This document shows positions 1 through 64,000 of a DNA stretch of 64,000 nucleotides, piece by piece. The stretch is taken from contig OZ251539.1 in the NCBI GenBank assembly GCA_965243135.1, positions 3,520,001 to 3,584,000 on the forward strand, in the 5' to 3' direction. The position numbers and the translations under genes were made by a program. Source of the stretch: Alphaproteobacteria bacterium (GTDB lineage: Bacteria > Pseudomonadota > Alphaproteobacteria > MPNO01 > UBA830). The notes under the pieces are model-generated. The model was not told the DNA's origin and ran no database searches. It saw only the letters and a program-made list of their open reading frames with translations. Every line of letters begins with the position of its first letter. Positions within the stretch are counted from its first letter, which is position 1.

Positions 1-2
1 GG

Positions 3-440
3 GACTGGAACGCGCCGATCCGGGACGCGCGGGTACTGGACGCGTTCTGCGGCACCGGCGCGCTCGGGTTGGAAGCGCTGAGCCGGGGCGCGGCGCACGC
101 CACGTTCATGGACAACGATTCGGACGCGGTCGCCTTCTGCCGCCGCAACATCGACGCGCTCGGAGAGGAGGCGCGGTCCGACCTTCTGTTCGGCAATTGC
201 CTGCGCCCGGTTCGTCCGGCCAGATCCTGCACGCTGCTGTTCGCCGACCCTCCGTACCGCAAGGAGCTCGCGATTCCGGCGCTCGCGGCCCTCGACGCCG
301 CCGGCTGGGTCGCGCCCGGCGCGGTTTGCGTTCTGGAGACGGGGATTCGCGAAGCCGCGGAGCCGCCCCCGGCGTTCCGGACGCTGGACGAACGGCGCTA
401 CGGGGCGGCGCAGCTGCTTTTCCTGCAGCGCGGGGCGTGA
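3..440 (+). CDS. rsmD: 16S rRNA m2G966 methyltransferase RsmD (5' end outside window)
   Basis: Frame open from base 3: VLDAFCGTGALGLEALSRGA SAM-binding motif and DPPY motif. Confidence 0.9.
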   Translation, partial: DWNAPIRDARVLDAFCGTGALGLEALSRGAAHATFMDNDSDAVAFCRRNIDALGEEARSDLLFGNCLRPVRPARSCTLLFADPPYRKELAIPALAALDAAGWVAPGAVCVLETGIREAAEPPPAFRTLDERRYGAAQLLFLQRGA

Positions 441-534
441 CGCCGACAAGTCGCCGCGAAGGAACGCGCGCCGCTCTGGCCCGCCCGGTCCGGGATCGCG
501 TATGATCGCGCGTCCCGTCAGAAGAGTTCCGTCC

Positions 535-1158
535 ATGGTTCGCAAGCCCCTCACCCGAGAAGAGCTCGACCGCGCCGACGAGAAGTCGCGAAAGCGAAAG
601 CAGGCGCGGGACCGCATGCTCGCCGGAAAGACGGTCGAGAAGGGCCTGCTGATCGTCCATACCGGCAAGGGGAAGGGCAAGTCCACGGCGGCGTTCGGAC
701 TCGCGGCGCGGGCCGTCGGCAACGGAATGAACGTGGGCATCGTGCAGTACGTCAAGGGCAAGTGGGAAACCGGCGAACGCGCCGTGCTGGAACGTTTCCC
801 CGATCAGGTCACCATCCGCACGATGGGGGAGGGCTTCACTTGGGAAACCCAGGACCGGGCGCGGGACATCGCCGCGGCCGAAAAGGCTTGGGCGGTTTCC
901 CGGGAGATGATTGCGGATCCTGCTTACGACCTGATCGTTCTCGACGAACTCAACATCGTGCTGCGCTACGACCACCTCGACCTCGGCGAGGTGCTCGACA
1001 CGCTGCGCGGCCGCCGCGAGACGCTGCACGTGGTGATCACCGGGCGCAACGCGAAGCCGGCCCTGATCGAGGCGGCGGATCTGGTGACCGAGATGACCCA
1101 GATCAAGCATCCGTTCCGCGAACAAAACGTCCGGGCCCAGAAGGGGATCGAATTCTAA
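535..1158 (+). CDS. cobO: Cob(I)alamin adenosyltransferase CobO/BtuR
   Basis: HTGKGKGKSTAAFG P-loop, MGEGFTWETQ, LDELN, ADLVTEM..IKHPF, GIEF C-terminus. Start taken at ATG 535. Confidence 0.95.
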   Translation: MVRKPLTREELDRADEKSRKRKQARDRMLAGKTVEKGLLIVHTGKGKGKSTAAFGLAARAVGNGMNVGIVQYVKGKWETGERAVLERFPDQVTIRTMGEGFTWETQDRARDIAAAEKAWAVSREMIADPAYDLIVLDELNIVLRYDHLDLGEVLDTLRGRRETLHVVITGRNAKPALIEAADLVTEMTQIKHPFREQNVRAQKGIEF

Positions 1159-1545
1159 CCCGGATATCTCGGTGCGCCGCGGAAAGGCGCACCAAGGATC
1201 GTGATCTACTGCGGGCCGAAATTCTCGGAAGCGGACATCGACCGCGCAACGGGATCCACCTCTCAAACGCCCCCCTGTCGCGCGCGAATGCCTCGACTGG
1301 CGCAAGCCCAACGGCGACGTCAAAGACATGAACGCCCGCGTCGCCTCGTTGCGGACGCGGCAGCCTCTGCCGCCGTCGCAGCGCCTGCCGACTCGCGTGG
1401 CGCCTGCTCCCTGCGGCGTCCCCGACAGTTTCGTTTCCGACAGGTATCCTTCGAGTTGAAACGCGCCCGCGGCGCGTTCCGAACGCGGGACGAGCTGCGG
1501 TCAGCCCGTTCCACGCGCAGCGCGGCCCACTCCCCGGCCCGGCCG

Positions 1546-3291
1546 TCAGCGACGCCCGAACAGACGCTCGATGTCGGCCAGATCCAGAGACACGTAGGTA
1601 GGCCGGCCGTGGTTGCACTGGCCCGAATGAGGCGTCGCCTCCATGTCTCGCAGAAGCGCGTTCATCTCCTCGGGCGTCAGGCGGCGCCCCGATCTCACGC
1701 TGCCGTGACAGGCGAGGGTCGAGCACACCTCCTCCAAGCGCTCCTTCAGAGCGAAGCCCTCCCCGTGCTCCGCGAGATCGTCCGCCAGATCCCGCACGAG
1801 AGCGCCGGCGTCCACGGAGCCGAGAAGCGCCGGAACCTCCCGGACGACCACGGCGCCGGGGCCGAACCTCTCGACGACGAGTCCAAGTTCCCGGAATTCC
1901 TCCGCGCGGCCGCAGACCAGGTCGACGGCGGCGTCCTCCAACTCCACGACCGCCGGAACGAGGAGCCCCTGCCGTTCCACGCCGCCGTCCGCGAGCCGCG
2001 CCTTCATGCGCTCGTAGACCAGCCGCTCGTGCGCCGCGTGCTGGTCGACGATCACGATTCCGGATTCCGTCTGGGCGACGATGTAGTTTTCGTGGAGCTG
2101 GGCGCGCGCGACGCCCAGCGGCCCGCCTCGCGGCGGCGCCTCCTCGACGGGGGCGGCGCGGGCGGACGGGCGGTCGAAGCCCGGCAGCGTCCCGGCGAAC
2201 GGCGCCGGAGATTCGCGGACGGGAGGGCTTTCCGGCCTCCGGCCGCCGCCCGGCCGGAAAGCGTCGAACGCGGCCGTCGCCACGGTCGTCGACGCCCGGT
2301 GCCCGGCCGTCTCGAGCGCGCGCCTGAGCCCGCCCACGATCAGCCCGCGCACCAGCGAAACGTCCCGGAACCGCACTTCCGTCTTGGCGGGATGCACGTT
2401 CACGTCGACGGCCTCCGGCGGCGCGTCGAGGAACAGCGCGACCATGGGGTGCCTGTCGCGCGCGAGAAAATCCTGATACGCGCCGCGAACCGCGCCGATC
2501 AGCATGCGGTCCTGGACGGGCCGGCCGTTCACGAACAGGAACTGCGCCCGGCCGTTGCCGCGGTTCAGCGTCGGCAGGCCGGCGTAACCCGAAAGCTGCG
2601 CGCCGCCCCGGTCGGCCTCGACCGGCACGGCGTTGTCCGCGAACTCCCGCCCCATCGCCGCCGACAGGCGGTCGAGGCGCGCGCCGCCGCCGTCCGCCCG
2701 CGGGTACCGAAAACGCTCGCGGGCGCCGTCCGACAGGGAAAACGCGATGCCGGGATGGGCCATCGCGAGCCGCCGCAGGGCGTCGGCCGCGTAGTCGAAC
2801 TCGGTCCGCGCCGACTTGAGGAACTTCAGCCGCGCCGGCGTGGCGTAGAACAGGTCGCGCACCTCGATGCGCGTGCCGGCCCGCAGCGCCGCCGGAGCCG
2901 GCCGGCCCTTGCGGCCCGCCTCGACGTCGATGGCGAAAGCGTCCGGCGCGCCTTCGGCGCGGCTCGCGATGCGCAGACGCGCGACCGCCCCGATCGAAGG
3001 CAGCGCCTCGCCGCGGAAACCGAGCGTGCGGATGTTCACGAGGTCTTCGTCCGGCAGCTTCGACGTCGCATGGCGCTCGACCGCCAGAAGCAGCTCGTCC
3101 GCGGTCATTCCCCGCCCGTCGTCGACCACCGATATCCGCACGCGTCCGCCGTCCTCGAGCGCGACCTCGACGTGGCGCGCCCCGGCGTCGACCGCGTTTT
3201 CGGCGAGCTCCTTCACGACCGCCGCCGGCCGCTCGATCACCTCGCCGGCGGCGATGCGGTTGACGAGCGTTTCGGGCAGAAGGCGGATCAC
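1546..3291 (-). CDS. mutL: DNA mismatch repair protein MutL
   Basis: [55 protein letters not shown] at 3291 overlaps the pgi stop (GTGA). Confidence 0.97.
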
Positions 3292-4556
3292 GGCTTCGCT
3301 CCCGAAAGATAGGCGCGCGCGAGAACCTTGCCCTCCTCGACGGCCGGCTGGTCGAACGGGTCCACGCCCAGCAGGCGCGCGGCGACGACGGTCTCCAGCA
3401 TGAAATGCATCATCAGCGCGCCGAGAGCGCGCTCGTCGACGGCCGGGAGGCGGAACGTCCGCACCGGGCGCCCCCTGTTCGCCAGCGCGGCGGCGGTGGC
3501 GCGCGCCTCCGCGTCGAACAGGTCTCCCATGGCGCGTCCCCGCATGTAGGGCACGTCCCCGGCGAGGTCGTCGGCGACCCGCGGGCCGCCGCCGGCGCTG
3601 TCCGGCAGGATCAGCGTGAACATCTTGTCCGCGGGGCCGTCGAGGTAGAGTTGAAGCTGGCTGTGCTGGTCCACGGTTCCCGCGGCGGCGACCGGCGTCG
3701 CGCCGAGGCCGTCCTTTCCGAGGCTCTCCGCCCGGAGCTGGCAGTACCAGCGCGCGAACGGCGCCAGCCGGTCGCAGTAGGGCATCAGGACGGACACGCC
3801 GCGGCCGAGGCCCGCCTCCGCCGCCGCGCCGCAGGCGGGCGGCGGCGCCTCGTCTCCCCGGAGAACGCCGTCGAGCGCGAACGCGGCGCCCTCCCGCGCG
3901 GCGACCGGATCGAGGCCCGCGATCGCCGCCGGGAGCAATCCCGTCACCGACAGCGCGGAGAAGCGCCCGCCGACGCCGGGATCGTGGTCGAGGCGCCGCA
4001 TGCCGAACCTGTCCGCGAGCGCCGCGAGCGGGCTGTCGCCCGGCTGCGTGACGGCGACCATCCGGTCCCCCGGCGCGCCGAGGGCCTTCCGCATCGCGTC
4101 GACGACGAGCGCGGCCTGGGTCATCGTCTCCGCCGTGGATCCGGATTTGGAGACGGCGACGACGCCGGCGCGGTCGAGCGCGACGGAGTCGAGCAGGGCG
4201 GCGAACGCGTGGGGGTCGACGTTCTCCATGAAATGAATCCGCGGACGCTCGCCGGCAGGCTCCGCGAGGGCGCACAGCGTCTTGCCGCCGAGCGACGAGC
4301 CGCCGGTGCCGAGAACGATCACGTCGTCGAATCTCTCGCGGAACTCCGCCGCCGCTTCGGCGATGGCCGGGAGGTCGTCGCGCCGTTCCGGCAGACGCAA
4401 CATCGGCAGAGAGCCGTCCGCGTGGGCAGCGCGAATCCCGTCGAGAGCCGCGGCGGCCTCTTCCAGGCGCTCCCGGTAGACCGGTCGCGCAAGCCCGCCC
4501 TCGCCGATGGATTCGGCGAAGCAGTCCGTCAGGTTCTGGTCGTAAGGCGCCGTCAC
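3288..4556 (-). CDS. pgi: Glucose-6-phosphate isomerase (short type)
   Basis: [47 protein letters not shown]. Confidence 0.93.
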
Positions 4557-4618
4557 GTCATGCCCCCGCGAGAGATCGACGAAGTAATGTAGGGCGCGGA
4601 ATCGAATCGGAAAGGGCG

Positions 4619-5935
4619 TCAGGGGCTCGCTGCGACGCCTTCCGGATCGCCGACGACGACGACGGCGAGGTCTTCGGCGCGGAAAATCCTGCGCGCCACG
4701 CGATTGGCCTGCTCAAGCGTGACGGAATCGATCAGGCGGCGGCGCTCGTCCACGTAGTCGATTCCGAGCCGGGCGAGCTGGATGCCGACCAGCGTGTCGG
4801 CGATCCGCCTGCCGGAATCGAAGCGCAGCGGGAAGGAGCCGTTCAGATAGGTCTTCGCGTCGCGAAGCTCTTTCCCGTCGACTCCGTCCCTGGCGATCCG
4901 CCGCCACTCCCCGCGAATCGTTTCCAGCGCCTCGCTGGCGCGCGCGTTGCGGGTGGCGACGCCCCCGGCCACCAGGGCCGCGCGATCCATGGGATGCAGG
5001 TAGGCGTAAACGGAATAGGCGAGGCCGCGCTTGTTGCGCACGGCCTCGTTAAGCCGGGAATTGAGGCCGCCCCCGCCGAGGATTTCCGTCACCAGCAGCG
5101 CGGCGTACCAGTCGGGATCGTCGCGCGCGATGCCCGCATGGCCGAACACCATGGAGCTCTGCGGAACCTGCTTGCGGACGATCAGCGTCTTCCCGGCGGC
5201 CGCGGGAACGGTCCGGGGAATCTCCGGGCGAGGAGCTGACGCCGGCAGATCGCCGAAGACTTCGTCCAGGCGCTCCCTGAGTTCGTCCCCCGCGACGTCC
5301 CCGACGACGCCGACGACGAGGCGGTCGCGGCCGAAACGGTCGCGCGCGTAGCTCCTGAGATCTTCCGGGGAGATCGCCGAAACCGATTCCTCCGTGCCGG
5401 TTCCCGGCCGGCCGTAGACGTGCCCGGGAAAGACGGCGGCGCGCCACTGCCTGCCGCCGATCTTCCGCGGATCCTCGGCCGCGGCGCGCAGCGACGCGAC
5501 GATCTGTCCGCGTATCCGTTCGACGGGTTCGGAATCGAAGCGCGGCGCGGTCAGCGCGAGCCGCAAAAGGCCGAAGGCGCGGTCCCGCTCCGACGCGAGC
5601 GTCTGGAGCCGCCCCGAGAAATCGTCCGCGTCGGCGTCGAACGACAGTCTGGCGGCGGTTTCCTCGAGCGCCCGCTGGAACGACTGGGAATCGACGTCGC
5701 CCGCGCCCTCGTCGAGCAGCGCGGAAGCCATGTCGGCCAGCCCTTCCTTGCCGTCGGGGTCGGAGGACCAGCCGGCGCCCCTGAACGCGAAACTCACCGC
5801 GATCAACGGCACGGACCGGTCGCGCACGAACCAGGCCGAGACGCCCTTGCCGGAGACGACCTGCTGGATGTCGACGGACGCCGCCGGAAGCGGCAGCGCC
5901 GCGACGAGGAGCAGGACCGCCAGCCGGAGCTTCAC
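4619..5935 (-). CDS. M16 family peptidase, non-catalytic subunit (signal peptide)
   Basis: GTG at 5935, hydrophobic leader, LLDEGAG, GGGLNSRL..VR.KRGLAY. Lacks HXXEH. Confidence 0.88.
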   Translation of the reverse strand: MKLRLAVLLLVAALPLPAASVDIQQVVSGKGVSAWFVRDRSVPLIAVSFAFRGAGWSSDPDGKEGLADMASALLDEGAGDVDSQSFQRALEETAARLSFDADADDFSGRLQTLASERDRAFGLLRLALTAPRFDSEPVERIRGQIVASLRAAAEDPRKIGGRQWRAAVFPGHVYGRPGTGTEESVSAISPEDLRSYARDRFGRDRLVVGVVGDVAGDELRERLDEVFGDLPASAPRPEIPRTVPAAAGKTLIVRKQVPQSSMVFGHAGIARDDPDWYAALLVTEILGGGGLNSRLNEAVRNKRGLAYSVYAYLHPMDRAALVAGGVATRNARASEALETIRGEWRRIARDGVDGKELRDAKTYLNGSFPLRFDSGRRIADTLVGIQLARLGIDYVDERRRLIDSVTLEQANRVARRIFRAEDLAVVVVGDPEGVAASP

Positions 5936-7284
5936 GGCTTCCCCGGCAGCAGAACGCCGGTCACCGACCGGCGAAGGTCGAGCGCCTTCCGGGCGGCCGA
6001 CATGATTTCCGGTCCGGTCACCGCGGCGATCCGGTCGGGCCAGGATTCCACGTCCTCGATCGTCCGGCCGACCGCGAAGGCCCGTCCGATGGCCATGGGT
6101 CCGGCGCGAAGGCCGTCGCGAGCGTAGACCGCGGCGCTCGCCATCAGGCGCTTGGCGCGCCGGACGTCCCGCGCCTCGAAGCCTTCCTCGAGGGCGGCCT
6201 CCAGCTCCTCCTCCAAGGCGGCTTCGAGCGCTTCGACGTATCCGCCGGGCCTGGGAGTGGCGTACAGCCCGAACTCGGCGTAATCGCGGGAATCGCCGGA
6301 AAACCATGCGCCGGCGCCGGCCGCCAGTCCGCGCTCGACCACGAGCCTGCGATAGAGGCGGCTCGTGGACCCGCCGCCCAGCAGTTCCGCGAAAACCTCC
6401 AGCGCGTGCAGCCGGTCCTCGAAGTCCGGGACCAGATACATCCTGGACCACGACGGCTGGCGGACGCGGTCGCTGGTCAGGGTCACGCGGCGCGGCGCCA
6501 GGTGCGGCGGCTCCTTCCCCCGCTCGCGCGCCGGCGCGGCGCGGGAGGAAATCGGGCCGTAGTGCTTGCGGGCCAGTTCCTTCACCCGGTCCGGCGTCAC
6601 GTCGCCCGCGACGATGAGCATGGCGTTTCCGGGCGCGTAGTGCCGCCGGTAGAAGGCCATGGCCTTGTCCGTCGTCAGCCGCCTTATCTCGCTCTCCCAG
6701 CCGATCACGGGCCTGCCGTAGGGATGATTGAGATAGAGGAGCCGCCGCATCCGTTCGCGCAGCTGCGCCGCCGGCCGGTTGTCGGTGCGGGAGCGCCGCT
6801 CCTCGAGAACGACCTCGCGTTCGGGCAGAACGACGACGTCGGTCAACGCGAGATTCCGCATCCGGTCGGCCTCGATCCGCATGACCGTTTCGAGCTCGTG
6901 CGCCGCCACGCGCTGGAAATAGGCCGAATAGTCGTAGCTGGTGAAGGCGTTGTCCCGGCCGCCGACGCGGGCGACGATCCGCGAGAACTCCCCGGGCTCG
7001 AGGTTCTTCGTGCCCCTGAACATCAGGTGTTCGACGAGATGCGCGAGGCCGATCTCGCCGGGCCGTTCGTCGGCCGCGCCGACCCGGTACCACACCATCT
7101 GCATGACGATGGGCGCCCGGTCGTTTTCCAGCACGACGACCTCGAGGCCGTTGTCCAGCTTGAAGCCGACCGGGTTGAACACGCCCGCCGCGGCGGGCGG
7201 CGGCGCGGCGAGGCAGACGGCGAGCGCGAGCGACCCGAGCGCCGCCGGGAAGGGCAGCCGGCCCGCGCCGCGCCGCGCGGTCAG
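5932..7284 (-). CDS. M16 family zinc peptidase, catalytic subunit (start uncertain)
   Basis: GLAHLVEHLMFRGT (HXXEH), NAFTSYD, VVLEER, HPYGRPVIGW. Signal-like N-terminus. Confidence 0.9.
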   Translation of the reverse strand: MTARRGAGRLPFPAALGSLALAVCLAAPPPAAAGVFNPVGFKLDNGLEVVVLENDRAPIVMQMVWYRVGAADERPGEIGLAHLVEHLMFRGTKNLEPGEFSRIVARVGGRDNAFTSYDYSAYFQRVAAHELETVMRIEADRMRNLALTDVVVLPEREVVLEERRSRTDNRPAAQLRERMRRLLYLNHPYGRPVIGWESEIRRLTTDKAMAFYRRHYAPGNAMLIVAGDVTPDRVKELARKHYGPISSRAAPARERGKEPPHLAPRRVTLTSDRVRQPSWSRMYLVPDFEDRLHALEVFAELLGGGSTSRLYRRLVVERGLAAGAGAWFSGDSRDYAEFGLYATPRPGGYVEALEAALEEELEAALEEGFEARDVRRAKRLMASAAVYARDGLRAGPMAIGRAFAVGRTIEDVESWPDRIAAVTGPEIMSAARKALDLRRSVTGVLLPGKP

Positions 7285-7820
7285 TTGAAGATCCTCTCGA
7301 TCCAGCCTCTGGACCTGCGCTCGATCCGCGGCGTCTCGCCCTCGGTCGGCGGCTTGCCCCGTTCGGCGTTCTCCCGAAGCCGTTCGGCTTCCCGTTTCGC
7401 GTCGACCACGTCTTCCGACCCCGCGTCGTCGCCCCGGGAAAGGATGCGGTCCACGAAACCCCGGTCCTCCGCCTTCAGGACCGAAGCGTCGCGATCGAGC
7501 TTGCGGCGAATGCCGGGTTCGGCGTCCGCCGCGCGCGAGGCTTCCAGCAGTTCCGCTTCTCCCGACGAGGCGGACGCTTCGTCCTGCGAATCCGGAGCCA
7601 GCAGATCCTGCGCCTCGGTCGCGACCTCCGGCTCCTGGGGCCGCGCCGCGCCCGGCCGGGGCGGCCGCAGCCCGTAATCGGGCGGCAGGCTCAGAGGCGC
7701 CCGCGTGACGACCGCGAACTCGTCGGGCGATTGTTTTTCGAGCCCGGAAACCTGCCGCACCTGGTCGCATGCCGACAGAGCCAGCAGCGCCGCCACGCAG
7801 CCGAGAACCTTCGCTTTCAT
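7281..7820 (-). CDS. DUF3035-type lipoprotein
   Basis: LSAC lipobox and PDEFAVVTRAPLSLPPDY.LRPP motif. Usual position after lspA in Alphaproteobacteria. Confidence 0.8.
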   Translation of the reverse strand: MKAKVLGCVAALLALSACDQVRQVSGLEKQSPDEFAVVTRAPLSLPPDYGLRPPRPGAARPQEPEVATEAQDLLAPDSQDEASASSGEAELLEASRAADAEPGIRRKLDRDASVLKAEDRGFVDRILSRGDDAGSEDVVDAKREAERLRENAERGKPPTEGETPRIERRSRGWIERIFN

Positions 7821-8320
7821 GGATGCCTCTCCCTGTCGTCGGCCCGTTTCAATTTAGGGTCGCGGCGGCCTCCGATCAAGCCGTCCACGACGATGGCGGC
7901 GACGCCGACCGAAATCGCCGCGTCGGCGGCGTTGAACGCCGGCCAATGATACCCGAAGGCGTGAAAATCGAGGAAGTCGGCGACGGCGCCGTGCACCAGG
8001 CGGTCGACGACGTTGCCGGCCGCGCCGCCGATGACGAGGCCGAGCGCGGCGGCGAGCGGCCGCGAGCCGACGCGCGCGAGCCAGACGGCCAGTCCGGCGC
8101 AGATCGCCGCGGCGACGGCGACGAGCAGATATCGCCCCCAGGCCGGCGCCGATCCGAACAGGCCGAAGCTCGCGCCCGCGTTCCACACCATGACCAAGTT
8201 GAAGAACGGCGCGACCTCGATGACCCGGGGCGGGTTCATCACGCCGTAGACGATCCAGGCCTTCGACGCCTGGTCGAGCGCGGCGGTCGCGGCGGCCACC
8301 GACAGTCCGTAGCGAAGCAA
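7817..8320 (-). CDS. lspA: Lipoprotein signal peptidase II
   Basis: DQASK, VWNAGASFG, GGAAGNVVDR, VADF, WPAFNAADA. TTG start with GAAGG upstream. Confidence 0.93.
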   Translation of the reverse strand: MLRYGLSVAAATAALDQASKAWIVYGVMNPPRVIEVAPFFNLVMVWNAGASFGLFGSAPAWGRYLLVAVAAAICAGLAVWLARVGSRPLAAALGLVIGGAAGNVVDRLVHGAVADFLDFHAFGYHWPAFNAADAAISVGVAAIVVDGLIGGRRDPKLKRADDRERHP

Positions 8321-8331
8321 GGCGCCTTCGC

Positions 8332-9276
8332 CTATCCGGCCGGAGGCGCGCCGCCTTCGAGCGCGGCGCGGGCAGCGGCGCAGTCGCGGGCGATCTGCTC
8401 CCGCAGGCTCTCGACGCCGTCGAACTTCCGTTCGGAACGGATGTAGGCGGCGAAGGCGACCCGCAGCAGCCGGCCGTAGAGGTCGCCGGCGAAATCGAAA
8501 ACGTGGGCCTCGACGTTCACGTCTTCCCCGCCGAAAGTGGGGCGGCGGCCGACGTTCGCGCAGCCCGCGCGCCAGACGGTCGCGCCGTCCTCCTCGACGC
8601 CGGCCCATACGGCGTAGACGCCGAGGGCAGGCTCGATGTATTCGCCGATCGGGAGGTTCGCGGTCGGAAATCCGATCTGCCGGCCGCGCCTGTTTCCTTC
8701 GGCGACGACGCCCTCCACCTCCCAGAGGCGGCCGAGCAGGGAGGCGGCGCCGACGGGGTCGCCGCCTGCCAGGAAGGCGCGAATGCTGGTCGACGAGCAG
8801 GCCGCGCCGCCCGCGTCCTTGACCGGTTCGACGACGGACAACCCGAAGCCGTCCTCCGCGGCCCGGTCCCGCAGGTAGCCGGCGTCGCCCTTGCGGCCGG
8901 CGCCGAACATGAAGTCGTAGCCGACGGCGACGTGCCTGGCGGCGAAGCCGCCGCGGACGAAGACGTCGACGAACCGGCCGTGGCCGATTCGTGCGGTTTC
9001 GCGGTCGAAGCCGACGACGAGGAGGTGGTCCACGCCGAGCGCCCGGAGGCGCCGCGCCTTTCCGTCGAGGGGCGTGAGCTGGAAGGACGGCTCGTCCGGC
9101 CGGAAGAAGCGCCGGGGATGCGGTTCGAACGTGATCACGGCCAGCGGCGCGCCGCGCGCCGCCGCCTCGGAGATCACGGCCTGGTGGCCGAGGTGCACGC
9201 CGTCGAAATTGCCGATGGCGACCGCGGATCCGCGGGCGGCGTCCGGCAGGTCGGCCACGTTTCTGGAAATCCGCAT
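8332..9276 (-). CDS. ribF: Bifunctional riboflavin kinase/FAD synthetase
   Basis: GNFDGVHLGH, TFEPHP, SSTSIR, GRQIGFPTAN, NVGRRPT, EAH. Confidence 0.96.
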   Translation of the reverse strand: MRISRNVADLPDAARGSAVAIGNFDGVHLGHQAVISEAAARGAPLAVITFEPHPRRFFRPDEPSFQLTPLDGKARRLRALGVDHLLVVGFDRETARIGHGRFVDVFVRGGFAARHVAVGYDFMFGAGRKGDAGYLRDRAAEDGFGLSVVEPVKDAGGAACSSTSIRAFLAGGDPVGAASLLGRLWEVEGVVAEGNRRGRQIGFPTANLPIGEYIEPALGVYAVWAGVEEDGATVWRAGCANVGRRPTFGGEDVNVEAHVFDFAGDLYGRLLRVAFAAYIRSERKFDGVESLREQIARDCAAARAALEGGAPPAG

Positions 9277-9329
9277 GGCGGCGGTCTAGTAGTCGGCGGG
9301 GCGGCCCGTGTCAAACCGCCCGCCGGGAA

Positions 9330-9803
9330 TCAGGGTTTTCGGCGGCTCGGCACCCAGAGGGTCGCCACGCCGTCGATGACGACCTTTTCGCCGATGGAGC
9401 AGACGACCTCGCAGGTCGCCCTGTTCGCTTCCGGTTCGACCAGCTTGACCGTCACGCGGGTCTGGACCGTATCCCCGATGCGCACCGGCGCCCGGAAGTT
9501 GAGGTTCTGATTGAGGTAGGCGCAGCCGGGTCCGGGCAGCTGGGTGCCGAGCACGGCGGAGATGTAGCCGCAGGTCAGCATGCCGTGGGCGATGCGGCCC
9601 TTGAACACGGTTCTGCGGGCGAACTCGTCGTTCACGTGAAGCGGGTTGTCGTCCCCCGAGATCTGCGAGTACTGGACGATGTCGGTCTCGGTCACCGTCC
9701 GCACGTAGACCTTCGTCATTCCGGCTTCGAGTTCGTCGATGTAGAAGCCGCGCAATTCGTCGAAGCTGGCGACGACCGCCGCCGGGAGGGTTTGCTGATC
9801 CAT
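9330..9803 (-). CDS. MaoC-family (R)-specific enoyl-CoA hydratase (PhaJ-like)
   Basis: SGDDNPLH hydratase-2 motif, IAHGML, LPGPG..YL.Q.LNF.APV. ATG 9803 with AAGGA RBS. Confidence 0.88.
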   Translation of the reverse strand: MDQQTLPAAVVASFDELRGFYIDELEAGMTKVYVRTVTETDIVQYSQISGDDNPLHVNDEFARRTVFKGRIAHGMLTCGYISAVLGTQLPGPGCAYLNQNLNFRAPVRIGDTVQTRVTVKLVEPEANRATCEVVCSIGEKVVIDGVATLWVPSRRKP

Positions 9804-9849
9804 CGGTCCTTCCAGAAATGTCCGGCGGGCAGCCTGCACGTTTCGGTTT

Positions 9850-9880
9850 TGCATTGCAACATGAAATTTGATGCGGCGCA
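9850..9880. promoter_or_regulatory. Two TGCnnnGCA motifs (PhaR-like operator) upstream of the phaJ-like gene
   Basis: TGCATTGCA (9850) and TGCGGCGCA (9872), 22 bp apart. Resemble alphaproteobacterial PhaR sites (inference). Confidence 0.4.
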
Positions 9881-9998
9881 CATGGGGCGTCCAGGCGCGA
9901 CCGGCGATTCCGCGAAGCCGCCGGTTCCGGAGGCAGCGCTGGGGGGCGGTACGGAAGCCGTTCGGCCGCAACTCCCCGCAGTCGCCCGCTTCCGCAGG

Positions 9999-10497
9999 TC
10001 AGCAGCCCCTTCCCCCGGACCGCGTTTCCGCCGCGATTCGCCTCGTCCGTCGGAATCGCGCGACTCGCCCGCGAAACGGATTCGCGCCGCACGCCTCTTC
10101 CGAACACGTCCTTCGGTTCCGTAGCCGCGCTACGCGCCTTCGCGCCGCACCCGACAGCGCCTCCACACGCCGGACGACCTCGCTGCGGTCAAGCGGCAAA
10201 AAGCCGGCACAGGAGTAGCGGAACCGGACAGCGTAAGGCGCGTACTCGACCATTTCGTCGAATAGGGAAGCGCTTTCGTCGCGCCTCCTTAACCGCTCCA
10301 GCAAGCGCACGAGACTGCGGATTGTCGGGTACGTCTCGCCCAGCAACGCGAGCCATGCCTTAAACAACTTTTCGACCGCCTGTTGCGCATGGAAGCCAAA
10401 TATCTGCGAAAGTGTCTGCATCTCCCATGCCGCGCAGGGCGGACAGATCCCTTTCGGCGGCTTCCAGAAGTTCGCGCGCTTGCTTATGGTCGCTCAT
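9999..10497 (-). pseudogene. HEPN toxin of an MNT-HEPN pair, frameshifted near 10405
   Basis: MSDHKQARELLEAAERDL...ADTFAD joins IFGFHAQQAVEKLFKAWL...YAVRFRY in another frame. True 3' end uncertain. Confidence 0.75.
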
Positions 10498-10819
10498 AGA
10501 GCGTCCTTCCTTCCCGCAGCGCGCGAGCGGCGACATGGTTGAGGGAGTCGCGCCAGTACGCCATCTCGTCTTTGCTGTAAACAAGAACGTCGACATCGAT
10601 ATCGAACCCCGCCAACGCCCGGTAGAGGCGCACGGCTTCAGCGCGGCGACACCGGCCGGCACCGAAGGGTTCGGCCTCCACGACGAGCAAATCGACATCG
10701 GACTCCGCCGTCGCGCCGCCCCGCGCCCGCGAGCCGAACAGGATGACCTGCTCCGGATCCGCCTCGTCCACGATAACGCGCACCATCCGGTCGAGCAGCG
10801 CGGCGCCCGCCTGCGTCAC
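10484..10819 (-). CDS. Minimal nucleotidyltransferase (MNT) antitoxin
   Basis: ILFGSRARG...SDVDLLVV motif; overlaps the HEPN gene. Confidence 0.88.
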   Translation of the reverse strand: MTQAGAALLDRMVRVIVDEADPEQVILFGSRARGGATAESDVDLLVVEAEPFGAGRCRRAEAVRLYRALAGFDIDVDVLVYSKDEMAYWRDSLNHVAARALREGRTLYERP

Positions 10820-10879
10820 GGCGCCGTTTCCTCGAAAAGCATCGAGACGCTTACATGGCTCGTCCGCGCCGGTACCGAA

Positions 10880-11195
10880 AATCCCTCGAAAGGTCTGGCG
10901 GGAAGCCAGTTCCGATCAGGGCGCTCGATGCCGACCGCTGCGGTTACCCCAAACGAAGGTTCGGCATCGTCCGCGCCGAACGAGACCGTCCGGCCAACCG
11001 TATCGTCTCCGAAGTCTCCAGCAGCCATGTCGATCGCGATCCCGTTTCCCATTTTATGGACGCGCCGGTCCCAATGTTCGAGTTCGACCGCTTCCGGTCC
11101 GGGTGCGCAGGAAGCCAACGCGCCCGCCGGGACAAGCCCTTCCCGCACCCGCCCGGCGGGATCGCTGATCGTCGCCATGACGCGCGTCGTTCCCC
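10880..11195 (-). pseudogene. Decayed clan AA aspartic-protease-like gene
   Basis: GTTRVMATISDPA...LVPAGA (VDTGA lost)...FGADDAEPSFGVTA.VGIE resembles small predicted aspartyl proteases, with several in-frame gaps. Confidence 0.45.
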
Positions 11196-11432
11196 TCGAC
11201 TCACGGCGGCGGCGTTCATCGTGCGCCGCCGCGCCCATCGACATGTTAACCCGGATAAATCGCCAGTTCCAAAGCCGCCGGGCAACGCCCGAAACTACGC
11301 ATCGGAGGGGATAGTCCTCCCTCCGGCCCGGTTCTTCGGCCATGACCTTGAAGGCCTGGCAGCCTATGGCGCACTCCTTATTCACGGTCGGTCGCGCCCC
11401 TCGCACATTGTCCAGGCAAGAGCGTTCGGGCG

Positions 11433-13423
11433 CAGGGCGAATTCAAGAATGGCGCGATCATTGCCAAGCGCCGCCCTTGAGGAGGCGGCCGCGGCGTGAG
11501 ATTCGCGTCGGCGAGACGATGGCGGCGCGAGATCCGCGTCGGCGAGACGATGGCGGCGTGAAGAGACGGCAGCGGTGCTGACAGCGGTGGTGCGAGAGGC
11601 GAGGCTACTGGCGGACGTCAGAAGACCTCCGTGGACAGCTCTCGAACGGCCTGGCGCAGGTCGTAGTGCCGGTGAGCCTGCGGCAGGTAATCGTCCGCGC
11701 AACCGAACGATGGAGATCGCGGCGTTGCGAATCGAAGCCAGTGCACGGGCACTGCCCCCGACGTGGTTGCGGCGGCGGTCCTCGTCGTAAGTCATGTCGC
11801 GAACATGATGCACCCGGTTCTCGATTTCCCAGTGACGGCGAGCAATATCGAGAATCTCGGCAGGTCCTCCGTGCGATGGCGGGACGGAAGTTACTCCGTA
11901 AATGATTTCCGAAGTTGTCCCGACGATCTTTCCCTTTCTGAGTTTCTGGCGTATACGTTCGATGCGGAACGCTTGCCGTCGCCCGGGCAGTTCAACGTAC
12001 CCGTCCCAAGTTTTGTCGAGTTCGACGACCAGACAACTACGAGTGTCGATTCGACCGTGCGTTTTTTCGACCGTCTCGCTTTTACCGACCTCCTGATCGT
12101 TCCAGTCAATCGCTTTCGTCGAGTATCGTCTTCTGATTGCCCTTGACGACCATAAGATAATCGGCTCCCCTGTCCAAGATCAACTGGGTGGTTTCGACCT
12201 GAGTGTGCATGGCGTCAGCGGTCACAATACGTCCAGACAACTGCATGCTCCGTAACAACTTTCGCGCAGCTGGAATCTCGTTTGACTTGTCTGCGACTTT
12301 CACCTGACCGCAAATTAGTCCGGTTTCGTGCTCGACGGCGCCGACCAGATGGCATCCGTCCCCCCGCCGCGACGCTCCGCGCACGGATTTCCCGTCAAGG
12401 ATTCCGTTGGGATCCTGGTATTGCGCGGTCCATTCTCGCAAAGCCTTGTCAAGAGCTTCCGGGTCGACATTTGAAAGCACGCGATGGAAGGTAGCTCGGC
12501 GCCGTGCGGTTTCCATTATCGCTCTGAGCGCACCTCCGCCAGCTGCGGTTGCTTCAACTTTCTGGAGAAGTCCGCTATGGCGGTCACGCTGAACAAACCG
12601 CACAGTTGCGCCGCTATCGCGAGAACCGTTGCCAAAGCGCTGACCGCGACGACTTCGGAAGTCCGGCACCGTACTCAAATACTCGTACAGACTCCCCATT
12701 CTGTGATCCGGTATCTCGTCTACGTTCAATGTCTTGCAGTTCCAGCTCTTGTCGTCGGAAAGCATGCGAAGTTGCTTGCGGGCATCCTTTTCCAGCTCGA
12801 ACATCTTTCTGGACGTTCCGTGTTCGCGGTAACCGCCGCATGCGCTCGTATCCTTTTGTGAACCCAATGGCTTGCCAGTTTGCCGCTTGGTAACACGTTC
12901 CCTCGAAACGGTCCGGATCCACAAAAGTCTCCGCCATCAGGACTGGATGACCGTATGCCGCCTGAAAGTCGTCCGACAGGCGCTGGGTGCTGAGGGACAA
13001 AATATGGGACGCCAGATTGTGTCGCCGCCAAGGCGGAAGAATCAGTAAGCGTGCGTTGTTCGCTACAAGATGCAACCGGCGGCCACGCTGCTCGGGCGTC
13101 CAGCCACCGGTCTCGCGCCCGCAGCCGCCAGGCCCCGGCTTTCCAACCCAGCAACGCTACCCATTCCCCGTTCGGGGCCACGGCGACATGCCGCACCGCC
13201 TCGCCGACCATGCCGCGAAACTCAAGGTAGTGATGCTTCCGCATCGTCTCGTCCCACCGGTCGCGTTCGGCCCGGTCGAGCACCGGCCGAACGGCAATGT
13301 CGTTCGGCCCCCAAATGTTTTTCAGCATCATGGCCGGCACATTGGCGGCAAAAACCGGAAATGTCTAGAAAAAAATTACCCGCCGGTATTTCCGATCATT
13401 CGCCCCCTTCTTGAACGGCCTTT
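11433..13423 (-). mobile_element. Degenerate ISAs1-family element with N-terminal DUF4338 (DruA-like) domain
   Basis: Frameshifted pieces: HHYL..RGMVGE..R.VA...W.ALLGW; NNARLLILP..NLASH.LS; ETFVDP.RFEGTCYQAANW; then ISAs1 motifs DGKS.RG, KSNEIPA, TADAMHTQ, VKGNQ, RD.TYDED. Imperfect end repeats CAGGGCGAATTCAAGAA (11433) / TTCTTGAACGGCCTTT (ends 13423). Confidence 0.8.
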
Positions 13424-13432
13424 ACCTTGCAT

Positions 13433-13445
13433 TATCATTAGGTTA
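13433..13445. repeat. 13-bp direct repeat TATCATTAGGTTA, copy 1 (IHF-site-like)
   Basis: Identical to 17638-17650; one mismatch to WATCAANNNNTTR. Confidence 0.55.
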
Positions 13446-13794
13446 GGCTGAAAGATAAATTCGCCCTGGTTCGGGCGACTGCGCAGCGCCTTTCCGAACC
13501 CATGGCGGACCACGAAAGAAAGAACGTTCGCGGCGTTGGCCCTTGCCTGCCCGCTTGTTTCGCACCTCCGCCGAGCGGCGGAACGGCAGGACGTTCGTGC
13601 TCGCCTCATAGCGCGGCCTTTCACGCCGCAACGACAGCCTGGCCGAGGCACTCCGCGTTCCGGCGGCGGCGGTCACCGCTTCGGACGACGGCGCGCCCGG
13701 AACGACGGGCGGGCGTCGGTCGGAAATTCCGACCGGAGAACGTCCTGGTGGAACAAACCCGGCATCCGGCTATAATCGGCGAACGACGCCTCGC

Positions 13795-14199
13795 GTTGCC
13801 GACTTCGCCGATGCCCATCTCCGCCACTGGGAGGATGCAAAATCGCTCTTCGCCCTTGACCGATGGGCGAATGCGGATCACCTCTACGGCCTCAGCGCGG
13901 AATGCGGCCTGAAGGCGGTGATGCAGGCGCTTGGCATGCAGGTAGACGACGAGGGCAAGCCCACGGAGAAAGAACACCGCGAGCACGTAGACAAGCTATG
14001 GCCCGCATACATAGACTTTGTTAAGCATCGCAACGGTGAGCGATACCTTCTTGATGGCGAACCATTTGATGACTGGTCGATCCACGACCGCTATGCGAAT
14101 CGGAGCCACTTCACGCGACCGAACGTAGCGCCGCATCGCGCTGCAGCTTGCCGGATACGCGATGTAGTCGAACTTGCGACCACTGAAGGCCTGCTATGA
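13795..14199 (+). CDS. Small HEPN-domain protein (start codon non-canonical or damaged)
   Basis: Frame open upstream of the listed ORF: DFADAHLRHWEDAKSLF..RWANADHLYGLSAECGLKA...WSIHDRYANRSH (HEPN N-terminal pattern, Rx5H). TATAAT at 13771. Stop overlaps next ATG. Confidence 0.65.
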   Translation, partial: VADFADAHLRHWEDAKSLFALDRWANADHLYGLSAECGLKAVMQALGMQVDDEGKPTEKEHREHVDKLWPAYIDFVKHRNGERYLLDGEPFDDWSIHDRYANRSHFTRPNVAPHRAAACRIRDVVELATTEGLL

Positions 14200-15503
14200 T
14201 CGACAATCCCGTCTTTTTCGACGACATGCGTCCCCGCGTCGTGGAAGCACTCCGCGAAGCGGAGATACCGGACATCGACATCTATCTGGTGCGCAACCTG
14301 TATGGAATGCTGCGCATATCGGTATCTGAAGAATTTGAAGACAACCAGGCATGCTTGAAAGCCGTGAACCGCCTTGCAGACAAACTGAGCGTCGCTTTAG
14401 GGACGCACGGCCATCCTCCAGGTCGCCGCTCCCTCTTCGTGAGCGATCACCTGCTGAAAGACCTCGCAAAGACCGCGCAGCCGGTCGAAGGCTTCGGCAA
14501 CGTATTCTGGGAGGATCGCCTGATCACCGGCGAAGACTGGTGGACAATAAACGAGCCTTGCGCGAATGGGCGCGCAAAGCGTTGGACGCTATACTCGATC
14601 AAAGGCGGCGTCGGGCGCAGCACCACCACCGCAGTCCTCGCCCGGCATCTGGCTGGCAAGGGCCATCGAGTTCTAGTCGTCGATCTGGACCTGGAATCGC
14701 CAGGACTGTCATCAGCGATGCTCGACCCTTCCGCGCAGCCCAAATACGGCATAGCCGACTGGTTCGTGGAAGAATTGGTCGGGCAAGGCGACCTTCTGAT
14801 CGACGAGTTGACTGCCGAGCCAACCTGGGCGCAAGAACTCGCGGGGGCGGTGGCTGTCGCGCCCGCCCACGGCCGCGAGCCCGGCGAGTATCTGGCCAAG
14901 CTGGGACGCGTCTACATGCAGAGGGCCGACGCCCCCTGGATCGTTCGCCTCGAACGTCTGCTGACGGGTCTGGAGGCTCGTTTCGACCCTGATTTCGTCC
15001 TTATCGAAAGCCGTAGCGGACTGCACGACGTCGCAGCGGCATCCGTCACCGACCTCGGCGCCGACGTTATGCTATTCGCCACCGACTCGGAGAGCTGTTG
15101 GACCGATTACGGAATCCTCTTCGACCATTGGCGAGACCGAAATCTGGCGGCGAAAATCAGGGAACGCCTGTCGATCGTGTCCGCCCTGACGCCCGAACTC
15201 GAAACGGAACGATATTTGCAAGGCTTCAAGCAACGAGCGTGGGGCCTTTTCCGGGATCGGCTTTACGACGGCGTAGCCAACGCCTTCCTGCACGTACCTG
15301 ACGCTTCCGACGGGAATTTTTCGTTCGGCCTGAACGACGAAAGCGCGCCGCACAACCCGATCGCCGTTCACTGGACGCGCGGACTGGCGGCCGGCACCTC
15401 GCTGCGCGACCTGGAGCGGACCGCGGTGCAGCAGGCGCATGCGGAATTTCTACGCCGGTTCGATCGACTCGCCGACTTCGACGACCGTGGATTCGACCGA
15501 TGA
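14196..15503 (+). CDS. ParA/MinD-like ATPase, KGGVGR deviant Walker A, with N-terminal extension
   Basis: YSIKGGVGRSTT, VLVVDLDLESPG, FVLIESRSG. Confidence 0.85.
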   Translation: MIDNPVFFDDMRPRVVEALREAEIPDIDIYLVRNLYGMLRISVSEEFEDNQACLKAVNRLADKLSVALGTHGHPPGRRSLFVSDHLLKDLAKTAQPVEGFGNVFWEDRLITGEDWWTINEPCANGRAKRWTLYSIKGGVGRSTTTAVLARHLAGKGHRVLVVDLDLESPGLSSAMLDPSAQPKYGIADWFVEELVGQGDLLIDELTAEPTWAQELAGAVAVAPAHGREPGEYLAKLGRVYMQRADAPWIVRLERLLTGLEARFDPDFVLIESRSGLHDVAAASVTDLGADVMLFATDSESCWTDYGILFDHWRDRNLAAKIRERLSIVSALTPELETERYLQGFKQRAWGLFRDRLYDGVANAFLHVPDASDGNFSFGLNDESAPHNPIAVHWTRGLAAGTSLRDLERTAVQQAHAEFLRRFDRLADFDDRGFDR

Positions 15504-15726
15504 GCCAGGTCCCTGACGCTTCCGACGGGAATTTTTCGTTCGGCCTGAACGACGAAGGCGCGCCGCACGACCCGATCGCCGTTCACTGGACGCGCGGACT
15601 GGCGGCCGGCACCTCGCTGCGCGACCTGGAGCGGACCGCGATGCGGCAGGCGCATGCGAAATTTCTACGCCGGTTCGATCGACTCGCCGACTCCGACGAC
15701 CGTGGATTCGACCGATGAGCCAGGTC
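15297..15726 (+). repeat. 215-bp tandem duplication (15297-15511 / 15512-15726) creating 72-aa ORF 15500-15718
   Basis: Direct comparison; six substitutions between the copies. Confidence 0.95.
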
Positions 15727-17160
15727 AGCGTCGAGAAGGCCCGCAAGGCGCTCACCGCCCTACCGGAGGGAACGACGCGCGGGGAAATCCCTTCGCTCAA
15801 ACAAGTGTATCTGCCGCAGTCCCACATAAAGGCGATCGACCCGGACGTTCCGCTCGTGGTCGGGATGCGCGGGGCCGGCAAGACCTTCTGGTGGAGCGCG
15901 CTCCAGAATCCCGCTGTGCGCCAACTAGCGAGGCTGTCCGCGAGACGGTCCGGTTTGGCCGAAGACACCGAAGTGCGAACCGGGTTCGGCATCGGCCTCG
16001 CCCCGAACGAGCGCCCGGACAAGGACACGTTGCGGCTGCTGATGGAAAATGACGAACCGAGATCGATTTGGCGAACCGTGCAGGCTCGACACCTCGCGCC
16101 GGACAACCATCCGCTTCGAAAACAGAATACATGGGCGGAGCGCGCAAGATACGTCCGCGACAATCCGGAAGAGATCTCCCAACTGTTCCATCGGCGCGAT
16201 GCCGAGTGCAGCGAGAAGAACGTATATTTCATCATTCTTTTCGACGCATTGGACCAGTGCGCGGACGATTGGACAAACATGTACAGGGCCATTCGCGGCC
16301 TGCTGCAAACCGCTTTGGAGATGCGTTCGTACCGACGGCTTCGGACGAAGGTATTTCTGCGATCCGATCAAATTGACGAAACGAAAATCGGCGACTTTCC
16401 GGACGCGCGGACGATCCTGTCCTCGTCCGTGACATTGAGCTGGCCCCGCAACGAGTTATATGGTTTGTTGTGGCATTCTCTCGCGAACGGAAAAAACGGT
16501 TCCGCGCTCAGAAATTTTCTCTCGAACGGAGATTGGAAAGAATTGCTTCTCGACGGAAATCATTTGTTCGTCGTACCGAGAGACTTGGCGTTCGACGAAG
16601 AGACTCAACGCGAAAAATTCCGCGAACTGGCCGGTCAGCGCATGGGAGAAAGCCGCAGGCTCGGCATCCCTTATTCCTGGATCACGGATCACCTGGCGGA
16701 CGCAGATGGTCGGATAGGTCCCCGCTCGTTCATGGAAGCGTTGCGAAAGGCCGCCGAACACACCACCGAACGACATCCGAAACATCGCCATGCATTGCAT
16801 TACGAAAGCATCAGGCATGGGGCGCTTGCGGCCTCCGCGATACGGATCAACGAACTTCGGGAAGACTATCCGTGGATAGACCAGGTCCTCGCCCCCCTTG
16901 CAGGCATGTCCGTTCCCTTCGAATTCAGAGACGTCGCGCAACGGTGGCGGGAAGAACATCTTCCCGAACGCCTCAAAGCCGCCGACGGGGAGGCGAAACT
17001 GCCGCCCCGCCGCGTCGACGAAGGCGCGAACGGCATTCGCGAGGATCTGGAGCAGCTCGGCATCTTCCAACGCCTGGACGACGATTGGGTCAACGTCACC
17101 GAGGTGTTCAGGGCAGGCTACAGGCTCGGCCGGAAGGGCGGGGTGAAACCAGTTCAATGA
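15715..17160 (+). CDS. P-loop ATPase (Sll1717-like/STAND-related)
   Basis: Walker A GMRGAGKT, Walker B IILFDALD, KVFLRSD, PRSF motif. ATGA-coupled. Confidence 0.8.
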   Translation: MSQVSVEKARKALTALPEGTTRGEIPSLKQVYLPQSHIKAIDPDVPLVVGMRGAGKTFWWSALQNPAVRQLARLSARRSGLAEDTEVRTGFGIGLAPNERPDKDTLRLLMENDEPRSIWRTVQARHLAPDNHPLRKQNTWAERARYVRDNPEEISQLFHRRDAECSEKNVYFIILFDALDQCADDWTNMYRAIRGLLQTALEMRSYRRLRTKVFLRSDQIDETKIGDFPDARTILSSSVTLSWPRNELYGLLWHSLANGKNGSALRNFLSNGDWKELLLDGNHLFVVPRDLAFDEETQREKFRELAGQRMGESRRLGIPYSWITDHLADADGRIGPRSFMEALRKAAEHTTERHPKHRHALHYESIRHGALAASAIRINELREDYPWIDQVLAPLAGMSVPFEFRDVAQRWREEHLPERLKAADGEAKLPPRRVDEGANGIREDLEQLGIFQRLDDDWVNVTEVFRAGYRLGRKGGVKPVQ

Positions 17161-17637
17161 CCTCGGGAAGGATTCTCCGGCTCACAAACGCACCCGAGAA
17201 CTTGATCGACGATCGCCAACCAAGCCGACAAGGATCGCGCCGTCCGCAGGGCTGTATCGTAAATCCGAAAACCGACGCAAGCTCGGTCAGAATTTCCCTG
17301 CCTCTCCGAGCCATTCCTATCCATTCCGTGAGCGTACAAATTTAATTGCGCCATAATCTCCCGTCAACCCATCTTCAGCACTTTTCACTGACGCCATCCC
17401 GTAACACATTGAAAATAAATCAACCAAATTTTTCATCGGTGCTGTATGGCACTACATTTTGTTGCGCTGCCTGTGCGGGCTGGTCCGAACGCCCAAGGCA
17501 TGCACGATAGCGCAGGCGTGGGCATCTAGACGGGCATCTTGGCGGATCACGATTTGGTCCCCATGCCGGGATTGTAGTGCGCCACGCGACTCGAATTATG
17601 GCACTACAAAGAAGGTTTCAGGCTCGACATTCAATAA

Positions 17638-17650
17638 TATCATTAGGTTA
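17638..17650. repeat. 13-bp direct repeat TATCATTAGGTTA, copy 2, near ATGGCACTACA repeats
   Basis: Identical to 13433-13445. ATGGCACTACA at ~17446 and ~17598, with an inverted imperfect copy at ~17572. Confidence 0.55.
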
Positions 17651-18208
17651 TGGCAGACAAATTGGCCGAAAAGGCCCTAATTCAACCGGAAAGTGCTGAA
17701 GATGGGTCAAGTTCGAGGCGCAAAGAATCCCGGATGATCCCACGTTAATTTTGCGTTGCATTTCCGGGTTTCTTCGTTGGTTCCCTCCGGCTTTCGCGAG
17801 CCGCTTCGGTTATTCCCGAGCCATGGCTTCGAACGGGCACTTGGGCATGGAGGCTTCTTCCGCTGCGGGAGTCCGCCTCGCTCGACCGGACGAGCGGAAC
17901 GCTCCCGTTCGACGGAACCATTGCCTGGAGTTCGGGCGTTTCGCCGCTTGCGGCGCATGTCGTCGCTCGCGTCGTCCGGCGCCTGCAGGCCCGGCGCGCG
18001 CCACGCGCCGAAAGTTCGGGACGCAAGCCCGGACGCCCCACAGGATTTTCGCGGAGCAACAGGCCCGCTCGCCCCCGCGCCGAGGCAAAGAGGGAGGCGG
18101 TTGAGGGAAACGTTCATCGCCAAGCGCTGTCCGCGAGGAGGAGCGGCAGCGGCCTTTCGCGGAAGCGGCTGTCGAAATGTCCGAACGGGACGTCGAACTC
18201 GCCCGGCT

Positions 18209-19729
18209 TCAGGCGGCCTCGCAATCGAAGCCGACGACGTTGCGCTCCTCGCGGCTGAACTCCACCCCGATCAGGTGGACCGAACGACCGAGATGGCGGT
18301 ACTTGTCCGCATAGCCCTTCTCCCGCAGTTGCGCGAGCGCGGTTCCCTCCCGTCCGCGCTCCACCACCTTGAACTCGAACAGGTAGACGCGCCCGCCGGC
18401 GCGGACCGCCATGTCGGCGCGCCCCCGGCTGCCGCTGTCCTCGGCCACCGGCTCGAGGCCCTCCATCAGGAAGCAACTGGACGCTCGCGTAGTGGGCCTC
18501 GTACTTCGCGACGGGGCTGGTCGCGTACCATTGGTGCGGGATGGCGGCGAAGACGCCGCGGAACAGGGTCTCGATGCGCTCGAAGTCGTTCGCCTCCAGC
18601 AATTCGCCCAGCCGCAAGTTATCCGCCTTCTCGCGGGCATGACGCGGGAGCAGCTCTTCCAACAGGGCTTCGCCCAGGCTCCGGCGCACCTCGAGGTTCG
18701 GGTAGCCCAGCCTGTAGCGCCCGTCCTCCTCGCCCGCGATGGTGAGGTAGCCGGTTTGGAACAGAAGCGCCTCCACCGAGATCCTGTCCACGTCGACGGA
18801 CGAAAGCAGGCTTTCGCTGCCGGTCATGCCGTCCAAGTCGGGAGTGGGCAGGTCGCGGCGCGCCAGCGTCTCGACCAGAAAGGTCGGCGTGCCGCTCTGG
18901 AACCAGTACGGGCGGAACTCGCGCCGTCGAAACAGCAGCAGGAGGCCGAACGGGTTGTAGACCCTCTCCGGCCCGCGCCAGTTGTAGCCGTTGTACCAGC
19001 GCCGGATCTCGTCCCGGTCCAAGCCCTCGAGTTCAGGGGCGAAGACCGCGTCCAGCTCGTCGTCCGTGCAGCCGCAGATGTCCGAGAACTCAGGCTCCAG
19101 CGTGATGTCGATCAGGTTGTTCAGGCCAGAGAACAGGCCCGCATGCGAGAACTTGCTCACCCCCGTCAGGAAAACGAAACGGAGATGCCTGTCGCTGTCC
19201 TTGATCATCGCGTAGAAGCCGCGCAGGAAGTCGCGGTTGGCCGCCGCCAGCTCCCGGTCGCCGAGCGCGTCCAGAATCGGCTTGTTCGTCCACCAGCACG
19301 ACCGCCCGCTGCCCGGCGCGCTCGTGCAGCGCCCTTATCAGGCGCCGGAAACGGACCGCCGCCTCGGCGGGGCCCGGTTCGAGGCCGGCCAGCCGTTCCG
19401 TCTCCTCCAGCTGGTCTTCCACGTTTCTCCGAACGAGGTCCGGGGAGTCGAAATTGCCCCCGCCGAAGCTGATCCGCACGACGGCGCGTCGACCAGTCCC
19501 ACTTGCCGTGCACGGCGAGGCCCCGGAACAGCTCCTCGCTTCCCTCGAACAACTCCTGCAGCGTGTCCACCAGCAAGGTCTTGCCGAACCGGCGCGGACG
19601 CGACAGGAAATAGTAATCGCCCCCTTCGACGAGGCGGCGCACATGGTCCGTCTTGTCGACGTAGTAGCAGTCCCTCGTCCGGATTTTCCGGAGGGAGGTC
19701 ATGCCGGTCGGCAGCATGCGCTTCGTCAT
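18209..19729 (-). pseudogene. AAA-ATPase-like + PD-(D/E)XK nuclease protein, frameshifted
   Basis: YYVDKT, LSRPRRFGKTL, LVDE, FVFLTGVSKF, YNGY, YWF.SGTP, GRADM...FEFK...AL.Q...KGYA across three frames. Confidence 0.88.
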
Positions 19730-19831
19730 CCAAAAAGAGTAGGCAGCCGCGCCGGAGCCGTCAAGGAGGCGGCGGTCGCAAGCAGGGCGAATCCAGGAAC
19801 GGGGCGGTCGTTGCCAAGCGCTGCCCGCGAG

Positions 19832-19929
19832 GCGGCAGCAGTGCGGGAAGCGGCAGCAGTGCGGGAAGCGGCAGCAGTGCGGAAAGCGGCAGCAGTGCGG
19901 AAAGCGGCAGCAGTGCGGAAAGCGGCAGC
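19832..19929 (+). repeat. 18-bp tandem repeat GCGGCAGCAGTGCGG(G/A)AA x5.4
   Basis: Read directly; no spacers. Confidence 0.95.
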
Positions 19930-19942
19930 GTCGGGAGGCCAA

Positions 19943-20052
19943 GTGCGAGCAGTCACGATAACCGGCAGTTTCAGGCGCAAAGCCGCGCCTGAAAGGAAGG
20001 CGTTTCCGTTTCCTCTCACGCCTGAGAGTGATCGGGCCGGAAAATGCCGTTT
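19943..20052 (+). repeat. Long inverted repeat, left arm (pairs with 25178-25305)
   Basis: GTGCGAGCAGTCACGATAACCGGCAGTTTCAGG...ACGCCTGAGAGTGAT closely matches the reverse complement of the 25178-25305 segment. Confidence 0.9.
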
Positions 20053-20056
20053 GCGG

Positions 20057-20557
20057 TCAAGACGGCCTCAGGCACCAAGATCGTATCCGTTTGCGGATCT
20101 CCGACTTCGGCAACCGGCATCTCGGATGCGCGGCGATCGCTCGGAGGCCCGCGCAGAGCTTGTCTCCGTCCTCCTCGCCATCCTCGAACATCCGGTCTAT
20201 CAGCCACAGAACGCCGTGGCATGCGACCTTTTGCTCCGCAGCCAATTTACGCAACTCACCGTCGCCGGACAACAACGTCCAGGATCTGGTTTTTGCGAGG
20301 GCAAGAGCGAAGCTGTCCGGCAACGAAAGTGCCCGTCGTCTCCGTCGGTAGTCCAGCGCAAGCGCAACCTCGCCGCCGTCCAGCTCTTCCACACGGAGCC
20401 CGAGTTTGGTCAGGGTAGAATCGCCACGGTCCTTGAGTTCCCGTCGATACAGCAAATCCGGCACGGCGAATTCGAACGGAAGGCGGAAAGCGGTCTCCAG
20501 CAGCGATCCGCGTTCGAGATCGATTAAAACCGAAGTGTCGGAAACCAGCATCGTCAC
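20057..20557 (-). CDS. PIN-domain protein
   Basis: LVSDTSVLIDL, ELK, LSLPDSFALALA, LLSGD..LR. Confidence 0.85.
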   Translation of the reverse strand: MTMLVSDTSVLIDLERGSLLETAFRLPFEFAVPDLLYRRELKDRGDSTLTKLGLRVEELDGGEVALALDYRRRRRALSLPDSFALALAKTRSWTLLSGDGELRKLAAEQKVACHGVLWLIDRMFEDGEEDGDKLCAGLRAIAAHPRCRLPKSEIRKRIRSWCLRPS

Positions 20558-20586
20558 GATGTTCCTACCCGGCCGAGGATAGATTT

Positions 20587-21654
20587 CTACCGGGGAGGTT
20601 CCTGCATCCGGCGGCTCAACTCGTGAACCGAACTTCCCAGGAGTTCGGCCGCCTTGGCCTCCGAGATCGCGCCTTCCGCGAGAGCGCGGAAGCACAGGCG
20701 CTCGAAACGCTTGGGCTTCTCGCCCTTCATGGCGTGGGGCTCCCGATACGGCGGACTGCGCCAGCCACGACGCGAGAACTCGTCGAACAACTGCCGGAAC
20801 AACGTTTCACTGAAAATGCCAAGCTCCCTGCAACGATAGGCGAGAGCTTGCACGCTCACGCCGAAAATTCGTTTCAAGTCGAAGAGTTCATCCCAGACCA
20901 CGGACTTGCGACGTCTACCGATCTCCGCTCGAAGCGTCTCCGCCGGCATGAGGAACGCCCCGGCAAATCGGTGCGCTGCCTTCTCGGCGTCGACCTTCGG
21001 GGCAACATCCATGATCATGTGGCCGAGCTCATGCGCAATCGTAAAGCGCTGCCGCTCGCCCCAGTGCTCTTGCTCTTGGTTCACGACAATGACGGATGCT
21101 GCGCTTCCGTCTTCACGGCGGACCCTGGCCGTCAGGCCGTCGACACCGGTGAGGTCCACAGAGATGACCTTGATGCCGCGCACTTCCGACAAGTCGACCA
21201 GATTGGCTATCGGATTGAGACCTACCCTCCAGTGAACGCGAAGCCCTTGGGCGGCGAGCTCCGCCTCGGCCGGATCGCGCAGTACAGGCCAGGGCGCCTC
21301 TCGCGGCCGATCCCAAGCGACGCTGGGCAGACGGAGAAGTTCCTCGACCGTAAGATACCGTTCCAGCAGGTGCAGCACTCTGGCCTCGATTCGGGCTTCC
21401 TCGCGTTTGCTCGTAGGCTTCTTCCTACGGAACTCGACAGCCTCCAAAACTATGTCCTGATCGCCGACCAGATAGTCCACGGTCACGTCGAGCGCGTCGG
21501 CAAGCGCGATAAGAACCCCGGAACTCGGCATTGCCTCGTCGCGCTCGTACTTGCTGATCGCCTGCGCCGTCACGCGGTTGTCGATTCTGGCCTCCAGATC
21601 CCTCAACGACAATCCTGCGGCTGATCTCAAGACATTAAGCCGTTGACCTATCAT
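20587..21654 (-). CDS. XRE HTH-ImmA/IrrE zinc metallopeptidase
   Basis: N-terminal HTH (ISKYE), RQRFTIAHELGH (HEXXH), AHRFAGAFLMP. Confidence 0.92.
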   Translation of the reverse strand: MIGQRLNVLRSAAGLSLRDLEARIDNRVTAQAISKYERDEAMPSSGVLIALADALDVTVDYLVGDQDIVLEAVEFRRKKPTSKREEARIEARVLHLLERYLTVEELLRLPSVAWDRPREAPWPVLRDPAEAELAAQGLRVHWRVGLNPIANLVDLSEVRGIKVISVDLTGVDGLTARVRREDGSAASVIVVNQEQEHWGERQRFTIAHELGHMIMDVAPKVDAEKAAHRFAGAFLMPAETLRAEIGRRRKSVVWDELFDLKRIFGVSVQALAYRCRELGIFSETLFRQLFDEFSRRGWRSPPYREPHAMKGEKPKRFERLCFRALAEGAISEAKAAELLGSSVHELSRRMQEPPR

Positions 21655-21682
21655 TGTTTTTATCCTCCATTAGACAGTTGAT

Positions 21683-21711
21683 AAAATATGCATTGAAATC
21701 TAATTTGTCAA
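21683..21711 (-). promoter_or_regulatory. Sigma70-like promoter TTGACA-17-TATTTT with flanking imperfect palindrome
   Basis: Minus strand TTGACAaattagatttcaatgcaTATTTT, then GGAGG RBS before 21654. Confidence 0.65.
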
Positions 21712-21726
21712 ACAAGATCTGAAACT

Positions 21727-22405
21727 GAGCCGTTTGCGCTGTGCCATTTTTTTGTCGGCGGCCGGCCGGCACCCCGCGGACCGCGCCGCCTTCAGAACAA
21801 AAGCGAATATCCGGTTGCCGCGGGCCGCGCCGCAAACCCGGGGCGAGCCGGGCGGCCTGAACGCAGGCGGCCGGATCGGGGGGCAGCGGTCGGACGACCG
21901 CAGCGGTCATCCCGTGTCGCGCACCTGACCGATCAGCTACCGCCCCGACGTTCCACCCGCAAACGCCCGAGCACGACCGCCGTCACGAGACCGAGTCGCG
22001 GACGCATTTACGCCGCGGACATAGTGCTTCTTCATAAGCGTTGTCGAACCGGCTGTAGCTTCGCGGCGGAGCGGCGGTTCGCGCTTCCAAGAGGGGTTGC
22101 CCCTGAAGACTGGCGTGAAGATCCGCCCGTCATGCTTTTCCGGGTCGACGCGGGCGACCGTACTCGCCGGCTTGGCACCCGGCGGCCCGGCGGCATTCCT
22201 ACCCGTAGCGAACCCGCCAGGTTTTTTTGCGCGGCGCGGCCGTTTGCCGCAGGGGGCGGCGTCCGGCCGGTCCTTGGGGTGGAATCTGCGAAAATCGCGG
22301 CATCAGCGCGGAAAATTCGCAGTTTTCCGCGCCCGAGGAAAAATTCCGCGCCCCTGAAAGCTGTCCGCATTTCAAGACGTTACGAACAGCGCACGCGACT
22401 CATCC
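21727..22405. repeat. Non-coding repeated element, copy 1 (res-like site at ~22362-22388)
   Basis: Both ends match the reverse complement of 55405-55751; this copy has ~300 extra central bases. Confidence 0.8.
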
Positions 22406-22457
22406 GCCGCGACCCGCAGGTAGTTGCACACGCCAAAGGTCAGAAGACGAACACACA

Positions 22458-22976
22458 TCAGGCGCATACTTCCCTGAAGCTACGGAGTTTCAGGCGGAAC
22501 CGGTGATGGGATGACCAATCATCCTTGATGCTATCCGCCTCCGCAATATCGAGTAACCCTTCTTTGATCATGGAAGCCATGAGATCCTGTGTTGTAAGGA
22601 GACGGAGTGCTTGATCGGTACGCCGTGCTTGCGCCATGGCTTGGCGATCATCAATAGCCAATACATACTGCCGATGTACGGCCACGGCGATGGCAGAGCA
22701 TTCACCGGCTCCCAGGCGGCCGGACGCTGACAAAGATCCGAAGAGAGACATCTCCCCGGGATTGGCAATGCTTACTTGCGAAACGGCGCTCTCGTCGATT
22801 GTCTCGGAGAACCGTTTCTGCTGCTCTGGATATTGATCGGATATTTCGGCGGCGACATGATCCGTAGCGACGAAATCGTGAGAGTGGCGAGCAACGAGAT
22901 CCATCCGGTCAATGCGGAGGAAATTCACCAAGACTGACGTATCTGCCACGATAATTGCGGGTTTGCCTTCTACCAC
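22458..22976 (-). CDS. PIN-domain protein
   Basis: IVADTSVLVNF, EI, LGAGECSAIA.A, LAIDD..A. Confidence 0.85.
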   Translation of the reverse strand: MVEGKPAIIVADTSVLVNFLRIDRMDLVARHSHDFVATDHVAAEISDQYPEQQKRFSETIDESAVSQVSIANPGEMSLFGSLSASGRLGAGECSAIAVAVHRQYVLAIDDRQAMAQARRTDQALRLLTTQDLMASMIKEGLLDIAEADSIKDDWSSHHRFRLKLRSFREVCA

Positions 22977-22984
22977 AACACAGA

Positions 22985-24247
22985 TTATTCCCCACGAGCA
23001 ATTTTGGCTAAATCAAGCAGAGTGCGGCCGCGCATATTCAGCGTCTTGTTCAATTCGAGAACGCGGCCGCGAGAAATCTCCTTGCGGCGATAGGCCTCGA
23101 TGGCGAGATGAGCTATCTCTCTTCGGAGTTCGCGGTCCCAACGATGGCGCCGCTCAGGTTTCCCCACTTCGCCGAACATGTCGAGAGCCTTCAGATACTT
23201 GCGCCCGGCGTTTTCCTGTTCCCTGAGCTCCTGGCATTCTGGATGGGAGATGCACCGAAGGCTTTTCGACCGGTACAAGGCCGCTTGGTAGCTCACGCCG
23301 AAATGGTGCGCCAGCATGGCGATATCCTTGTAGGCGATGCGTTGAGAATGCGCCGGCGAGCGAAGCTCGGTTTCAATACGGCCACCGGTGGCGACATCGA
23401 AGACGGTCTGCCCCTGACGGCTCGCACGGCCTTTGTCCAAGCTCTGCAACGCTTCGTAGACCCCATTTCTCGGCATGAGGAAAGCGGCGGCAAACGCGTT
23501 CGCGCGCCGCTCTACCATTTCGGATGCGTTGTCGGCGCTGGAAACCGCAATGTTACGATTCCGATCGAGCAGGGTATGAGCATATTCATGGGCATAGGAG
23601 AAACGCTTGCGGCCCCTCGGATGAAGCGAATTGACGAGGATCGCCAGTCCAAGGCTCGAATGCCGCAGGAACAGACCCGACATCCAGTCCGGAAGTTCGA
23701 CACCCGATGCCCAGATGTCTTGGGACGCAATCAGTTTGCAGATATCGGCAATCGGTGCGTTGCCGACGCCGAGTCGGCGCCGCTCCTGTTCCGCGGTCCG
23801 CTCGCCTTGGGCCACGGCTTCTCCTATGGTGCGCGGCATCCGCGTCTCGTAGCTTGGCGGACCGGGGCGAGGTTCGGCGCCGAGCAGACGCTTCAGCCTC
23901 ACGCCTTCACGGCAAAGGCCGATACAGCGAGCGACCTGTTCGCGCGTCAATGAATTCCGTTCCAGCCTGGGCGCAGCGCGGCACAGCGCCACCAGCATGT
24001 CCTCGTCCTCGTTCTGAGCGCCTTCCTGCAGGAACTTAGCGACCGGGTGGAGGTAGAGCTCGGCAAGCCTCGTCAGTTCAAGCGTCGACACCGAGCGATT
24101 GCCCGCCTCCAACTGAGTGATCGCGGTTCGCGGCAGGCTCAGCGCATCGGCCACCGCCTGTTGACTGAGGCCCCTCGCCTCGCGTTTCGTGCGCAATCTG
24201 CGTCCGAGCTCCTCCGCCTCCATCGTCTGATCTCTCCTCTGCTGCAT
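22985..24247 (-). CDS. XRE HTH-ImmA/IrrE zinc metallopeptidase
   Basis: HTH LSQQAVADAL..PRTAITQLEAG, RKRFSYAHEYAH, ERRANAFAAAFLMP. TTGACA-17-CAAAAT promoter at 24299-24271. Confidence 0.92.
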   Translation of the reverse strand: MQQRRDQTMEAEELGRRLRTKREARGLSQQAVADALSLPRTAITQLEAGNRSVSTLELTRLAELYLHPVAKFLQEGAQNEDEDMLVALCRAAPRLERNSLTREQVARCIGLCREGVRLKRLLGAEPRPGPPSYETRMPRTIGEAVAQGERTAEQERRRLGVGNAPIADICKLIASQDIWASGVELPDWMSGLFLRHSSLGLAILVNSLHPRGRKRFSYAHEYAHTLLDRNRNIAVSSADNASEMVERRANAFAAAFLMPRNGVYEALQSLDKGRASRQGQTVFDVATGGRIETELRSPAHSQRIAYKDIAMLAHHFGVSYQAALYRSKSLRCISHPECQELREQENAGRKYLKALDMFGEVGKPERRHRWDRELRREIAHLAIEAYRRKEISRGRVLELNKTLNMRGRTLLDLAKIARGE

Positions 24248-24399
24248 CGCTCATGACGGCAACAGGTCAAATTTTGCAATGTCGAACATAAAATGTCAAG
24301 ATAATCTATTGACAGGTCGAAAATCGAACATATATCTCGGGATCAGGCAGCTCCTGACGTGCTGCGCCTCATGCGGTCGATGATACTGGCATGCAGCAG

Positions 24400-24772
24400 G
24401 CGTGACGATACGCGTGTTGCAACCCGTAAGCAGGCGGAATTCGGCGAGAGGTGAGGCGACAGGGCATCGCGCCCGGGTGACCCAGCCGCAACCGGCGGTT
24501 CACGCTCCGCCGGTGACGGTCCACGCCAGTATCGTCGAACAGGCTTATGTCGTCGGCGATGAACCGATGACGCGGCGTGGACACGGCGGTCCGGAGGCGC
24601 GCCATGGCTTCCCCGACGCTCAAGGCGTACCGGGGTTGGAAGAGGATGCGAACGCTTCTGCGTCAGGGGACAGGATGCCCGCGCTTCGCGAGTCAGTCCG
24701 ACGCCGCCGCGTGATAGACATGGATCTCGTCAAGCAGCGCAATCAGGACGTTGACGCCGAGCAACGCCCTCG
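24400..24772 (-). pseudogene. VapC PIN toxin remnant
   Basis: RALLGVNVLIALLD..HV.H (catalytic D lost), in-frame stops, H.FIADDISL.D. Confidence 0.65.
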
Positions 24773-24776
24773 CGAG

Positions 24777-25028
24777 TCAGGCTCTCGCCTCCTCGCGAAG
24801 CTCGTTGACCAGTTCGTCGGTGACGACGGCTCCCCCCGCAGGAATGGGATCGAAGCCATGTGCATGCAAAACGTGTCGCGGTCTGTCGGCGGACACGGGA
24901 AGCGAACGCAGCTGCAAAGCTTCACGCATCACGTCCGAGACGAACTTCCCGGTCGTCGTCCGTTTCCGCCTGGCGAGTTCCTTCGCCGCCGCAAGGATGT
25001 CGTCGTCAATGTTGAGCGTGGTGCGCAT
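24777..25028 (-). CDS. VapB/CopG-like RHH antitoxin
   Basis: MRTTLNIDDDILAAAKELARR...GF.P.P.GG.VVT.ELVNELRE. Confidence 0.85.
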   Translation of the reverse strand: MRTTLNIDDDILAAAKELARRKRTTTGKFVSDVMREALQLRSLPVSADRPRHVLHAHGFDPIPAGGAVVTDELVNELREEARA

Positions 25029-25177
25029 GGGCGTTTCCCGAGGATGCTTCAAACTATCTTGTGCACGGGCATGATAAGGAAACATTCGAAGAACTCGATC
25101 AAAAGGCTTTTGGCAGCAGCCGAGTTCACTGGTTGCCTTCAGGGCCACGCCATGGCGCTGCGGGCTGTGTTGAAAGA

Positions 25178-25305
25178 AAACGGCGTTTCCCGACCCCATC
25201 ACTCTCAGGCGTGCGAGGAAACGGAAACGCCTTCCTTCCAAGCGCGGAGCGGACATCCTCGTCTATTTTGCACCTGAAACTGCCGATTATCGTGACTGCT
25301 CGCAC
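25178..25305 (-). repeat. Long inverted repeat, right arm (pairs with 19943-20052)
   Basis: Ends CTGAAACTGCCGATTATCGTGACTGCTCGCAC; ~18 extra internal bases relative to the left arm. Confidence 0.9.
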
Positions 25306-26051
25306 GCGGGTAGTGTGTTGCGGGCTCCCGGCCGTCCGTCTACGGCTACCGTCCTGATTCCGTTCCAGAGCGTGGGCTCTGCGTCGTACGCATCCGCGAC
25401 TCCAGTTCCTGCTCCAGTCTGCGTCGCTCCTCCGCTGCATCCGCTTCCGTCACGATCCCTGCCCCTACATATGCCCGTACCGCTTCGGCCACGGACTCAA
25501 CCTTCACGACACGCCTCAGGTTGCCGTCCCGCCCGCCAGTGAACCTCCACCCCGATGTCGGTCACCAATTACAGCTCTGGCTTGCCAAGTGGATCTTCCT
25601 CCTTCAGCGTCGCCAGCAGCACGAGGGCTCCTCGCCATACCTCCATGAACCGGGCGCGCTCCGCCCTGCCCGGCAACTTACCACGTGGCTCGCGCTGTAT
25701 TTCAGCATGCGCTCGATTCCCCGGCACAGGTCCGTCCGTGACACTCCGAAGCCTGTTCCCTTCGGCATCCGTCAGTCTGCGGATGTCTCCCGCCTTGGCC
25801 TTGATCGTGCCCCGCGTTCCTCGCCGGCCTGCGATTCCACCCTGCGCATCTCCGGTCTACCGATGCCCCGCCTTCCTCCTCGGTCCACTGGAGTTTCCTG
25901 CGGGGAAACGCGGCCTGGGAAGGCGCACCGCCGACAGTCTCTTGCCCTCCAAGGGTAATCTACGTTCCAGCTCTTCGTCGTTCTCGACGATCCCAGGCGA
26001 TCCGTGCGTTCGTTCCTCCTCCGGAAACTTCTCCCCGCGCCTCGCCAACCC

Positions 26052-26447
26052 TTATATCCCCTCGCGCGCCTCGTCCAACCATGACATGACCCGGCTGAGT
26101 TCTTCTCCGCCGTATCTCCGGAAGTATCCTTCTCTGCTCTCCTCGCTCAGGGTACGGCTGACGTAGTACCCGACGCTGCCATCCTCCTCCGTGCCGATCT
26201 CGACCCTGCCGTACCCGCTGCGCCAGACGATGCAGATCTCCCATGCCTCGTCGGCGTAGACCTCGTCGGGTCGCTTCCACTCCTCGCGCAGCCCGAGCAA
26301 CGCCGCGATCCGGTCCCTGTTTTCTGCGATCCGCTGGCTCGTCGCGCCCTTGACTTGGGCTGCCCGCAAGGTGTCGGCGTCGATCGTGTCCAAGATCTCC
26401 CGGGTCGTCTTCGTCTCCCGGCCGCTTCCACTCGTGTCGATCATCCA
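26052..26447 (-). CDS. Hypothetical protein
   Basis: Protein-like acidic ORF in a strand-biased region; no recognised motif. Confidence 0.35.
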   Translation of the reverse strand, partial: WMIDTSGSGRETKTTREILDTIDADTLRAAQVKGATSQRIAENRDRIAALLGLREEWKRPDEVYADEAWEICIVWRSGYGRVEIGTEEDGSVGYYVSRTLSEESREGYFRRYGGEELSRVMSWLDEAREGI

Positions 26448-26826
26448 CCCAAGACCTCTCTCATCTGCCTGCCATACGGTTCCGCTCCCGCATAGCATCT
26501 GCCGCTCCGCAGCGTCCCCTCCTCCTCCTCCTGCCTCGGCGCTTCGATGGACTGCAGCGTCCGGCTCGATCCTCGCCTCGGCGCCATCCATGGAACCGCA
26601 GGTGCCCGGGCCCGCTCCGCGCTTGCCGTCAAGCTCATGTCAACTCTCCTGGTTGAATGAGTCCGGCCGACCATATCCTCCGTGATCAGACCCCCGAACA
26701 GCGCATGGGTTCGCCCGTGCAGTCCTTCGGCTCGACCGTCGTTGTCCTTCCCGTCGACGGGCTGGAGGTTCCCGAACGCTCTGTCGAGCTTCAGGCGAAC
26801 GCTTGTCTATCCGAATCCCCAGGTCG

Positions 26827-26937
26827 TCACCACTGACTGGGCGTATCCGGTTTCCTTCCCGGCGCAGCTCCGCCTCGACGACGCGGAGATTCGATCATTT
26901 CAGGCGTCGGCAAAATCAGCAGCGGACGTTCCGCCAT
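26827..26937 (-). pseudogene. Possible 5' remnant of S8 protease partner (IetS-like)
   Basis: MAERPLLILPTPE..PRRRGG overlaps the ATPase 3' end as in ATPase-S8 operons; stops after 36 codons. Confidence 0.4.
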
Positions 26938-27919
26938 CGGCCTTCACCTGATGCTTCACGGTTCCGGCGCGCGCGGTCCAGATCGCAAGTTGATCCGACA
27001 CGATCGACTTCAGCGGCTTGCCGCCCATGGCAAGGGCATGGCAGCGTGCGATGTCGAGACAGAATTGCTCGACTTCGGCATAGCTTATCCTGCCGAGCTT
27101 TCTCGCAAGAACCATAGCCGAATGGCCCAGCGAGTCGTCGAACCGTTCCGCAAACGCCTCGATATAGTCCGCGACCGCCTTTTGCGTCGGCATAGGCAGC
27201 GACAGGCGAAGCTGGAAGCGGCGCCATGACGCCCGGTCCAGAAGTTCCGGATGGTTCGTCGCGCCGATAATGATCGTATAGCTCGGCAGATCGTCGAACT
27301 GCATGAGAAGCGAAGTGACGACGCGCTTGATTTCGCCGGTCTCGTGGCGGTCGCCCCGCTCCTTTCCGATCGCGTCGAACTCGTCGAAGAACAGAACGCA
27401 GGGCGTGGTGCGCGCATAGTCGAACACCCGCTTCAGACGCGCGGCTGTCTCTCCAAGATAGCTCCCGATCATCGCCTCGTAGCGCACTACGAGCAGCGGA
27501 ACGGCGATCGCCTCGGCGATTGCTTCGGCCAAGCTGGTCTTTCCCGTTCCCGGCGGCCCCGCGAGGAGAACGCGATGCCGCGGCTCCAGGCCGTACGCCC
27601 GCAACACGTCGGCCCGAATTTGTTCCTGAATTAATTGCGCGACAGCATTGTTCAGGGAGCCGGGCAGGATCAGGTCGTCGAGTCGGCGCCTCGGAACGAC
27701 CTCGGATACGAAATCGCGGCTTCCGGTGCGGGAGGCAGCGGCGGCCGGGGAGAGGTTGCCCCCGTTCAATCGCAGCACCCGGGTCAAACGCTCAGCCAGC
27801 ACGTTATGTTGTTTCGTGCGTTCTTCCGCGATGATCGCTTCCGCAGCGGCGCGCGCAGCGGCCTTGTCTCCCGACGTTCCGGCCTTCACCAAGGCTATCA
27901 ACAGATCGCTACGGGCCAT
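26900..27919 (-). CDS. AAA+ ATPase, SpoVK/Ycf46/Vps4 family (IetA-like)
   Basis: MARSDLLI.LV.AG, GPPGTGKT, SYLGETA, FFDEFDA, GEIKRVV, ATNHPELLDRA.WRRF. Confidence 0.9.
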   Translation of the reverse strand: MARSDLLIALVKAGTSGDKAAARAAAEAIIAEERTKQHNVLAERLTRVLRLNGGNLSPAAAASRTGSRDFVSEVVPRRRLDDLILPGSLNNAVAQLIQEQIRADVLRAYGLEPRHRVLLAGPPGTGKTSLAEAIAEAIAVPLLVVRYEAMIGSYLGETAARLKRVFDYARTTPCVLFFDEFDAIGKERGDRHETGEIKRVVTSLLMQFDDLPSYTIIIGATNHPELLDRASWRRFQLRLSLPMPTQKAVADYIEAFAERFDDSLGHSAMVLARKLGRISYAEVEQFCLDIARCHALAMGGKPLKSIVSDQLAIWTARAGTVKHQVKADGGTSAADFADA

Positions 27920-28129
27920 GGCATCGCGCCGGAAATTCAGCCTGCCGGGCAGAGCGCCTTACATGGGCATCCGCCAAGACAGCGTCGGCAAGAGGTTCCC
28001 CAACCTCCGCAGTACCGGTCTTTCCCGAACCGATGCCGGAAAACCGGCGTCCGATCAGTCGGCCGGAAACGGCGGGGCGAATAAGCGACATGCCTCCTCT
28101 CCCTGCGGATGCAGGCGGTCAACTGAACC

Positions 28130-28372
28130 GAATCCAGAAGTTTCGATACCAGCGCAGATTGCACGACGCAAACCGACACCGCGAATAATCCGCCGCATGT
28201 TCGAACGGCCGGCTGCTCGAACAGCGTAAACTCCGTCGTCACCATGTTGCGGATGAGGATGGCTACCCGAAGCTCACCATGGTGGTCCAAAGACTCATTG
28301 ACCCGCGCGTTCCATACCGTCAGCACGGCCCGACCGGTGTTTGCTGGTCGGACGCGCGGGTCGGAAATGCCG
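28130..28372 (-). pseudogene. Internal fragment of a conserved protein, possibly restriction-endonuclease-like
   Basis: GISDP....TGRAVLTVWNARVN...LRVAILIRNM.T.EFTLFE; cut at the start of the 2-kb repeat. Confidence 0.35.
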
Positions 28373-28516
28373 AGCGACAGGCTACAGGAAGACCAGCCTC
28401 AATGTCTGAGCGAGCTGCTTCTCCCCGCTGACACCCAAATTATGACCTTGCCTCCCGGCGCCGTGCGCATGCCGGCTATTCGGGTTATGATCGCACGTAG
28501 CGAAAGCCGTTCGACC

Positions 28517-30042
28517 ATGCGCTTCTTCAACACGGCCGGCCCGATCAGGCCCGAAAAGCACTATTGCATCCCGGCGCTGGAACGCCTGGACATGGACGAG
28601 GTGCTGCGGCTCGTTCGGGACGACAAGTATTTTGTGCTGCATGCCCCGAGGCAGACGGGCAAGACTTCCATATTGATCGCCCTGCAGGGTCTGCTGAACC
28701 GGCAAGGCTACCATTGCCTGTACGCCACCGTCGAGGGGGCGAGCACCGCTGGCCAAGACTTGGAGAGAGCAATAGGGACGGTGCTCGCCAATCTGGCATT
28801 CGAGGCGCGGGACGAGCTCGGCGATCCGTTCCTGGACGAAGTCTGGCCCGGCGTTCTTGCCGGGTCCCGATCATGCGTTGATGGAGGCGCTGGCGCGCTG
28901 GTCGCGGGCGTCGCCGAAGCCGCTCGTGCTGCTGATCGACGAGATCGACGCCTTGCAGGGCGGATCGCTGCTCTCGGTGCTCCGGCAGTTGCGCGCGGGT
29001 TACCGCAAGCGTCCGGGAGGCTTTCCGCAAAGCGTGGTGCTGTGCGGGATGCGGGACATGCGCGACTACCGCATGGACTCGACGGGCAGTCCCTTCAACA
29101 TCGTCGCGAAGTCGCTGCGTCTGGGGGACTTCAGCCGGGAGGAAACGCTGGCGTTGCTCGGCCAGCATACCGCCGAGACGGGGCAGGCGTTCACGGCGGA
29201 GGCGCAGGAGACGGTTTGGGAGCAGACCCTTGGCCAGCCGTGGCTGGTGAACGCGCTGGCGCAGGAGGCCTGCTTCGAGAGCGCGGCCGGGCGCGACCGC
29301 TCGCGCGCCGTGACGGGCGGCGACATCGCCGACGCGCGGGAGCGGCTCATCCTGAGCCGGGTGACCCATCTGGACCAGTTGGCGCACAGGCTCAGGGAGG
29401 ATCGCGTGCGGCGGGTGATCGAGCCGCTGTTGAGCGGCAGCGACCGCCGCCGCGCCACCAACCTCGACACCGAATACGTGCGGGATCTCGGCCTGATCGC
29501 GAAAGATGCGCCGCCGCGCATCGCCAACCCGATCTATGCCGAGGTGATCCCGCGCGAACTGACCTTCGAAGCCCAGGACGAGATCGAGGAAGACTCGGCC
29601 TGGTACGTCGGCGTCGGCGGCGGCCTCGACACGGCGAAGGGCGGCGTTCCAGACGTTCTTCCGCGAGAACTCGGAGCACTGGAAGGACCGCTTCGCGTAC
29701 CCGAAGGCCTGGCCGCAGCTTCTGCTGCAGGCGTTTCTGCAGCGGGTGCTCAACGGCGGCGGGCGGATCGAACGAGAGTTCGGGCTGGGTCGGAGGCGCG
29801 TCGACTTGCTGATCGTCTGGCCGAAGGGCGGCGGCGAGCAGAAGTTCGTGGTCGAGTGCAAGGTGCTGCGCGGGAGCCTGGAGGCGACGGTCGCCGCGGG
29901 ACTGGAGCAGGTTGCGGGCTACATGGACCGCTGCGCGGCGGAGACGGGCCACCTGGTGATCTTCGACCGCGACGAGAAGAAGCCCTGGAGCGAGAAGATC
30001 TTCCATCGCTCGGAATCGAACGTCGAGATCTGGGGGATGTAG
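28517..30042 (+). pseudogene. AAA-like ATPase with C-terminal PD-(D/E)XK domain, copy 1 (frameshifted)
   Basis: MRFFNTAGP, HAPRQTGKTS, LLIDEID, SPFNI, GQPWLVNALA, IANPIY.EV, RVDL...ECK. Two frameshifts. Confidence 0.88.
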
Positions 30043-30254
30043 CTGGCAATTTTCCCTCGGACAGCCAAGATTCGCGTGCGGAGGTCAGCCGGGCGGCGGC
30101 TCTCGTCCACACGCCACGGGAACCGGACATTGCCTTGGCAACCACCCTCGTGGACATGTCCGACCGGGCGCGAGAACTTAACCGGACAAGCGGACGAGGC
30201 CGCCGGAAACGAACGAGAAGCCGCGTGGCCATGACGACGTCAAAGGACGCGCAC

Positions 30255-30398
30255 ATGATCGCGCAGTTCACCGATTTCGGCGCGGCGGGCGTCGGCCAGA
30301 GCCGCCCTCCTCCGGGAAGCGCCTGAAGTGCCCGTGATCGACCTGCAGCACGATGCGCCGCCGTTCCGGGCGCAAGCATCCGCCTACCTGCTTGCGGC
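30255..30398 (+). pseudogene. Truncated 5' duplicate of the DUF62 gene
   Basis: MIAQFTDFG...PVIDLQHDAPPF.AQASAYLLAA matches 34724 onward. Confidence 0.85.
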
Positions 30399-30760
30399 AA
30401 CCAAGCCGTACGTTGCGTGGGCGAATGCCGAAAACACGCTGCCCAGCTGCGGTCGGGCGAGACAGGTTGCCGGTCGGGGCGTGGATCGAGAACTTGCCCG
30501 AGCTTTCGCTTCTCTCGCGAAACTCGGCCCGTCATTCTTGTTCGAGCGCCTGTCAACATGATCGACGCACCGGAGGCAAACCCGAGATGCCGACAGCGAT
30601 CGTTCGGCTCACATGCAGATGTCTCCTTCGCCGACGCCGCTCTCAAGATGCCAAAGCGAACGCATCTGAGTTTCGGCGCGTGGCCTCCCCTCGAGGCATC
30701 CTGAGCGCCTCCCGGCGGCGCGCGCCTGTCCGAAAACCGAAAGCCCGCACCTGCACGCGT

Positions 30761-32425
30761 CTACGGTTGCTTCTCTAGCGACAGCAAACGCTCCACGGCG
30801 GACATGGTTACCTGACCATTCTCCATAAACACGTCGGGGATTCCGCCGCCGTAGAAATAGACGTTCTCCTTTCCAAAAATTTCGCGGGCGTCCCTCAATG
30901 TGTCCCCTTCTCGGCTCCCTAAATCCGATAGCCGGACTTCCGAGAACGGTCGCCATCCGCGATAATCAGCATGCTGTCCGACAACAACGCTGCACTTCAC
31001 TTGCCGCGGCGGTTCCTTACGTTGGCAACGCGCGGCGAAAAATGCGCGATACTCTGCGTCATCCCGCGGCAGCGAATATCCCATGAATACGATATGGTCG
31101 GCCTGTTGGACCAAGACTCGTAAATCTCTCTCGATTTCCTCTATGAACGGCGGCGGCGACTTCTTAAAGTTACTCTGCATTACGAGTTGGGCGTCATGCG
31201 CCGAGGTCAACGTTCCGCAGTGAACGCAAGCGCGCGCATCCACTCGGCCTTCGCCCCAAGCTTCGTCTTCCTCCGAATTCGGGCGGCGAAACGTATCCGG
31301 CGGCACAAACGCTTTGAGCGGCGGCGGAGGAATGAGCGTAGGAGAATGCACCTCCCACTCATCGCCCATGTGCGACGACGGTTTGCCGCAATCGGGACAC
31401 TCCCGCCACCACAAGCATCCATGCGGAAAAAGAAACTTCGTAATTCGGATCCTGTCCGTCGCGCCGTGACCCGCGTCATTGAGACGTTGAGCGACCGACT
31501 CGTTCATCGGGTAGAAAGGTCGCTGTCCTTCTTCTTCTCTTGCGATACGATGGCCGCCGACGAAATGTCCCAGGTCATGGAACAACTGGAGCCTCGACGC
31601 CGGACAGCCGACATGGGGCACGGTTGCCATTTTGTTGAGTTCCCGATTGGCAAGGAACTGCATCCACAGCGCGATCGGGTCGTAGTTCATGCTCGCAAAT
31701 GCGACATCGCCCAAATAGAATCCGCGATCATCGAAAGCCACTTTTTGATCGACAAGTTCTCGTCCCTGTCGCTGCATACGCTTTCCGAGCATCTTCGCGA
31801 ACTCGTAATGACGTTGCAGATCGTCCGTCTTTTCGCGTCGGCAATGCTGCCAACTCACGTAAAACATCGCCTGCAAGATGAGCTTCAGCGCGTCACGCGC
31901 TCCACGCACTCGATTCGGGGTCAAAAACTCCTCGGACAGGTTTTTCGCTCTGACGCGAAAACCGTGACCGCTCCGGTCGTGCAAATCCAGAATATTGAAA
32001 AGATCGGGCAGATCGACAATGCCTTTTTCGTTTTTCGGGCAAACGGCGATTACGGCCTTCAACGCCGGCCAGTCGTATAAACTCCGGAGGCGATACGTCC
32101 GGGACCTGAGCTCGTCATTCGGCGCGTCCGTGGAATTACGACGCATAGCGTCCATCTGCTCCGAAGTGATGGCATCGGGCGGCACGCCCTCCGCGTCGCT
32201 GTCGCCCAAAACGATCAACAAATCGCAAAATGCCGAAACCCACGTTTCGTCGTCGATGTCTCCTAGCGCCTGACGGACCCGGTTTCGCAGCGTCGCCTCC
32301 GACGAATTCCCCTCCATACCCGCGAATTTGCAAACGAGCTCGGCCTGCTGATCCGTCGTTCGCATTCCCAAGCTTGCGGTCGCGCCGGATCCCCAAAAAA
32401 TGACGGTTTTCCCCGCTTGATTCAT
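30761..32425 (-). CDS. SIR2-like (sirtuin-fold) protein with Zn ribbon, candidate NADase
   Basis: VIFWGSGAT, ASMNYD, KFLFPHGC, CPDC...CVHC, IVFMGYSLP.DD. Confidence 0.75.
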   Translation of the reverse strand: MNQAGKTVIFWGSGATASLGMRTTDQQAELVCKFAGMEGNSSEATLRNRVRQALGDIDDETWVSAFCDLLIVLGDSDAEGVPPDAITSEQMDAMRRNSTDAPNDELRSRTYRLRSLYDWPALKAVIAVCPKNEKGIVDLPDLFNILDLHDRSGHGFRVRAKNLSEEFLTPNRVRGARDALKLILQAMFYVSWQHCRREKTDDLQRHYEFAKMLGKRMQRQGRELVDQKVAFDDRGFYLGDVAFASMNYDPIALWMQFLANRELNKMATVPHVGCPASRLQLFHDLGHFVGGHRIAREEEGQRPFYPMNESVAQRLNDAGHGATDRIRITKFLFPHGCLWWRECPDCGKPSSHMGDEWEVHSPTLIPPPPLKAFVPPDTFRRPNSEEDEAWGEGRVDARACVHCGTLTSAHDAQLVMQSNFKKSPPPFIEEIERDLRVLVQQADHIVFMGYSLPRDDAEYRAFFAARCQRKEPPRQVKCSVVVGQHADYRGWRPFSEVRLSDLGSREGDTLRDAREIFGKENVYFYGGGIPDVFMENGQVTMSAVERLLSLEKQP

Positions 32426-32877
32426 CCGACTGATTTAGAGGTTTTGGCTGGTACTTTGATGCCGACAAGCTCGATTTCTTTTATGTCTATATCGTCTCCA
32501 TTTAGCTTTATTTTTGCCGTTAATTTTGTTGCATTGACGGCAGGTGCAGACAGACCTGATTTTAGGTCTGGGTTCTTTACTTGTAATTCAACATGATCCT
32601 CATTCATTTTTAACAGTATGGAATGATAGAAATAACAATTTTCCGATTCATCGTTTCCATTGGCGTTTTTTCTGTCAGTCCGAAATTTGGCGTAATTTTT
32701 GCAGCCAATTTTCACGATATGCTCTGCATCGGGCACGAAATATACTTTCACGTCCAGACCATAATTTGAAAATTCAGGACCAATTTTGTAACTAATTGTG
32801 CCGTTAGACCTGAGTGTCTTTTTCTTGATGAATTCTAGGGATTGGTCTTCTTTTCCCGACCTGCCGTTGCTTGCCAT
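32422..32877 (-). CDS. Low-GC hypothetical protein coupled (ATGA) to the SIR2-like gene
   Basis: AT-rich ORF, GGAGG RBS before ATG 32877, stop overlaps the SIR2 start. Confidence 0.7.
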   Translation of the reverse strand: MASNGRSGKEDQSLEFIKKKTLRSNGTISYKIGPEFSNYGLDVKVYFVPDAEHIVKIGCKNYAKFRTDRKNANGNDESENCYFYHSILLKMNEDHVELQVKNPDLKSGLSAPAVNATKLTAKIKLNGDDIDIKEIELVGIKVPAKTSKSVG

Positions 32878-32989
32878 AATACATAACCTCCAAAACGTCG
32901 TTGGATTGGCCGAATGCCGCTCAATAAGCACCGTTGCCGTTGCCTGTCAACCAAATAGCATCGTCTTGGTGCAAACGCGCCACCCAGTT

Positions 32990-34878
32990 GACAGGCTACA
33001 GGAAGGCCAGTCCCAATGTCTGAGCGAGGCGCCTCTCCCCGCTGACGCCTAACCGTGCCTCCCGGCGCCGTGCGCGTGCCGGCTTTTCGGGTTATGATCG
33101 TCCGGCAGCGTAGCGAAAGCCGTTCGACCATGCGCTTCTTCAACACGCCGGCCCGAACCGGCCCGAATTGCACTATTGCATCCCGGCGCTGGAACGTCTG
33201 GATGTGGACGAGACGCTCCGGCTCGTTCGCGACGAGAAGTATTTCACGCTGCACGCCCCGAGGCAGACGGGCAAGACATCCGTTCTGCTCGCCCTGCAGG
33301 GTCTGCTGATCCGGCAGGGCTACCATTGCCTGTACGCCACCGTCGAGGAGGCGGGTAGCGGCCTCGAAGACGTGGAACGGACGGTGCGGACTGTGCTCGA
33401 CAATCTGGCTTACGAGGCGCAGGAGGCGCTCGACGATTCCTTTCTGACGGAAGTCTGGCCCACCATCCTTGCCGAATCCGGCCCCGACCTGGCTTTGGGA
33501 ATGGCGCTGCAGAGATGAGCGAAGGCATCGCCGAAGCCGCTGGTGCTGCTGATCGACGAGATCGACGCCTTGCAGGGCGGATCGCTGCTTTCCGTGCTCC
33601 GGCAGTTGCGCGCGGGTTACCGCAAGCGTCCGGGAGGCTTTCCGCAAAGCGTGGTGCTGTGCGGGATGCGGGACGTGCGCGACTACCTCATCGACTCGAC
33701 CGGCAGCCCCTTCAACATCGTCGCGAAGTCGCTGCGTCTGGGCGACTTCAGCCGGGAGGAGGCGCTGGCGCTGCTCGGCCAGCATACCGCCGAGACGGGG
33801 CAGGCGTTCACGGCGGGGGCGCAGGAGACGGTGTGGGAGCAGACCCTGGGCCAGCCGTGGCTGGTGAACGCGCTGGCGCAGGAAGCCTGCTTCGAGAGCG
33901 CGTCCGGGCGCGACCGCTCGCGCGCCGTGACGGGCGGCGACATCGCCGACGCACGGGAGCGGCTCATCCTGAGCCGGGTGACGCATCTGGACTATTTGGC
34001 GTACAGGCTCGGGGAGGACCGCGTGCGGCAGGTGATCGAGCCGCTGTTGAGCGGCGGCGACCGCCGCCGCGCCGCCAACCTCGACACCGAATACGTGCGG
34101 GATCTCGGCCTGATCGCGAAAGACGCGCCGCCGCGCATCGCCAACCCGATCTATGCGGAGGTGATCCTGCGCGAACTGACCTTCGAAGCCCAAGACGAGG
34201 AAGACTCGGCTTGATAGGTCGGCGCCGACAGCGGCGGGCGGGCGGGAGTTCGGGCTGTGCCGGGGGCGCGTCGACCTGCTGATCGTCTGGCCGAAGGGCG
34301 ACGGCGAGCAGAAGTTCGTGGTCGAGTGCAAGGTGCTGCGCGGGAGCCTGGAGACGACGGTCGCCGCGGGGCTGGAGCAGATCGCGGGTTACCGCTGCGC
34401 GGCTGAGACGGGCCGCCTTGTGCTCTTCAACCGCGACGAGAAGAAGCTCTGGAGCGAGAAGATCTTCCGTCGCTCGGAATCGAACGTCGAGATCTGGGGC
34501 ATGTAGTGGACGGCTTCCCCGCAGATCGCCAGAATTTACATGCGGCAATCGGCCGGGCAGCGGCTCTCGTCTACATGCCGCGGGAACCGGACACTGCCTT
34601 GGCAACTACCTTCGTGGACATGTCCGACCGGGCGCGAGAACTTAACCGGACAAGCGGACGAGGTCGCCGGAAACGAACGGGAAACCGCGTGGCCACAACG
34701 ACATCAAAGGGCATACTGCGCGCATGATCGCGTTGTTCACCGATTTCGGCGCGGCGGGACCCTATGTCGGCCACATCAGAGCTGTCCTCCTCCGGGAAGC
34801 GCCTGAAGTGCCCGTGATCGACCTGCAGCACGATGCGCCGCCGTTCCAAGCGCAAGCGTCCGCCTACCTGCTTGCGGC
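32990..34878 (+). repeat. ~1.9-kb direct repeat, copy 2
   Basis: Matches 28376-30398 and runs into the intact DUF62 gene. Confidence 0.92.
33130..34506 (+). pseudogene. AAA-like ATPase with PD-(D/E)XK domain, copy 2
   Basis: Same motifs as copy 1; early frameshift, two TGA stops and an internal deletion. Confidence 0.88.
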
Positions 34879-35455
34879 GCTGACCGGCGCCTTTCCGGAC
34901 GACGCGGTTTTCCTCTGCGTCGTCGACCCGGGCGTCGGCGGCGACCGGGTGCCTGCGATAGTCGAAGCCGACGGACGCCGCTTCGTGGGCCCCGACAACG
35001 GGCTGTTCGAAATCGTCATGCGCCGCGCCTCGAGAGCGTCCTTCAGACGAATCGTCTGGCGGCCGGACAATCTGTCGGCGAGCTTTCACGGCCGCGACCT
35101 GTTCGCTCCGGCGGCCGCCCGTATTGCGCTCGGAAAAGAGGTGGAAACCGAGGAACGCCCCGTCGACGAGGCGCGCCGCCGACACTGGCCGGACGACCTG
35201 CAGGAAGTGATCTATCTCGATGTCTACGGCAACGCCATGACCGGCGTCCGCGCGAATCGGATTCCCTCGTCCGCCGTTATCGACGTCGCCGGCCGTGAAC
35301 TCGCGCGGGCGAGAACGTTTTCGGACCTGCCCGAGGGCGCGGCGTTCTGGTACGAGAATTCCTCCGGCCTCGTCGAGTTCGCCGTCAACCGCGGAAATGC
35401 CGCCGCGACCCTGGGCCTCCGGGTCGGCGCGACCTTCTCGATAAACGCGGCGTAG
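34724..35455 (+). CDS. SAM hydroxide adenosyltransferase (DUF62, chlorinase/fluorinase-like)
   Basis: FTDFG, VVDPGVG, GPDNG, SFHGRDLFAP, YLDVYGN, NSSGLVE.AVN.G. Confidence 0.92.
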   Translation: MIALFTDFGAAGPYVGHIRAVLLREAPEVPVIDLQHDAPPFQAQASAYLLAALTGAFPDDAVFLCVVDPGVGGDRVPAIVEADGRRFVGPDNGLFEIVMRRASRASFRRIVWRPDNLSASFHGRDLFAPAAARIALGKEVETEERPVDEARRRHWPDDLQEVIYLDVYGNAMTGVRANRIPSSAVIDVAGRELARARTFSDLPEGAAFWYENSSGLVEFAVNRGNAAATLGLRVGATFSINAA

Positions 35456-35499
35456 AACGTGAAAATCCGCCGAAGGACGGCCTCTCCCCGGTCGCAGTC

Positions 35500-36255
35500 A
35501 TGGACCGCCTGATCGGCGACCCGGTCTTCGCCGCCGTCTCGGTCGGCGCCGTGCTCCTCGCCGGACTGTCGAAAGGCGGCTTCGGAGGCGGAATCGGTTT
35601 CGTCGGCGTACTGGCGCTCGCGCAGGTATCGTCGCCTGCCCAAGCGGTCGCCATAATGCTGCCCATCCTTTGCATCATGGACCTTATCGGCGTTCACGCC
35701 TATCGCAGGCATTGGGACGGACCGAGCCTGAAGGTGCTGGGAATCGGAAGCATGATCGGCATCGTCCTCGGCATGGTGGTCTTCCGATGGGTCGACGAGC
35801 AGTTCGTGCGGCTGATGGTCGGCGCGATCGCGGTCGCCTTCTTCGTCGATTTCTTCCGTTCCGGCGGCGAAAAAGCCGCCGCGCGCATCTTTCCGAAACC
35901 GATAGGCTACGGCCTCGGAGCCGTGGCGGGCTTCACCAGTTTCCTCATTCACGCCGGACTGCCGCCGGTCGCGATGTACCTGCTGCCGCAACGGCTGGAC
36001 AAGCGGGTGCACGTCGGCACGCTGGTCATCCTCTTCTTCGTCATCAACTACGCCAAGATCGTCCCCTACTGGTGGCTCGGCCTGCTCACGACGGACAATA
36101 TGGCGGCCTCGTTGATGCTGGCGCCGCTCGCTCCGGTGGGCATGCTGATCGGCATCAAGGTCAATCACATGATTTCGCAGAAATGGTTCACCCGCGCGAG
36201 CTACGTCATTCTGTTCGCGCTCGGTCTGCGGATGGTCTACGAGGGACTCGCGTAG
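35500..36255 (+). CDS. TauE/SafE sulfite-exporter family membrane protein
   Basis: GLSKGGFGGG, AIMLPILC.MD, AGFTSF..HAG.PP, N.AK..PY. Confidence 0.88.
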   Translation: MDRLIGDPVFAAVSVGAVLLAGLSKGGFGGGIGFVGVLALAQVSSPAQAVAIMLPILCIMDLIGVHAYRRHWDGPSLKVLGIGSMIGIVLGMVVFRWVDEQFVRLMVGAIAVAFFVDFFRSGGEKAAARIFPKPIGYGLGAVAGFTSFLIHAGLPPVAMYLLPQRLDKRVHVGTLVILFFVINYAKIVPYWWLGLLTTDNMAASLMLAPLAPVGMLIGIKVNHMISQKWFTRASYVILFALGLRMVYEGLA

Positions 36256-36266
36256 GCGCGACGCCG

Positions 36267-37085
36267 TCAGCCGCCGCGGCGGATCAGCAGCGCCTTGATT
36301 TCTTCCAGTTCGCGCCGGAGTTCCCGGTATTCGGCCGAACGCAGGCTGTGCTCCTCGTGAACCACGTCGCTGACTTCCTCGACCGCTTCCTTTTTCTCGT
36401 CCGCATGAATGGTCTGCATGGAGTCGATGATGATCGCGATGAAGAGGTTGAGAACGGTGAAACTGGAAAGCGTTATGAACGTGACGAAGACGGCCCAGGC
36501 CCAAGGATAAACCTCCATCACCGGGCGAACGATGCCCATCGACCAGCTTTCCAGCGTCATGATCTGGAACAGGCTGTACATGGAGTCGCCGACGGTTCCG
36601 AACCATGCGGGGAACTCGCTGGCGAACAGCTTGGTCGTGATCACGGAGAAGACGTAGAAGACGAGCAGCAAGAGGGCGCCGATGGAAACGACGCCGGGCA
36701 CGGCGTGTAGAAGCGCGCCGACCACGCGGCGCAGCCGGGGAACCGCCGAAACCAGACGAAGCACCCGCAGAACGCGCAGAGCGCGCAGCACCGAGAGTCC
36801 GCCGCTCGACGGAATCAGGGTGATCGCCACCACGAGGAAGTCGAAGACGCTCCATGGATCGCGGAAGAACCTCGGACCGTGCGCGAACAGCCGCAGGACG
36901 ATCTCCACGCAGAAGATCGCGATCACGGCCTGATCGAACATGACCAGTTCCGGTCCGATCAGGGCCATCGCAGTCTGCGAGGTCTCCAGACCGAGGGTTA
37001 CGGCGTTCACCGCGATCAGGGCCATGATGGCGGTTTGAAATCTGCGGTTTTCGACCAGCAGGCGAACGCGCCTCCTGATGCCCAT
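36267..37085 (-). CDS. Bacterial voltage-gated sodium channel (NaChBac/NavAb type)
   Basis: S4 LRALRVLRVLRL, selectivity filter TLESWSM, LNLFIAII. Confidence 0.92.
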   Translation of the reverse strand: MGIRRRVRLLVENRRFQTAIMALIAVNAVTLGLETSQTAMALIGPELVMFDQAVIAIFCVEIVLRLFAHGPRFFRDPWSVFDFLVVAITLIPSSGGLSVLRALRVLRVLRLVSAVPRLRRVVGALLHAVPGVVSIGALLLLVFYVFSVITTKLFASEFPAWFGTVGDSMYSLFQIMTLESWSMGIVRPVMEVYPWAWAVFVTFITLSSFTVLNLFIAIIIDSMQTIHADEKKEAVEEVSDVVHEEHSLRSAEYRELRRELEEIKALLIRRGG

Positions 37086-37350
37086 TGTCGGCTCCCCTTG
37101 TTTGAAGCGGGTTTCTATCCAAGATCGCCGCCGATGGCCACACGAACAGGGCTGCGGAAAAGCCTCTTCGCGGCATCTTTCGCCCCGGCGACGCCGCGCA
37201 CGCCGCGGCGCCGGGCAAGCGAACGGCCGGGCGCGTCCGCTGCATTGCCGTACCCCAGGATGCGCAGCGGGCGGCGGCGCCCGCACGCCGATCCCAAACG
37301 GCGAGGCAACGACCGCCTTCGCGCGGCGGCTTCCGCGCCACGCGCCACGA

Positions 37351-38535
37351 TCAGAATTGCGCCGTGCCGGACGGCAAGCCGAGGGCGACGCGCCCGTACA
37401 GCGTGGAGCACATGTCGCGGTTCAAGCTGATGTGCTTCGACGCCGCGTGCAGGTCGCGCCAGTAGCGCTGAATCAGGCCGTCGCCGGAGAGCCCGGCGCC
37501 GCCGACGCTCTCGAACAGCAGATCGACCGCGCGCCGCGCGAGACCGACCGCAAAAGCGAGATCGCCCTTGTTGCGGGCGCGCTCTAATTCCGTCAGAGGC
37601 CGCCCCTCCGCCATCACCCGGAGGATGTCGCGGCAGTCGCGGCGCACCAGCAGTCTGGCGGCGTCCACCGTCGCCGCGGCTTCCGCGACGCGAGCCTGGA
37701 TGGTCGGAAATTCAGCCATTCCGACCGCGCGGCTCAGCGCCGCGCCGCGCGTCTTGCGCGTTCCGACTTCCTCAAGATAGGTCTCCAGCGCTCCCTGAGC
37801 CATTCCGATCGCCGGCGCGCAAAGACAGATCGTAATGGCGGCGAAGAAAGGCACCTTCCACAGATCGCCGCGGTTGACGGAAGCGCCCGGCGGTTCGCCC
37901 GACAGGGCGTCCTCGAGAGACAACATGCGGTGGGCCGGCACGAACGCGTCGTCGACCAGAACGTCGCTGCTGCCGGTGCCGACAAGGCCGATCACGTCCC
38001 AATTGTCTTCGACGGCGAAGTCGGCTTTCGGAACGAGAACGTAGCCCTGTCCGTCAGGTTCGGACCGTCCGTCCGCGGCCACGCGCACGCCGAGAATGAT
38101 CCACTCGGCGTTGAGGACCCCGGAACAGTAGAGCCACCTGCCGCTCAGCCGATAACCTCGGCCGGTCGCGACCGCGACGCCCGCGGGCGAATAGGACGAC
38201 GCCGAGATTGCCCCGGGATCGGCGCCCCATACGTCCTGTTGGGCGCGGTCGTCGAACATGCCGATCTGCCATTGATGCGCCGCCGCCGTCGAATAGACCC
38301 ATGCGGTCGAACCGCATCCGGCCCCGATCTCGGCGGCGCAGCGCACGAACGACCACAGGTCCAGTTCGAATCCGCCGTAACGAGCGGGTTGAAGAACCTT
38401 GTACAATTCGGCTTTTCGGAGATCGGCGACGCTTTCGTCGGGGACGCGGCGCGCGCGTTCGGTTTCGCGCTGGCGCGCCCGAAGCGCCGGTTTCAGGGCG
38501 GCGGCGCGGCCTACGAGTTCATTTGCGGAAGTCAT
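37351..38535 (-). CDS. Flavin-dependent monooxygenase, acyl-CoA dehydrogenase fold (HsaA/C2-like)
   Basis: QPARYGG, CGSTAW, LSGRW.YCSG, W..IGL.GTGS, QRYWRD.H. Confidence 0.85.
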   Translation of the reverse strand: MTSANELVGRAAALKPALRARQRETERARRVPDESVADLRKAELYKVLQPARYGGFELDLWSFVRCAAEIGAGCGSTAWVYSTAAAHQWQIGMFDDRAQQDVWGADPGAISASSYSPAGVAVATGRGYRLSGRWLYCSGVLNAEWIILGVRVAADGRSEPDGQGYVLVPKADFAVEDNWDVIGLVGTGSSDVLVDDAFVPAHRMLSLEDALSGEPPGASVNRGDLWKVPFFAAITICLCAPAIGMAQGALETYLEEVGTRKTRGAALSRAVGMAEFPTIQARVAEAAATVDAARLLVRRDCRDILRVMAEGRPLTELERARNKGDLAFAVGLARRAVDLLFESVGGAGLSGDGLIQRYWRDLHAASKHISLNRDMCSTLYGRVALGLPSGTAQF

Positions 38536-38584
38536 CTCCGTGGATACTGAAACAGCCGCTGCGCCCTGTCCAGAAGCCGACCGC

Positions 38585-39241
38585 CTATTCGAGGACGCGG
38601 TCCTCGCTCAGCTTCCCGGCGCGGGCGCGCTGAGCCGCATCGAGAACCGTCTCCAGCTGCGCGCGCGCGTCGGACGCGCCCTCGACGCCGCGGGATTCGG
38701 CCGCCCGGAACCAGGCCCATGCTTCGGCGAGATCCTTCTCCGCGCCTTCTCCGCGCGCGTAGAGCCACCCGAGGTTCAGTTGCGCCGGCCCGTATCCCCG
38801 GCGCGCCGCCTCGACGTACCAGCCGCCCGCTTCGGACCGCTCGTCTCCATTCCCGTTCTCCAGCATGTGCGCGAGATTGAACGCCGCCTCGACGATTCCC
38901 TGGCGCGCCGCGCGCCGGTACCAGATCAACGCGCCGTCTCTGTCGACGGCCGTTCCCGAGCCGAACTGAAAGGCTGTCCCCACCTTGTACTGCGCCTCCG
39001 GATGGCCCTGCCGGGCCGCCTGGAAAAACCATCGGAAGGCCTTTTCCGGATCCCGGTCCCGGGATCCCTCGCCTCGCTCGTAGAGAAGTCCGAGAAGGAA
39101 ACTCGCCGAGGGCGATCCCGATTCGGCTTCGCGCTCGTACCAGCGCATGGCTCCGCCGTAGGACTCGGCAGGCTGGGCGATCGCTTGCGCAGACGCGCAC
39201 GAAACGGCCACTGCAACCGCTAAAGCGTAGAATCGGAACAT
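38585..39241 (-). CDS. Exported Sel1-repeat protein
   Basis: Signal peptide and repeated A..W...AA.QG...AQ..LG motifs. Confidence 0.88.
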   Translation of the reverse strand: MFRFYALAVAVAVSCASAQAIAQPAESYGGAMRWYEREAESGSPSASFLLGLLYERGEGSRDRDPEKAFRWFFQAARQGHPEAQYKVGTAFQFGSGTAVDRDGALIWYRRAARQGIVEAAFNLAHMLENGNGDERSEAGGWYVEAARRGYGPAQLNLGWLYARGEGAEKDLAEAWAWFRAAESRGVEGASDARAQLETVLDAAQRARAGKLSEDRVLE

Positions 39242-39578
39242 GCGGGGTCAATTCTCGATACGGGAGGCAAGCTGGCGACGAACGGGGCTATCGTCCCGTC
39301 ACTATCACGAAACCGTCGTCCATCCAACCTCGCAGGAGCTTCATGCGGCAAGCGACGCGAAAGCGCCGGACGTCGGGCCGCCGCGGGAACGAAGCGGCGC
39401 TTTTCCGAAGCCGGAGGCCGAGTCGGCGCCGGAGGGCGAACCGGCCCGCGAGCGCCGCGCCGAATCGTCGCGGTCGCGTCGCCGAGAGCGGGCCGCCGGA
39501 CCGGGAAAAACCGTCGGTCCCGCGGAGCGCCGACGAAACCGTCCGAGGATTTTTCCGGCGGCCGGCCGCCGAGGCCGC

Positions 39579-40583
39579 TCATTCGGGACGGCGCCTGACG
39601 TCGACGACGATCCGGCCACGGACATCGCCGTCAAGAATGCGCCGCCCGAGCCCGATCACGTCCTCGAGGCCGACCACGCTCGTCAGTCCCGACAGGGATT
39701 CGGCCGGCAAGTCGCGCGCGAGCCGCCGCCACGCCGTCCGGCGGCGCTCGTAGGGGCACATCACGGAATCGATGCCCAAGAGTTTCACGCCGCGCAGCAG
39801 AAACGGGATCACGGTGGTTCGAAGTTCGCTGCCGCCGGCGAGTCCGCAGGACGCAACCGCTCCCTCGCGGGCGATCTGCGGCAGAATCGCCGCCAGCGTC
39901 GTTCCGCCCACCGCGTCGACGCAGCCGGCCCACCGTTCGGAAAGGAGGGGACGCGAGGGAGCCTCGGCCAGCTCGGCGCGGTCGACGACTCCGGCCGCGC
40001 CGAGGGATTTCAGGCCTTCGGCGAGTTCCATGCGTCCGGTCGACGCGGTCACGCGGTATCCCAACCTGGAGAGCAGGGCGACGGCGACGCCGCCGAGACC
40101 GCCGTTGGCGCCCGTCACCAGCACCTCGCCGCCGACGGGCGACAGGCCGGCCTCTTCCAGGGCCATGACGGCCAGCATGGCGGTGAAGCCGGCGGTGCCG
40201 ACGGCCATCGCCTGTTCGTTGGAGAGTTCGTCCGGACATTTCACGAGCCAGCCGGCTTCGACCCGCGCCCGTTCCGCGTAGCCGCCCCAACGGGATTCGC
40301 CGACGCGCCAGCCGGTCAGGATCACCCGGTCGCCTTTCCGGTAGCGTTCGGACGACGACCGCGCGACCGTGCCGGCGAAGTCGATTCCCGGGACGTGCGG
40401 GTAGTCGCGCACCAGTCGGCCCAGGCCGTTCAGGACGAGCCCGTCCTTGTAGTTGAGGGTCGAATGGCTGACGTCGACGGTGACGTCGCCGTCGGGAAGA
40501 TCCTCGTCGGCCACCGTCGAGACCGCGGCCGTCACCTTGCTTTCCGCCTCTTCAAGGACGACGGCGCGAAATCGATCGCTCAT
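39579..40583 (-). CDS. acuI: Acryloyl-CoA reductase AcuI/YhdH (MDR family)
   Basis: STLNYKDG, VPGID.AGTV, GTAGFTAML, TGA.GG.G, PFLLRGV.LLGIDSV. Confidence 0.88.
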   Translation of the reverse strand: MSDRFRAVVLEEAESKVTAAVSTVADEDLPDGDVTVDVSHSTLNYKDGLVLNGLGRLVRDYPHVPGIDFAGTVARSSSERYRKGDRVILTGWRVGESRWGGYAERARVEAGWLVKCPDELSNEQAMAVGTAGFTAMLAVMALEEAGLSPVGGEVLVTGANGGLGGVAVALLSRLGYRVTASTGRMELAEGLKSLGAAGVVDRAELAEAPSRPLLSERWAGCVDAVGGTTLAAILPQIAREGAVASCGLAGGSELRTTVIPFLLRGVKLLGIDSVMCPYERRRTAWRRLARDLPAESLSGLTSVVGLEDVIGLGRRILDGDVRGRIVVDVRRRPE

Positions 40584-41932
40584 CTGCCATTCCCCGCGAA
40601 ATCGCCGCTCCCGCTCTTCCGGTCACGCATGCAGGCTTCATATAGCGAAAGACCGGAGACGGCAAACCGCTTCGTCCAACCGGCGGATGGGCGAACGACC
40701 TACCGAACGAAACGATGCGTCGGCAAGCGGAACGCGGAATCGACGATTGCATCGGGTTTCGCCGATCGGAATGCAGCGCAGCGAATGGCGGGCTCGCCCG
40801 TACGCTACGCGCAAGGTCATTCGGCGACATTTGTCCCAAGAATCGAGGCCATGCTTTCGCAACCGCTTTCGCTTTATCGTCGCTGTGCGTTCGTGCCGCG
40901 AAGACGGTGCCGAGGTCAGCGGCAATTCGGCTTCTTCACCTTGACGAGCATGTTGGGCCCGAATCAGTGCTATGGCATTTCGATTGTAGTTGCGCATGCG
41001 ATCACGGATAATATTCTCATCCGGATCATGATCTCCGTCGGTCCATCTTCAAGACCGACTTGTCCAGACTTCGAAAACATTGGTTTCAGTAACGAGGTCG
41101 CCTGCCATATTGTCGACTTCACGCTCCGCAACGGGCCGGGAGCCGCCGAAAACGTCGGCTCCCTGAGATGGTATTCGTAACTTTAAGATTTTGCTTGGTT
41201 TTTCTCAAGATGTCGCGAATTCCGAGCGTATTACTTTTTGGAGAGGCACATGTTCCTGTCTCGCCTCGCCATCCTGCCCGAAAACGCGGTCGGCGCCGGC
41301 CTGAGACCGGCATTCGAAGGACTTCATCTGGCAAATTGAATTTACGCGATCTTCAGAGGTTTGAACTTCGTTCCGATCGCGCCGGACGCTGAGCTGTCGC
41401 CGAAAGCGCCAAGCCGTTCCCCACCGCGACCTCGCCGCCGGACGAATCTTTCGAACAACAGGTTCGTTTCACCCCCTCGCAGCACCGACGCGGACGCCCT
41501 GTCGCGTGCAGACCGCAAGACGCAAGTTTACATGGACCTTGCCACGGCTCGATGTCGGCTCCGGCGTTCCTGTCCGGCCCGGAGCGCAAACGGCACGGCT
41601 CGCCATGAAAAACGAACGGCCCGTTCGCCGGCAGCCTGCGGCGATATCGAAATGAACCGCAGACAGCCCGAAGCTAACTGCGCGGAACGGGCCGTCGGCG
41701 TCCCGGATCGCAGCGGCTTGTGCCTTGCGCATCGGCGCTCAAGGAGAAAAGGAGGGTTTTTCTCGGCGGCGGGGGCGTTTGCTGCAGCACCTTGACTCAC
41801 CGGGCAGCACGTCCTGAAACGGCATTCGCGGCAGAGATTGCCGACCGACCGCGTTGCGCTTCGGAATTGACGCGTTGCGCTTCGGAATTGATAGGGGGGA
41901 TAATAAAAGCGACATCAATTACCGTGAACGCT

Positions 41933-42064
41933 CATATGTAGGTTCAAACGACGGCACGATACGCCCACTTGGCGCGGGACTCAGTGAAGGCGTCCGCTGC
42001 CAAGATCGCCGATAGCATCGGTGCGGATATTCTGACCGGAAGGATGGGATCGGATGTGACTTGA
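41933..42064 (+). pseudogene. C-terminal remnant of a tyrosine recombinase/integrase
   Basis: H.*VQTTARYAHLARDSVKASAAKIADSIGADIL: box II catalytic H...Y region with an in-frame TAG. Not in the ORF track. Confidence 0.7.
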
Positions 42065-42153
42065 GCCGCTATTGAGGAACGCGAAGGGTGCACCATCCCG
42101 TTTGTGCATCGTCACCGCTGTCGTTATCATAGCAAAGGTGCTATGAGGGAGCG

Positions 42154-42483
42154 GTGGTGGATTGGAGCGTCGGAACCCTGAACGCGACGGTGGACAGGGA
42201 GCTTGGAGCGCTGTCCGTCGACATGCGGGCGCGGTTTGCGAGAATCTGCCAATTGATTACTGCGGTCGGGTTGGAGCGCGTGGGGGCGCCTCACGTCAGG
42301 CACCTGACCGGACCACTTTGGGAAATGCGTATGAGCGGTCGGGACGGGATATCGCGGGCGCTCTACGTTACGGCCGGGGAGAGGCGGGTCGTGGTAGTGC
42401 GGGTGTTCCTCAAGAAGACCCCGAAGACACCCCGCCGGGAGATTGATTTGGCGCTGCGACGCGCCAAGGAGGTAACAGGATGA
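42154..42483 (+). CDS. RelE/ParE (HigB/Gp49-like) toxin
   Basis: PHVRHL.G.LWEMR..G.DGISRALY...VRVF.KKT.KTP. Confidence 0.9.
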   Translation: MVDWSVGTLNATVDRELGALSVDMRARFARICQLITAVGLERVGAPHVRHLTGPLWEMRMSGRDGISRALYVTAGERRVVVVRVFLKKTPKTPRREIDLALRRAKEVTG

Positions 42484-42758
42484 GCAAAGTGACCGATCTA
42501 CATGAGGAATGGAGCCGTGATCCGGATTATCGTGAGGCTTATGACCGGCTTGGCCCGGAGTTCGAACTCTCTCGCTCTCTCATCGAGGCCCGCACACGCG
42601 CCAAGCTCACGCAAGCCGAGCTCGCGGAACGGATGAAGACGACGCAATCGGTCGTGGCCCGGCTTGAGAGCGGCCGCACCTATCCTTCGGCCAGAACCCT
42701 CGAAAAGATCGCGCGCGCCACCGGTACCCGTCTTCGGATCAGTTTCGATCCAGCATGA
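42480..42758 (+). CDS. XRE HTH antitoxin (HigA-like)
   Basis: LTQAELAERM.TTQSVVARLESG; ATGA-coupled to the toxin. Confidence 0.92.
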   Translation: MSKVTDLHEEWSRDPDYREAYDRLGPEFELSRSLIEARTRAKLTQAELAERMKTTQSVVARLESGRTYPSARTLEKIARATGTRLRISFDPA

Positions 42759-42840
42759 TGGCAGTCTCCGGGAACGGGTACCGACTCGTCGTTCGTTTCG
42801 GCTATGTGCGCCGGGTCTGGCTTATACCCTTCGTGGGTGC

Positions 42841-43014
42841 ATGAAGACGCAGACCTTTGATCTCGTACTGACACGCTATGTAATCGAACGGCTGCCGCCA
42901 CACGCTTATCGATTCGTTCTCAAGGGCACCATGCTGCTGATGGCTTGGTTCGACGGGCCGTTCCGTAGTTCGCGTGATCTTGATCTCTTGGGCCATGGCG
43001 ACCCGGCGCCTTGA
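42841..43014 (+). pseudogene. AbiEii-type nucleotidyltransferase toxin fragment
   Basis: FDLVLTRY.IERL...RFVLKG.ML...R.SRDLDLLG, then a stop. Confidence 0.7.
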
Positions 43015-43083
43015 CTCACCGGCCGACTCCATCCCCATACTTTCCTCGCGACAGGGATTGCCGACCGCCGGTACTGCACTTCG

Positions 43084-44356
43084 TGTATGGACGCCCCCGT
43101 TGATGCAAGCATTTTGGAAAGCTCGGTGCATGCGGTCAAGTACATTCGTGTGTCTGGATGCGACTTCAGTGGCCGCGGACGGCGATACGCGGACCGGGTC
43201 CAAGTGCGTGCTCGAAGCACACAAGAAGTGCAGCTGGTTTGCCCGCTCTATGACCATTTGCCCTTACTCTCCCTCCGTCCTTGCCCCCGACGTTATCCTA
43301 CAGCGCTAGCGCTGTCGGATCCCGGGAAACCCTCAGTCGGCAGCCGGCGCGATTGCCGGCACCTGGTAGAACTCCTTCTTCGTCAGCAGCGCCCAAGCGG
43401 TACGCGCCATCTTGTTGGCCAGAGCCACCGCCACCAGCTTCGGAGGCTTGGTCGCAAGCATCTTGGCCAGCCACGAGCCCTTCGGAGCATCGCGTCGTTT
43501 CGCCAACCGAACGACCGACATTGCGCCGATGCTCTCCGGATGTCACGCTGACCCGTGGCCGAGCCTCACTTTGCCGCCCGTGCTGTCCTCTCTCGGCGTC
43601 AGACCCAGCCAAGCCGCGAAGTCGCGCCCCGACCGGAAGTTCTCCCGGCGCGAAGGCTGCCGAAGCGGTCAAGGGACCGACCCCGGGAATGCTCCGCTTC
43701 GAGTCCTCCTTCGCAAGCGCCGCGATCCTTTTGTCGATCTCGTCGATCTTCTTTTTCAGACTGCCGCTCCAACAGATCGGCTGCGGTGTACCAGGTCGGG
43801 CAGGCGATGCCAGCAACGCATCTTCGAGCTTCCTGACGTTGGCAGTGCCTTGGGGAACCACGAGACCGAACTCCGCAAGATGACCGCGAAGTGCGTTAAT
43901 CGTCTGGGTCCGCTGCCGCACGAACAGGCTGCGCGCATGCCACATCATTCCCTGCTGTTCCTCGGTCTTCACAGCGACGAATCGCATCGTCGGTGCGGCT
44001 TCGGCGATCGCCTCCGCCCGTGTCGTTCTTCTGACGCTTGACGAACGGCTTGACGGGTGGCAACAACCTGACCTCGCGGCCAAGCTTCTCCCGGCCCCAG
44101 TAGTGCGAACTGCCGCAAGCCTCCACGATGCACTTCGGCTGTCGCTTCAGGAAGTCCAGAACCTTCGGGCGGCCGAGGGTCCGGCGAAACGCAACGGATC
44201 CGTCCGTTCGAGCACCGTGAAGCGAGAAACTCCGCTTCGCCAAGTCGATGCCGATTATGCTAACCTGTTCCATGGATGTCCTCTCTCCATATGTTGTGGT
44301 TCGACAGCACTATGGCACAATGCGATGCCGCCGGGGAGGGGGCGTCCATCCCATCG
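43084..44356 (-). mobile_element. IS110-family (IS1111 group) element, recombinase frameshifted (43298-44273)
   Basis: IGIDLAK..F, EACG.SHYW, VKPFVKRQKND, SIPGVG, VALANK.AR..WA. Sub-terminal IR ATGGACGCCCCC at 43087-43098 / 44338-44349. Confidence 0.88.
43099..43297 (-). ncRNA. Putative bridge/seek RNA region of the IS1111-type element
   Basis: ~200-bp non-coding segment between the recombinase stop and the right IR, where IS1111-group guide RNAs lie. Structure not verified. Confidence 0.5.
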
Positions 44357-44706
44357 GAGTCGATAGGGGGCACTTGGTACGAACGGAGGTGGGGCGAATT
44401 CTTATGCGTCCTCAAGACCGGAGCCCGGGGATCGCAACTTCGACGAGGTCGATGACCTCAAGCGTTGCCTCGCTTTCGACGCCATCACCGCATGGAGGGT
44501 CCTCGACCGCCTGGCGCGGGAAAAGCCCGGCACTCCCGGAAAACGGGAAACTCTGGAACAGGTACGTCAAGTTGAAGCAATCATCTGTCGTGTATCGCGC
44601 CGCCAGAAATGCAGAGTTGAATGTGGGAGGATGACAGAAGGCGAATTGAGCCACGGACGAAGACGAAGGAAGGACCCTGCGCCGAGCAGGTGGAGTTCGT
44701 CAACCT

Positions 44707-45010
44707 TCAACCCGCACGCCACCGACGCTGGCCTGTGCGCCTCGCCTGCACGAGAATGCCAGTCATGCGGAGACGCCAATCGACCAGCTTCGTGCTGACG
44801 CCAAACACCCGGCTGATGGCTTCCGATGACGGCATGCGCCGATACACACTGAGCAATCCATCACGGGGCAGCAGGAGGGTACCAGCAAGCCAGTCAGCCT
44901 CATCTTCTTGTTCGGCATCATAGCGGTCTCTGAACAGGAACCCTTCCTCGGACACGCTGGCCGTCGCTGGACGGTGGTCCAGAAGGATGTGTGCGAGTTC
45001 GTGGGCCAAG
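44707..45010 (-). pseudogene. 3' half of an ImmA/IrrE metallopeptidase gene truncated by IS4
   Basis: LAHELAHILL.H...QEDEADWLAG.LLLP...FGVS...WRL. Confidence 0.75.
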
Positions 45011-46726
45011 CTACTGTGCTGCCGATTCTTGGCTGGGGGCTGTCGGGTTCGCGGCCTCGGCACGCCGCTGTCGCGACCGCCGGCTGGAACGACGACCGAC
45101 GGCGCACTTGCCTGCACCGGGTCTTGTGCCTGTCGCGCTTCCGCCCCGGCGTGCCGCACCTCGCATGTGTTGAGACGGGTGGCGGGCATGGCAGGGGACG
45201 ATTTCGGGGCGCGCTACGGCTACCGCCCTGCTGGAGACCTTTGATGGACAGCATACGGGAGCGAGTTTCCGGGCCGCGAACTGGCGATGGGTGGGGAAGA
45301 CCAGCGGTCGCGGTCGCTTGGGGGGCGCGGCGAAGACACCGAAAGCGGTGTACATGTACGGCGCGGGATGGCGGGAGCACCTGCGGGGGCCCGAACCGCA
45401 TTTTGCGCCGCTGGAGGCCGGGGCCGGCCTGGACCGGAAGAGCTGGGCGGAACAGGAGTTCGGCGGCGCGCCGCTGGGAGACGCACGCCTGAGCGCACGG
45501 CTGGTGACTTGCGCCCGGATCCAGGCGGACGCGCCGGCGTTCACGGGCGCCGCGAGGGGGGAAAGGCTTACTACCGTCTGCAAGCCGGACAACGAGGCGG
45601 TGGAGAACATCCTGCAACCGCACCGGCGCTGCAACGGATGCAGGGGGAGAAGACGGTGTTGTGCGTGCAGGACGGCAGCACGCTGAACTTCGCAAAGCGT
45701 GGCAATGGGTTGGGAATCAGGAACCAGACCGCCGCCGCTGCCCGAGGCCTGCACCTGCACGCCACGGTGAACACGGACGGGTTGCCGCTGGGGGTTCTGC
45801 GAGCCGCGTTCGACGCCCCGCAGCCGGGCGCGGAGAAGAACAAACCTCGCGAGGAGAAGAAGTCGTATCGCCGAGGGTCTTCGCGACAGCGCCGAGGCCG
45901 CCGCGGCTGGCGTGCAAGTGGTCGGCGTCCCGGGAGGCGCAGTTCGTCGACCTGTTCGTCGAGCGGCGCGAGCGGACGCCGGGAGTGGAACTCTTGGTGC
46001 GGGCGAAGACCAACCGCGTTCTCGAAGAGGACGACAAGCTGTTCGACAAGGTGCGGAAGAGCCCGGCGCAGAGCAAGATGACGATCAAGCGTCTGAGCGC
46101 ACGCGTCAAGGCCAGCAAGCAGGCCGCGAAGGCCACCTCACCGTCAGGCCACCGTCAAGCTGCGTTATCTCAAGGTGAAGTTGCCGGCGAAGGGCAAGGA
46201 TCCCGTGACGATCCTGCATGTCCGCGAGGAAAACCCGCCAACCGAAGCTGCCCGGCGGTTCCTGTTGACGACGCTGCCGGTCGAGGGTGCCGCAGACGCT
46301 GAGCGCCGTGGTACGGTTTGCGCTGGAGAATCGAAGATTATTTCCGCGTCTTGAAGTCCGGCTGCCGAGGAACTTGAGAACCAAACGGCCGAGCGACTGC
46401 AACGCGCCGCTGCCATGGTCATCGCCTGGCGCATCCATGGCCCGCCTCGGACGGGAACTGCCCGACCTGCCGCCCGAGCCTCTGTTCTCGGACGTCGAGC
46501 TCTGGGTACTGGCGCTGTTCGCCGCACCGCAAGGATGCGCCGAAAAGCCTCGCGGAAGCGGTTGCTTTGGTCGCAAACCTCGGCGGCTATTTCAAACGCA
46601 AGCGGGATCCGCCAGGCGCGGAAGTGATGTGGTACGGCTACGCCCAACTCGCCGCAATGGCTCTTTTTCGGGAACTTGAGGATGAATATCAATAATGTCC
46701 AAACGCCATTTATGGGGCACAGGCAG
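45010..46726 (+). mobile_element. Degenerate IS4-family (Tn5-like) element with N-terminal DUF4338 domain
   Basis: GW.DD.RR..LHRV.CLSRF, DF.ARYGYRP..LETF, G.SFRAANW..VG.T.GRG; then WAEQEFGGAPLGD.RL..RL, CVQDG.TLNF, IEDYFRVLKSGC, VIAWR, LGGY..RK.DPPG. Ends TTATGGGGCACAGGCAG. Confidence 0.8.
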
Positions 46727-46728
46727 GC

Positions 46729-46950
46729 CTAGCCAACGGCGACCTCGATGCGGGTCACATAGACTTCGCTACGCAGGCGCCTATCGACTTCCTCTGCCGG
46801 AGCGGTCTCGAAGAACAGAGTCAATGCCTCCTCAAGGTTGACGCGAGCTTCGGCTACGGTGCTTCCTTGGCTGGCGACGTCGACCTCCGGGCATAGGGCA
46901 ACATAACCGTCTCCTTCGCGTTCCACAATCGCCGTCAACTGTCTGTTCAT
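46729..46950 (-). CDS. HicB-family antitoxin (orphan)
   Basis: TAIVEREGDGYVALCPE.DVASQG.TV.EA..NL.EA; IS4 end abuts its stop. Confidence 0.85.
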   Translation of the reverse strand: MNRQLTAIVEREGDGYVALCPEVDVASQGSTVAEARVNLEEALTLFFETAPAEEVDRRLRSEVYVTRIEVAVG

Positions 46951-47097
46951 GCCGTACCTCCTTCCTTAAAGACGACTCATTCACCATCCGTTCATAGTGG
47001 CCGCAGTCGCTGTCCAGATCAAGAACTTTTCTTTAGCAGTGAATTAAGGGAATCGAACATTTTCTGGAAACGACAAAGCGTATCTTCGCATATCTCC

Positions 47098-47865
47098 AGT
47101 TCCTGCGCCGTTTTGCTTGACGGGGTTTCGCTTCGCCCGGACGGAGACGAAGAAGCGTGCTGGCGCGAGGCGTCCTGCGGGACGGTCAGTTTCCAGGACG
47201 CGGAGGGCAATCGCTTGAAAACGCTCAGTTTCGGAGCCGGAGGCCGGCAAGGCGACGCTGAAGGCGCAACTCGCCGAAGAGGTCGCCCACCAAGGTACGG
47301 CCCGACCTGAAGGTGGTCGCCGTTGCCGACGCCGCGCCCGACAACTGGACGTTTCTCGACGAGCTACGGCCCGACGAGCGGGCGGTCGATTTTTGCGTGC
47401 GAACATCTCAACGAGGTCTCCGACCGTCGCAAGCAACTGGTACGAAAAGTACCGTGCCGTCCTGCGCGACGACGCCGACAGCGTCGACAAGGTTATCCGG
47501 GCGATCTCCGCGACAAGGCGACGACGGAAACGGCGCTCAAGGTTCTCGGGCGCGAGCTTTTCCGCAAGCACAGGCACCGCATGCGCTACGCGAGCCTCAA
47601 GGCCGACGGTTACGCGGTCGGGCGTCGTGGAGGCCGCCAACAAGGTGCTGGTCAACCAGCGCATGAAGCGGGCGCGCTGGAGCGTCGAAGGCGGTCAGAA
47701 CGTCCTCACCCTCAGAGCGTTGGTCGGGTCGCTTCGAGTCGGCGTGGCGGGCAATGATCGGGGCTGCGAACGACAATCAGGCGCTGAACGCTATCGCGGC
47801 CTGACGGCGGAAATCCCGATTCCGTAAATAAAAACAAGGAGTTTGGCAAAAATAGATCTGCACCC
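47098..47865 (+). mobile_element. ISKra4-family remnant A (5'-truncated)
   Basis: Deletion-riddled copy of 48378-49195; ends AAAAATAGATCTGCACCC. Confidence 0.8.
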
Positions 47866-47869
47866 TTCG

Positions 47870-49195
47870 GGGAATTCGCGGCCTTCCTCAAGGCGGGGTC
47901 CGAGGGGGAGGGTCCCGAGGCGTTCGCCGATTTCGAGCTTGGGTTAGGTAAGCAGGTCGCTGCGCTGTGCCGGACGGTGATTTGCAAATACATCGAGGAC
48001 CGGGACGAGAGGGGAGGCCCGATTCACAAGGACGACAAAGTCTTCTATCGGGCTGCGCGGACGCAGAAGACCGTCCACACGCTGTTCGGTCCGGTCCGGT
48101 ATTTCCGGACGCGATATCGCTCGGAAGATGGGTCGTTCTCGCCGGTCGACAACGACCTGGGCCTGCGGCTATCTCACGAACCCGGCCGCTTATCGCGCTC
48201 TTCTGCTCCTGGACCACTGCACGCCGCAGGAAACGGCCAAACTCTTCGAGGAGTTGGGGGGCATGAACCCGTCGTCGAGCCACGCGTCTGTTGGAGACGA
48301 CGGGCAGTCTCTGGAAGGAAAAGGGGCGGGAAGCCATGGAAAGCATCCGCGAGGCGGAAACGGTGCCGGAGGAGGCGGTTTCCTGCGCCGTTTCGCTTGA
48401 TGGTGTGATGGTTTCGCTTCGCCCGGACGGGGACGAAGAAGCGTGCTGGCGCGAGGCGTCCTGCGGAACGGTCAGTTTCCAGGACGCGGAAGGCAATCGC
48501 TTGAAAACGCTCAGTTTTGGGCGAATGCCGGAGGCCGGCAAGGCGACGCTGAAGGCGCAACTCGCCGAAGAGGTCGCCCACATCCGTAAGGTGCGGCCCG
48601 ACCTGAAGGTGGTCGCCGTTGCCGACGCCGCGCCCGACAACTGGACGTTTCTCGACGAGCTCCAGCCCGACGAGCGGGCGGTCGATTTTTTCCATGCGTG
48701 CGAACATCTCAACGAAGTCTCCGACCATGCGGTCGCAAGCAGCTGGTACGAAAAGTACCGCGCCGTCCTGCGCGACGACGCCGACGGCGTCGACAAGGTC
48801 GGCGATCCGCTATCTCCGCGACAAGGCGACGACGGAAACGGCGATCAAGGTTCTCGGGCGCGAGCTCAGGTTTTTCCGCAAGCACAGGCGCCGCATGCGC
48901 TACGCGAGCCTCAGGGCCGGCGGCTACGCAATTGGGTCGGGCGTCGTGGAAGCCGCCAACAAGGTGCTGGTCAACCAGCGCATGAAGCGGGCCGGCATGC
49001 GCTGGAGCATCGAAGGCGGTCAGAACGTCCTCACCCTCAGAGCGCTGATAAGGTCGGGTCGCTTCGAGTCGGCGTGGCGGGCGATGACTGGGGCTGCGAA
49101 CGACAATCAGGCGTTGCACGTCATCGCGGCCTGACGGCGGAAATCCCGATTCCGTAAATAAAAACAAAGAGTTTGGCAAAAATAGATCTGCACCC
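47870..49195 (+). mobile_element. ISKra4-family element B, frameshifted transposase
   Basis: SLDGVM, WREASCG, VADAAPDNW, DFFHACEHL, MRY...G..IGSGVVEAANK.LV..RMK..GM.W; same terminal sequence. Confidence 0.8.
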
Positions 49196-49345
49196 CCTCA
49201 GAGCGTTGGTCGGGTCGCTTCGAGTCGGCATGGCGGACAATGACTGGGGCTGCGAACGACAATCAGGCGTTCAACGTCGCCTGACGGCGAAAATCCCGAT
49301 TCCGTAAATAAAAACAAGGAGTTTGGCAAAAATAGAGCTGCACCC
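49196..49345 (+). repeat. Tandem duplicate of the ISKra4 right end
   Basis: Third copy ending AAAAATAGAGCTGCACCC. Confidence 0.85.
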
Positions 49346-49499
49346 TTTCGGCTCGCCCCTTCGAGGTCAGAAACGAAACGGCCAAGGGCAGGACACGCCG
49401 CAGGGAGCAGAGGAGCGGGGTCGCCGCGCCCGCCCGGGACGGGGCGATTTCCGTCCGTCTGCAGAGGCCGCATCCGGCGGGATTCCCCGATGCAGGCCG

Positions 49500-49874
49500 T
49501 TACCAATCCAGATGTTTCGCGAGCTTTTCGACATCGGCTACGCGTCTGAGTTTGACATGGTATTCCATCCCTTGGTTGGGCGTTCCATTGAAGTCATTTC
49601 CGAAATCTCTGGTCAGATTCGCTCCGAGTTTCTTTCGGTCGATCCGGGTCAAAGCGTATTTCCGAAAATAGAACGTCAGCGAACTCCGGTTGACGATAAA
49701 GGCGTAAGGCATATTCCTGTCATCATCGTAAAAGTTGCACGATCTTTTGTTACTGGGGTTCCCACCCCATCGGCATTCGCATTTCAGTTTTGAGTTATCC
49801 ACGAGTTCCAGCAGGCGATGATACGCCTTCCGGGTTTCCGGTGCCTTGATATGGTCAGCGAACTGCGAACGCAT
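49500..49874 (-). CDS. Hypothetical protein
   Basis: Lower-GC 124-aa ORF with AGGAGG RBS; no recognised motif. Confidence 0.6.
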   Translation of the reverse strand: MRSQFADHIKAPETRKAYHRLLELVDNSKLKCECRWGGNPSNKRSCNFYDDDRNMPYAFIVNRSSLTFYFRKYALTRIDRKKLGANLTRDFGNDFNGTPNQGMEYHVKLRRVADVEKLAKHLDW

Positions 49875-49899
49875 GTCTTTCCTCCTGAGTGAAGTTCAT

Positions 49900-50400
49900 T
49901 CCGGCACCCGGTGCCATGGCGTGCTGCGGCGGACGCCCGATGTTGCGGCAGCATCGGTGCTGCCTCGCGCAGGATCCCTCTGCCGGACCGAGGTTCATTG
50001 TAAAATCTGATTTGCAGACATGCGAGCATTTTCGTCTCCGCGCCGCCGATTTCTCGCCGCATTCCTCGGGGCAGGCTCTTCCGGTCAGTTATGGAGGGGA
50101 AGCCGATCAGGTGCCAGGCGATGACCATGGCGACAGCGCAGCGCTCGGCCGTTCGGTTCTCAAGTTCCTTGCAGCTGGATTTCAGGATCCAATCCTGGCT
50201 GCTCCCAGCGCAGATCTTACCGTGTCAGAACGCGTTCGACATCGTCGGCGCTCGGCAGCGTCGTCAGCAGGAACCAACCGTTCGGGCACCTGGCGGGGGA
50301 GCATTCTCGCGGACGACCATCGTCTCGACGGGTTCTTTGCTCTTCGCCGGCAACTCGACCGGACAAACCTTGATGCTCCATTCGCCATCTTTACGCACGA
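49900..50400 (-). pseudogene. Heavily decayed IS4-family transposase fragment
   Basis: ILKSSC.ELE.RTAER...MVIAW matches the 46340-46440 region. Confidence 0.55.
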
Positions 50401-50465
50401 GAACAAACAGCAGGATACCCACCCTTTTCAGGCTGAAACATAAATCGGTTGCAGGTCTAACCCGT

Positions 50466-51302
50466 TCAATCTCGACGCTTCACGCTATGGATAGAAGATA
50501 GCGTTTCCACATTTTGTAATTTTTTTCGCTTCTTAAGAAAATGACTTTCATGCGATATTGCATGACGACACCAGTGAGAGTAAGAGACAGCTACCGCCGC
50601 CATGAACCCGTAACTTCCTTCCCTCCAGAAACCACGCACAACGTATCTGATGAAAAAATATACCGGCAGTCCGAAATATACTTTTAGTGCGGACGGCAAG
50701 AAGCGCCGAGATTTCAAAAAAGGAGATTTCTGGATATTCGCCTTGGCCATCTTCAGCGCCAACTGCCCCATGCCACTGAAGGAGTAGTGAAGCAACGCTC
50801 CTTGCAAGCGACCAACCGTTAGATCGTCAGGAATCCTAAACTGATCCCAAACGCCATGGGCCGGTGCACGAATTTTACGTTTATCGTAGAGCTTTGCGCG
50901 ACGAACGACCGGGCACTTCGTCCACACATGACCGCCGGGATCTACGGTAATCAGGGGGATTTCGTAGATGTCCGAATCGGGACCGTCATAGTCTCCAGAG
51001 AAAAGAGCGCGAATTTCTTGAGCGAGATCGTCGGTAACAACTTCGTCTGCATCTATATCCAAAACCCAATTGTGACAACATGCCTCTTCGCCAACTCGCT
51101 TTTGGTGACCGTTTCCTAACCACGTTTGCTTGATCACGCGCGCTCCCTCTGCAGTAGCCAAATGCACTGTCGAATCGGTAGAACCAGAATCAACGACAAC
51201 GACTTCATCTGAAACTTGTTTCGCCGCACGAACTGTTTCTGCAATATTTTGTTCTTCGTTTAGGGTACGAATATAACATGAAATTTTCGTTGTATTATTC
51301 AT
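50466..51302 (-). CDS. GT2 glycosyltransferase (LPS core, KdtX/LpsC-like)
   Basis: IRTLNEE.NI, VVDSGSTD.T, W.G.G.QK, IDADE, LLHYS. Confidence 0.88.
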   Translation of the reverse strand: MNNTTKISCYIRTLNEEQNIAETVRAAKQVSDEVVVVDSGSTDSTVHLATAEGARVIKQTWLGNGHQKRVGEEACCHNWVLDIDADEVVTDDLAQEIRALFSGDYDGPDSDIYEIPLITVDPGGHVWTKCPVVRRAKLYDKRKIRAPAHGVWDQFRIPDDLTVGRLQGALLHYSFSGMGQLALKMAKANIQKSPFLKSRRFLPSALKVYFGLPVYFFIRYVVRGFWREGSYGFMAAVAVSYSHWCRHAISHESHFLKKRKKLQNVETLSSIHSVKRRD

Positions 51303-51534
51303 CGGAATGTTGGATGGTGGCGGTGCCATTGCTGGGTCTCCCGAAAACAGGTTCGCTATTATTCCACGGCGTTATACGCCTTCGGCATGTCGGTCGGCCC
51401 GAAACAACGCCCGGAGAGCGAACCGGGCTTCTCTGTCCGAACGAAAGCCAGCTTCAGCGAACGGAATCGCCACAGGCTCCGCCTCCGACAAGTAAACATG
51501 CGCAAAGCCGAACATACTCGAGCAAGAAATATGT

Positions 51535-52431
51535 CTACGGCATGTCAGCAAGCGTTTTTCCCCAACGCCTGTGGAACCACAACCACTGTTCAGGACGAGC
51601 ACGCACCCACTCCTCAATGCGTTCATTCACCCAACCCATTGTCGCTCGAATATCGGCGATGCGATCACCCGTATCGACAGGTCGACGCGGCGCTTCGACA
51701 ACAACTCTAAAGTTTGCCGGTCCCGTGCGCTCGGTCCGTACCGGCACCAACAACGCACCATAACGAAGTGCGAGGCTGGCTGGCGCGGACGGAGTCATCG
51801 CCTCCAACCCCATAAACGGCACTGCCACACCGTTGTTCATTCGCACGTCCGCCAACATGAGGATATTCCCGCCCGATTTCAAGATTTCAGTGAGCCTGCG
51901 TGCGCCGGGACGCCCCTTGATTACCATCTCGACATTGCTTCGCGATTGCAATCGCCGCAACGCCGTATCCATCAACGGGTTATTGAATATGCGGTTGACC
52001 ACAACGAGCTCCACGCCATGTCTGTGCGCAGCCCACGGTATTGTTTCCCAGTTACCCATGTGGGCGGAAAACAATATCCCGGGCGCGTCCCGTAGCTTAT
52101 CGAAGTGTTCGCCGCCAACAACCTCGACCCTGTGCCTCTGTTCGGATCTGATCCTGTCGAGATGAAGGTAGTCATTCCCGACCCGGGCAAAGGATTCCCA
52201 AACACTGCGAAGAATTTTTTCCCTCTCGGCTTCCGGCAGATCCGGCCATACGAGCCCAAGGTTGCTACGAACGCGCCTGCTGAGGCCCAAGTACGGCCCA
52301 ATCATTCGAGCCAGCGCTGCAAGAGCACTCGAAGATATATCGACCGGCAACAAGCCAAACGGAACAACGCATAGACGGGCGAGGCCGTATTCAAGCACAT
52401 GCAGAAGCGTCGGACGTGATGATTTACGCAT
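51535..52431 (-). CDS. Lipid A lauroyl/acyl transferase (LpxL/HtrB family)
   Basis: SAHMGNWE, L.D, VPF.G..A.T, PEQWLWFHRRW. Confidence 0.9.
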   Translation of the reverse strand: MRKSSRPTLLHVLEYGLARLCVVPFGLLPVDISSSALAALARMIGPYLGLSRRVRSNLGLVWPDLPEAEREKILRSVWESFARVGNDYLHLDRIRSEQRHRVEVVGGEHFDKLRDAPGILFSAHMGNWETIPWAAHRHGVELVVVNRIFNNPLMDTALRRLQSRSNVEMVIKGRPGARRLTEILKSGGNILMLADVRMNNGVAVPFMGLEAMTPSAPASLALRYGALLVPVRTERTGPANFRVVVEAPRRPVDTGDRIADIRATMGWVNERIEEWVRARPEQWLWFHRRWGKTLADMP

Positions 52432-52769
52432 AGATCTCCAAGCCGATCCAGTGATTCAAGAGTTTGCAGCAGACGTCCGAGTAGAGTATGTCGAGAACTA
52501 TAATCCACGCCCCTTCAAGTTGTTGTGCAACTAACCCCGGGCAGTAGGCTACAAGAAACCGTTCCGCGAATCGAGGATTTTTTCGCGGCGACGCTCGCTG
52601 TTCGAGAGTTCGGGCGTGTGACGCTGAGGGCCGCCCCATCTGTCTTCACGCCGCAACCCCCGAACGCAGAACGGTTATGTCGGCGCATGATAGCGGCGCG
52701 AGGCCGGGAGAACCATATCTAAAGTTACATGCTACGGGATGAGCAGGCGCCGGTCGGGAGAGTCAGAAG

Positions 52770-52830
52770 GGATGGATGCCCCTCCCCAGCGGCATCGCGC
52801 TGCGCCATAGTGCCGTCAGACCACAACACC
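52770..52830 (+). repeat. Isolated IS1111-type left end
   Basis: GGGATGGATGCCCCTCCCC.GCGGCATCGC..TGCGCCATAGTG...ACCACAACA matches the reverse complement of ~44292-44353. Confidence 0.7.
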
Positions 52831-52838
52831 ACCGGAAG

Positions 52839-55404
52839 GTAAGCGTTCGCTACCCGGGGGACGAAAAAAATTTGTCCCGGGGACTGGAAACGATTCGGTG
52901 ATCCCTGCGCCTTCATGGAGTTGGCGACACCAGATTTAGCTTCGAAGCGACCGACCGACAGTGGGCCTTGCTGCTGGCACTGACCCTCCGGCAGCGCGAC
53001 GAGGCGATTCGGCAGCGCGACGAGGCGTGCCAGGAAGCGGAAGCGTCGCGCTGGAAGGAGGTAAGCGCTCGTCAGCAGGCGACGTTCTGGAAAACGCAGC
53101 ACCGCCGGGCGCGGGGCCGAGGCGGCGCGCAACGAGCTGAAACGCCTGAAGTCTGCCTCTTCGGCGAACGGGCTTAAGCGGGAAGCGGGCCGCCTTCGGC
53201 ACGAGCTTGCGAAGACGAAGAGGCGACTCGACGAGACCGAACGCGAGAACGCCCGCCTGAAAGCGCGCAACCGCAAGCTTGACAAGTTCGGTCGCAAGAG
53301 CGACCGCGCCCGCCGCTCGCGGAAGGGCGGCACGGAACGAGAGGCCCGGCGGCGTCGGGGACGACAGCCCGGGTCGCTGTCGCATGGACGCACGCCGCGC
53401 TTGCCGGTGGAGGTGGAGATCATTGGACCTGGGGAATGCCGCTGCCCGAACTGCGGCAAGCCCTACGCGAGAAACGGAGAAAAGGTCACCGAGTTCGTCG
53501 AAGTCGAGGTTCGCGCCTACAAGCGGCGTTGTCGCCGGCCCCGGTACCGTTCGACATGCTCGTGCGCACCGAAGCAGGAGGTGATCGCTCCGCCGGTGCC
53601 GCGGCTGTTCGCGAACACGCCGTACGGCCTGAGCGTCTGGAACTGGTTTCTGACCGAGACCTACGCCCTTCACCGTCCGTTGCGGTCGTTGCCGCGACAG
53701 TTGTCGATGTTCGACTTCGAAGTCTCGCCGGGTACGCTGGGGGGCAGCGTCAAGCGCTTCGTGCCCTTGTTCGCGCGCCGATGCGATTATCGAACGTCAG
53801 GCAACGGCTAGCCCACGGCGACGAGACGAGCTGGAGGGTTCACATCCGCGGCGAGGAAGGCGAAAATCCCCGTAGTCTGGGTTTGCCAGACTGCCGTGAG
53901 GATGGCCCTTCCCGCAGCGCAGCGGCGGCGCAGAAGTTGTTCGGAGGCCTCGGCGTCGACGAGCCTGTATACCGCGACCGGTACTCCGCTTACAAGAAAC
54001 TGGCGAAGGATTTGCCGGACCAGTTCGTGCTCGTTTACTGCTGGGGTGCGCCGCGACTTCATGGACGCGGTCGCCCCAGCATGAAGTCTTTCGGCGATGA
54101 GTGGGTAGTCAAGGTCTGTATGGTTGGAATGCCGAGCGGTCGCGGCACTGGATCTCCGGGGCGAGCGAACAAACCGCTGCTTTCGACGAGGCGCAACGGG
54201 AGCTTGAGAGCAGCACATTCTTCGACGATGTGCGGCGGCAACTCCACGACCTGCGATGCGCCGCAGCGCAAGCCGTTGCAGTCCTTGCTGCGTCAAGGCT
54301 TGAATATCTTCGTCGACAGCCGTGCCGATGGACAACAGCCGAGCGCACCCTGCGCGGCCCCGCGGTCGGACGTAAACTGTCGTTCGGCTCGTTCAGCGAG
54401 GCGGGAGCGCAACTGGCCGGGCTGCTCTTCTCCATGTACGCTTGAACTGGCTGGCTTCTCGCCGCGCCACTGGCTCCGCGATTATCTGCAAACCTGCGCC
54501 GAGCGTGGCGGACGAGCGCCCGAAGAGGCGCATGCCTGGCTTCCTTGGGGCGCCGACCCGGAGCGCGTCCGCACCTGGCGTGTCGCGGCTCCGCAGGGGC
54601 CATGAGTTCTGCGGGCGGGCCGAGGACGAACTCGACCTGATTCGCGACCGCGCAACGGAACCCGCCTCTCAAACGCACGCCCCTGTCGCGCGTGCGAACG
54701 CCTCGCCTGGCGCAAGCCCAACGGCGGCTTGAAAGACATGAGCGCCCGCGTCGCCCTGCTGGAACGCGACGGCCTCTGCCGCCGTCGCAGGTCCGCCCGC
54801 GTTCGCCGCTCCGCCGTCTCCCGAAACCGAACCGCCCCCGTTCCCAACTCCCGAACGTCAGGTCCGTCCGCTGCGCACCCGTCCGCAACGCCAACGAGGG
54901 TCGGCTCTGGAACGCCTTGATCGACCGCTACCTCGGCTTTACGCCCATGCCCGGTGCGCAGCACTTCGTCCGCTCCGCAGAGGGCGAACCACTGGCCGTG
55001 CTCGGCTTCGGCGCCGCCGCGTGGAAGACCGCACCGCGGGACAAGTTCATCGGTTGGGAGCGCCGCCAGCGCACCTTTCGTCGTCAACAACGCAAGATTA
55101 CTGCCCTGGGTCAGAATCAAACATCTTGCATCCCCTCGCACAGGTCGAGAGGCGTTTGCTCGACGACTGGGACCGTCGCTACGCGTTGCGTCCCGCACTG
55201 CTTGAGAGCTTCTGCGAAAACCCCCGATTCGCGGGCACTTGCTACCGTGCAGCCAACTGGGTCCGGGTCGGCAAAACGCAGGGCCGCGGCAAGCTCGACA
55301 TGAAAAACGAATATGCGCTGCCGGTCAAGGATGCTGAAGCCCCTGCGGCGGGGCTGGAAGAAGATCCTTAATCGCAGACCATCACCCGGGTAGCGAACGC
55401 TTAC
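52839..55404 (+). mobile_element. IS66-family element with decayed TnpC and a DUF4338 passenger gene
   Basis: TIR GTAAGCGTTCGCTACCCGG at both ends; 8-bp TSD ACCGGAAG (52831-52838, 55405-55412). CPNCG, HGDETSW, DRYSAY, AER.LR..AVGRK. DUF4338 remnant at ~54590-55371 (LLESF....FAGTCYRAANWVRVGKTQGRG). Confidence 0.9.
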
Positions 55405-55751
55405 ACCGGAAGAGCCGCGTGCGCTGTTCGTAACGTCTTGAAATGCGGACAGCTTTCCGGGGTGCGGAATTTTTTTACCCCGATTCGGGTACGGAAAACT
55501 GCGAATTCTCCGCGCCGGGACTGCGATTTTCGCAGATTCCACCCCACGGCCGGGTGCCGCCCCTGGCCGCCTGCGTTCAGGCCACGGCCCGGCTTCCACC
55601 GGGTTTGCGGCGCGGCAACCGGATACTCGCCTTTTGTTCTGTGGACTGAGCGCCCGCGAGGCCCTTGCGGGCCGCCGGCGGGCGGGCGGAGCGGCTCGCG
55701 GGGTGCCGACCGGGCGGCAGGCCGACAAAAATGGCACAGCGCAAACGGCTC
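55405..55751. repeat. Non-coding repeated element, copy 2
   Basis: Reverse-complement match to both ends of 21727-22405. Confidence 0.8.
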
Positions 55752-55849
55752 CGGAAGGAGCGTCCATGCTTCGGAGCTGATAGGGGGTTGTATGGTGTAG
55801 CGCAACAAGATACAATTCTTGGCTTCTATTGTTCTCGAAGGACTGTCCC

Positions 55850-58800
55850 ATGCTGCTACAATCAGAGATTCCCTCGCATCCTGGTATCTTTCTCAGGAAA
55901 CATGTGATTCCCTCGGGCATGTCGGTGACAGATGCCGCGAAGAGGCTGGAGGTGGGTCGCCCGGCCCTTTCGAACCTGCTGAACGGCAAATCGTCGCTGT
56001 CTCCCAGGATGGCTACCCGGCTGGAAAAAGCGTTTGGGGCCAATAGCCGGAAACTGCTCGATCTGCAGGCGGCGTTCGACCGCCACAGTTGGCGGAAGGA
56101 CGAGACTGCTGTCGCTGCGTATGTCCCGCCTTTCCTGACCATCACAGCCCGGCAAATCCACGGGTGGGCGGACAGCAATATCGAAGCCCGCCGCCTGTTG
56201 CCGGTGCTGTTGCGCAAGCTGATCCATTCGACCGTGCACGACCTTCACCATGTTGACTTTCCCGGGTACGACAACGCAGAGCGCAGGGGGTGGGACGGTC
56301 TGGTCGAGGCTGGCGCAGCGACGTCTTGGGTTCCCGAAGGCAAGTCCGGCTGGGAATTCAGCGCCAACAAGGATCCGCGCAGAAAGGCTGAGAGAGACTA
56401 CGAGGCCCGAGTCCGCTCCATTCCCCCGGCCGAAAGGATGGATTGCACCTTTGTCTTCGTTACGCTGCAGAACTGGCCCGGCAAGACCAATTGGATCAAG
56501 AACAAACGGTCGGCAGATCATTGGAAGGACGTAAGGGCGCTCGACGCAAGTGATTTGGAGCAGTGGCTGGAACAGTCCATTCCCGCCCGTATGTGGCTCG
56601 CCGAGCAATTTGGCGAGCCGGGCACCGGTTTCGAGACGCTCGATAGATGTTGGCGGCGTTGGGCGGAAGCGAGCAACCCGGCATTGACGCCTGCGATATT
56701 CGGCCCCTCGCTCACCGCCTACCGAAACACCTTCAATGAATGGCTCGGGAAACCGAGCGAACGTACATTCACGGTCGCCGCAGATTCCAAGGACGAGGCG
56801 CTAGCGTTCCTCTCATGTCTGTTTCAGGAAGACGACATCGCTGGGCGACGGCAGGATCTTGCAGCGGTGTTCGACTCGGTAGAGACGTTGCGGAAGTTGG
56901 CGATGTCGAATGCGCCGTTCCTCCCGGTCGTCCACACCGATGCGGTCGAACGCGAACTAGCCTCCATCTATCGTGCACGGCATTGCATCGTTGTCCGCCC
57001 CCGTAATGCCGTCGATTCGAAACCCGATATCGCTGTCGGCCCTCTTGACCACGATGCGTTCAAGAAAGCGCTTACCAGTATGGGCCTTGACTCCGACGAG
57101 GCGGACCGGCTGACGAGAGAGTCGGGGCGTTCGCCGACAATCCTGCGACGGCGGCTTTCCAAGATCGACGCCATCAGAAGGCCAGCATGGTCCGAGGATG
57201 CGGACATCGCGAGAGGGTTGATCCCGATGGCTCTGGTCGGAGCGTGGTGCGAGAGCGCGAACGCTGACCAAGAGATTCTGTCCATCTGGAGAGACGGAGG
57301 CTATGAGCAAATAGAAGAAAACATCACGCATTTGCTGCGCCTCGACGATAGCCCTGTCTGGTCGGTCGGGCAGTATCGCGGTATCGCCTCGAAGATCGAC
57401 GCCTTGTTCGCTATCCGCGGGTACGTGACTAAAAAAAACCTCGACGATTTCTTCTGTATCGCCGAGTATGTTCTGTCCGAAACCGACCCAGCGCTTGAGC
57501 TACCGGAAAGCGAGAGATGGGCCGCTGGACTTCACGGCAAGGTGCGCAACCATTCTACGGCGTTGCGCAACGGCATTTGCGAAACCCTCGTTCTACTCTC
57601 CGTCCACGGTAAAAATTTATTTCAGGATAGGCTCAGTATAGACGCCGAGGCGCATGTTGCGGCGCTGATCCACAAGCTACTTACACCATTAACTCTCGAC
57701 ACTTTGCTCTCGCACAGCAAGGAGCTTCCTTACTATGCGGAAGCCGCGCCGGAGCAATTCCTGAACCTGGTCGAGATGGATCTTCAACAACCCGCTCCGG
57801 TTGTGCACGGTTTGTTGAAGCCCGCCGACAGCGGCCCATTCGCTGGCGGATGTCCGAGAACCGGGCTTCTGTGGGCCTTGGAATGCCTTGCTTGGAAACA
57901 CCTTTGGCGTGTGAGCGTGATACTCGCACGGCTGTCGAAAACTGCAATCCATGACAATTGGATCAACAAGCCGATCACCAGTCTTCAGGCGATCTATCGT
58001 TTCTGGCGGCCGCAAACAGCCGCTTCACTCGATGATCGGAATCAGGCATTGGAAACGCTGACGAAGCGGTTTCCTGAAATCGGCTGGGATGTCTGCATCA
58101 CACAGCTGAACACCGGTCCGCAAGTGGCATTGCCTTTTCAGCGGCCGCGCTGGCGTGGCGATGCTTTGGGTGCCGGTCATATGCCTCTGCCGCAAGAAAT
58201 CCGCGACTTCATGCAAAAGACGCTCAATCTCGTGCTCGCGTGGCCAGAGCATGATTGGAAGACACTCGGCGACCTCGTCGAACGGGTCGAGGAAATGCCT
58301 TGCATGGCTCAAAACAAGGTTTGGAGCTTGATCAGTGGATGGGCGGAGTTGGAAACCGACGACCGGGCTAAGGCCAAGCTTCGGAACCGGATTCGCCGGT
58401 TCGCGTTGACGCGCTACGGACAGAGAAACCTGAATAACGAAATCAAAAATCGAGCGCGCTTGACATATGCAAAGCTAGAGCCGAGCGATCTCGTCATTCG
58501 ACATTCTTGGCTCTTCGCTAATCATCGGGTCAATTTTTATGACGACGAGGACGAAGATATTGATTACGATGAACACGCAGAGAAAATTCGGCAGCTCCGC
58601 GTCTCGGCGATCAATGAGATATGGATGGAGCGCGCATTCGAAGGTGTTACAACACTCCTATCCGATAATTGTGCGGCTAGCGTAGTAGGAAAGTCCTTGG
58701 CGTCGACCCTTGTGAACACGAGGGCGCGTGTCGATTTTCTGCGGCAATGTATCTCTGCCGCCACCATCATCGAGAAGCAGCTGGATGACTGTGTTCGGGA

Positions 58801-59908
58801 TTTCCTATTATCCATCGGCGACGAAGAGTGTGAAGCGGTGCTCTTGGCTGCTATCGAAGAAGCGGGTACCGAGGGAACCGTACGGTTGTTGCGATGCGCA
58901 CCCTTCGCACAGCGCACATGGCTTCTTCTTGATCGATACGGAGAGCACATACGCGCTCGATATTGGCGGGAAGTCACCCCAAGATGGAACTGTCACGGCA
59001 ACGCAGAACTGTGCGAGCTCGTCGACCGCTTGCTTGAAGCGAAACGTCCCCGCGCCGCTTTCAATACGGTATACTTGGACTGGTCACGGATAGAAACATC
59101 GCGGTTGAAACGTCTCCTTTTCGACGTTGGCACCGTCTATTCCGAGCCTAATGATCGTTATGTGCTTGAACCTTACCAGATTTCGGAAGCGTTAAGCGCG
59201 CTTGACGGTCGTCCCGGAGTGACACCGGATGAAATGGTGCAACTCGAATTTATGTTTATCGAGGCTCTCCGTTGGAGCAAGCACCGCATCCCGAATCTTG
59301 AGCGCCATATCGCCGAATCACCTCTTTTTTTCGTTCAGGTGTTGGCTCTCATGACCAAACGGGACGATGACGGAGAAGATCCGCCCGAATGGCGGACCTG
59401 GGATCCGGAACGTGGCACGGCGCGGACCTCCCCCTACAGTCTTCTAGATCGAATTAACCATCTCCCGGGAACATCAGGAGATGGAAAGATTGACATCCAA
59501 ACATTGGCTGATTGGGTAACGGAGGCGCGGCGACTTTGCGCTGACCACGGCCGCGCCAAGATCGGTGATCATTACATCGGTCAGCTTCTTTCTAGAGCTT
59601 CCGCCGAGGAGGACGGCTCTTGGCCATGCCTGCCGGTTTGTGAGGCGATGGAAAGGAATGCCTCTTCCGCGATGGGCCAAGGTTTTAGAACTGGTGTCAT
59701 GAATGCACGCGGCGTAACCATGCGAGAGCTAGGAGAGGGAGGCGCAAAGGAACGCGAACTCGCTGAGAAGTATCGGGACTGGGCAAGTCGACGCGCTATC
59801 GATTGTCCCTACATAAGCAACATTCTCGAAGGAATCGCGGCCTTTTACGACTGGAACGCGAAGCGAGAGGATGACGAGGCGAAAATCGAAGAGCGGTTGG
59901 GGTATTGA
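55850..59908 (+). CDS. ~1350-aa protein: HigA-type HTH + nuclease-like domain + degenerate STAND-like region + helical C-terminus
   Basis: HPG..L...V.RPALSNLLNG...LSP.MA.RLEKAFG (HigA), GWDG...GWEFS, FVFVT, AADS.DEALAF, RESGRSP.ILRR. Intact ORF. Confidence 0.8.
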   Translation: MLLQSEIPSHPGIFLRKHVIPSGMSVTDAAKRLEVGRPALSNLLNGKSSLSPRMATRLEKAFGANSRKLLDLQAAFDRHSWRKDETAVAAYVPPFLTITARQIHGWADSNIEARRLLPVLLRKLIHSTVHDLHHVDFPGYDNAERRGWDGLVEAGAATSWVPEGKSGWEFSANKDPRRKAERDYEARVRSIPPAERMDCTFVFVTLQNWPGKTNWIKNKRSADHWKDVRALDASDLEQWLEQSIPARMWLAEQFGEPGTGFETLDRCWRRWAEASNPALTPAIFGPSLTAYRNTFNEWLGKPSERTFTVAADSKDEALAFLSCLFQEDDIAGRRQDLAAVFDSVETLRKLAMSNAPFLPVVHTDAVERELASIYRARHCIVVRPRNAVDSKPDIAVGPLDHDAFKKALTSMGLDSDEADRLTRESGRSPTILRRRLSKIDAIRRPAWSEDADIARGLIPMALVGAWCESANADQEILSIWRDGGYEQIEENITHLLRLDDSPVWSVGQYRGIASKIDALFAIRGYVTKKNLDDFFCIAEYVLSETDPALELPESERWAAGLHGKVRNHSTALRNGICETLVLLSVHGKNLFQDRLSIDAEAHVAALIHKLLTPLTLDTLLSHSKELPYYAEAAPEQFLNLVEMDLQQPAPVVHGLLKPADSGPFAGGCPRTGLLWALECLAWKHLWRVSVILARLSKTAIHDNWINKPITSLQAIYRFWRPQTAASLDDRNQALETLTKRFPEIGWDVCITQLNTGPQVALPFQRPRWRGDALGAGHMPLPQEIRDFMQKTLNLVLAWPEHDWKTLGDLVERVEEMPCMAQNKVWSLISGWAELETDDRAKAKLRNRIRRFALTRYGQRNLNNEIKNRARLTYAKLEPSDLVIRHSWLFANHRVNFYDDEDEDIDYDEHAEKIRQLRVSAINEIWMERAFEGVTTLLSDNCAASVVGKSLASTLVNTRARVDFLRQCISAATIIEKQLDDCVRDFLLSIGDEECEAVLLAAIEEAGTEGTVRLLRCAPFAQRTWLLLDRYGEHIRARYWREVTPRWNCHGNAELCELVDRLLEAKRPRAAFNTVYLDWSRIETSRLKRLLFDVGTVYSEPNDRYVLEPYQISEALSALDGRPGVTPDEMVQLEFMFIEALRWSKHRIPNLERHIAESPLFFVQVLALMTKRDDDGEDPPEWRTWDPERGTARTSPYSLLDRINHLPGTSGDGKIDIQTLADWVTEARRLCADHGRAKIGDHYIGQLLSRASAEEDGSWPCLPVCEAMERNASSAMGQGFRTGVMNARGVTMRELGEGGAKERELAEKYRDWASRRAIDCPYISNILEGIAAFYDWNAKREDDEAKIEERLGY

Positions 59909-60020
59909 TCCCAGCGGTCGTCCCGCACGGCCGCTGGTACCTCAGCAAGTAGGATGCCGGCGCTATTGACAGCGCCTAGAGCGGGCGGGAATCGCCGACG
60001 GCCCGGACGAAGTAGCGCTA

Positions 60021-61193
60021 GTGTCCTGATTCCGAAGTTCATATATTTTTGACTTGGTTTTGGGCAGTTTCCAGCGTTCGCAGGCAAAACCGCTGAATCG
60101 AGGCCAGAATTTCGTCCGCCGATTTGGTCCAGCGGAACGGTTTCGGATCGTCGTTGACGGTGTCGATATAGGCGTGGATGGCCTGCTCGAGGTCGGCGGT
60201 CGACCGGTGTACGCCCCGCCTCAGTTGCTTTTCCGTCAACAGGCCGAAGAAGCGTTCGACCTGGTTGATCCACGAAGCGGATGTCGGGGTGAAGTGGACA
60301 TGCCAACGCGGGCGCTTGGCGAACCAGTTGCGGATGGCATCCGTCTTGTGGGTCGCGTAGTTGTCCATGTGGATGTCGAGGTCGGGCGGCACGTTGTCTT
60401 CTATGTAGTTGAGGAACTTGCGGAATTCTTCGCTGCGATGGCGGCGGAAGCACTTGCCGATCACCTTGCCGGTGGCGACATCCAAGGCGGCGAACAGAGA
60501 GGTCGTGCCGTTGCGCTTGTAGTCGTGGGTCCGCCGTTCCGCTTGCCCGGGCCGCATCGGCAACAGCGGTTGCGTGCGGTCGAGGGCTTGCACCTGGCTT
60601 TTCTCGTCGACGCTCAACACCAGCGCCCGCTCCGGCGGGTCGAGATACAAGCCCACGATGTCCCGCACCTTCTCGACGAACAGCGGGTCCTTCGACAGCT
60701 TGAAGGTCTCGCCGCGATGGGGTTTCAGGCAGAAGGCACGCCAGATGCGATGGATGGTCGAGGGGGCGTAGCCCACCGCCCCGGACATGGAGCGCAGGCT
60801 CCAGTGGGTGGCGCCCGGCGGCGTTTCCTCCAGTGTCCGGCGAACCACATCGGCGATGTCGTCGTCGCCGATGCGGCGCGGCGCGCCAGGGCGCGGCTCG
60901 TCGTAGAGGCCGTCGAGGCGACGCTCCGCGAAACGGCGCCGCCACTTGCCCACCGTTGCCTGGGTCATCTTCAGTTTGGCCGCGATCTCCTTGTTGGCCA
61001 ACCCTTCCGCCGCCGCAAGCACGATGCGGGCGCGCCGCGCCAGCGCCTGCGCAGTCCTGTGGCTCCGCCCGAGGCTTTCAAGCTCCTTGCGTTCCTCGTC
61101 CGTCAACTCGACTTTCACTGCTCTGTTCGCCATCATGCGGTCTCCTAGGCTGAGGTCGCAACTATTATTGCACGAATTTCTCGATCAGGACAC
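60021..61193 (-). mobile_element. IS630-family element, transposase ORF 60039-61136
   Basis: TIR GTGTCCTGAT flanked by [32 protein letters not shown]. Confidence 0.95.
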
Positions 61194-61446
61194 TAGCGAG
61201 CGGCGAACTCATGCAAGAAGCGGCCCTCGTCCGCGTTCCGGCTCCACGGGTTGAGCGTTGGCAGGCCGTTCGGGAGCCGAGGGCCCCTGTCGCAGGAACG
61301 GACACGGGCAGGTGGGGGAGCGTGTCGTGGCGGTGGCCAGGCCCTTGTTGAAAGAACCTATCGGGTCGGATATAATCAGAAGCTCTCTCGTCGAGACAGA
61401 ATGTTCTTCGGCGGAACAGAATTAGGAAAACCTTGGAGAATGAGAA

Positions 61447-61782
61447 ATGCCCAAAATGATCCCTTGGGATAGCCCAAAGCGTAACCACGGTGCGGCAACA
61501 TCGGATTTCGCGAAGATCGCTGCCGACGTACAGTCGCGTGGTCTGCCAAAACCAGTAAGTAGCGGTAACTTCCAGATCACGATCCGGAATCCTTCCAAAT
61601 CAAGTGACCCGCGCACGGTGTACCTCGGAAAGCGCAGAAGGGAACGGGATCACCAACCCGGCAAGCCTTGGTACATCGAGTGGGAAACGTCAGGACCTGC
61701 TCCGAGAGATGAGCGCATGAAAAAATACTGTTTTGCCAATCCGCGCGAAGTGATCAAGTGGCTCCAAACTTTCGGCTTCTGA
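61447..61782 (+). CDS. Hypothetical protein
   Basis: 111-aa ORF with GGAG upstream; no recognised motif. Confidence 0.5.
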   Translation: MPKMIPWDSPKRNHGAATSDFAKIAADVQSRGLPKPVSSGNFQITIRNPSKSSDPRTVYLGKRRRERDHQPGKPWYIEWETSGPAPRDERMKKYCFANPREVIKWLQTFGF

Positions 61783-61882
61783 TCGTTCGTTCCGATCGCC
61801 GATGACGCTCCCTGCTGTTTCTTTCCGCAAATCACGCCCGATACTTTAATTCAGAGAAAATTGACTGTGAATTTGGTCCGCT

Positions 61883-62710
61883 ATGGCAATAAATACTCCA
61901 ATATATGTAATCAACCTTGATCAAGATACGGATCGATTAGCGTCGATAACGGAACGTCTGAATCATCTAAAGCTCCCTTTTAAGCGTTTTTCCGCCTACC
62001 GAGGGAAAAATATACCAGATCACCTAAAATCAGAATTTTTTCTTGATCGGTCTTGTTCCCTTCAAGATGGCGAAGTTGGCTGCTATGCGAGTCATCTTGA
62101 TTGTATGAAGCGTTTCATTGATACTGGTCTCCCATCAGCGATAATATTGGAAGACGATGTGGATTTTCATCCGGATTTTTCTCGGCTGATTTCGGAATTT
62201 TGCAAGCTGCCTCCTGATCTGGACATTCTTCGCCTGAGCAGCGTACCCAAGTATTCTTATGTACCTGTCGGCACTATAGAACCCTGTTTCGAATTGGTCA
62301 AATACTCAAAAATTCCCCATAGCACAGGCGGTTACTATATTACGCATTGTGGCGCGCAAAAATTTGTTCGATTTCAAAAACCGAGAACTAACCCGCTAGA
62401 TATCGATATGCGACATGCATGGACTCGTAACCTGATCACTTACGGAATCAGCCCACAAGTGGTTTCGCACGTAACCGGATTCTCATCGTCTATTGAAAAA
62501 GTGAATTCTAAATTAGATCCTAAAAAGCGACGCAGATCGGTTTTTTCCTTTTCAGAATCATTTACCAAACGAATTTGTTTCAATATTCGTTTTTTGTCAT
62601 TCCGTTTTTGGTTTTTTTGTCTCTTGAGGAATTTCTATATCCAAATTTATCGTCGTTTAAGAAAAAATGTTCCTAACTCAATCAAGCGGATTAAACCAGA
62701 TATTCACTAG
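61883..62710 (+). CDS. GT25 glycosyltransferase (LPS/LOS), low GC
   Basis: YVINL....DR, GEVGCYASH, IILEDD, Y.IT..GA. Confidence 0.9.
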   Translation: MAINTPIYVINLDQDTDRLASITERLNHLKLPFKRFSAYRGKNIPDHLKSEFFLDRSCSLQDGEVGCYASHLDCMKRFIDTGLPSAIILEDDVDFHPDFSRLISEFCKLPPDLDILRLSSVPKYSYVPVGTIEPCFELVKYSKIPHSTGGYYITHCGAQKFVRFQKPRTNPLDIDMRHAWTRNLITYGISPQVVSHVTGFSSSIEKVNSKLDPKKRRRSVFSFSESFTKRICFNIRFLSFRFWFFCLLRNFYIQIYRRLRKNVPNSIKRIKPDIH

Positions 62711-62722
62711 GAATGGAGATGG

Positions 62723-63577
62723 ATGATGACAACGACGCACAGTAGCTGGATCGCGCTATCTGATCGTGGAGTTGTTGCATTGACTGGCGAAGAGGTTCGC
62801 CCGTTCTTGCAGGCATTGATTACCAATGACGTTAACAGGGTAAGTTCTTCTCGATCAATTTACAGTGCGCTATTAACTCCTCAGGGGAAGCTGCTTTACG
62901 ATTTCTTTGTTGTCGAGAATGATGACACCTTGCTTCTCGACTGTGCCTTCGATCTTCTGGTTGGTCTAATTCGACATCTTGGTTTATATAAACTTCGAGC
63001 GGATGTGAAGATCGAGGACCGTAGCAACGACTGGTTAGTACTCGCATCGCTGCACAATTCGGATGACGCAAAAAATATTGAGTTGCCGTCGGAAGGAATT
63101 GCGTTCGTCGATTCTCGATGTTCGAAAATGGGATACCGAGCGCTCGTCCCCGCCAAATCTTCGGAGGTCAAGCTTGGAAAATTCGATGTGGAAAAGACGG
63201 ATCATGATGTTTACGAAACGATGCGCATATCTTTAGGAATTCCCGATTGTGAAAATGACCATGTTTCGGGAAAATTTTTTGCTTTGGAATGTTCTCTCGA
63301 TGACTTGGACGGTATTTCCTTCGAGAAAGGCTGTTTTATCGGCCAAGAAGTCACCACCCGCATGAAACACCGTAATTTAGTAAGAAAAAAACTCTTGCCG
63401 ATTTCCTTTGACGGTCCTTCGTTACCCCCCGGAACCATTATCACAAACGGAAACGTCAAAGTGGGAGAAATATGTTCTTCTGTCAACGGCAACGCGATTG
63501 CAATGCTCAAACTCGATCACGCCAAGTCAGAAAGGCTAATGGCTGGCAACCTTTCGGTCCATGTAAAAGAACTCTAA
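62723..63577 (+). CDS. ygfZ: Folate-binding Fe-S/tRNA-modification factor YgfZ
   Basis: FLQ.LITND, LLTPQGK, YKLRA.V, KGCFIGQEV signature. Confidence 0.92.
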   Translation: MMTTTHSSWIALSDRGVVALTGEEVRPFLQALITNDVNRVSSSRSIYSALLTPQGKLLYDFFVVENDDTLLLDCAFDLLVGLIRHLGLYKLRADVKIEDRSNDWLVLASLHNSDDAKNIELPSEGIAFVDSRCSKMGYRALVPAKSSEVKLGKFDVEKTDHDVYETMRISLGIPDCENDHVSGKFFALECSLDDLDGISFEKGCFIGQEVTTRMKHRNLVRKKLLPISFDGPSLPPGTIITNGNVKVGEICSSVNGNAIAMLKLDHAKSERLMAGNLSVHVKEL

Positions 63578-63587
63578 TCGATTCAAA

Positions 63588-63613
63588 ATAGGCGTTTTGG
63601 CAAAAGCGCCTAT
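63588..63613. terminator. Hairpin between convergent ygfZ and ppdK
   Basis: ATAGGCGTTTTG-G-CAAAAGCGCCTAT imperfect palindrome. Confidence 0.4.
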
Positions 63614-64000
63614 GCTTCCGCCTTCAATGCCGCTTGCGCGGCGGCGAGACGGGCGATCGGCACTCGGTACGGCGAACAGGAAACGTAGTCCAAACCGACC
63701 TCGGCGCAAAAGCGAATCGACGCGGGATCGCCGCCGTGCTCGCCGCAGATGCCGAGCTTGAGGCCGGGCCGCGCCGCGCGGCCCCGCTCGACCCCGATTC
63801 GCACGAGCTCGCCCACTCCGTCCGCATCGAGCGTCGCGAACGGGTCGGCCTCCAGAAGCCCGCGCCGGGCGTAATCCTTCAGAAGCCCCGCCGTGTCGTC
63901 CCGCGAAAGGCCGAACGTCGTCTGCGTGAGGTCGTTCGTGCCGAAGGAGAAAAACTCCGCGCCCGCGGCGATCTCCCCCGCCCGCAACGCCGCGCGCGGC
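63610..64000 (-). CDS. ppdK: Pyruvate phosphate dikinase, C-terminal part (continues beyond window)
   Basis: [48 protein letters not shown]. Confidence 0.96.

Follow-up and report, generated by a model that had tools for sequence, protein, structure and literature searches.

PDC-M28 is a candidate catalogued in PADLOC-DB v2; its class, PDC, was defined in Payne et al. (bioRxiv 10.1101/2024.01.29.577857), and the available part of that source makes it a "guilt-by-embedding" candidate, one met embedded in loci of BREX, DISARM, or type I RM. HINPO is a system described in silico by Li, Burroughs and Aravind (bioRxiv 10.64898/2026.10.19.760177, October 2026). In the available portion of that preprint, the ParA-type protein is the primary actor and the HEPN protein a backup effector; the ConB2 signature of the NTPase pairs a Walker A arginine with a PG motif; and the N-terminal domain of the ParA-type protein, named "iNTase", is an inactive form of the Pol-beta nucleotidyltransferase superfamily. 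The same portion cites experimental evidence from Salmonella for ParA-HeH systems, whose HEPN component is an anticodon nuclease. No experimental test of PDC-M28 or HINPO was found reported in the literature searched, so the label "defence" is drawn from context; PDC-M28 appears by name in no paper text of that literature.

The operon considered here lies in a window of 64,000 nucleotides from contig OZ251539.1 of an Alphaproteobacteria bacterium, and all coordinates refer to this window. Its three genes, A (13786..14199), B (14196..15503), and C (15715..17160), are on the forward strand, at the positions given by an earlier note that was made from the sequence alone. That note took the trio for no characterized system and proposed a PADLOC search; in this search each protein matches its PDC-M28 profile over almost the full length (A, 9.5e-48; B, 1.6e-129; C, 1.8e-159). 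Judged by these matches the trio is a copy of the catalogued candidate PDC-M28, and so had been recognized already. It also fits the description of HINPO, an equation that rests on the text of the preprint in its available portion. The idea of a conserved module of a HEPN-fold protein and two NTPases is borne out by fold matches, by the profiles, and by the neighborhood: A, B, and C are full length and adjacent in 57 of 80 related loci, which are mostly from uncultured genome bins of many phyla.

Gene A, the PDC-M28A or "PA-HEPN1" component, has 137 codons from the family start position (13786-13788) to the TGA stop (14197-14199), rather than the approximately 134 first proposed; its 611 relatives are typically 137-141 aa long. 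The AlphaFold2 model (pLDDT 92.9) shows a HEPN fold: the top fold matches are all HEPN proteins (1ufb, Z 13.0; sacsin HEPN, 12.8; 2hsb, 12.6; 1wol, 11.8; 4nqf, 11.0), as are the best nine matches in Foldseek. The Rx5H motif, one part of the pattern from which HEPN had been read, is present in the local copy (R102-x5-H108) but is not a feature of the family: H108 is kept in 47 of 81 close relatives and, among 124 diverse ones, in 18. Nor does the family conserve the canonical Rx4-6H motif. RNase activity of A is therefore suggested by the fold alone. The residues conserved in the family are instead R13, E39, K43, H67, R102, Y103, and H117.

Gene B encodes a 435-aa protein in which an N-terminal domain is followed by an NTPase core of the ParA/MinD type, belonging to the KGGVGR (ConB2) group, and by a C-terminal tail that is conserved. 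Its Pfam matches include CbiA, AAA_31, and ParA. As the earlier note had read it, the Walker A motif (K136-G-G-V-G-R141-S-T, 14601..14624) has arginine in place of the P-loop lysine, and residues 127-313 match the NCBIfam model NF047398, "KGGVGR-motif variant AAA ATPase", at 4.9e-49. Across 58 sequences, G137, G138, G140, R141, and T143 never vary, and the conservation of K136 is 90% or more; the family keeps both ConB2 marks, the Walker A arginine and PG after DLDLES. Residues 1-125, the N-terminal domain, are the fastest-evolving part; a Pfam NTase match was found for this domain in none of 58 members, and no PDB sequence match was found for it. B departs from conserved columns five times, which is normal for the family (median 4).

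Gene C encodes a 481-aa P-loop AAA+ ATPase of the Sll1717 family (NF047389, 4.2e-21), with Walker A at 15862-15885 (G50-MRGAGKT57) and Walker B at D177-A-L-D180. The assignment to STAND-related ATPases holds at the level of the predicted fold, which is ORC/Cdc6- and STAND-like: with the structure model (pLDDT 90.6), Foldseek returns BrxC (1.3e-05), archaeal and eukaryotic ORC/Cdc6 (from 6e-05), CED-4 (2e-03), and RdrA (4e-03). TM-scores are low (0.3-0.4), so C has only its general class in common with these proteins. The reading frames of B and C contain no stops or frameshifts. C deviates at 16 of 173 columns whose conservation is 90% or more; the deviations include R316L, K233T, C402F, R458W, and G470R; the median is 4, and only five of 53 other sequences have as many. 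Twelve of the 16 deviations are absent from its four nearest relatives, and its end branch in the tree is long (0.6; median, 0.23).

The codon at the family start position of A is ACG (Thr), where relatives have ATG. As had been proposed, no ATG, GTG, or TTG occurs in this frame from the stop at 13609-13611 up to the GTG at 13918, and the TTG at 13796 is one base out of frame. Methionine occupies the start column in 77 of 81 aligned relatives, and the closest relative (P0005, 94% identical) begins MPRVADF; among 60 related loci, none has ACG and 59 have ATG, GTG, or TTG near the expected site. Public sequencing runs, where the earlier note had suggested a check of reads, contain both alleles at 13787: run X5 has T at 3.2 of 3.2 depth and run X6 at 15.3 of 15.3, as does a minor X2 contig (3.0 of 35.2), versus C for the main contig of X2 and for run X4. 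Two studies have runs with the ACG allele. The T of other public runs shows ACG to be a genuine allele, derived by T>C at 13787. ACG can support trace initiation in bacteria and is among the weakest bacterial initiators. A TATAAT hexamer (13771..13776, forward strand), 9 nt upstream of the start position, could be the -10 box of a near-leaderless transcript, for which a cognate start would count even more; in three alphaproteobacterial loci (L051, L086, and L089), a GATAAT or CATAAT box precedes the ATG by 6 nt. A promoter consensus scan did not call the hexamer and found no acceptable -35 element. With ATG changed to ACG and no other in-frame start giving the full domain, the local copy most likely yields no effector, or no more than traces of it, and the earlier suggestion that it may be silenced or weakly translated has become very probable.

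The three genes had been described as linked by ATGA overlaps. This is correct for A and B (14196-14199), but B and C are not joined directly; a tandem duplication (15297..15726, forward strand) intervenes. The repeat search and TRF delimit two units of 215 nt (15297-15511 and 15512-15726; TRF period 215, 2.0 copies, 97% matches), each corresponding to the last 68 codons of B and the first four codons of C. The copies have six real differences, all of them non-synonymous transitions. The duplication creates a 72-aa ORF (15500..15718, forward strand) that opens with MSQV and then repeats B residues 368-435. This ORF aligns with the PDC-M28B profile over positions 373-434 (E 1.3e-06) and has an ATGA overlap at both ends (15500 and 15715). 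A B/C duplication of this kind was seen in none of the 80 related loci. Contigs from two other studies span the junction (X6, record 28; X5, record 21), which is thus no fresh lesion and may be tolerated or useful.

The operon lies in a low-GC island with other defence-type genes; the earlier note had remarked on the lower GC. GC in 500-nt windows over 13500-17499 is 0.56-0.66, compared with 0.71-0.73 for core genes at 8000-9499, and the window includes IetA (4.2e-142), two RmrA-like genes, a PDC-S70-like gene, a PIN gene, and an MNT-HEPN pair. This last is a genuine pair, 3 kb away, with no sequence relationship to the operon. Insertion-sequence debris on the reverse strand (12106..13340), with DDE_Tnp_1 (1.7e-10) and DruA/DUF4338-type (1.1e-11) matches in overlapping broken frames, is directly upstream of the operon and outside the system. 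Elsewhere, 13 of 94 nearest flanking ORFs (12 of 47 loci) match PADLOC at 1e-10 or better, a count that has no matched control, and DISARM DrmMI or DrmA flanks the operon in three of 47 other loci.

The operon is single-copy in the source genome and has no match in four same-genus genomes or in any of 25 other same-family genomes, which include these four. Full-length adjacent trios are present in three same-order genomes, and complete trios are found on plasmids of Enterobacter bugandensis (pSurvcare220) and Tistrella mobilis (pTM2). Among 300 other genomes sampled across the phylum, 20 have C; relatives of C are found on 24 plasmids, and the C tree mixes phyla. Five of the 80 loci have full-length B and C with no A detected and no A-like ORF upstream of B.

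The explanation that we consider probable is that the local operon is a horizontally acquired copy of HINPO/PDC-M28, a candidate anti-phage or anti-plasmid operon, which has become effector-silent under relaxed constraint. In such an operon C would sense invader DNA or another infection cue, as in the preprint's model, and would drive nucleotide-dependent assembly or switching of B; A would be a toxic effector that, by RNA cleavage or RNA binding, brings about dormancy or death if the first line fails. The RNase gated by two NTPases that the earlier note proposed is a hypothetical scheme, and the preprint's model assigns the leading part to the ParA-type protein. The loss of the A start, the replacements in C, and the split B/C junction together indicate that the local system is effector-silent and under relaxed constraint, with B and C still present as ORFs, and the copy is probably decaying. 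That the system is instead fully functional, with A translated from ACG, or through coupling, in the small amounts appropriate to a toxic effector, would agree with the otherwise intact A frame (one deviation, M1T, at 43 conserved columns) and with the ACG allele in runs of two studies, but this is improbable given the starts of the relatives, the weakness of ACG as an initiator, and the demands of a transcript that may be near-leaderless. Somewhat better placed, though still unlikely, is an effector-less core in which B and C work as an interceptor of invader DNA, the HEPN protein being a dispensable backup switched off in this lineage and the 72-aa copy of the B tail possibly adding regulation. 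It accords with the roles that the preprint's available text gives to the ParA and sensor proteins as core and to HEPN as backup, with the five loci that have no detectable A, with intact local B and C, and with the junction retained in runs of two further studies; against this, C has three to four times as many replacements at conserved columns as is usual, and the absence of A from five loci may reflect the limited reach of tblastn.

A further alternative concerns origin and role: A and the N-terminal domain of B would derive from a HEPN-MNT toxin-antitoxin pair, with the dead nucleotidyltransferase domain holding HEPN and the two NTPases controlling its release, so that the operon would act chiefly as a toxin module for addiction or abortive infection. 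Structurally, A is matched best by small stand-alone HEPN proteins and by the HEPN domain of sacsin (1ufb, 3o10, 2hsb, 1wol, and 1o3u), which we take to be of the MNT-associated classical HEPN family, and its near-universal E39, K43, H67, R102, and Y103 parallel, with similar spacing, the invariant E40, K44, H58, R91, and Y92 of the PF05168 alignment. The ATGA overlap of A and B and the preprint's placement of iNTase point the same way. However, profile-profile comparison of A with PF05168 is insignificant (probability 1.3%, E 0.041), the available preprint text sets this NTase version apart from the minimal nucleotidyltransferases, and by pairwise-distance correlation A is not specially coupled to the B N-terminal domain (rho 0.51, versus 0.56 for the ParA core and 0.53 for the C N-terminal half); this descent is accordingly doubtful, if the least so of the alternatives. 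That B is a standard partition or positioning ATPase of the ParA/MinD type, with unrelated neighbors, is barely credible: Pfam CbiA, ParA, and MipZ match its P-loop region, but partition and MinD equivalog models all score far below their cut-offs, the P-loop lysine is arginine, the three genes occur together in 57 of 80 loci, and, in keeping with the earlier remark that no parB is nearby, no ParB family was found among 67 selected ORFs (all at least 110 aa) at positions 1-41180.

The probable HINPO/PDC-M28 copy can be set beside several known systems. B shares with ParABS and MinD proteins the SIMIBI fold, the deviant Walker A signature lysine (K136), and the DxD and Walker B regions, and differs in its P-loop arginine, its extra N- and C-terminal domains, its equivalog scores, and the lack of a ParB partner among the ORFs scanned. 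C resembles Avs, BrxC of BREX, and RdrA of RADAR in having an AAA+ core with helical and winged-helix-like C-terminal parts; unlike STAND/NLR-like and ORC/Cdc6-type defence ATPases, it lacks both a repeat sensor domain and a fused effector. ParA-HeH likewise combines a ParA-type NTPase with a HEPN effector in an anti-phage context, but, as far as the available preprint text goes, belongs to another ParA clade (ConB1, lysine kept), with a HeH sensor instead of ORC/Cdc6 and a different HEPN family. Like HINPO as that text describes it, HepT-MntA (type VII TA) places a small stand-alone HEPN gene beside a Pol-beta-type nucleotidyltransferase domain, and the fold matches of A include the HEPN toxins 8xdj, 5yep, and 7ae2 (Z 7.4-8.9); in HINPO, however, the nucleotidyltransferase is reported inactive and fused to a ParA NTPase, the HINPO/PDC-M28 operon has an obligatory third gene for the AAA+ protein, and A has neither Rx4-6H conservation nor a sequence-level link. 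PDC-M28 corresponds to the local proteins profile by profile, although the local copy is not embedded in a BREX, DISARM, or type I RM system. From HINPO the local copy differs in its ACG HEPN start, 215-nt B/C duplication, and many C replacements, and the enrichment in multicellular bacteria reported in the available preprint text contrasts with the uncultured bins of many phyla that make up most of the 80 loci. The likeness to HINPO, as far as that text describes it, lies in the same order of a small HEPN gene, a ParA gene (Walker A arginine, PG motif, and extra N-terminal domain), and an ORC/Cdc6-STAND-like AAA+ gene, and in the N-terminal domain of B, which is the fastest-evolving part here too.

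Genes A, B, and C lie on the forward strand and encode a small HEPN-fold protein, a KGGVGR ParA-like NTPase, and an ORC/Cdc6-STAND-like AAA+ ATPase, respectively. The frame of A is open from 13612 and ends at a TGA (14197-14199); B (14196-15503; 435 aa) starts inside an ATGA overlap with the A stop codon, and C (15715-17160; 481 aa) follows. An earlier note, made from the sequence alone, had described all three genes as linked by ATGA overlaps, which holds for A and B but not for B and C, which are parted by a 215-nt tandem duplication. The lower GC content reported there was reproduced in 500-nt windows, at 0.56-0.66 across the trio versus 0.71-0.73 in the core genes at 8000-9499. The trio itself is real. 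The description of it as unrecognized is superseded: profiles of the PADLOC candidate system PDC-M28 match the three adjacent genes, each nearly end to end (PDC-M28A, 9.5e-48; PDC-M28B, 1.6e-129; PDC-M28C, 1.8e-159), and the architecture is, by text description, that of HINPO, an operon presented in a preprint by Li, Burroughs, and Aravind (bioRxiv 10.64898/2026.10.19.760177, 22 October 2026). The trio is thus already catalogued and described in silico.

As characterized in the text of Payne et al. (bioRxiv 10.1101/2024.01.29.577857), the PDC class consists of candidates that lie inside BREX, DISARM, or type I RM loci and entered PADLOC without individual tests; another preprint assayed a few PDCs, M28 not included. 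A full-text literature search returned no relevant paper naming PDC-M28, KGGVGR, or Sll1717, and no experimental test of the trio family was found in the literature. The equation of PDC-M28 with HINPO is made in this report from HMM hits and the text description in the HINPO preprint, the text of which mentions neither PADLOC nor PDC.

The assignment of the small protein to HEPN is borne out by structure searches with an AlphaFold2 model of A (81 sequences; pLDDT 92.9), which is predicted to adopt the four-helix up-down HEPN fold. Comparison with solved structures (VIA-align) placed 1ufb (Z 13.0), the sacsin HEPN domain (12.8), 2hsb (12.6), 1wol (11.8), and 4nqf (11.0) over 108-118 residues; the top six rows are all HEPN entries, and lower rows include Csm6, AbiV, LsoA, and HEPN toxins. 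In the Foldseek search, the nine best rows are HEPN as well, with weak E-values (0.05-0.5). By sequence, Pfam gave nothing above cut-off for A (HEPN_AbiV only, E 0.091), and a search against the PDB gave nothing useful.

Among 124 diverse relatives of A, the conserved positions are R13 (conserved in 119), H14 (112), E39 (124), K43 (123), H67 (122), R102 (118), Y103 (118), and H117 (105). This set parallels the invariant E40, K44, H58, R91, and Y92 of a PF05168 alignment built from another gene of the window; a direct comparison of the A profile with PF05168 (hhalign) did not reach significance (probability 1.3%, E 0.041). The Rx5H that the earlier note had read as a HEPN motif is present in the window copy as R102-x5-H108, but the Rx4-6H catalytic motif of HEPN RNases is not kept in the A family: a histidine at +6 occurs in 18/124 of these relatives, and H108 is kept in 47/81 close relatives, so that conservation rules out Rx5H as the catalytic signature of A. 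Because the motif is not conserved and the PF05168 comparison is not significant, RNase activity would be predicted for A from its fold only.

B is a ParA-type protein with a K-to-R replacement in Walker A, as had been proposed: it matches the NCBIfam model "KGGVGR-motif variant AAA ATPase" (NF047398; 4.9e-49), and Pfam recognizes its P-loop region alone as CbiA/ParA-like. Across 58 sequences the R141 of Walker A (K136-GGVG-R141-ST, residues 136-143) is invariant, P169 and G170 of a DLDLESPG stretch are conserved in at least 90%, and the ESRSGLHD motif is likewise conserved, as is the tail at the C-terminus; following the text of the HINPO preprint, DLDLE is equated with sensor-1. No part of the operon evolves faster than the N-terminal domain of B (125 residues; mean pairwise distance 0.57). 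No Pfam nucleotidyltransferase family was hit among the 58 members, a sequence search of this domain against the PDB gave no hit, and mirror-tree correlations did not single out a coupling of A with it. A role for B as a housekeeping partition ATPase is rejected on the substitution of arginine for the second lysine of Walker A, the low scores with partition/MinD models (19-30 bits against cut-offs of 180-508), the co-travel of the trio, and the lack of a ParB among 67 ORFs scanned, the last in agreement with the earlier note.

The STAND-related ATPase recognized in C likewise stands. C matches the NCBIfam "P-loop ATPase, Sll1717 family" (4.2e-21), and Foldseek searches with its model (pLDDT 90.6) recovered BrxC (1.3e-05), archaeal/eukaryotic ORC/Cdc6 proteins (from 6e-05), CED-4 (2e-03), and RdrA (4e-03), so the modeled structure assigns C to the ORC/Cdc6-STAND class of AAA+ proteins. 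Pfam AAA_16 and NPHP3_N matches are weak and below cut-off, a search of the PDB by sequence gave nothing useful, and Pfam detected no repeat sensor family (TPR, WD40, LRR) over the 481 aa; toward the C-terminus the model shows helical or winged-helix-like structure. Of 173 columns with 90% conservation or more, the window copy of C deviates at 16 (median, 4), a count reached by only 5/53 other sequences. Twelve of the 16 replacements, which include S232R, K233T, R316L, C402F, and R458W, are absent from the four nearest relatives, and the terminal branch of this copy measures 0.6 versus a median of 0.23. By the same measure B is normal (5 deviations versus a median of 4), and the sole deviation in A is M1T.

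That deviation is the start codon. At the family start position of A (gene coordinates 13786-14199) the window has an ACG (13786-13788), so that where the closest relative (P0005; 137 aa, 94% identical) begins MPRVADF the window reads T-P-R-V-A-D-F. Methionine occupies this column in 77/81 relatives, and ATG, GTG, or TTG is found at or near the expected start in 59/60 related loci, ACG in none. The earlier note was right that the A frame lacks ATG, GTG, and TTG, which is so until a GTG at 13918, and that the TTG at 13796 is one base out of frame. In public sequencing runs, among which no RNA data set was listed, base 13787 is C in the main contig of run X2 (study P1; 0 differences from the window over 13439-17395) and in run X4 (P2; 0 differences), and it is T in runs X5 (P3; depth 3.2/3.2) and X6 (P4; depth 15.3/15.3) and in a minor divergent contig of X2 (depth 3.0/35.2). 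An assembly error is ruled out by the recurrence of the same base, with 0 differences, in the X2 main contig and in X4 from another study; ACG is a real, derived allele of A.

A full-length A product is unlikely, because use of GTG 13918, the next in-frame start, would delete helices 1 and 2 together with R13, E39, and K43. That A is instead weakly translated from the ACG itself is given very little credence. A TATAAT (13771-13776) lies 9 nt upstream of the A start position, and GATAAT or CATAAT stands 6 nt ahead of the ATG in three alphaproteobacterial loci; a consensus promoter scan made no call at TATAAT 13771, and a near-leaderless A message from this position is offered as a guess.

The duplication between B and C comprises 15297-15511 and 15512-15726 (TRF: period 215, 2.0 copies, 97% matches), each unit consisting of the final 68 codons of B, the ATGA junction, and codons 1-4 of C. 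It yields a 72-aa ORF (15500-15718) with ATGA overlaps to both B and C. Between the two units there are six differences, all of them non-synonymous transitions. Contigs of X6 (15481-15599, 1 difference) and X5 (15297-15541, 5 differences) bridge the junction, and the duplication therefore predates the divergence of the sampled strains; it occurs in none of 80 related loci. Divergence from X6 is uneven along the operon, with 119 differences over 13470-14344, 77 over 14450-15384, and 29 over 15829-17367, or about 14% over A, 8% over most of B, and 2% over C. Since, in addition, the best database relative is 94% identical for A and 77% for C, the locus is mosaic, a pattern that suggests recombination between alleles of the trio system. 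Upstream of about 13439-13470, contigs of related strains no longer match the window.

The host genome (6.10 Mb, one contig) holds one copy of the trio. No match to the trio was found in 25 other genomes of the same family, including four of the same genus, and the full trio is present in three genomes of the same order; in an even sample of the phylum, C was matched at E 1e-30 or better in 20/300 other genomes. In four of the sampled genomes (G098, G086, G094, and G238) C-like matches fall within open frames of 1337-1803 aa, which are probably fusions of C with other parts of the system and fit the fusions mentioned in the text of the HINPO preprint (bioRxiv 10.64898/2026.10.19.760177).

A scan of species-representative genomes gave 138 C relatives, and the related loci considered here are the best 80 of these (50-59% identical to the window C). 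Their titles span Acidobacteriota, Spirochaetia, Gamma- and Alphaproteobacteria, Binatia, Entotheonella, Longimicrobiales, Latescibacterota, and Dehalococcoidia, among others. The co-occurrence anticipated for the three genes is found in 57 of these best 80 loci, which carry full-length, adjacent A, B, and C in that order; five have B and C with no detectable A, and the remainder are fragmentary or cut by a contig end. One alphaproteobacterial locus (L089) has a second, partial A and B copy (2720-4187) directly upstream of a complete trio. Phyla are mixed in a FastTree phylogeny of 54 C proteins, where no fewer than 3 changes on starred branches are needed for Pseudomonadota and the window C falls, weakly (88), beside a gammaproteobacterial clade and not with its same-order relatives. 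C relatives occur on 24 plasmids and in none of 50,697 phage records. Complete PDC-M28 trios are carried by Enterobacter bugandensis pSurvcare220 and by Tistrella mobilis pTM2 (NC_017966.1, 545144-548323), where they are annotated "hypothetical / AAA family ATPase / hypothetical". In a 90%-clustered collection A has 611 relatives and C has 1133; at 50% clustering, 1035 representatives of A reach E 0.001 or better.

The core genes of the window (mutL, M16 peptidases, lspA, and ribF) stop near 9971 and restart at about 34700, with a variable island between. Apart from the trio, the following features of this island are on the reverse strand unless stated otherwise. At its edge is an MNT-HEPN pair (9999-10819), formed by an MNT ORF (10484-10819; NTP_transf_2, 2.1e-10, and Polbeta) and a HEPN ORF (9999-10421; PF05168, 4.2e-10). 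The latter may be damaged, since helix 1 of its relatives is missing from it and its tail is long and Arg-rich. Insertion-sequence debris (12106-13340) consists of overlapping broken frames with DDE_Tnp_1 (1.7e-10) and DruA/DUF4338-type (1.1e-11) matches, ending about 350-450 nt upstream of A. Beyond the trio, a broken AAA-ATPase_like gene (PF09820; 18114-19942), split over two frames, is probably a pseudogene; an 18-nt tandem repeat (19832-19929; 5.4 copies, 98% matches) adjoins it. There follow a PIN-domain ORF (20057-20695), two HTH and M78 peptidase genes matching PADLOC RmrA (20587-21654, 1e-52; 22985-24247, 1.4e-25), a PDC-S70-like ORF (22458-22976; 1.4e-11), and an IetA gene (26900-27919; 4.2e-142). 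IetS is absent beside IetA; the genome has a single IetS-like match, a weak one (1.2e-30) with one internal TGA, at a distance of 2.5 Mb. Both strands of 28244-34331 carry several long ORFs (438-554 aa) that have no Pfam or PADLOC match and may be unexplored island cargo. The window contains no tRNA gene and hence no obvious integration site.

For 47 of the 80 related loci, the large ORF closest to the trio on either side was scanned with PADLOC (94 of 157 flanking ORFs). Matches at 1e-10 or better were obtained for 13/94 flanking ORFs in 12/47 loci, a count without a matched control, for which reason the defense-gene neighborhood is suggestive only. The matches comprise DISARM DrmMI (a direct neighbor in loci L026 and L051), HEC-03B, HEC-01A, DarG, and PDC-M68A, and in locus L041 the trio stands between IetS (4.4e-257) and DISARM DrmA (3.7e-278). 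The DISARM neighbors in L041, L026, and L051 fit the origin of PDC-M28 as a system embedded in DISARM.

The reading favored here, and held to be likely, is that the trio is a member of HINPO/PDC-M28 that was horizontally acquired into a defense-type island, where its HEPN effector is now off and constraint on its sensor ATPase has relaxed. An immune role for the family is plausible from context and from two independent in-silico studies, and the functional guess of the earlier note, a dual-NTPase-gated RNase module against phage, is reasonable. In the model set out in the text of the HINPO preprint (bioRxiv 10.64898/2026.10.19.760177), the ORC-like protein acts as a sensor of selfish-element DNA and directs the multimerization of ParA, the HEPN protein is a backup effector, and the dead nucleotidyltransferase may sense nucleotides. 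B and C could still work as an effector-less interceptor, a reading supported by this view of the HEPN protein as a backup and by the five loci without A; the drift of C speaks against it, and such residual function is considered unlikely.

Doubtful, too, is a proposal about the origin of the family, in which HINPO/PDC-M28 would be a captured HEPN-MNT toxin-antitoxin pair: a dead nucleotidyltransferase welded onto ParA would clamp the HEPN protein, and the ORC-like ATPase would time its release. The fold matches of A and the residue constellation common to A and the PF05168 alignment point in this direction, but the insignificant profile comparison and the flat distance correlations speak against it, as does the remark in the preprint text that the domain is distinct from minimal nucleotidyltransferases (bioRxiv 10.64898/2026.10.19.760177); the link to MNT-HEPN is not drawn in that preprint, the main text of which uses "MNT" 0 times. 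Should the proposal be true, this genome would show the natural afterlife of such a pair, with the toxin switched off by a single start-codon transition, both NTPases drifting, and a duplicated piece of the B tail retained by several strains as a small ORF of its own.

Under the favored reading of an acquired HINPO/PDC-M28 member with its effector off, the trio in the host genome is an ordinary decaying island gene set, belonging to a large, widely transferred family that is present in defense-prediction databases and has a detailed in-silico model. What is new is the link between the names PDC-M28 and HINPO, the conserved residue set of A, the plasmid-borne copies from cultured strains, which are testable, and a natural effector-off allele with an odd junction duplication; the persistence of the NTPases beside that allele bears on whether HEPN is core or backup.

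Of known systems, HINPO as described in the text of the preprint (bioRxiv 10.64898/2026.10.19.760177) is the closest in architecture. Its ParA belongs to the ConB2 clade, with arginine for the Walker A lysine and a PG motif after sensor-1, and window B has both Arg141 and the PG motif in a conserved trio with an upstream HEPN-fold gene and a downstream ORC-CDC6/STAND AAA+ gene, the class named for the downstream gene of HINPO. The upstream gene of HINPO encodes a new HEPN family, PA-HEPN1, with which window A is tentatively equated by text description and HEPN fold. The HINPO ParA is fused at its N-terminus to a fast-evolving, inactive Pol-beta-type nucleotidyltransferase domain; the 125-residue domain of window B is likewise N-terminal and fast-evolving and has no Pfam nucleotidyltransferase or PDB sequence match. 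The type VII toxin-antitoxin system HepT-MntA differs in pairing an active minimal nucleotidyltransferase with an Rx4-6H toxin, whereas B has no nucleotidyltransferase profile match and the A family does not keep the motif. ParA/MinD partition ATPases have KGGxGK[ST], where B has arginine for the second lysine, and a ParB partner. STAND NTPases couple an NTPase core to a C-terminal repeat sensor, and the core of C is similar to CED-4 and ORC.

Follow-up and report, generated by a model that had tools for sequence, protein, structure and literature searches.

Redundant DNA of a sponge-associated alphaproteobacterium decays mostly by losses of five or six bases, often at an AT step

By what route do redundant genes disappear from this genome? 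Within a 64,000-nucleotide stretch of contig OZ251539.1 (assembly GCA_965243135.1; hereafter the window, with position 1 as its first letter), neighboring copies of an insertion sequence are separated by small gaps of similar length, and the locus raises the question of whether these gaps record a distinctive mutational process and whether that process is aimed at mobile DNA. The micro-deletions hold up on closer analysis and reach far beyond the ISKra4 case described in an earlier note on this DNA: inactivated copies of transposable elements and of other redundant genes in this sponge-associated bacterium shrink almost only by losses of 5–6 bases. The best reading of the signature is a distinctive, undescribed mutational process that is visible wherever selection is relaxed.

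Three consecutive copies of one element, A, B, and C, occupy the locus.

47098..47870, + strand: copy A, a 5′-truncated, decayed, putative distant ISKra4-like insertion sequence (alignment to copy B)
47866..49195, + strand: copy B, near full-length, with three small deletions of its own (BLAST and nine-copy alignment)
49196..49345, + strand: copy C, a 150-nt 3′-end fragment of the same putative ISKra4-like element, in tandem after B (repeat family D4)

The element is at best a distant, ISKra4-like one as judged from its sequence, since the 288-codon frame of copy B, the only frame scored, reaches 33 bits with the NCBIfam ISKra4 model NF033572 and the family cut-off is 205. Its fullest consensus is a single open frame of 470 codons that spans the whole 1411 nt, and copies elsewhere in the genome are 88–100% identical to copy B with up to 20 gap openings by BLAST. 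A MAFFT alignment of window positions 47090–47880 (A) with 48372–49200 (B) contains nine clean gaps (5 nt long in six cases, 6 nt in three) together with a complex site whose net difference is 2 nt, close to the about 11 gaps in ~750 bp, mostly of 5–7 nt, that had been counted by eye. At every gap it is A that lacks the bases, and AT lies within eight of the nine clean gaps, in agreement with the earlier statement that all but one contain it. Relative to the fullest copy of the nine-copy alignment, copy B lacks ATTGA, CTGAA, and ATCCG, and copy C shares the GATAA gap of A and carries a 6-nt gap of its own. The junctions, none of which is assigned a strand, are as follows.

47123..47124: junction in A, TGTGAT (6 nt) absent; the same gap is present in six of nine copies
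47235..47236: junction in A, CGAAT (5 nt) absent; other copies lack GCGAAT (6 nt) at the same AT; spanned by a gap-free contig of run X1
47290..47291: junction in A, ATCCG (5 nt) absent; spanned by a contig of run X10
47393..47394: junction in A, TTCCA or equally TCCAT (5 nt) absent (A/B and nine-copy alignments)
47425..47426: junction in A, ATGCG (5 nt) absent; spanned by a contig of run X10
47497..47498: complex site at which A and B each lack a different segment starting with AT (7 nt in A, ATCCG in B; alignments)
47557..47558: junction in A, TCAGGT (6 nt) absent; the sole clean gap without AT (alignments)
47615..47616: junction in A, AATTG (5 nt) absent; 6 nt are gone here in other copies (alignments)
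47673..47674: junction in A, CGGCAT (6 nt) absent (alignments)
47721..47722: junction in A and C, GATAA (5 nt) absent (alignments)
48165..48166: junction in B, ATTGA (5 nt) absent relative to fuller copies (nine-copy alignment)
48283..48284: junction in B, CTGAA (5 nt) absent (nine-copy alignment); the undeleted form occurs in all four runs examined
48800..48801: junction in B, ATCCG (5 nt) absent (nine-copy alignment)

Other decayed elements in the window carry the same type of gap.

28300..30500, + strand: multi-copy element, the “2-kb repeat”; gaps relative to its partner mostly 5–7 nt
32900..35000, + strand: partner copy of the same element (alignment with 28300..30500)
18111..19866, − strand: decayed member of a ~124-copy AAA-ATPase_like + PD-(D/E)XK family, with four small deletions and no long frame left

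The two 2-kb copies are separated by gaps of 5, 5, 7, 6, 5, 6, 5, 5, and 6 nt and a few of 1–2 nt, which bears out the suggestion that such gaps occur here as well. They are not a unique duplication, as at least eight genomic matches mark them as another multi-copy element. The identity of the family at 18111..19866 was taken from an intact copy. Core genes are intact, as the earlier note had said, in the long open frames at 1–10 kb, including mutL, which were the only ones checked. As an anecdote, mutL contains a two-codon gap that is specific to this genome and ambiguous in its placement.

The indels were independently verified in Logan contigs, where the same ones appear in four runs, out of 13, that come from four studies. 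These contigs omit 5 nt at 47578, 47942, and 48367 and 6 nt at 47988 and 48927, add CTGAA behind 48283 in all four runs, and cross the junctions 47235|47236, 47290|47291, and 47425|47426 without a gap. Because the same variants recur in four runs from four studies, they are not an artefact of this assembly, in support of the earlier argument against sequencing error. A given deletion is, moreover, present or absent among copies with the same local sequence; applied to 18 copies of a related family in a sister genome, the same analysis pipeline gives a single 6-nt indel and none of 5 or 7 nt; and BLAST and MAFFT are concordant. Against these observations, the genome is a single-contig, metagenome-type assembly in which repeats are hard to polish, and the best-matching runs may include the source sample; even so, an origin of the deletions in sequencing, assembly, or alignment is scarcely credible.

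The genome-wide tally covers unique deletions in five repeat families comprising 179 copies. Losses of 5 or 6 nt make up 145 of 208 unique deletions, and losses of 1 nt only 14. Relative to the majority consensus, the 5–6-nt events consist of 132 deletions and five insertions (a count in which families F15 and F26 overlap); these five are among 65 insertions in all, with no insertion peak at 5–6 nt. The polarity is thus that of deletion, given the ratio of 132 to 5 and the uninterrupted 470-codon frame of the fullest consensus. Junction microhomology of 0, 1, and 2 nt was observed in 81, 42, and 22 cases, compared with 80.6, 45.1, and 18.9 under the null, and replication slippage is rejected by this chance-level microhomology. 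The length spectrum and the null comparison also agree with the earlier view that these are not homopolymer slips. No replication-strand bias is seen (105 versus 99 events; 16 versus 14 for singletons), with a skew-based origin and terminus that are weakly defined. Tabulated against consensus and a composition-matched null, as the earlier note had suggested, the spectrum is not dominated by 1-bp events and AT is enriched, so that its proposal of a distinctive mutational process is supported by both the length class and the anchor.

The anchor is sharply placed. AT forms the first or last two deleted bases in 75 of 157 events of 5–7 nt in the five families, compared with 14.2 ± 3.5 under a composition-matched null (maximum 29 in 2000 draws). 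Among unambiguous events, AT read inward is found at 47 of 178 boundaries, with 6.0 expected, and it stands at both ends in only two of 89 events. By step, AT was hit at 72 of 289 sites, TA at 14 of 157, and GCGC at none of 120. AT inside the deleted segments is not enriched (6 versus 9.6 expected); the description of the gaps as mostly containing AT was therefore right about the enrichment and understated its position, which is the very end of the segment. The segment end opposite AT follows a purine, and T is seldom next after the cut. Deleted segments that can be oriented end in a purine in 91% of 33 5-mers and 84% of 42 6-mers, where sites in F26 and F15 are counted twice. A second, smaller class consists of segments containing TCGA, which is found in 15 of 82 non-AT events with 2.8 expected. 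About 35% of events have neither AT nor TCGA, which counts against the explanation favored below. Within 40 nt on either side no motif was found beyond the anchor, and this lack of further information leads us to reject a type IIS/III-like site recognized from a constant distance.

The affected DNA is not confined to transposons. Dead copies of the ATPase-nuclease family and decaying conjugative-element and restriction-modification-type genes are also hit, with up to 21 deletions in dead copies of the ~124-copy PF09820+PF08011 family. Gaps in low-copy repeats number 3, 27, 66, 14, and 3 for lengths of 4, 5, 6, 7, and 8 nt, respectively; these repeats encode TrwC relaxase, recombinases, methyltransferases, and ArdC, as read from GC3-chosen frames, which were used after a stop-to-stop ORF scan gave few Pfam hits. 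In DNA no longer needed, about one deletion accrues per 3–5 base substitutions. The old F26 subfamily contains 23 deletions and 122 variable substitution columns (10 and 29 as singletons), and one pair of old copies differs by 11 deletions and only eight substitutions, a hint that the losses come in bursts and not steadily. Sequences still under selection retain few deletions, and those in one restriction-modification-type pair are mostly in-frame losses of 6 nt. Young, near-identical copies (21 of F26 and eight of F19) have no deletions, an absence that carries little power because these 29 copies hold only two private substitutions and few events are expected.

All scorable sites lie in repeated, accessory DNA, but the scoring of a deletion needs a paralogue, and the restriction to repeats is thus built into the method. 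A hunt for frameshifts through adjacent high-GC3 frames was abandoned because most of the 265 candidates it gave were normal overlaps within operons. For AT, the odds ratio is 1.31 outside repeats, 1.02 in repeats, 1.25 genome-wide, and 1.21 in a crude “non-coding” set; the difference between 1.31 and 1.02 fits purging by selection and a repeat-confined process alike, and by our own estimate the measured rate would give a global AT depletion of at most about two-fold, and most DNA is under selection, so that the ratio is no guide to generality. The data are explained no less well by a genome-wide process whose products are purged from essential genes than by restriction to mobile DNA, and the process may well strike DNA in general and be purged where harmful.

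Relatives extend the length class and not the anchor. In a second species of the genus the peak is weaker (20 of 48 unique gaps are of 5–7 nt, none of 4 nt), and the AT anchor is absent, with three of 20 events compared with 2.2 expected, a point against our favored explanation. No conspecific genome was found in the two collections searched: the F26 transposase retrieved from genome contigs only relatives of 43–64% identity in other phyla, and MutL at most 65% identity from metagenome contigs. The available relatives, 64–80% identical (about 70%), are too distant for a comparison of single-copy DNA. Sister genome G004 has about 20 copies of the ATPase-nuclease family, which are intact and thus uninformative on decay.

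The explanation that we favor, tentatively, is that in this bacterium and probably in its genus a general process deletes 5 or 6, and rarely 7, base pairs in a row, that its products are purged where harmful, and that the event is more likely a single-strand one. The repair genes bear on the last point. Neither Ku (PF02735) nor an ATP-dependent ligase (PF01068), and hence no LigD, has a match in this genome, which is 98.8% complete, whereas control genomes match Ku and six control genomes match the ligase. A double-strand break rejoined by end joining is therefore improbable, and the search for Ku/LigD that the earlier note had proposed goes against its own suggestion of end joining after staggered cuts, as does the lack of excess microhomology. 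Single-strand steps are more likely, and we infer their molecular order as follows. One strand would be nicked 5′ of A in an AT step, a measured oligonucleotide of 5–6 nt would be lost from the nicked strand, the strand would be resealed across its looped-out partner by a nick ligase or by the joining chemistry of the cutting enzyme itself, and the deletion would be fixed at the next round of replication. No routine reaction is known to us that seals a 5–6-nt gap across a bulged strand, and no candidate enzyme for such a model was found; both count against it. Topoisomerase IB (PF01028) has no match in this genome, and a full NucS was not found, only two partial NucS_C matches (positions 2–71 and 34–75 of 124) within open frames of 424 and 143 aa. 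NucS-like, mismatch-triggered cutting in a heteroduplex of diverged copies is rejected, as deleted segments are not enriched at positions that differ between copies (13 of 28 versus a null of 11.9 in family FK and 10 of 23 versus 10.0 in F26; the rows for F19 and F130 are uninformative). The target duplications of the three elements that permit measurement are 9 bp for F26 and F15 and 8 bp for F19 (no boundaries were found for FK and F130). Scars of transposon excision or of target sites, which the earlier note had entertained as excision footprints, are not supported: the duplications of 8–9 bp in these three elements do not match losses of 5–6 nt, and there is no matching insertion peak, with five of the 65 insertions at 5–6 nt.

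A targeted defense, in which mobile or redundant DNA is recognized and disabled by small deletions at AT steps as a bacterial counterpart of fungal RIP, strikes us as unlikely. It would explain why all affected DNA is repeated or accessory, the lower AT odds ratio in repeats, the excess of deletions over substitutions in the old pair, and a deletion load that varies from 3 to 17 among copies of similar divergence. The first of these, however, is methodological in origin, and the young F26 and F19 copies, on which a homology sensor should act best, are free of deletions, with the low power noted above. The lack of enrichment at differing positions, of a distant recognition motif, and of a responsible gene also speak against it. 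A more specific form, to which we likewise give a small chance, is that the genus has an undescribed enzyme that nicks 5′ of AT, excises a measured 5–6-nt oligonucleotide, and rejoins the strand itself; its role would be to disable unprotected (e.g., unmodified) redundant or foreign DNA, as a deletion-based bacterial analogue of RIP.

Still less probable is a lesion-driven origin, in which a small bifunctional genotoxin or metabolite (e.g., an aldehyde-type cross-linker) damages 5′-AT, a repair nuclease of fixed reach cuts out the lesion with 3–4 neighbors, and mis-repair leaves the deletion. A two-base specificity for AT and not TA is more in the nature of small molecules than of proteins, and a shared ruler acting on a different lesion would account for a congener with the same length and without the anchor. 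The 3′ cut of UvrC falls at the fourth to fifth bond past a lesion of two bases, a distance that would match AT plus 3–4 nt, but the 5′ cut of UvrABC lies 8 bonds away and gives 12–13-mers rather than 5–6-mers. A search of 21 genomes for UvdE, an enzyme that nicks DNA immediately 5′ of a lesion, gave no match, and there is no sign of exposure. Formaldehyde has been reported to cross-link adenines preferentially at 5′-d(AT) (a title cited in PMC2579423), and PMC13705206 reviews how bacteria repair cross-links by way of incisions and opposed abasic sites, but the cross-linker papers sampled tie no such lesions to 5–6-nt deletions. We rate as slightly more doubtful again that staggered double-strand cuts, made by a nuclease with 5–6-nt overhangs or by abortive attack of a transposase on its target, are followed by overhang loss and end joining. 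A fixed stagger would yield the fixed length, Cas12a-type nucleases leave 5′-staggered ends according to PMC11998249, and both genomes with the peak are rich in insertion sequences (IS66 matches number 37 in G002 and 0–4 in four other relatives; 19% of G000 is repeats). The missing Ku and ATP-dependent ligase stand against such cuts, and the Ku-independent pathway uses microhomology, as stated in part of PMC6054270, of which there is none above chance here. Nor is there a duplication or insertion peak, and the measured target duplications are of 8 and 9 bp. The two boundaries also obey different sequence rules, as in the rarity of AT at both ends, which makes a symmetric dimer unlikely.

The usual expectation for indels in bacteria is a power-law spectrum in which single-base slips and microhomology prevail. 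The genome studied here does not conform: a fixed-length class of 5–6 nt makes up 70% of its scorable deletions and arises about once per 3–5 substitutions. An enzymatic cause would mean a novel DNA-processing activity, anchored on two bases and carrying its own ruler, of interest for repair biology and genome engineering; with a lesion as the cause, the deletions would be a readable record of chemistry inside the sponge holobiont. With either cause, they shape the death of insertion sequences and pseudogenes in these symbionts, and annotation pipelines would take the 5-nt events for sequencing frameshifts. No prior description of a 5–6-nt, AT-anchored deletion spectrum in bacteria was found in the limited set of literature searched.

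Among known systems, fungal RIP likewise riddles repeated and mobile DNA with inactivating mutations, but its mutations are C-to-T transitions and its trigger is duplication itself, whereas the lesions here are deletions and young identical copies are clean (at low power). The scars of Ku/LigD nonhomologous end joining are also small deletions without long homology; they vary in length, unlike those described here, and this genome gave no match to the Ku or the ATP-dependent ligase domain. The nearest mechanistic analogue of the proposed model is the Topoisomerase-I-dependent deletion of 2–5 bp in yeast, in which an enzyme-measured oligonucleotide is lost from a single strand that is resealed without end joining; the yeast deletions are found at short tandem repeats and depend on a type IB topoisomerase, whereas the present ones lack a repeat context and the genome lacks a Topoisom_I domain. 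NucS/EndoMS, a mismatch endonuclease that leaves 5-nt 5′ overhangs, provides a 5-nt ruler in a prokaryotic repair nuclease, but only partial NucS_C-like matches within other proteins occur here, and positions that differ between copies are not enriched. Cross-linkers such as colibactin, with the specificity WAWWTW given in passages of PMC13705206, and formaldehyde share a chemical specificity for A/T steps of two to six bases and a recognizable mutational signature, but the sampled passages describe no fixed 5–6-nt deletions. The deletional decay of bacterial pseudogenes resembles the present case in that small deletions build up without selection and insertions are rarer; the sampled parts of its description (Danneels et al. 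2018, PMC6054270) give power-law indel sizes, microhomology at the flanks, and a slight surplus of lengths divisible by three, whereas decay in this genome has a sharp 5–6-nt mode, few 1-nt events, microhomology at chance level, and an AT anchor.

The ISKra4-like insertion sequence of the window is present as three pieces arranged head-to-tail within 47098–49345, each new copy beginning immediately past the ...GCACCC with which the preceding copy ends, a layout as if insertion occurs beside the element's own end.

Pieces of the ISKra4-like insertion sequence (window coordinates)
47098–47870: copy A, 5′-truncated piece
about 47866–49195: copy B, near full-length piece of the same insertion sequence
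49196–49345: copy C, 3′ fragment of 150 nt of the same insertion sequence

The 288-codon frame of copy B scores only 33 bits against the NCBIfam ISKra4 model (cut-off 205), so the element resembles ISKra4 only distantly. An earlier note, made from sequence alone, had described copies A and B as separated by gaps nearly all of 5–7 nt and mostly containing AT. Alignment of copies A and B bears this out: nine clean segments are absent from A (six measuring 5 nt, three measuring 6 nt; AT is present in eight of the nine), along with one complex site. With all segments restored, the consensus of the element's genome-wide family, FK, carries a single full-length open frame of 470 codons, which indicates that the short forms are the derived state.

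The deletion variants are real DNA. Contigs were examined from four public runs, belonging to four studies, among the 13 listed for window 46700–49500. These contigs leave out 5 nt at 47578, 47942, and 48367 and 6 nt at 47988 and 48927, and in all four runs CTGAA is put in behind 48283. The indels are exactly the polymorphisms found among the genomic copies, and several copy A junctions are crossed by gap-free contigs, with the provisos that any matching contig of this multi-copy element may derive from another copy and that one of the runs may be the source sample. The pipeline was also run, for control, on 18 members of a related family in a sister genome, G004 (73–99% mutual identity). It yielded seven unique gaps: a single 6-nt gap, a single 21-nt gap, and five gaps of 1–2 nt near the alignment end; no gap was 5 or 7 nt long.

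The small-deletion pattern extends across the genome, a single contig of 6.10 Mb and 65% G+C with 1.14 Mb of repeated DNA in 475 intervals. Five repeat families were aligned: FK (nine copies of at least 88% identity, picked out of 50 BLAST rows) and four families represented by BLAST hits exceeding 85% of the reference copy length, F130 (124 of 163 hits), F26 (32 of 48), F19 (9 of 49), and F15 (42 of 47). Relative to the majority consensus, deletions of 5–6 nt make up 51/70 in F130, 23/23 in F26, 23/30 in F19, and 35/38 in F15. Since F15 and F26 overlap, 32 F15 rows duplicating F26 and 5 divergent F26 rows were removed, leaving 179 copies with 208 unique deletions.

Lengths of the unique deletions (events, of 208)
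1 nt: 14
2 nt: 3
3 nt: 12
4 nt: 3
5 nt: 58
6 nt: 87
7 nt: 12
9 nt or more: 19

The distinctive mutational process proposed in the earlier note is upheld by this tabulation, in which 145 of the 208 events are 5–6 nt long and single-nucleotide events do not dominate, and by the deletion ends. Of the 157 events of 5–7 nt, 75 begin or end with AT, against 14.2 ± 3.5 expected from the composition-matched null (maximum 29 in 2000 draws); internal AT is not enriched (6 versus 9.6 expected, set before de-duplication). Among the 89 unambiguously placed events, AT faces inward at 47 of 178 boundaries (6.0 expected), and no other dinucleotide at these boundaries exceeds 1.5-fold. Deletion in at least one copy affects 72 of 289 AT steps (19 of 46 in FK), 14 of 157 TA steps, and none of 120 GCGC sites. 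In the AT-first orientation, scored on the set that was not de-duplicated, the deleted sequence follows A-T-(C>T)-S-(S)-R, with a purine as the last deleted base (91% of 5-mers, 84% of 6-mers), T as the base past the cut in 6% of 5-mers and no 6-mers, and frequent C before the anchor A. Some single AT sites carry both 5- and 6-nt variants with a common AT boundary, which suggests that the events were independent and the cut anchored. The 82 events lacking an AT end contain TCGA in 15 cases (2.8 expected) and have AT one base beyond the boundary in 12 (4.4 expected). No additional motif within 40 nt of the deletions and no replication-strand bias was found.

Set against substitutions, deletions number 23 versus 122 variable substitution columns in the old F26 subfamily of six copies (singletons, 10 versus 29), 2–20 per FK copy at 33–57 substitutions from the consensus, and 11 versus 8 in one copy pair. 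A set of 29 young copies has no deletions, yet only 2 private substitutions.

The F19 family is an IS66 element whose second gene is DruA-like; in the 2.8-kb IS66 element at L057 (G000:C1:5770875–5774085), the second gene has a DruA-type domain (PF14236). F130 is a non-transposon family whose product combines AAA-ATPase_like (PF09820) and PD-(D/E)XK_9 (PF08011) domains. Its 124 aligned copies are mostly clean and some are riddled; the most-hit has as many as 21 deletions and lies 72 substitutions away from its closest counterpart. Many of the about 124 full-length copies are tandemly arrayed, and about 20 intact copies occur in a sister genome of 3.8 Mb; such amplification of a putative nuclease is extraordinary.

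Examples of F130 family locations
window 18111–19866
G000:C1:1276348–1291892
G000:C1:2892180–2903141

Low-copy repeats, with no more than three copies each, were scored in 36 intervals, which formed 32 pairs with identities of 90% or higher. The gap counts are 27, 66, and 14 at 5, 6, and 7 nt, 3 each at 4 and 8 nt, and 56, 38, and 27 at 1, 2, and 3 nt. The products include TrwC relaxase, serine recombinase, integrase, ArdC, N6- and C5-methyltransferases, a type ISP enzyme, and an SNF2 helicase. A pair encoding an Eco57I-type methylase and SNF2 helicase has, per 292 substitutions, three gaps of 6 nt (AT-ended), four of 3 nt, and single gaps of 5 and 26 nt. In a C5-methyltransferase pair undergoing decay there are 14 gaps per 118 substitutions, mostly of 5–8 nt; this contrast is what would be left by selection on a general process. 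All affected sequences scored are repeated and accessory, the only kind of DNA that the method can see. RIP-like targeting of mobile DNA, offered as one alternative in the earlier note, is a possible but not a favoured reading.

Congeners are only about 70% identical to this genome in core DNA. IS66 matches number 37 in G002, a second species of the genus and the other IS-rich genome, and 0–4 in four others. In the FK-like family of G002 (20 of 21 matches retrieved), pairwise gaps of 5, 6, and 7 nt number 83, 137, and 48, and those of 4 and 8 nt 26 and 30. Counted as unique events across 16 aligned copies, there are 48 gaps: 20 measure 5–7 nt, no gap measures 4 nt, and AT anchors only 3 of the 20 (2.2 expected). 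The length mode thus seems to be shared between members of the genus, in a broader form in G002, and the AT anchor is not.

Several further features were observed. An element of ~200 nt is shared in opposite orientations by window 22267–22406 and 55407–55554, the copies differing by one gap of 8 nt, which begins with AT (ATCGGGGT), and another of 5 nt, and a 215-nt unit at 15291–15720 forms two gap-free tandem copies of 96% identity. A 29-kb segment occurs twice (G000:C1:483198–512109 and 5533877–5562740; 98.6% identity), with 13 of 13 gaps being multiples of three. Genome-wide, CTAG is almost absent (1392 observed versus 19751 expected), and TCGA, GATC, and TTCGAA are over-represented 2.3- to 4.3-fold. 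MutL (window 1546–4272) lacks two residues relative to three congeners at a GAT-CTG-CTG stretch, and its open frame extends far upstream of the conserved part.

The end joining and excision footprints suggested in the earlier note find no support. Searches of the genome (98.8% complete; controls positive) found no domain of Ku, ATP-dependent ligase, topoisomerase IB, or UvdE; NucS_C gives partial matches only, inside other proteins, and mutL is present; a double-strand break with classical end joining is therefore unlikely. Junction microhomology equals the composition-matched null, which excludes slippage and microhomology-mediated joining. As to footprints, only 5 of 65 insertions relative to the majority consensus are 5–6 nt long, and the related elements F26 and F15 make 9-bp target duplications. 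The deleted segments are not enriched for positions differing between copies.

The deletions might arise by a measured single-strand excision followed by direct resealing, or a polymerase may skip a constrained stretch. A serious competing explanation is that the AT specificity has a chemical origin: small molecules typically show two-base specificities of the kind that separates AT from TA, and formaldehyde cross-links reportedly prefer 5′-d(AT). We found no report tying such lesions to 5–6-nt deletions.

Among the papers searched in full text, none was found with a bacterial deletion spectrum of this kind. In bacterial pseudogenes, indel sizes reportedly follow a power law (PMC6054270) with flanking microhomology, whereas the deletions of this genome have a mode at 5–6 nt and microhomology at chance level.
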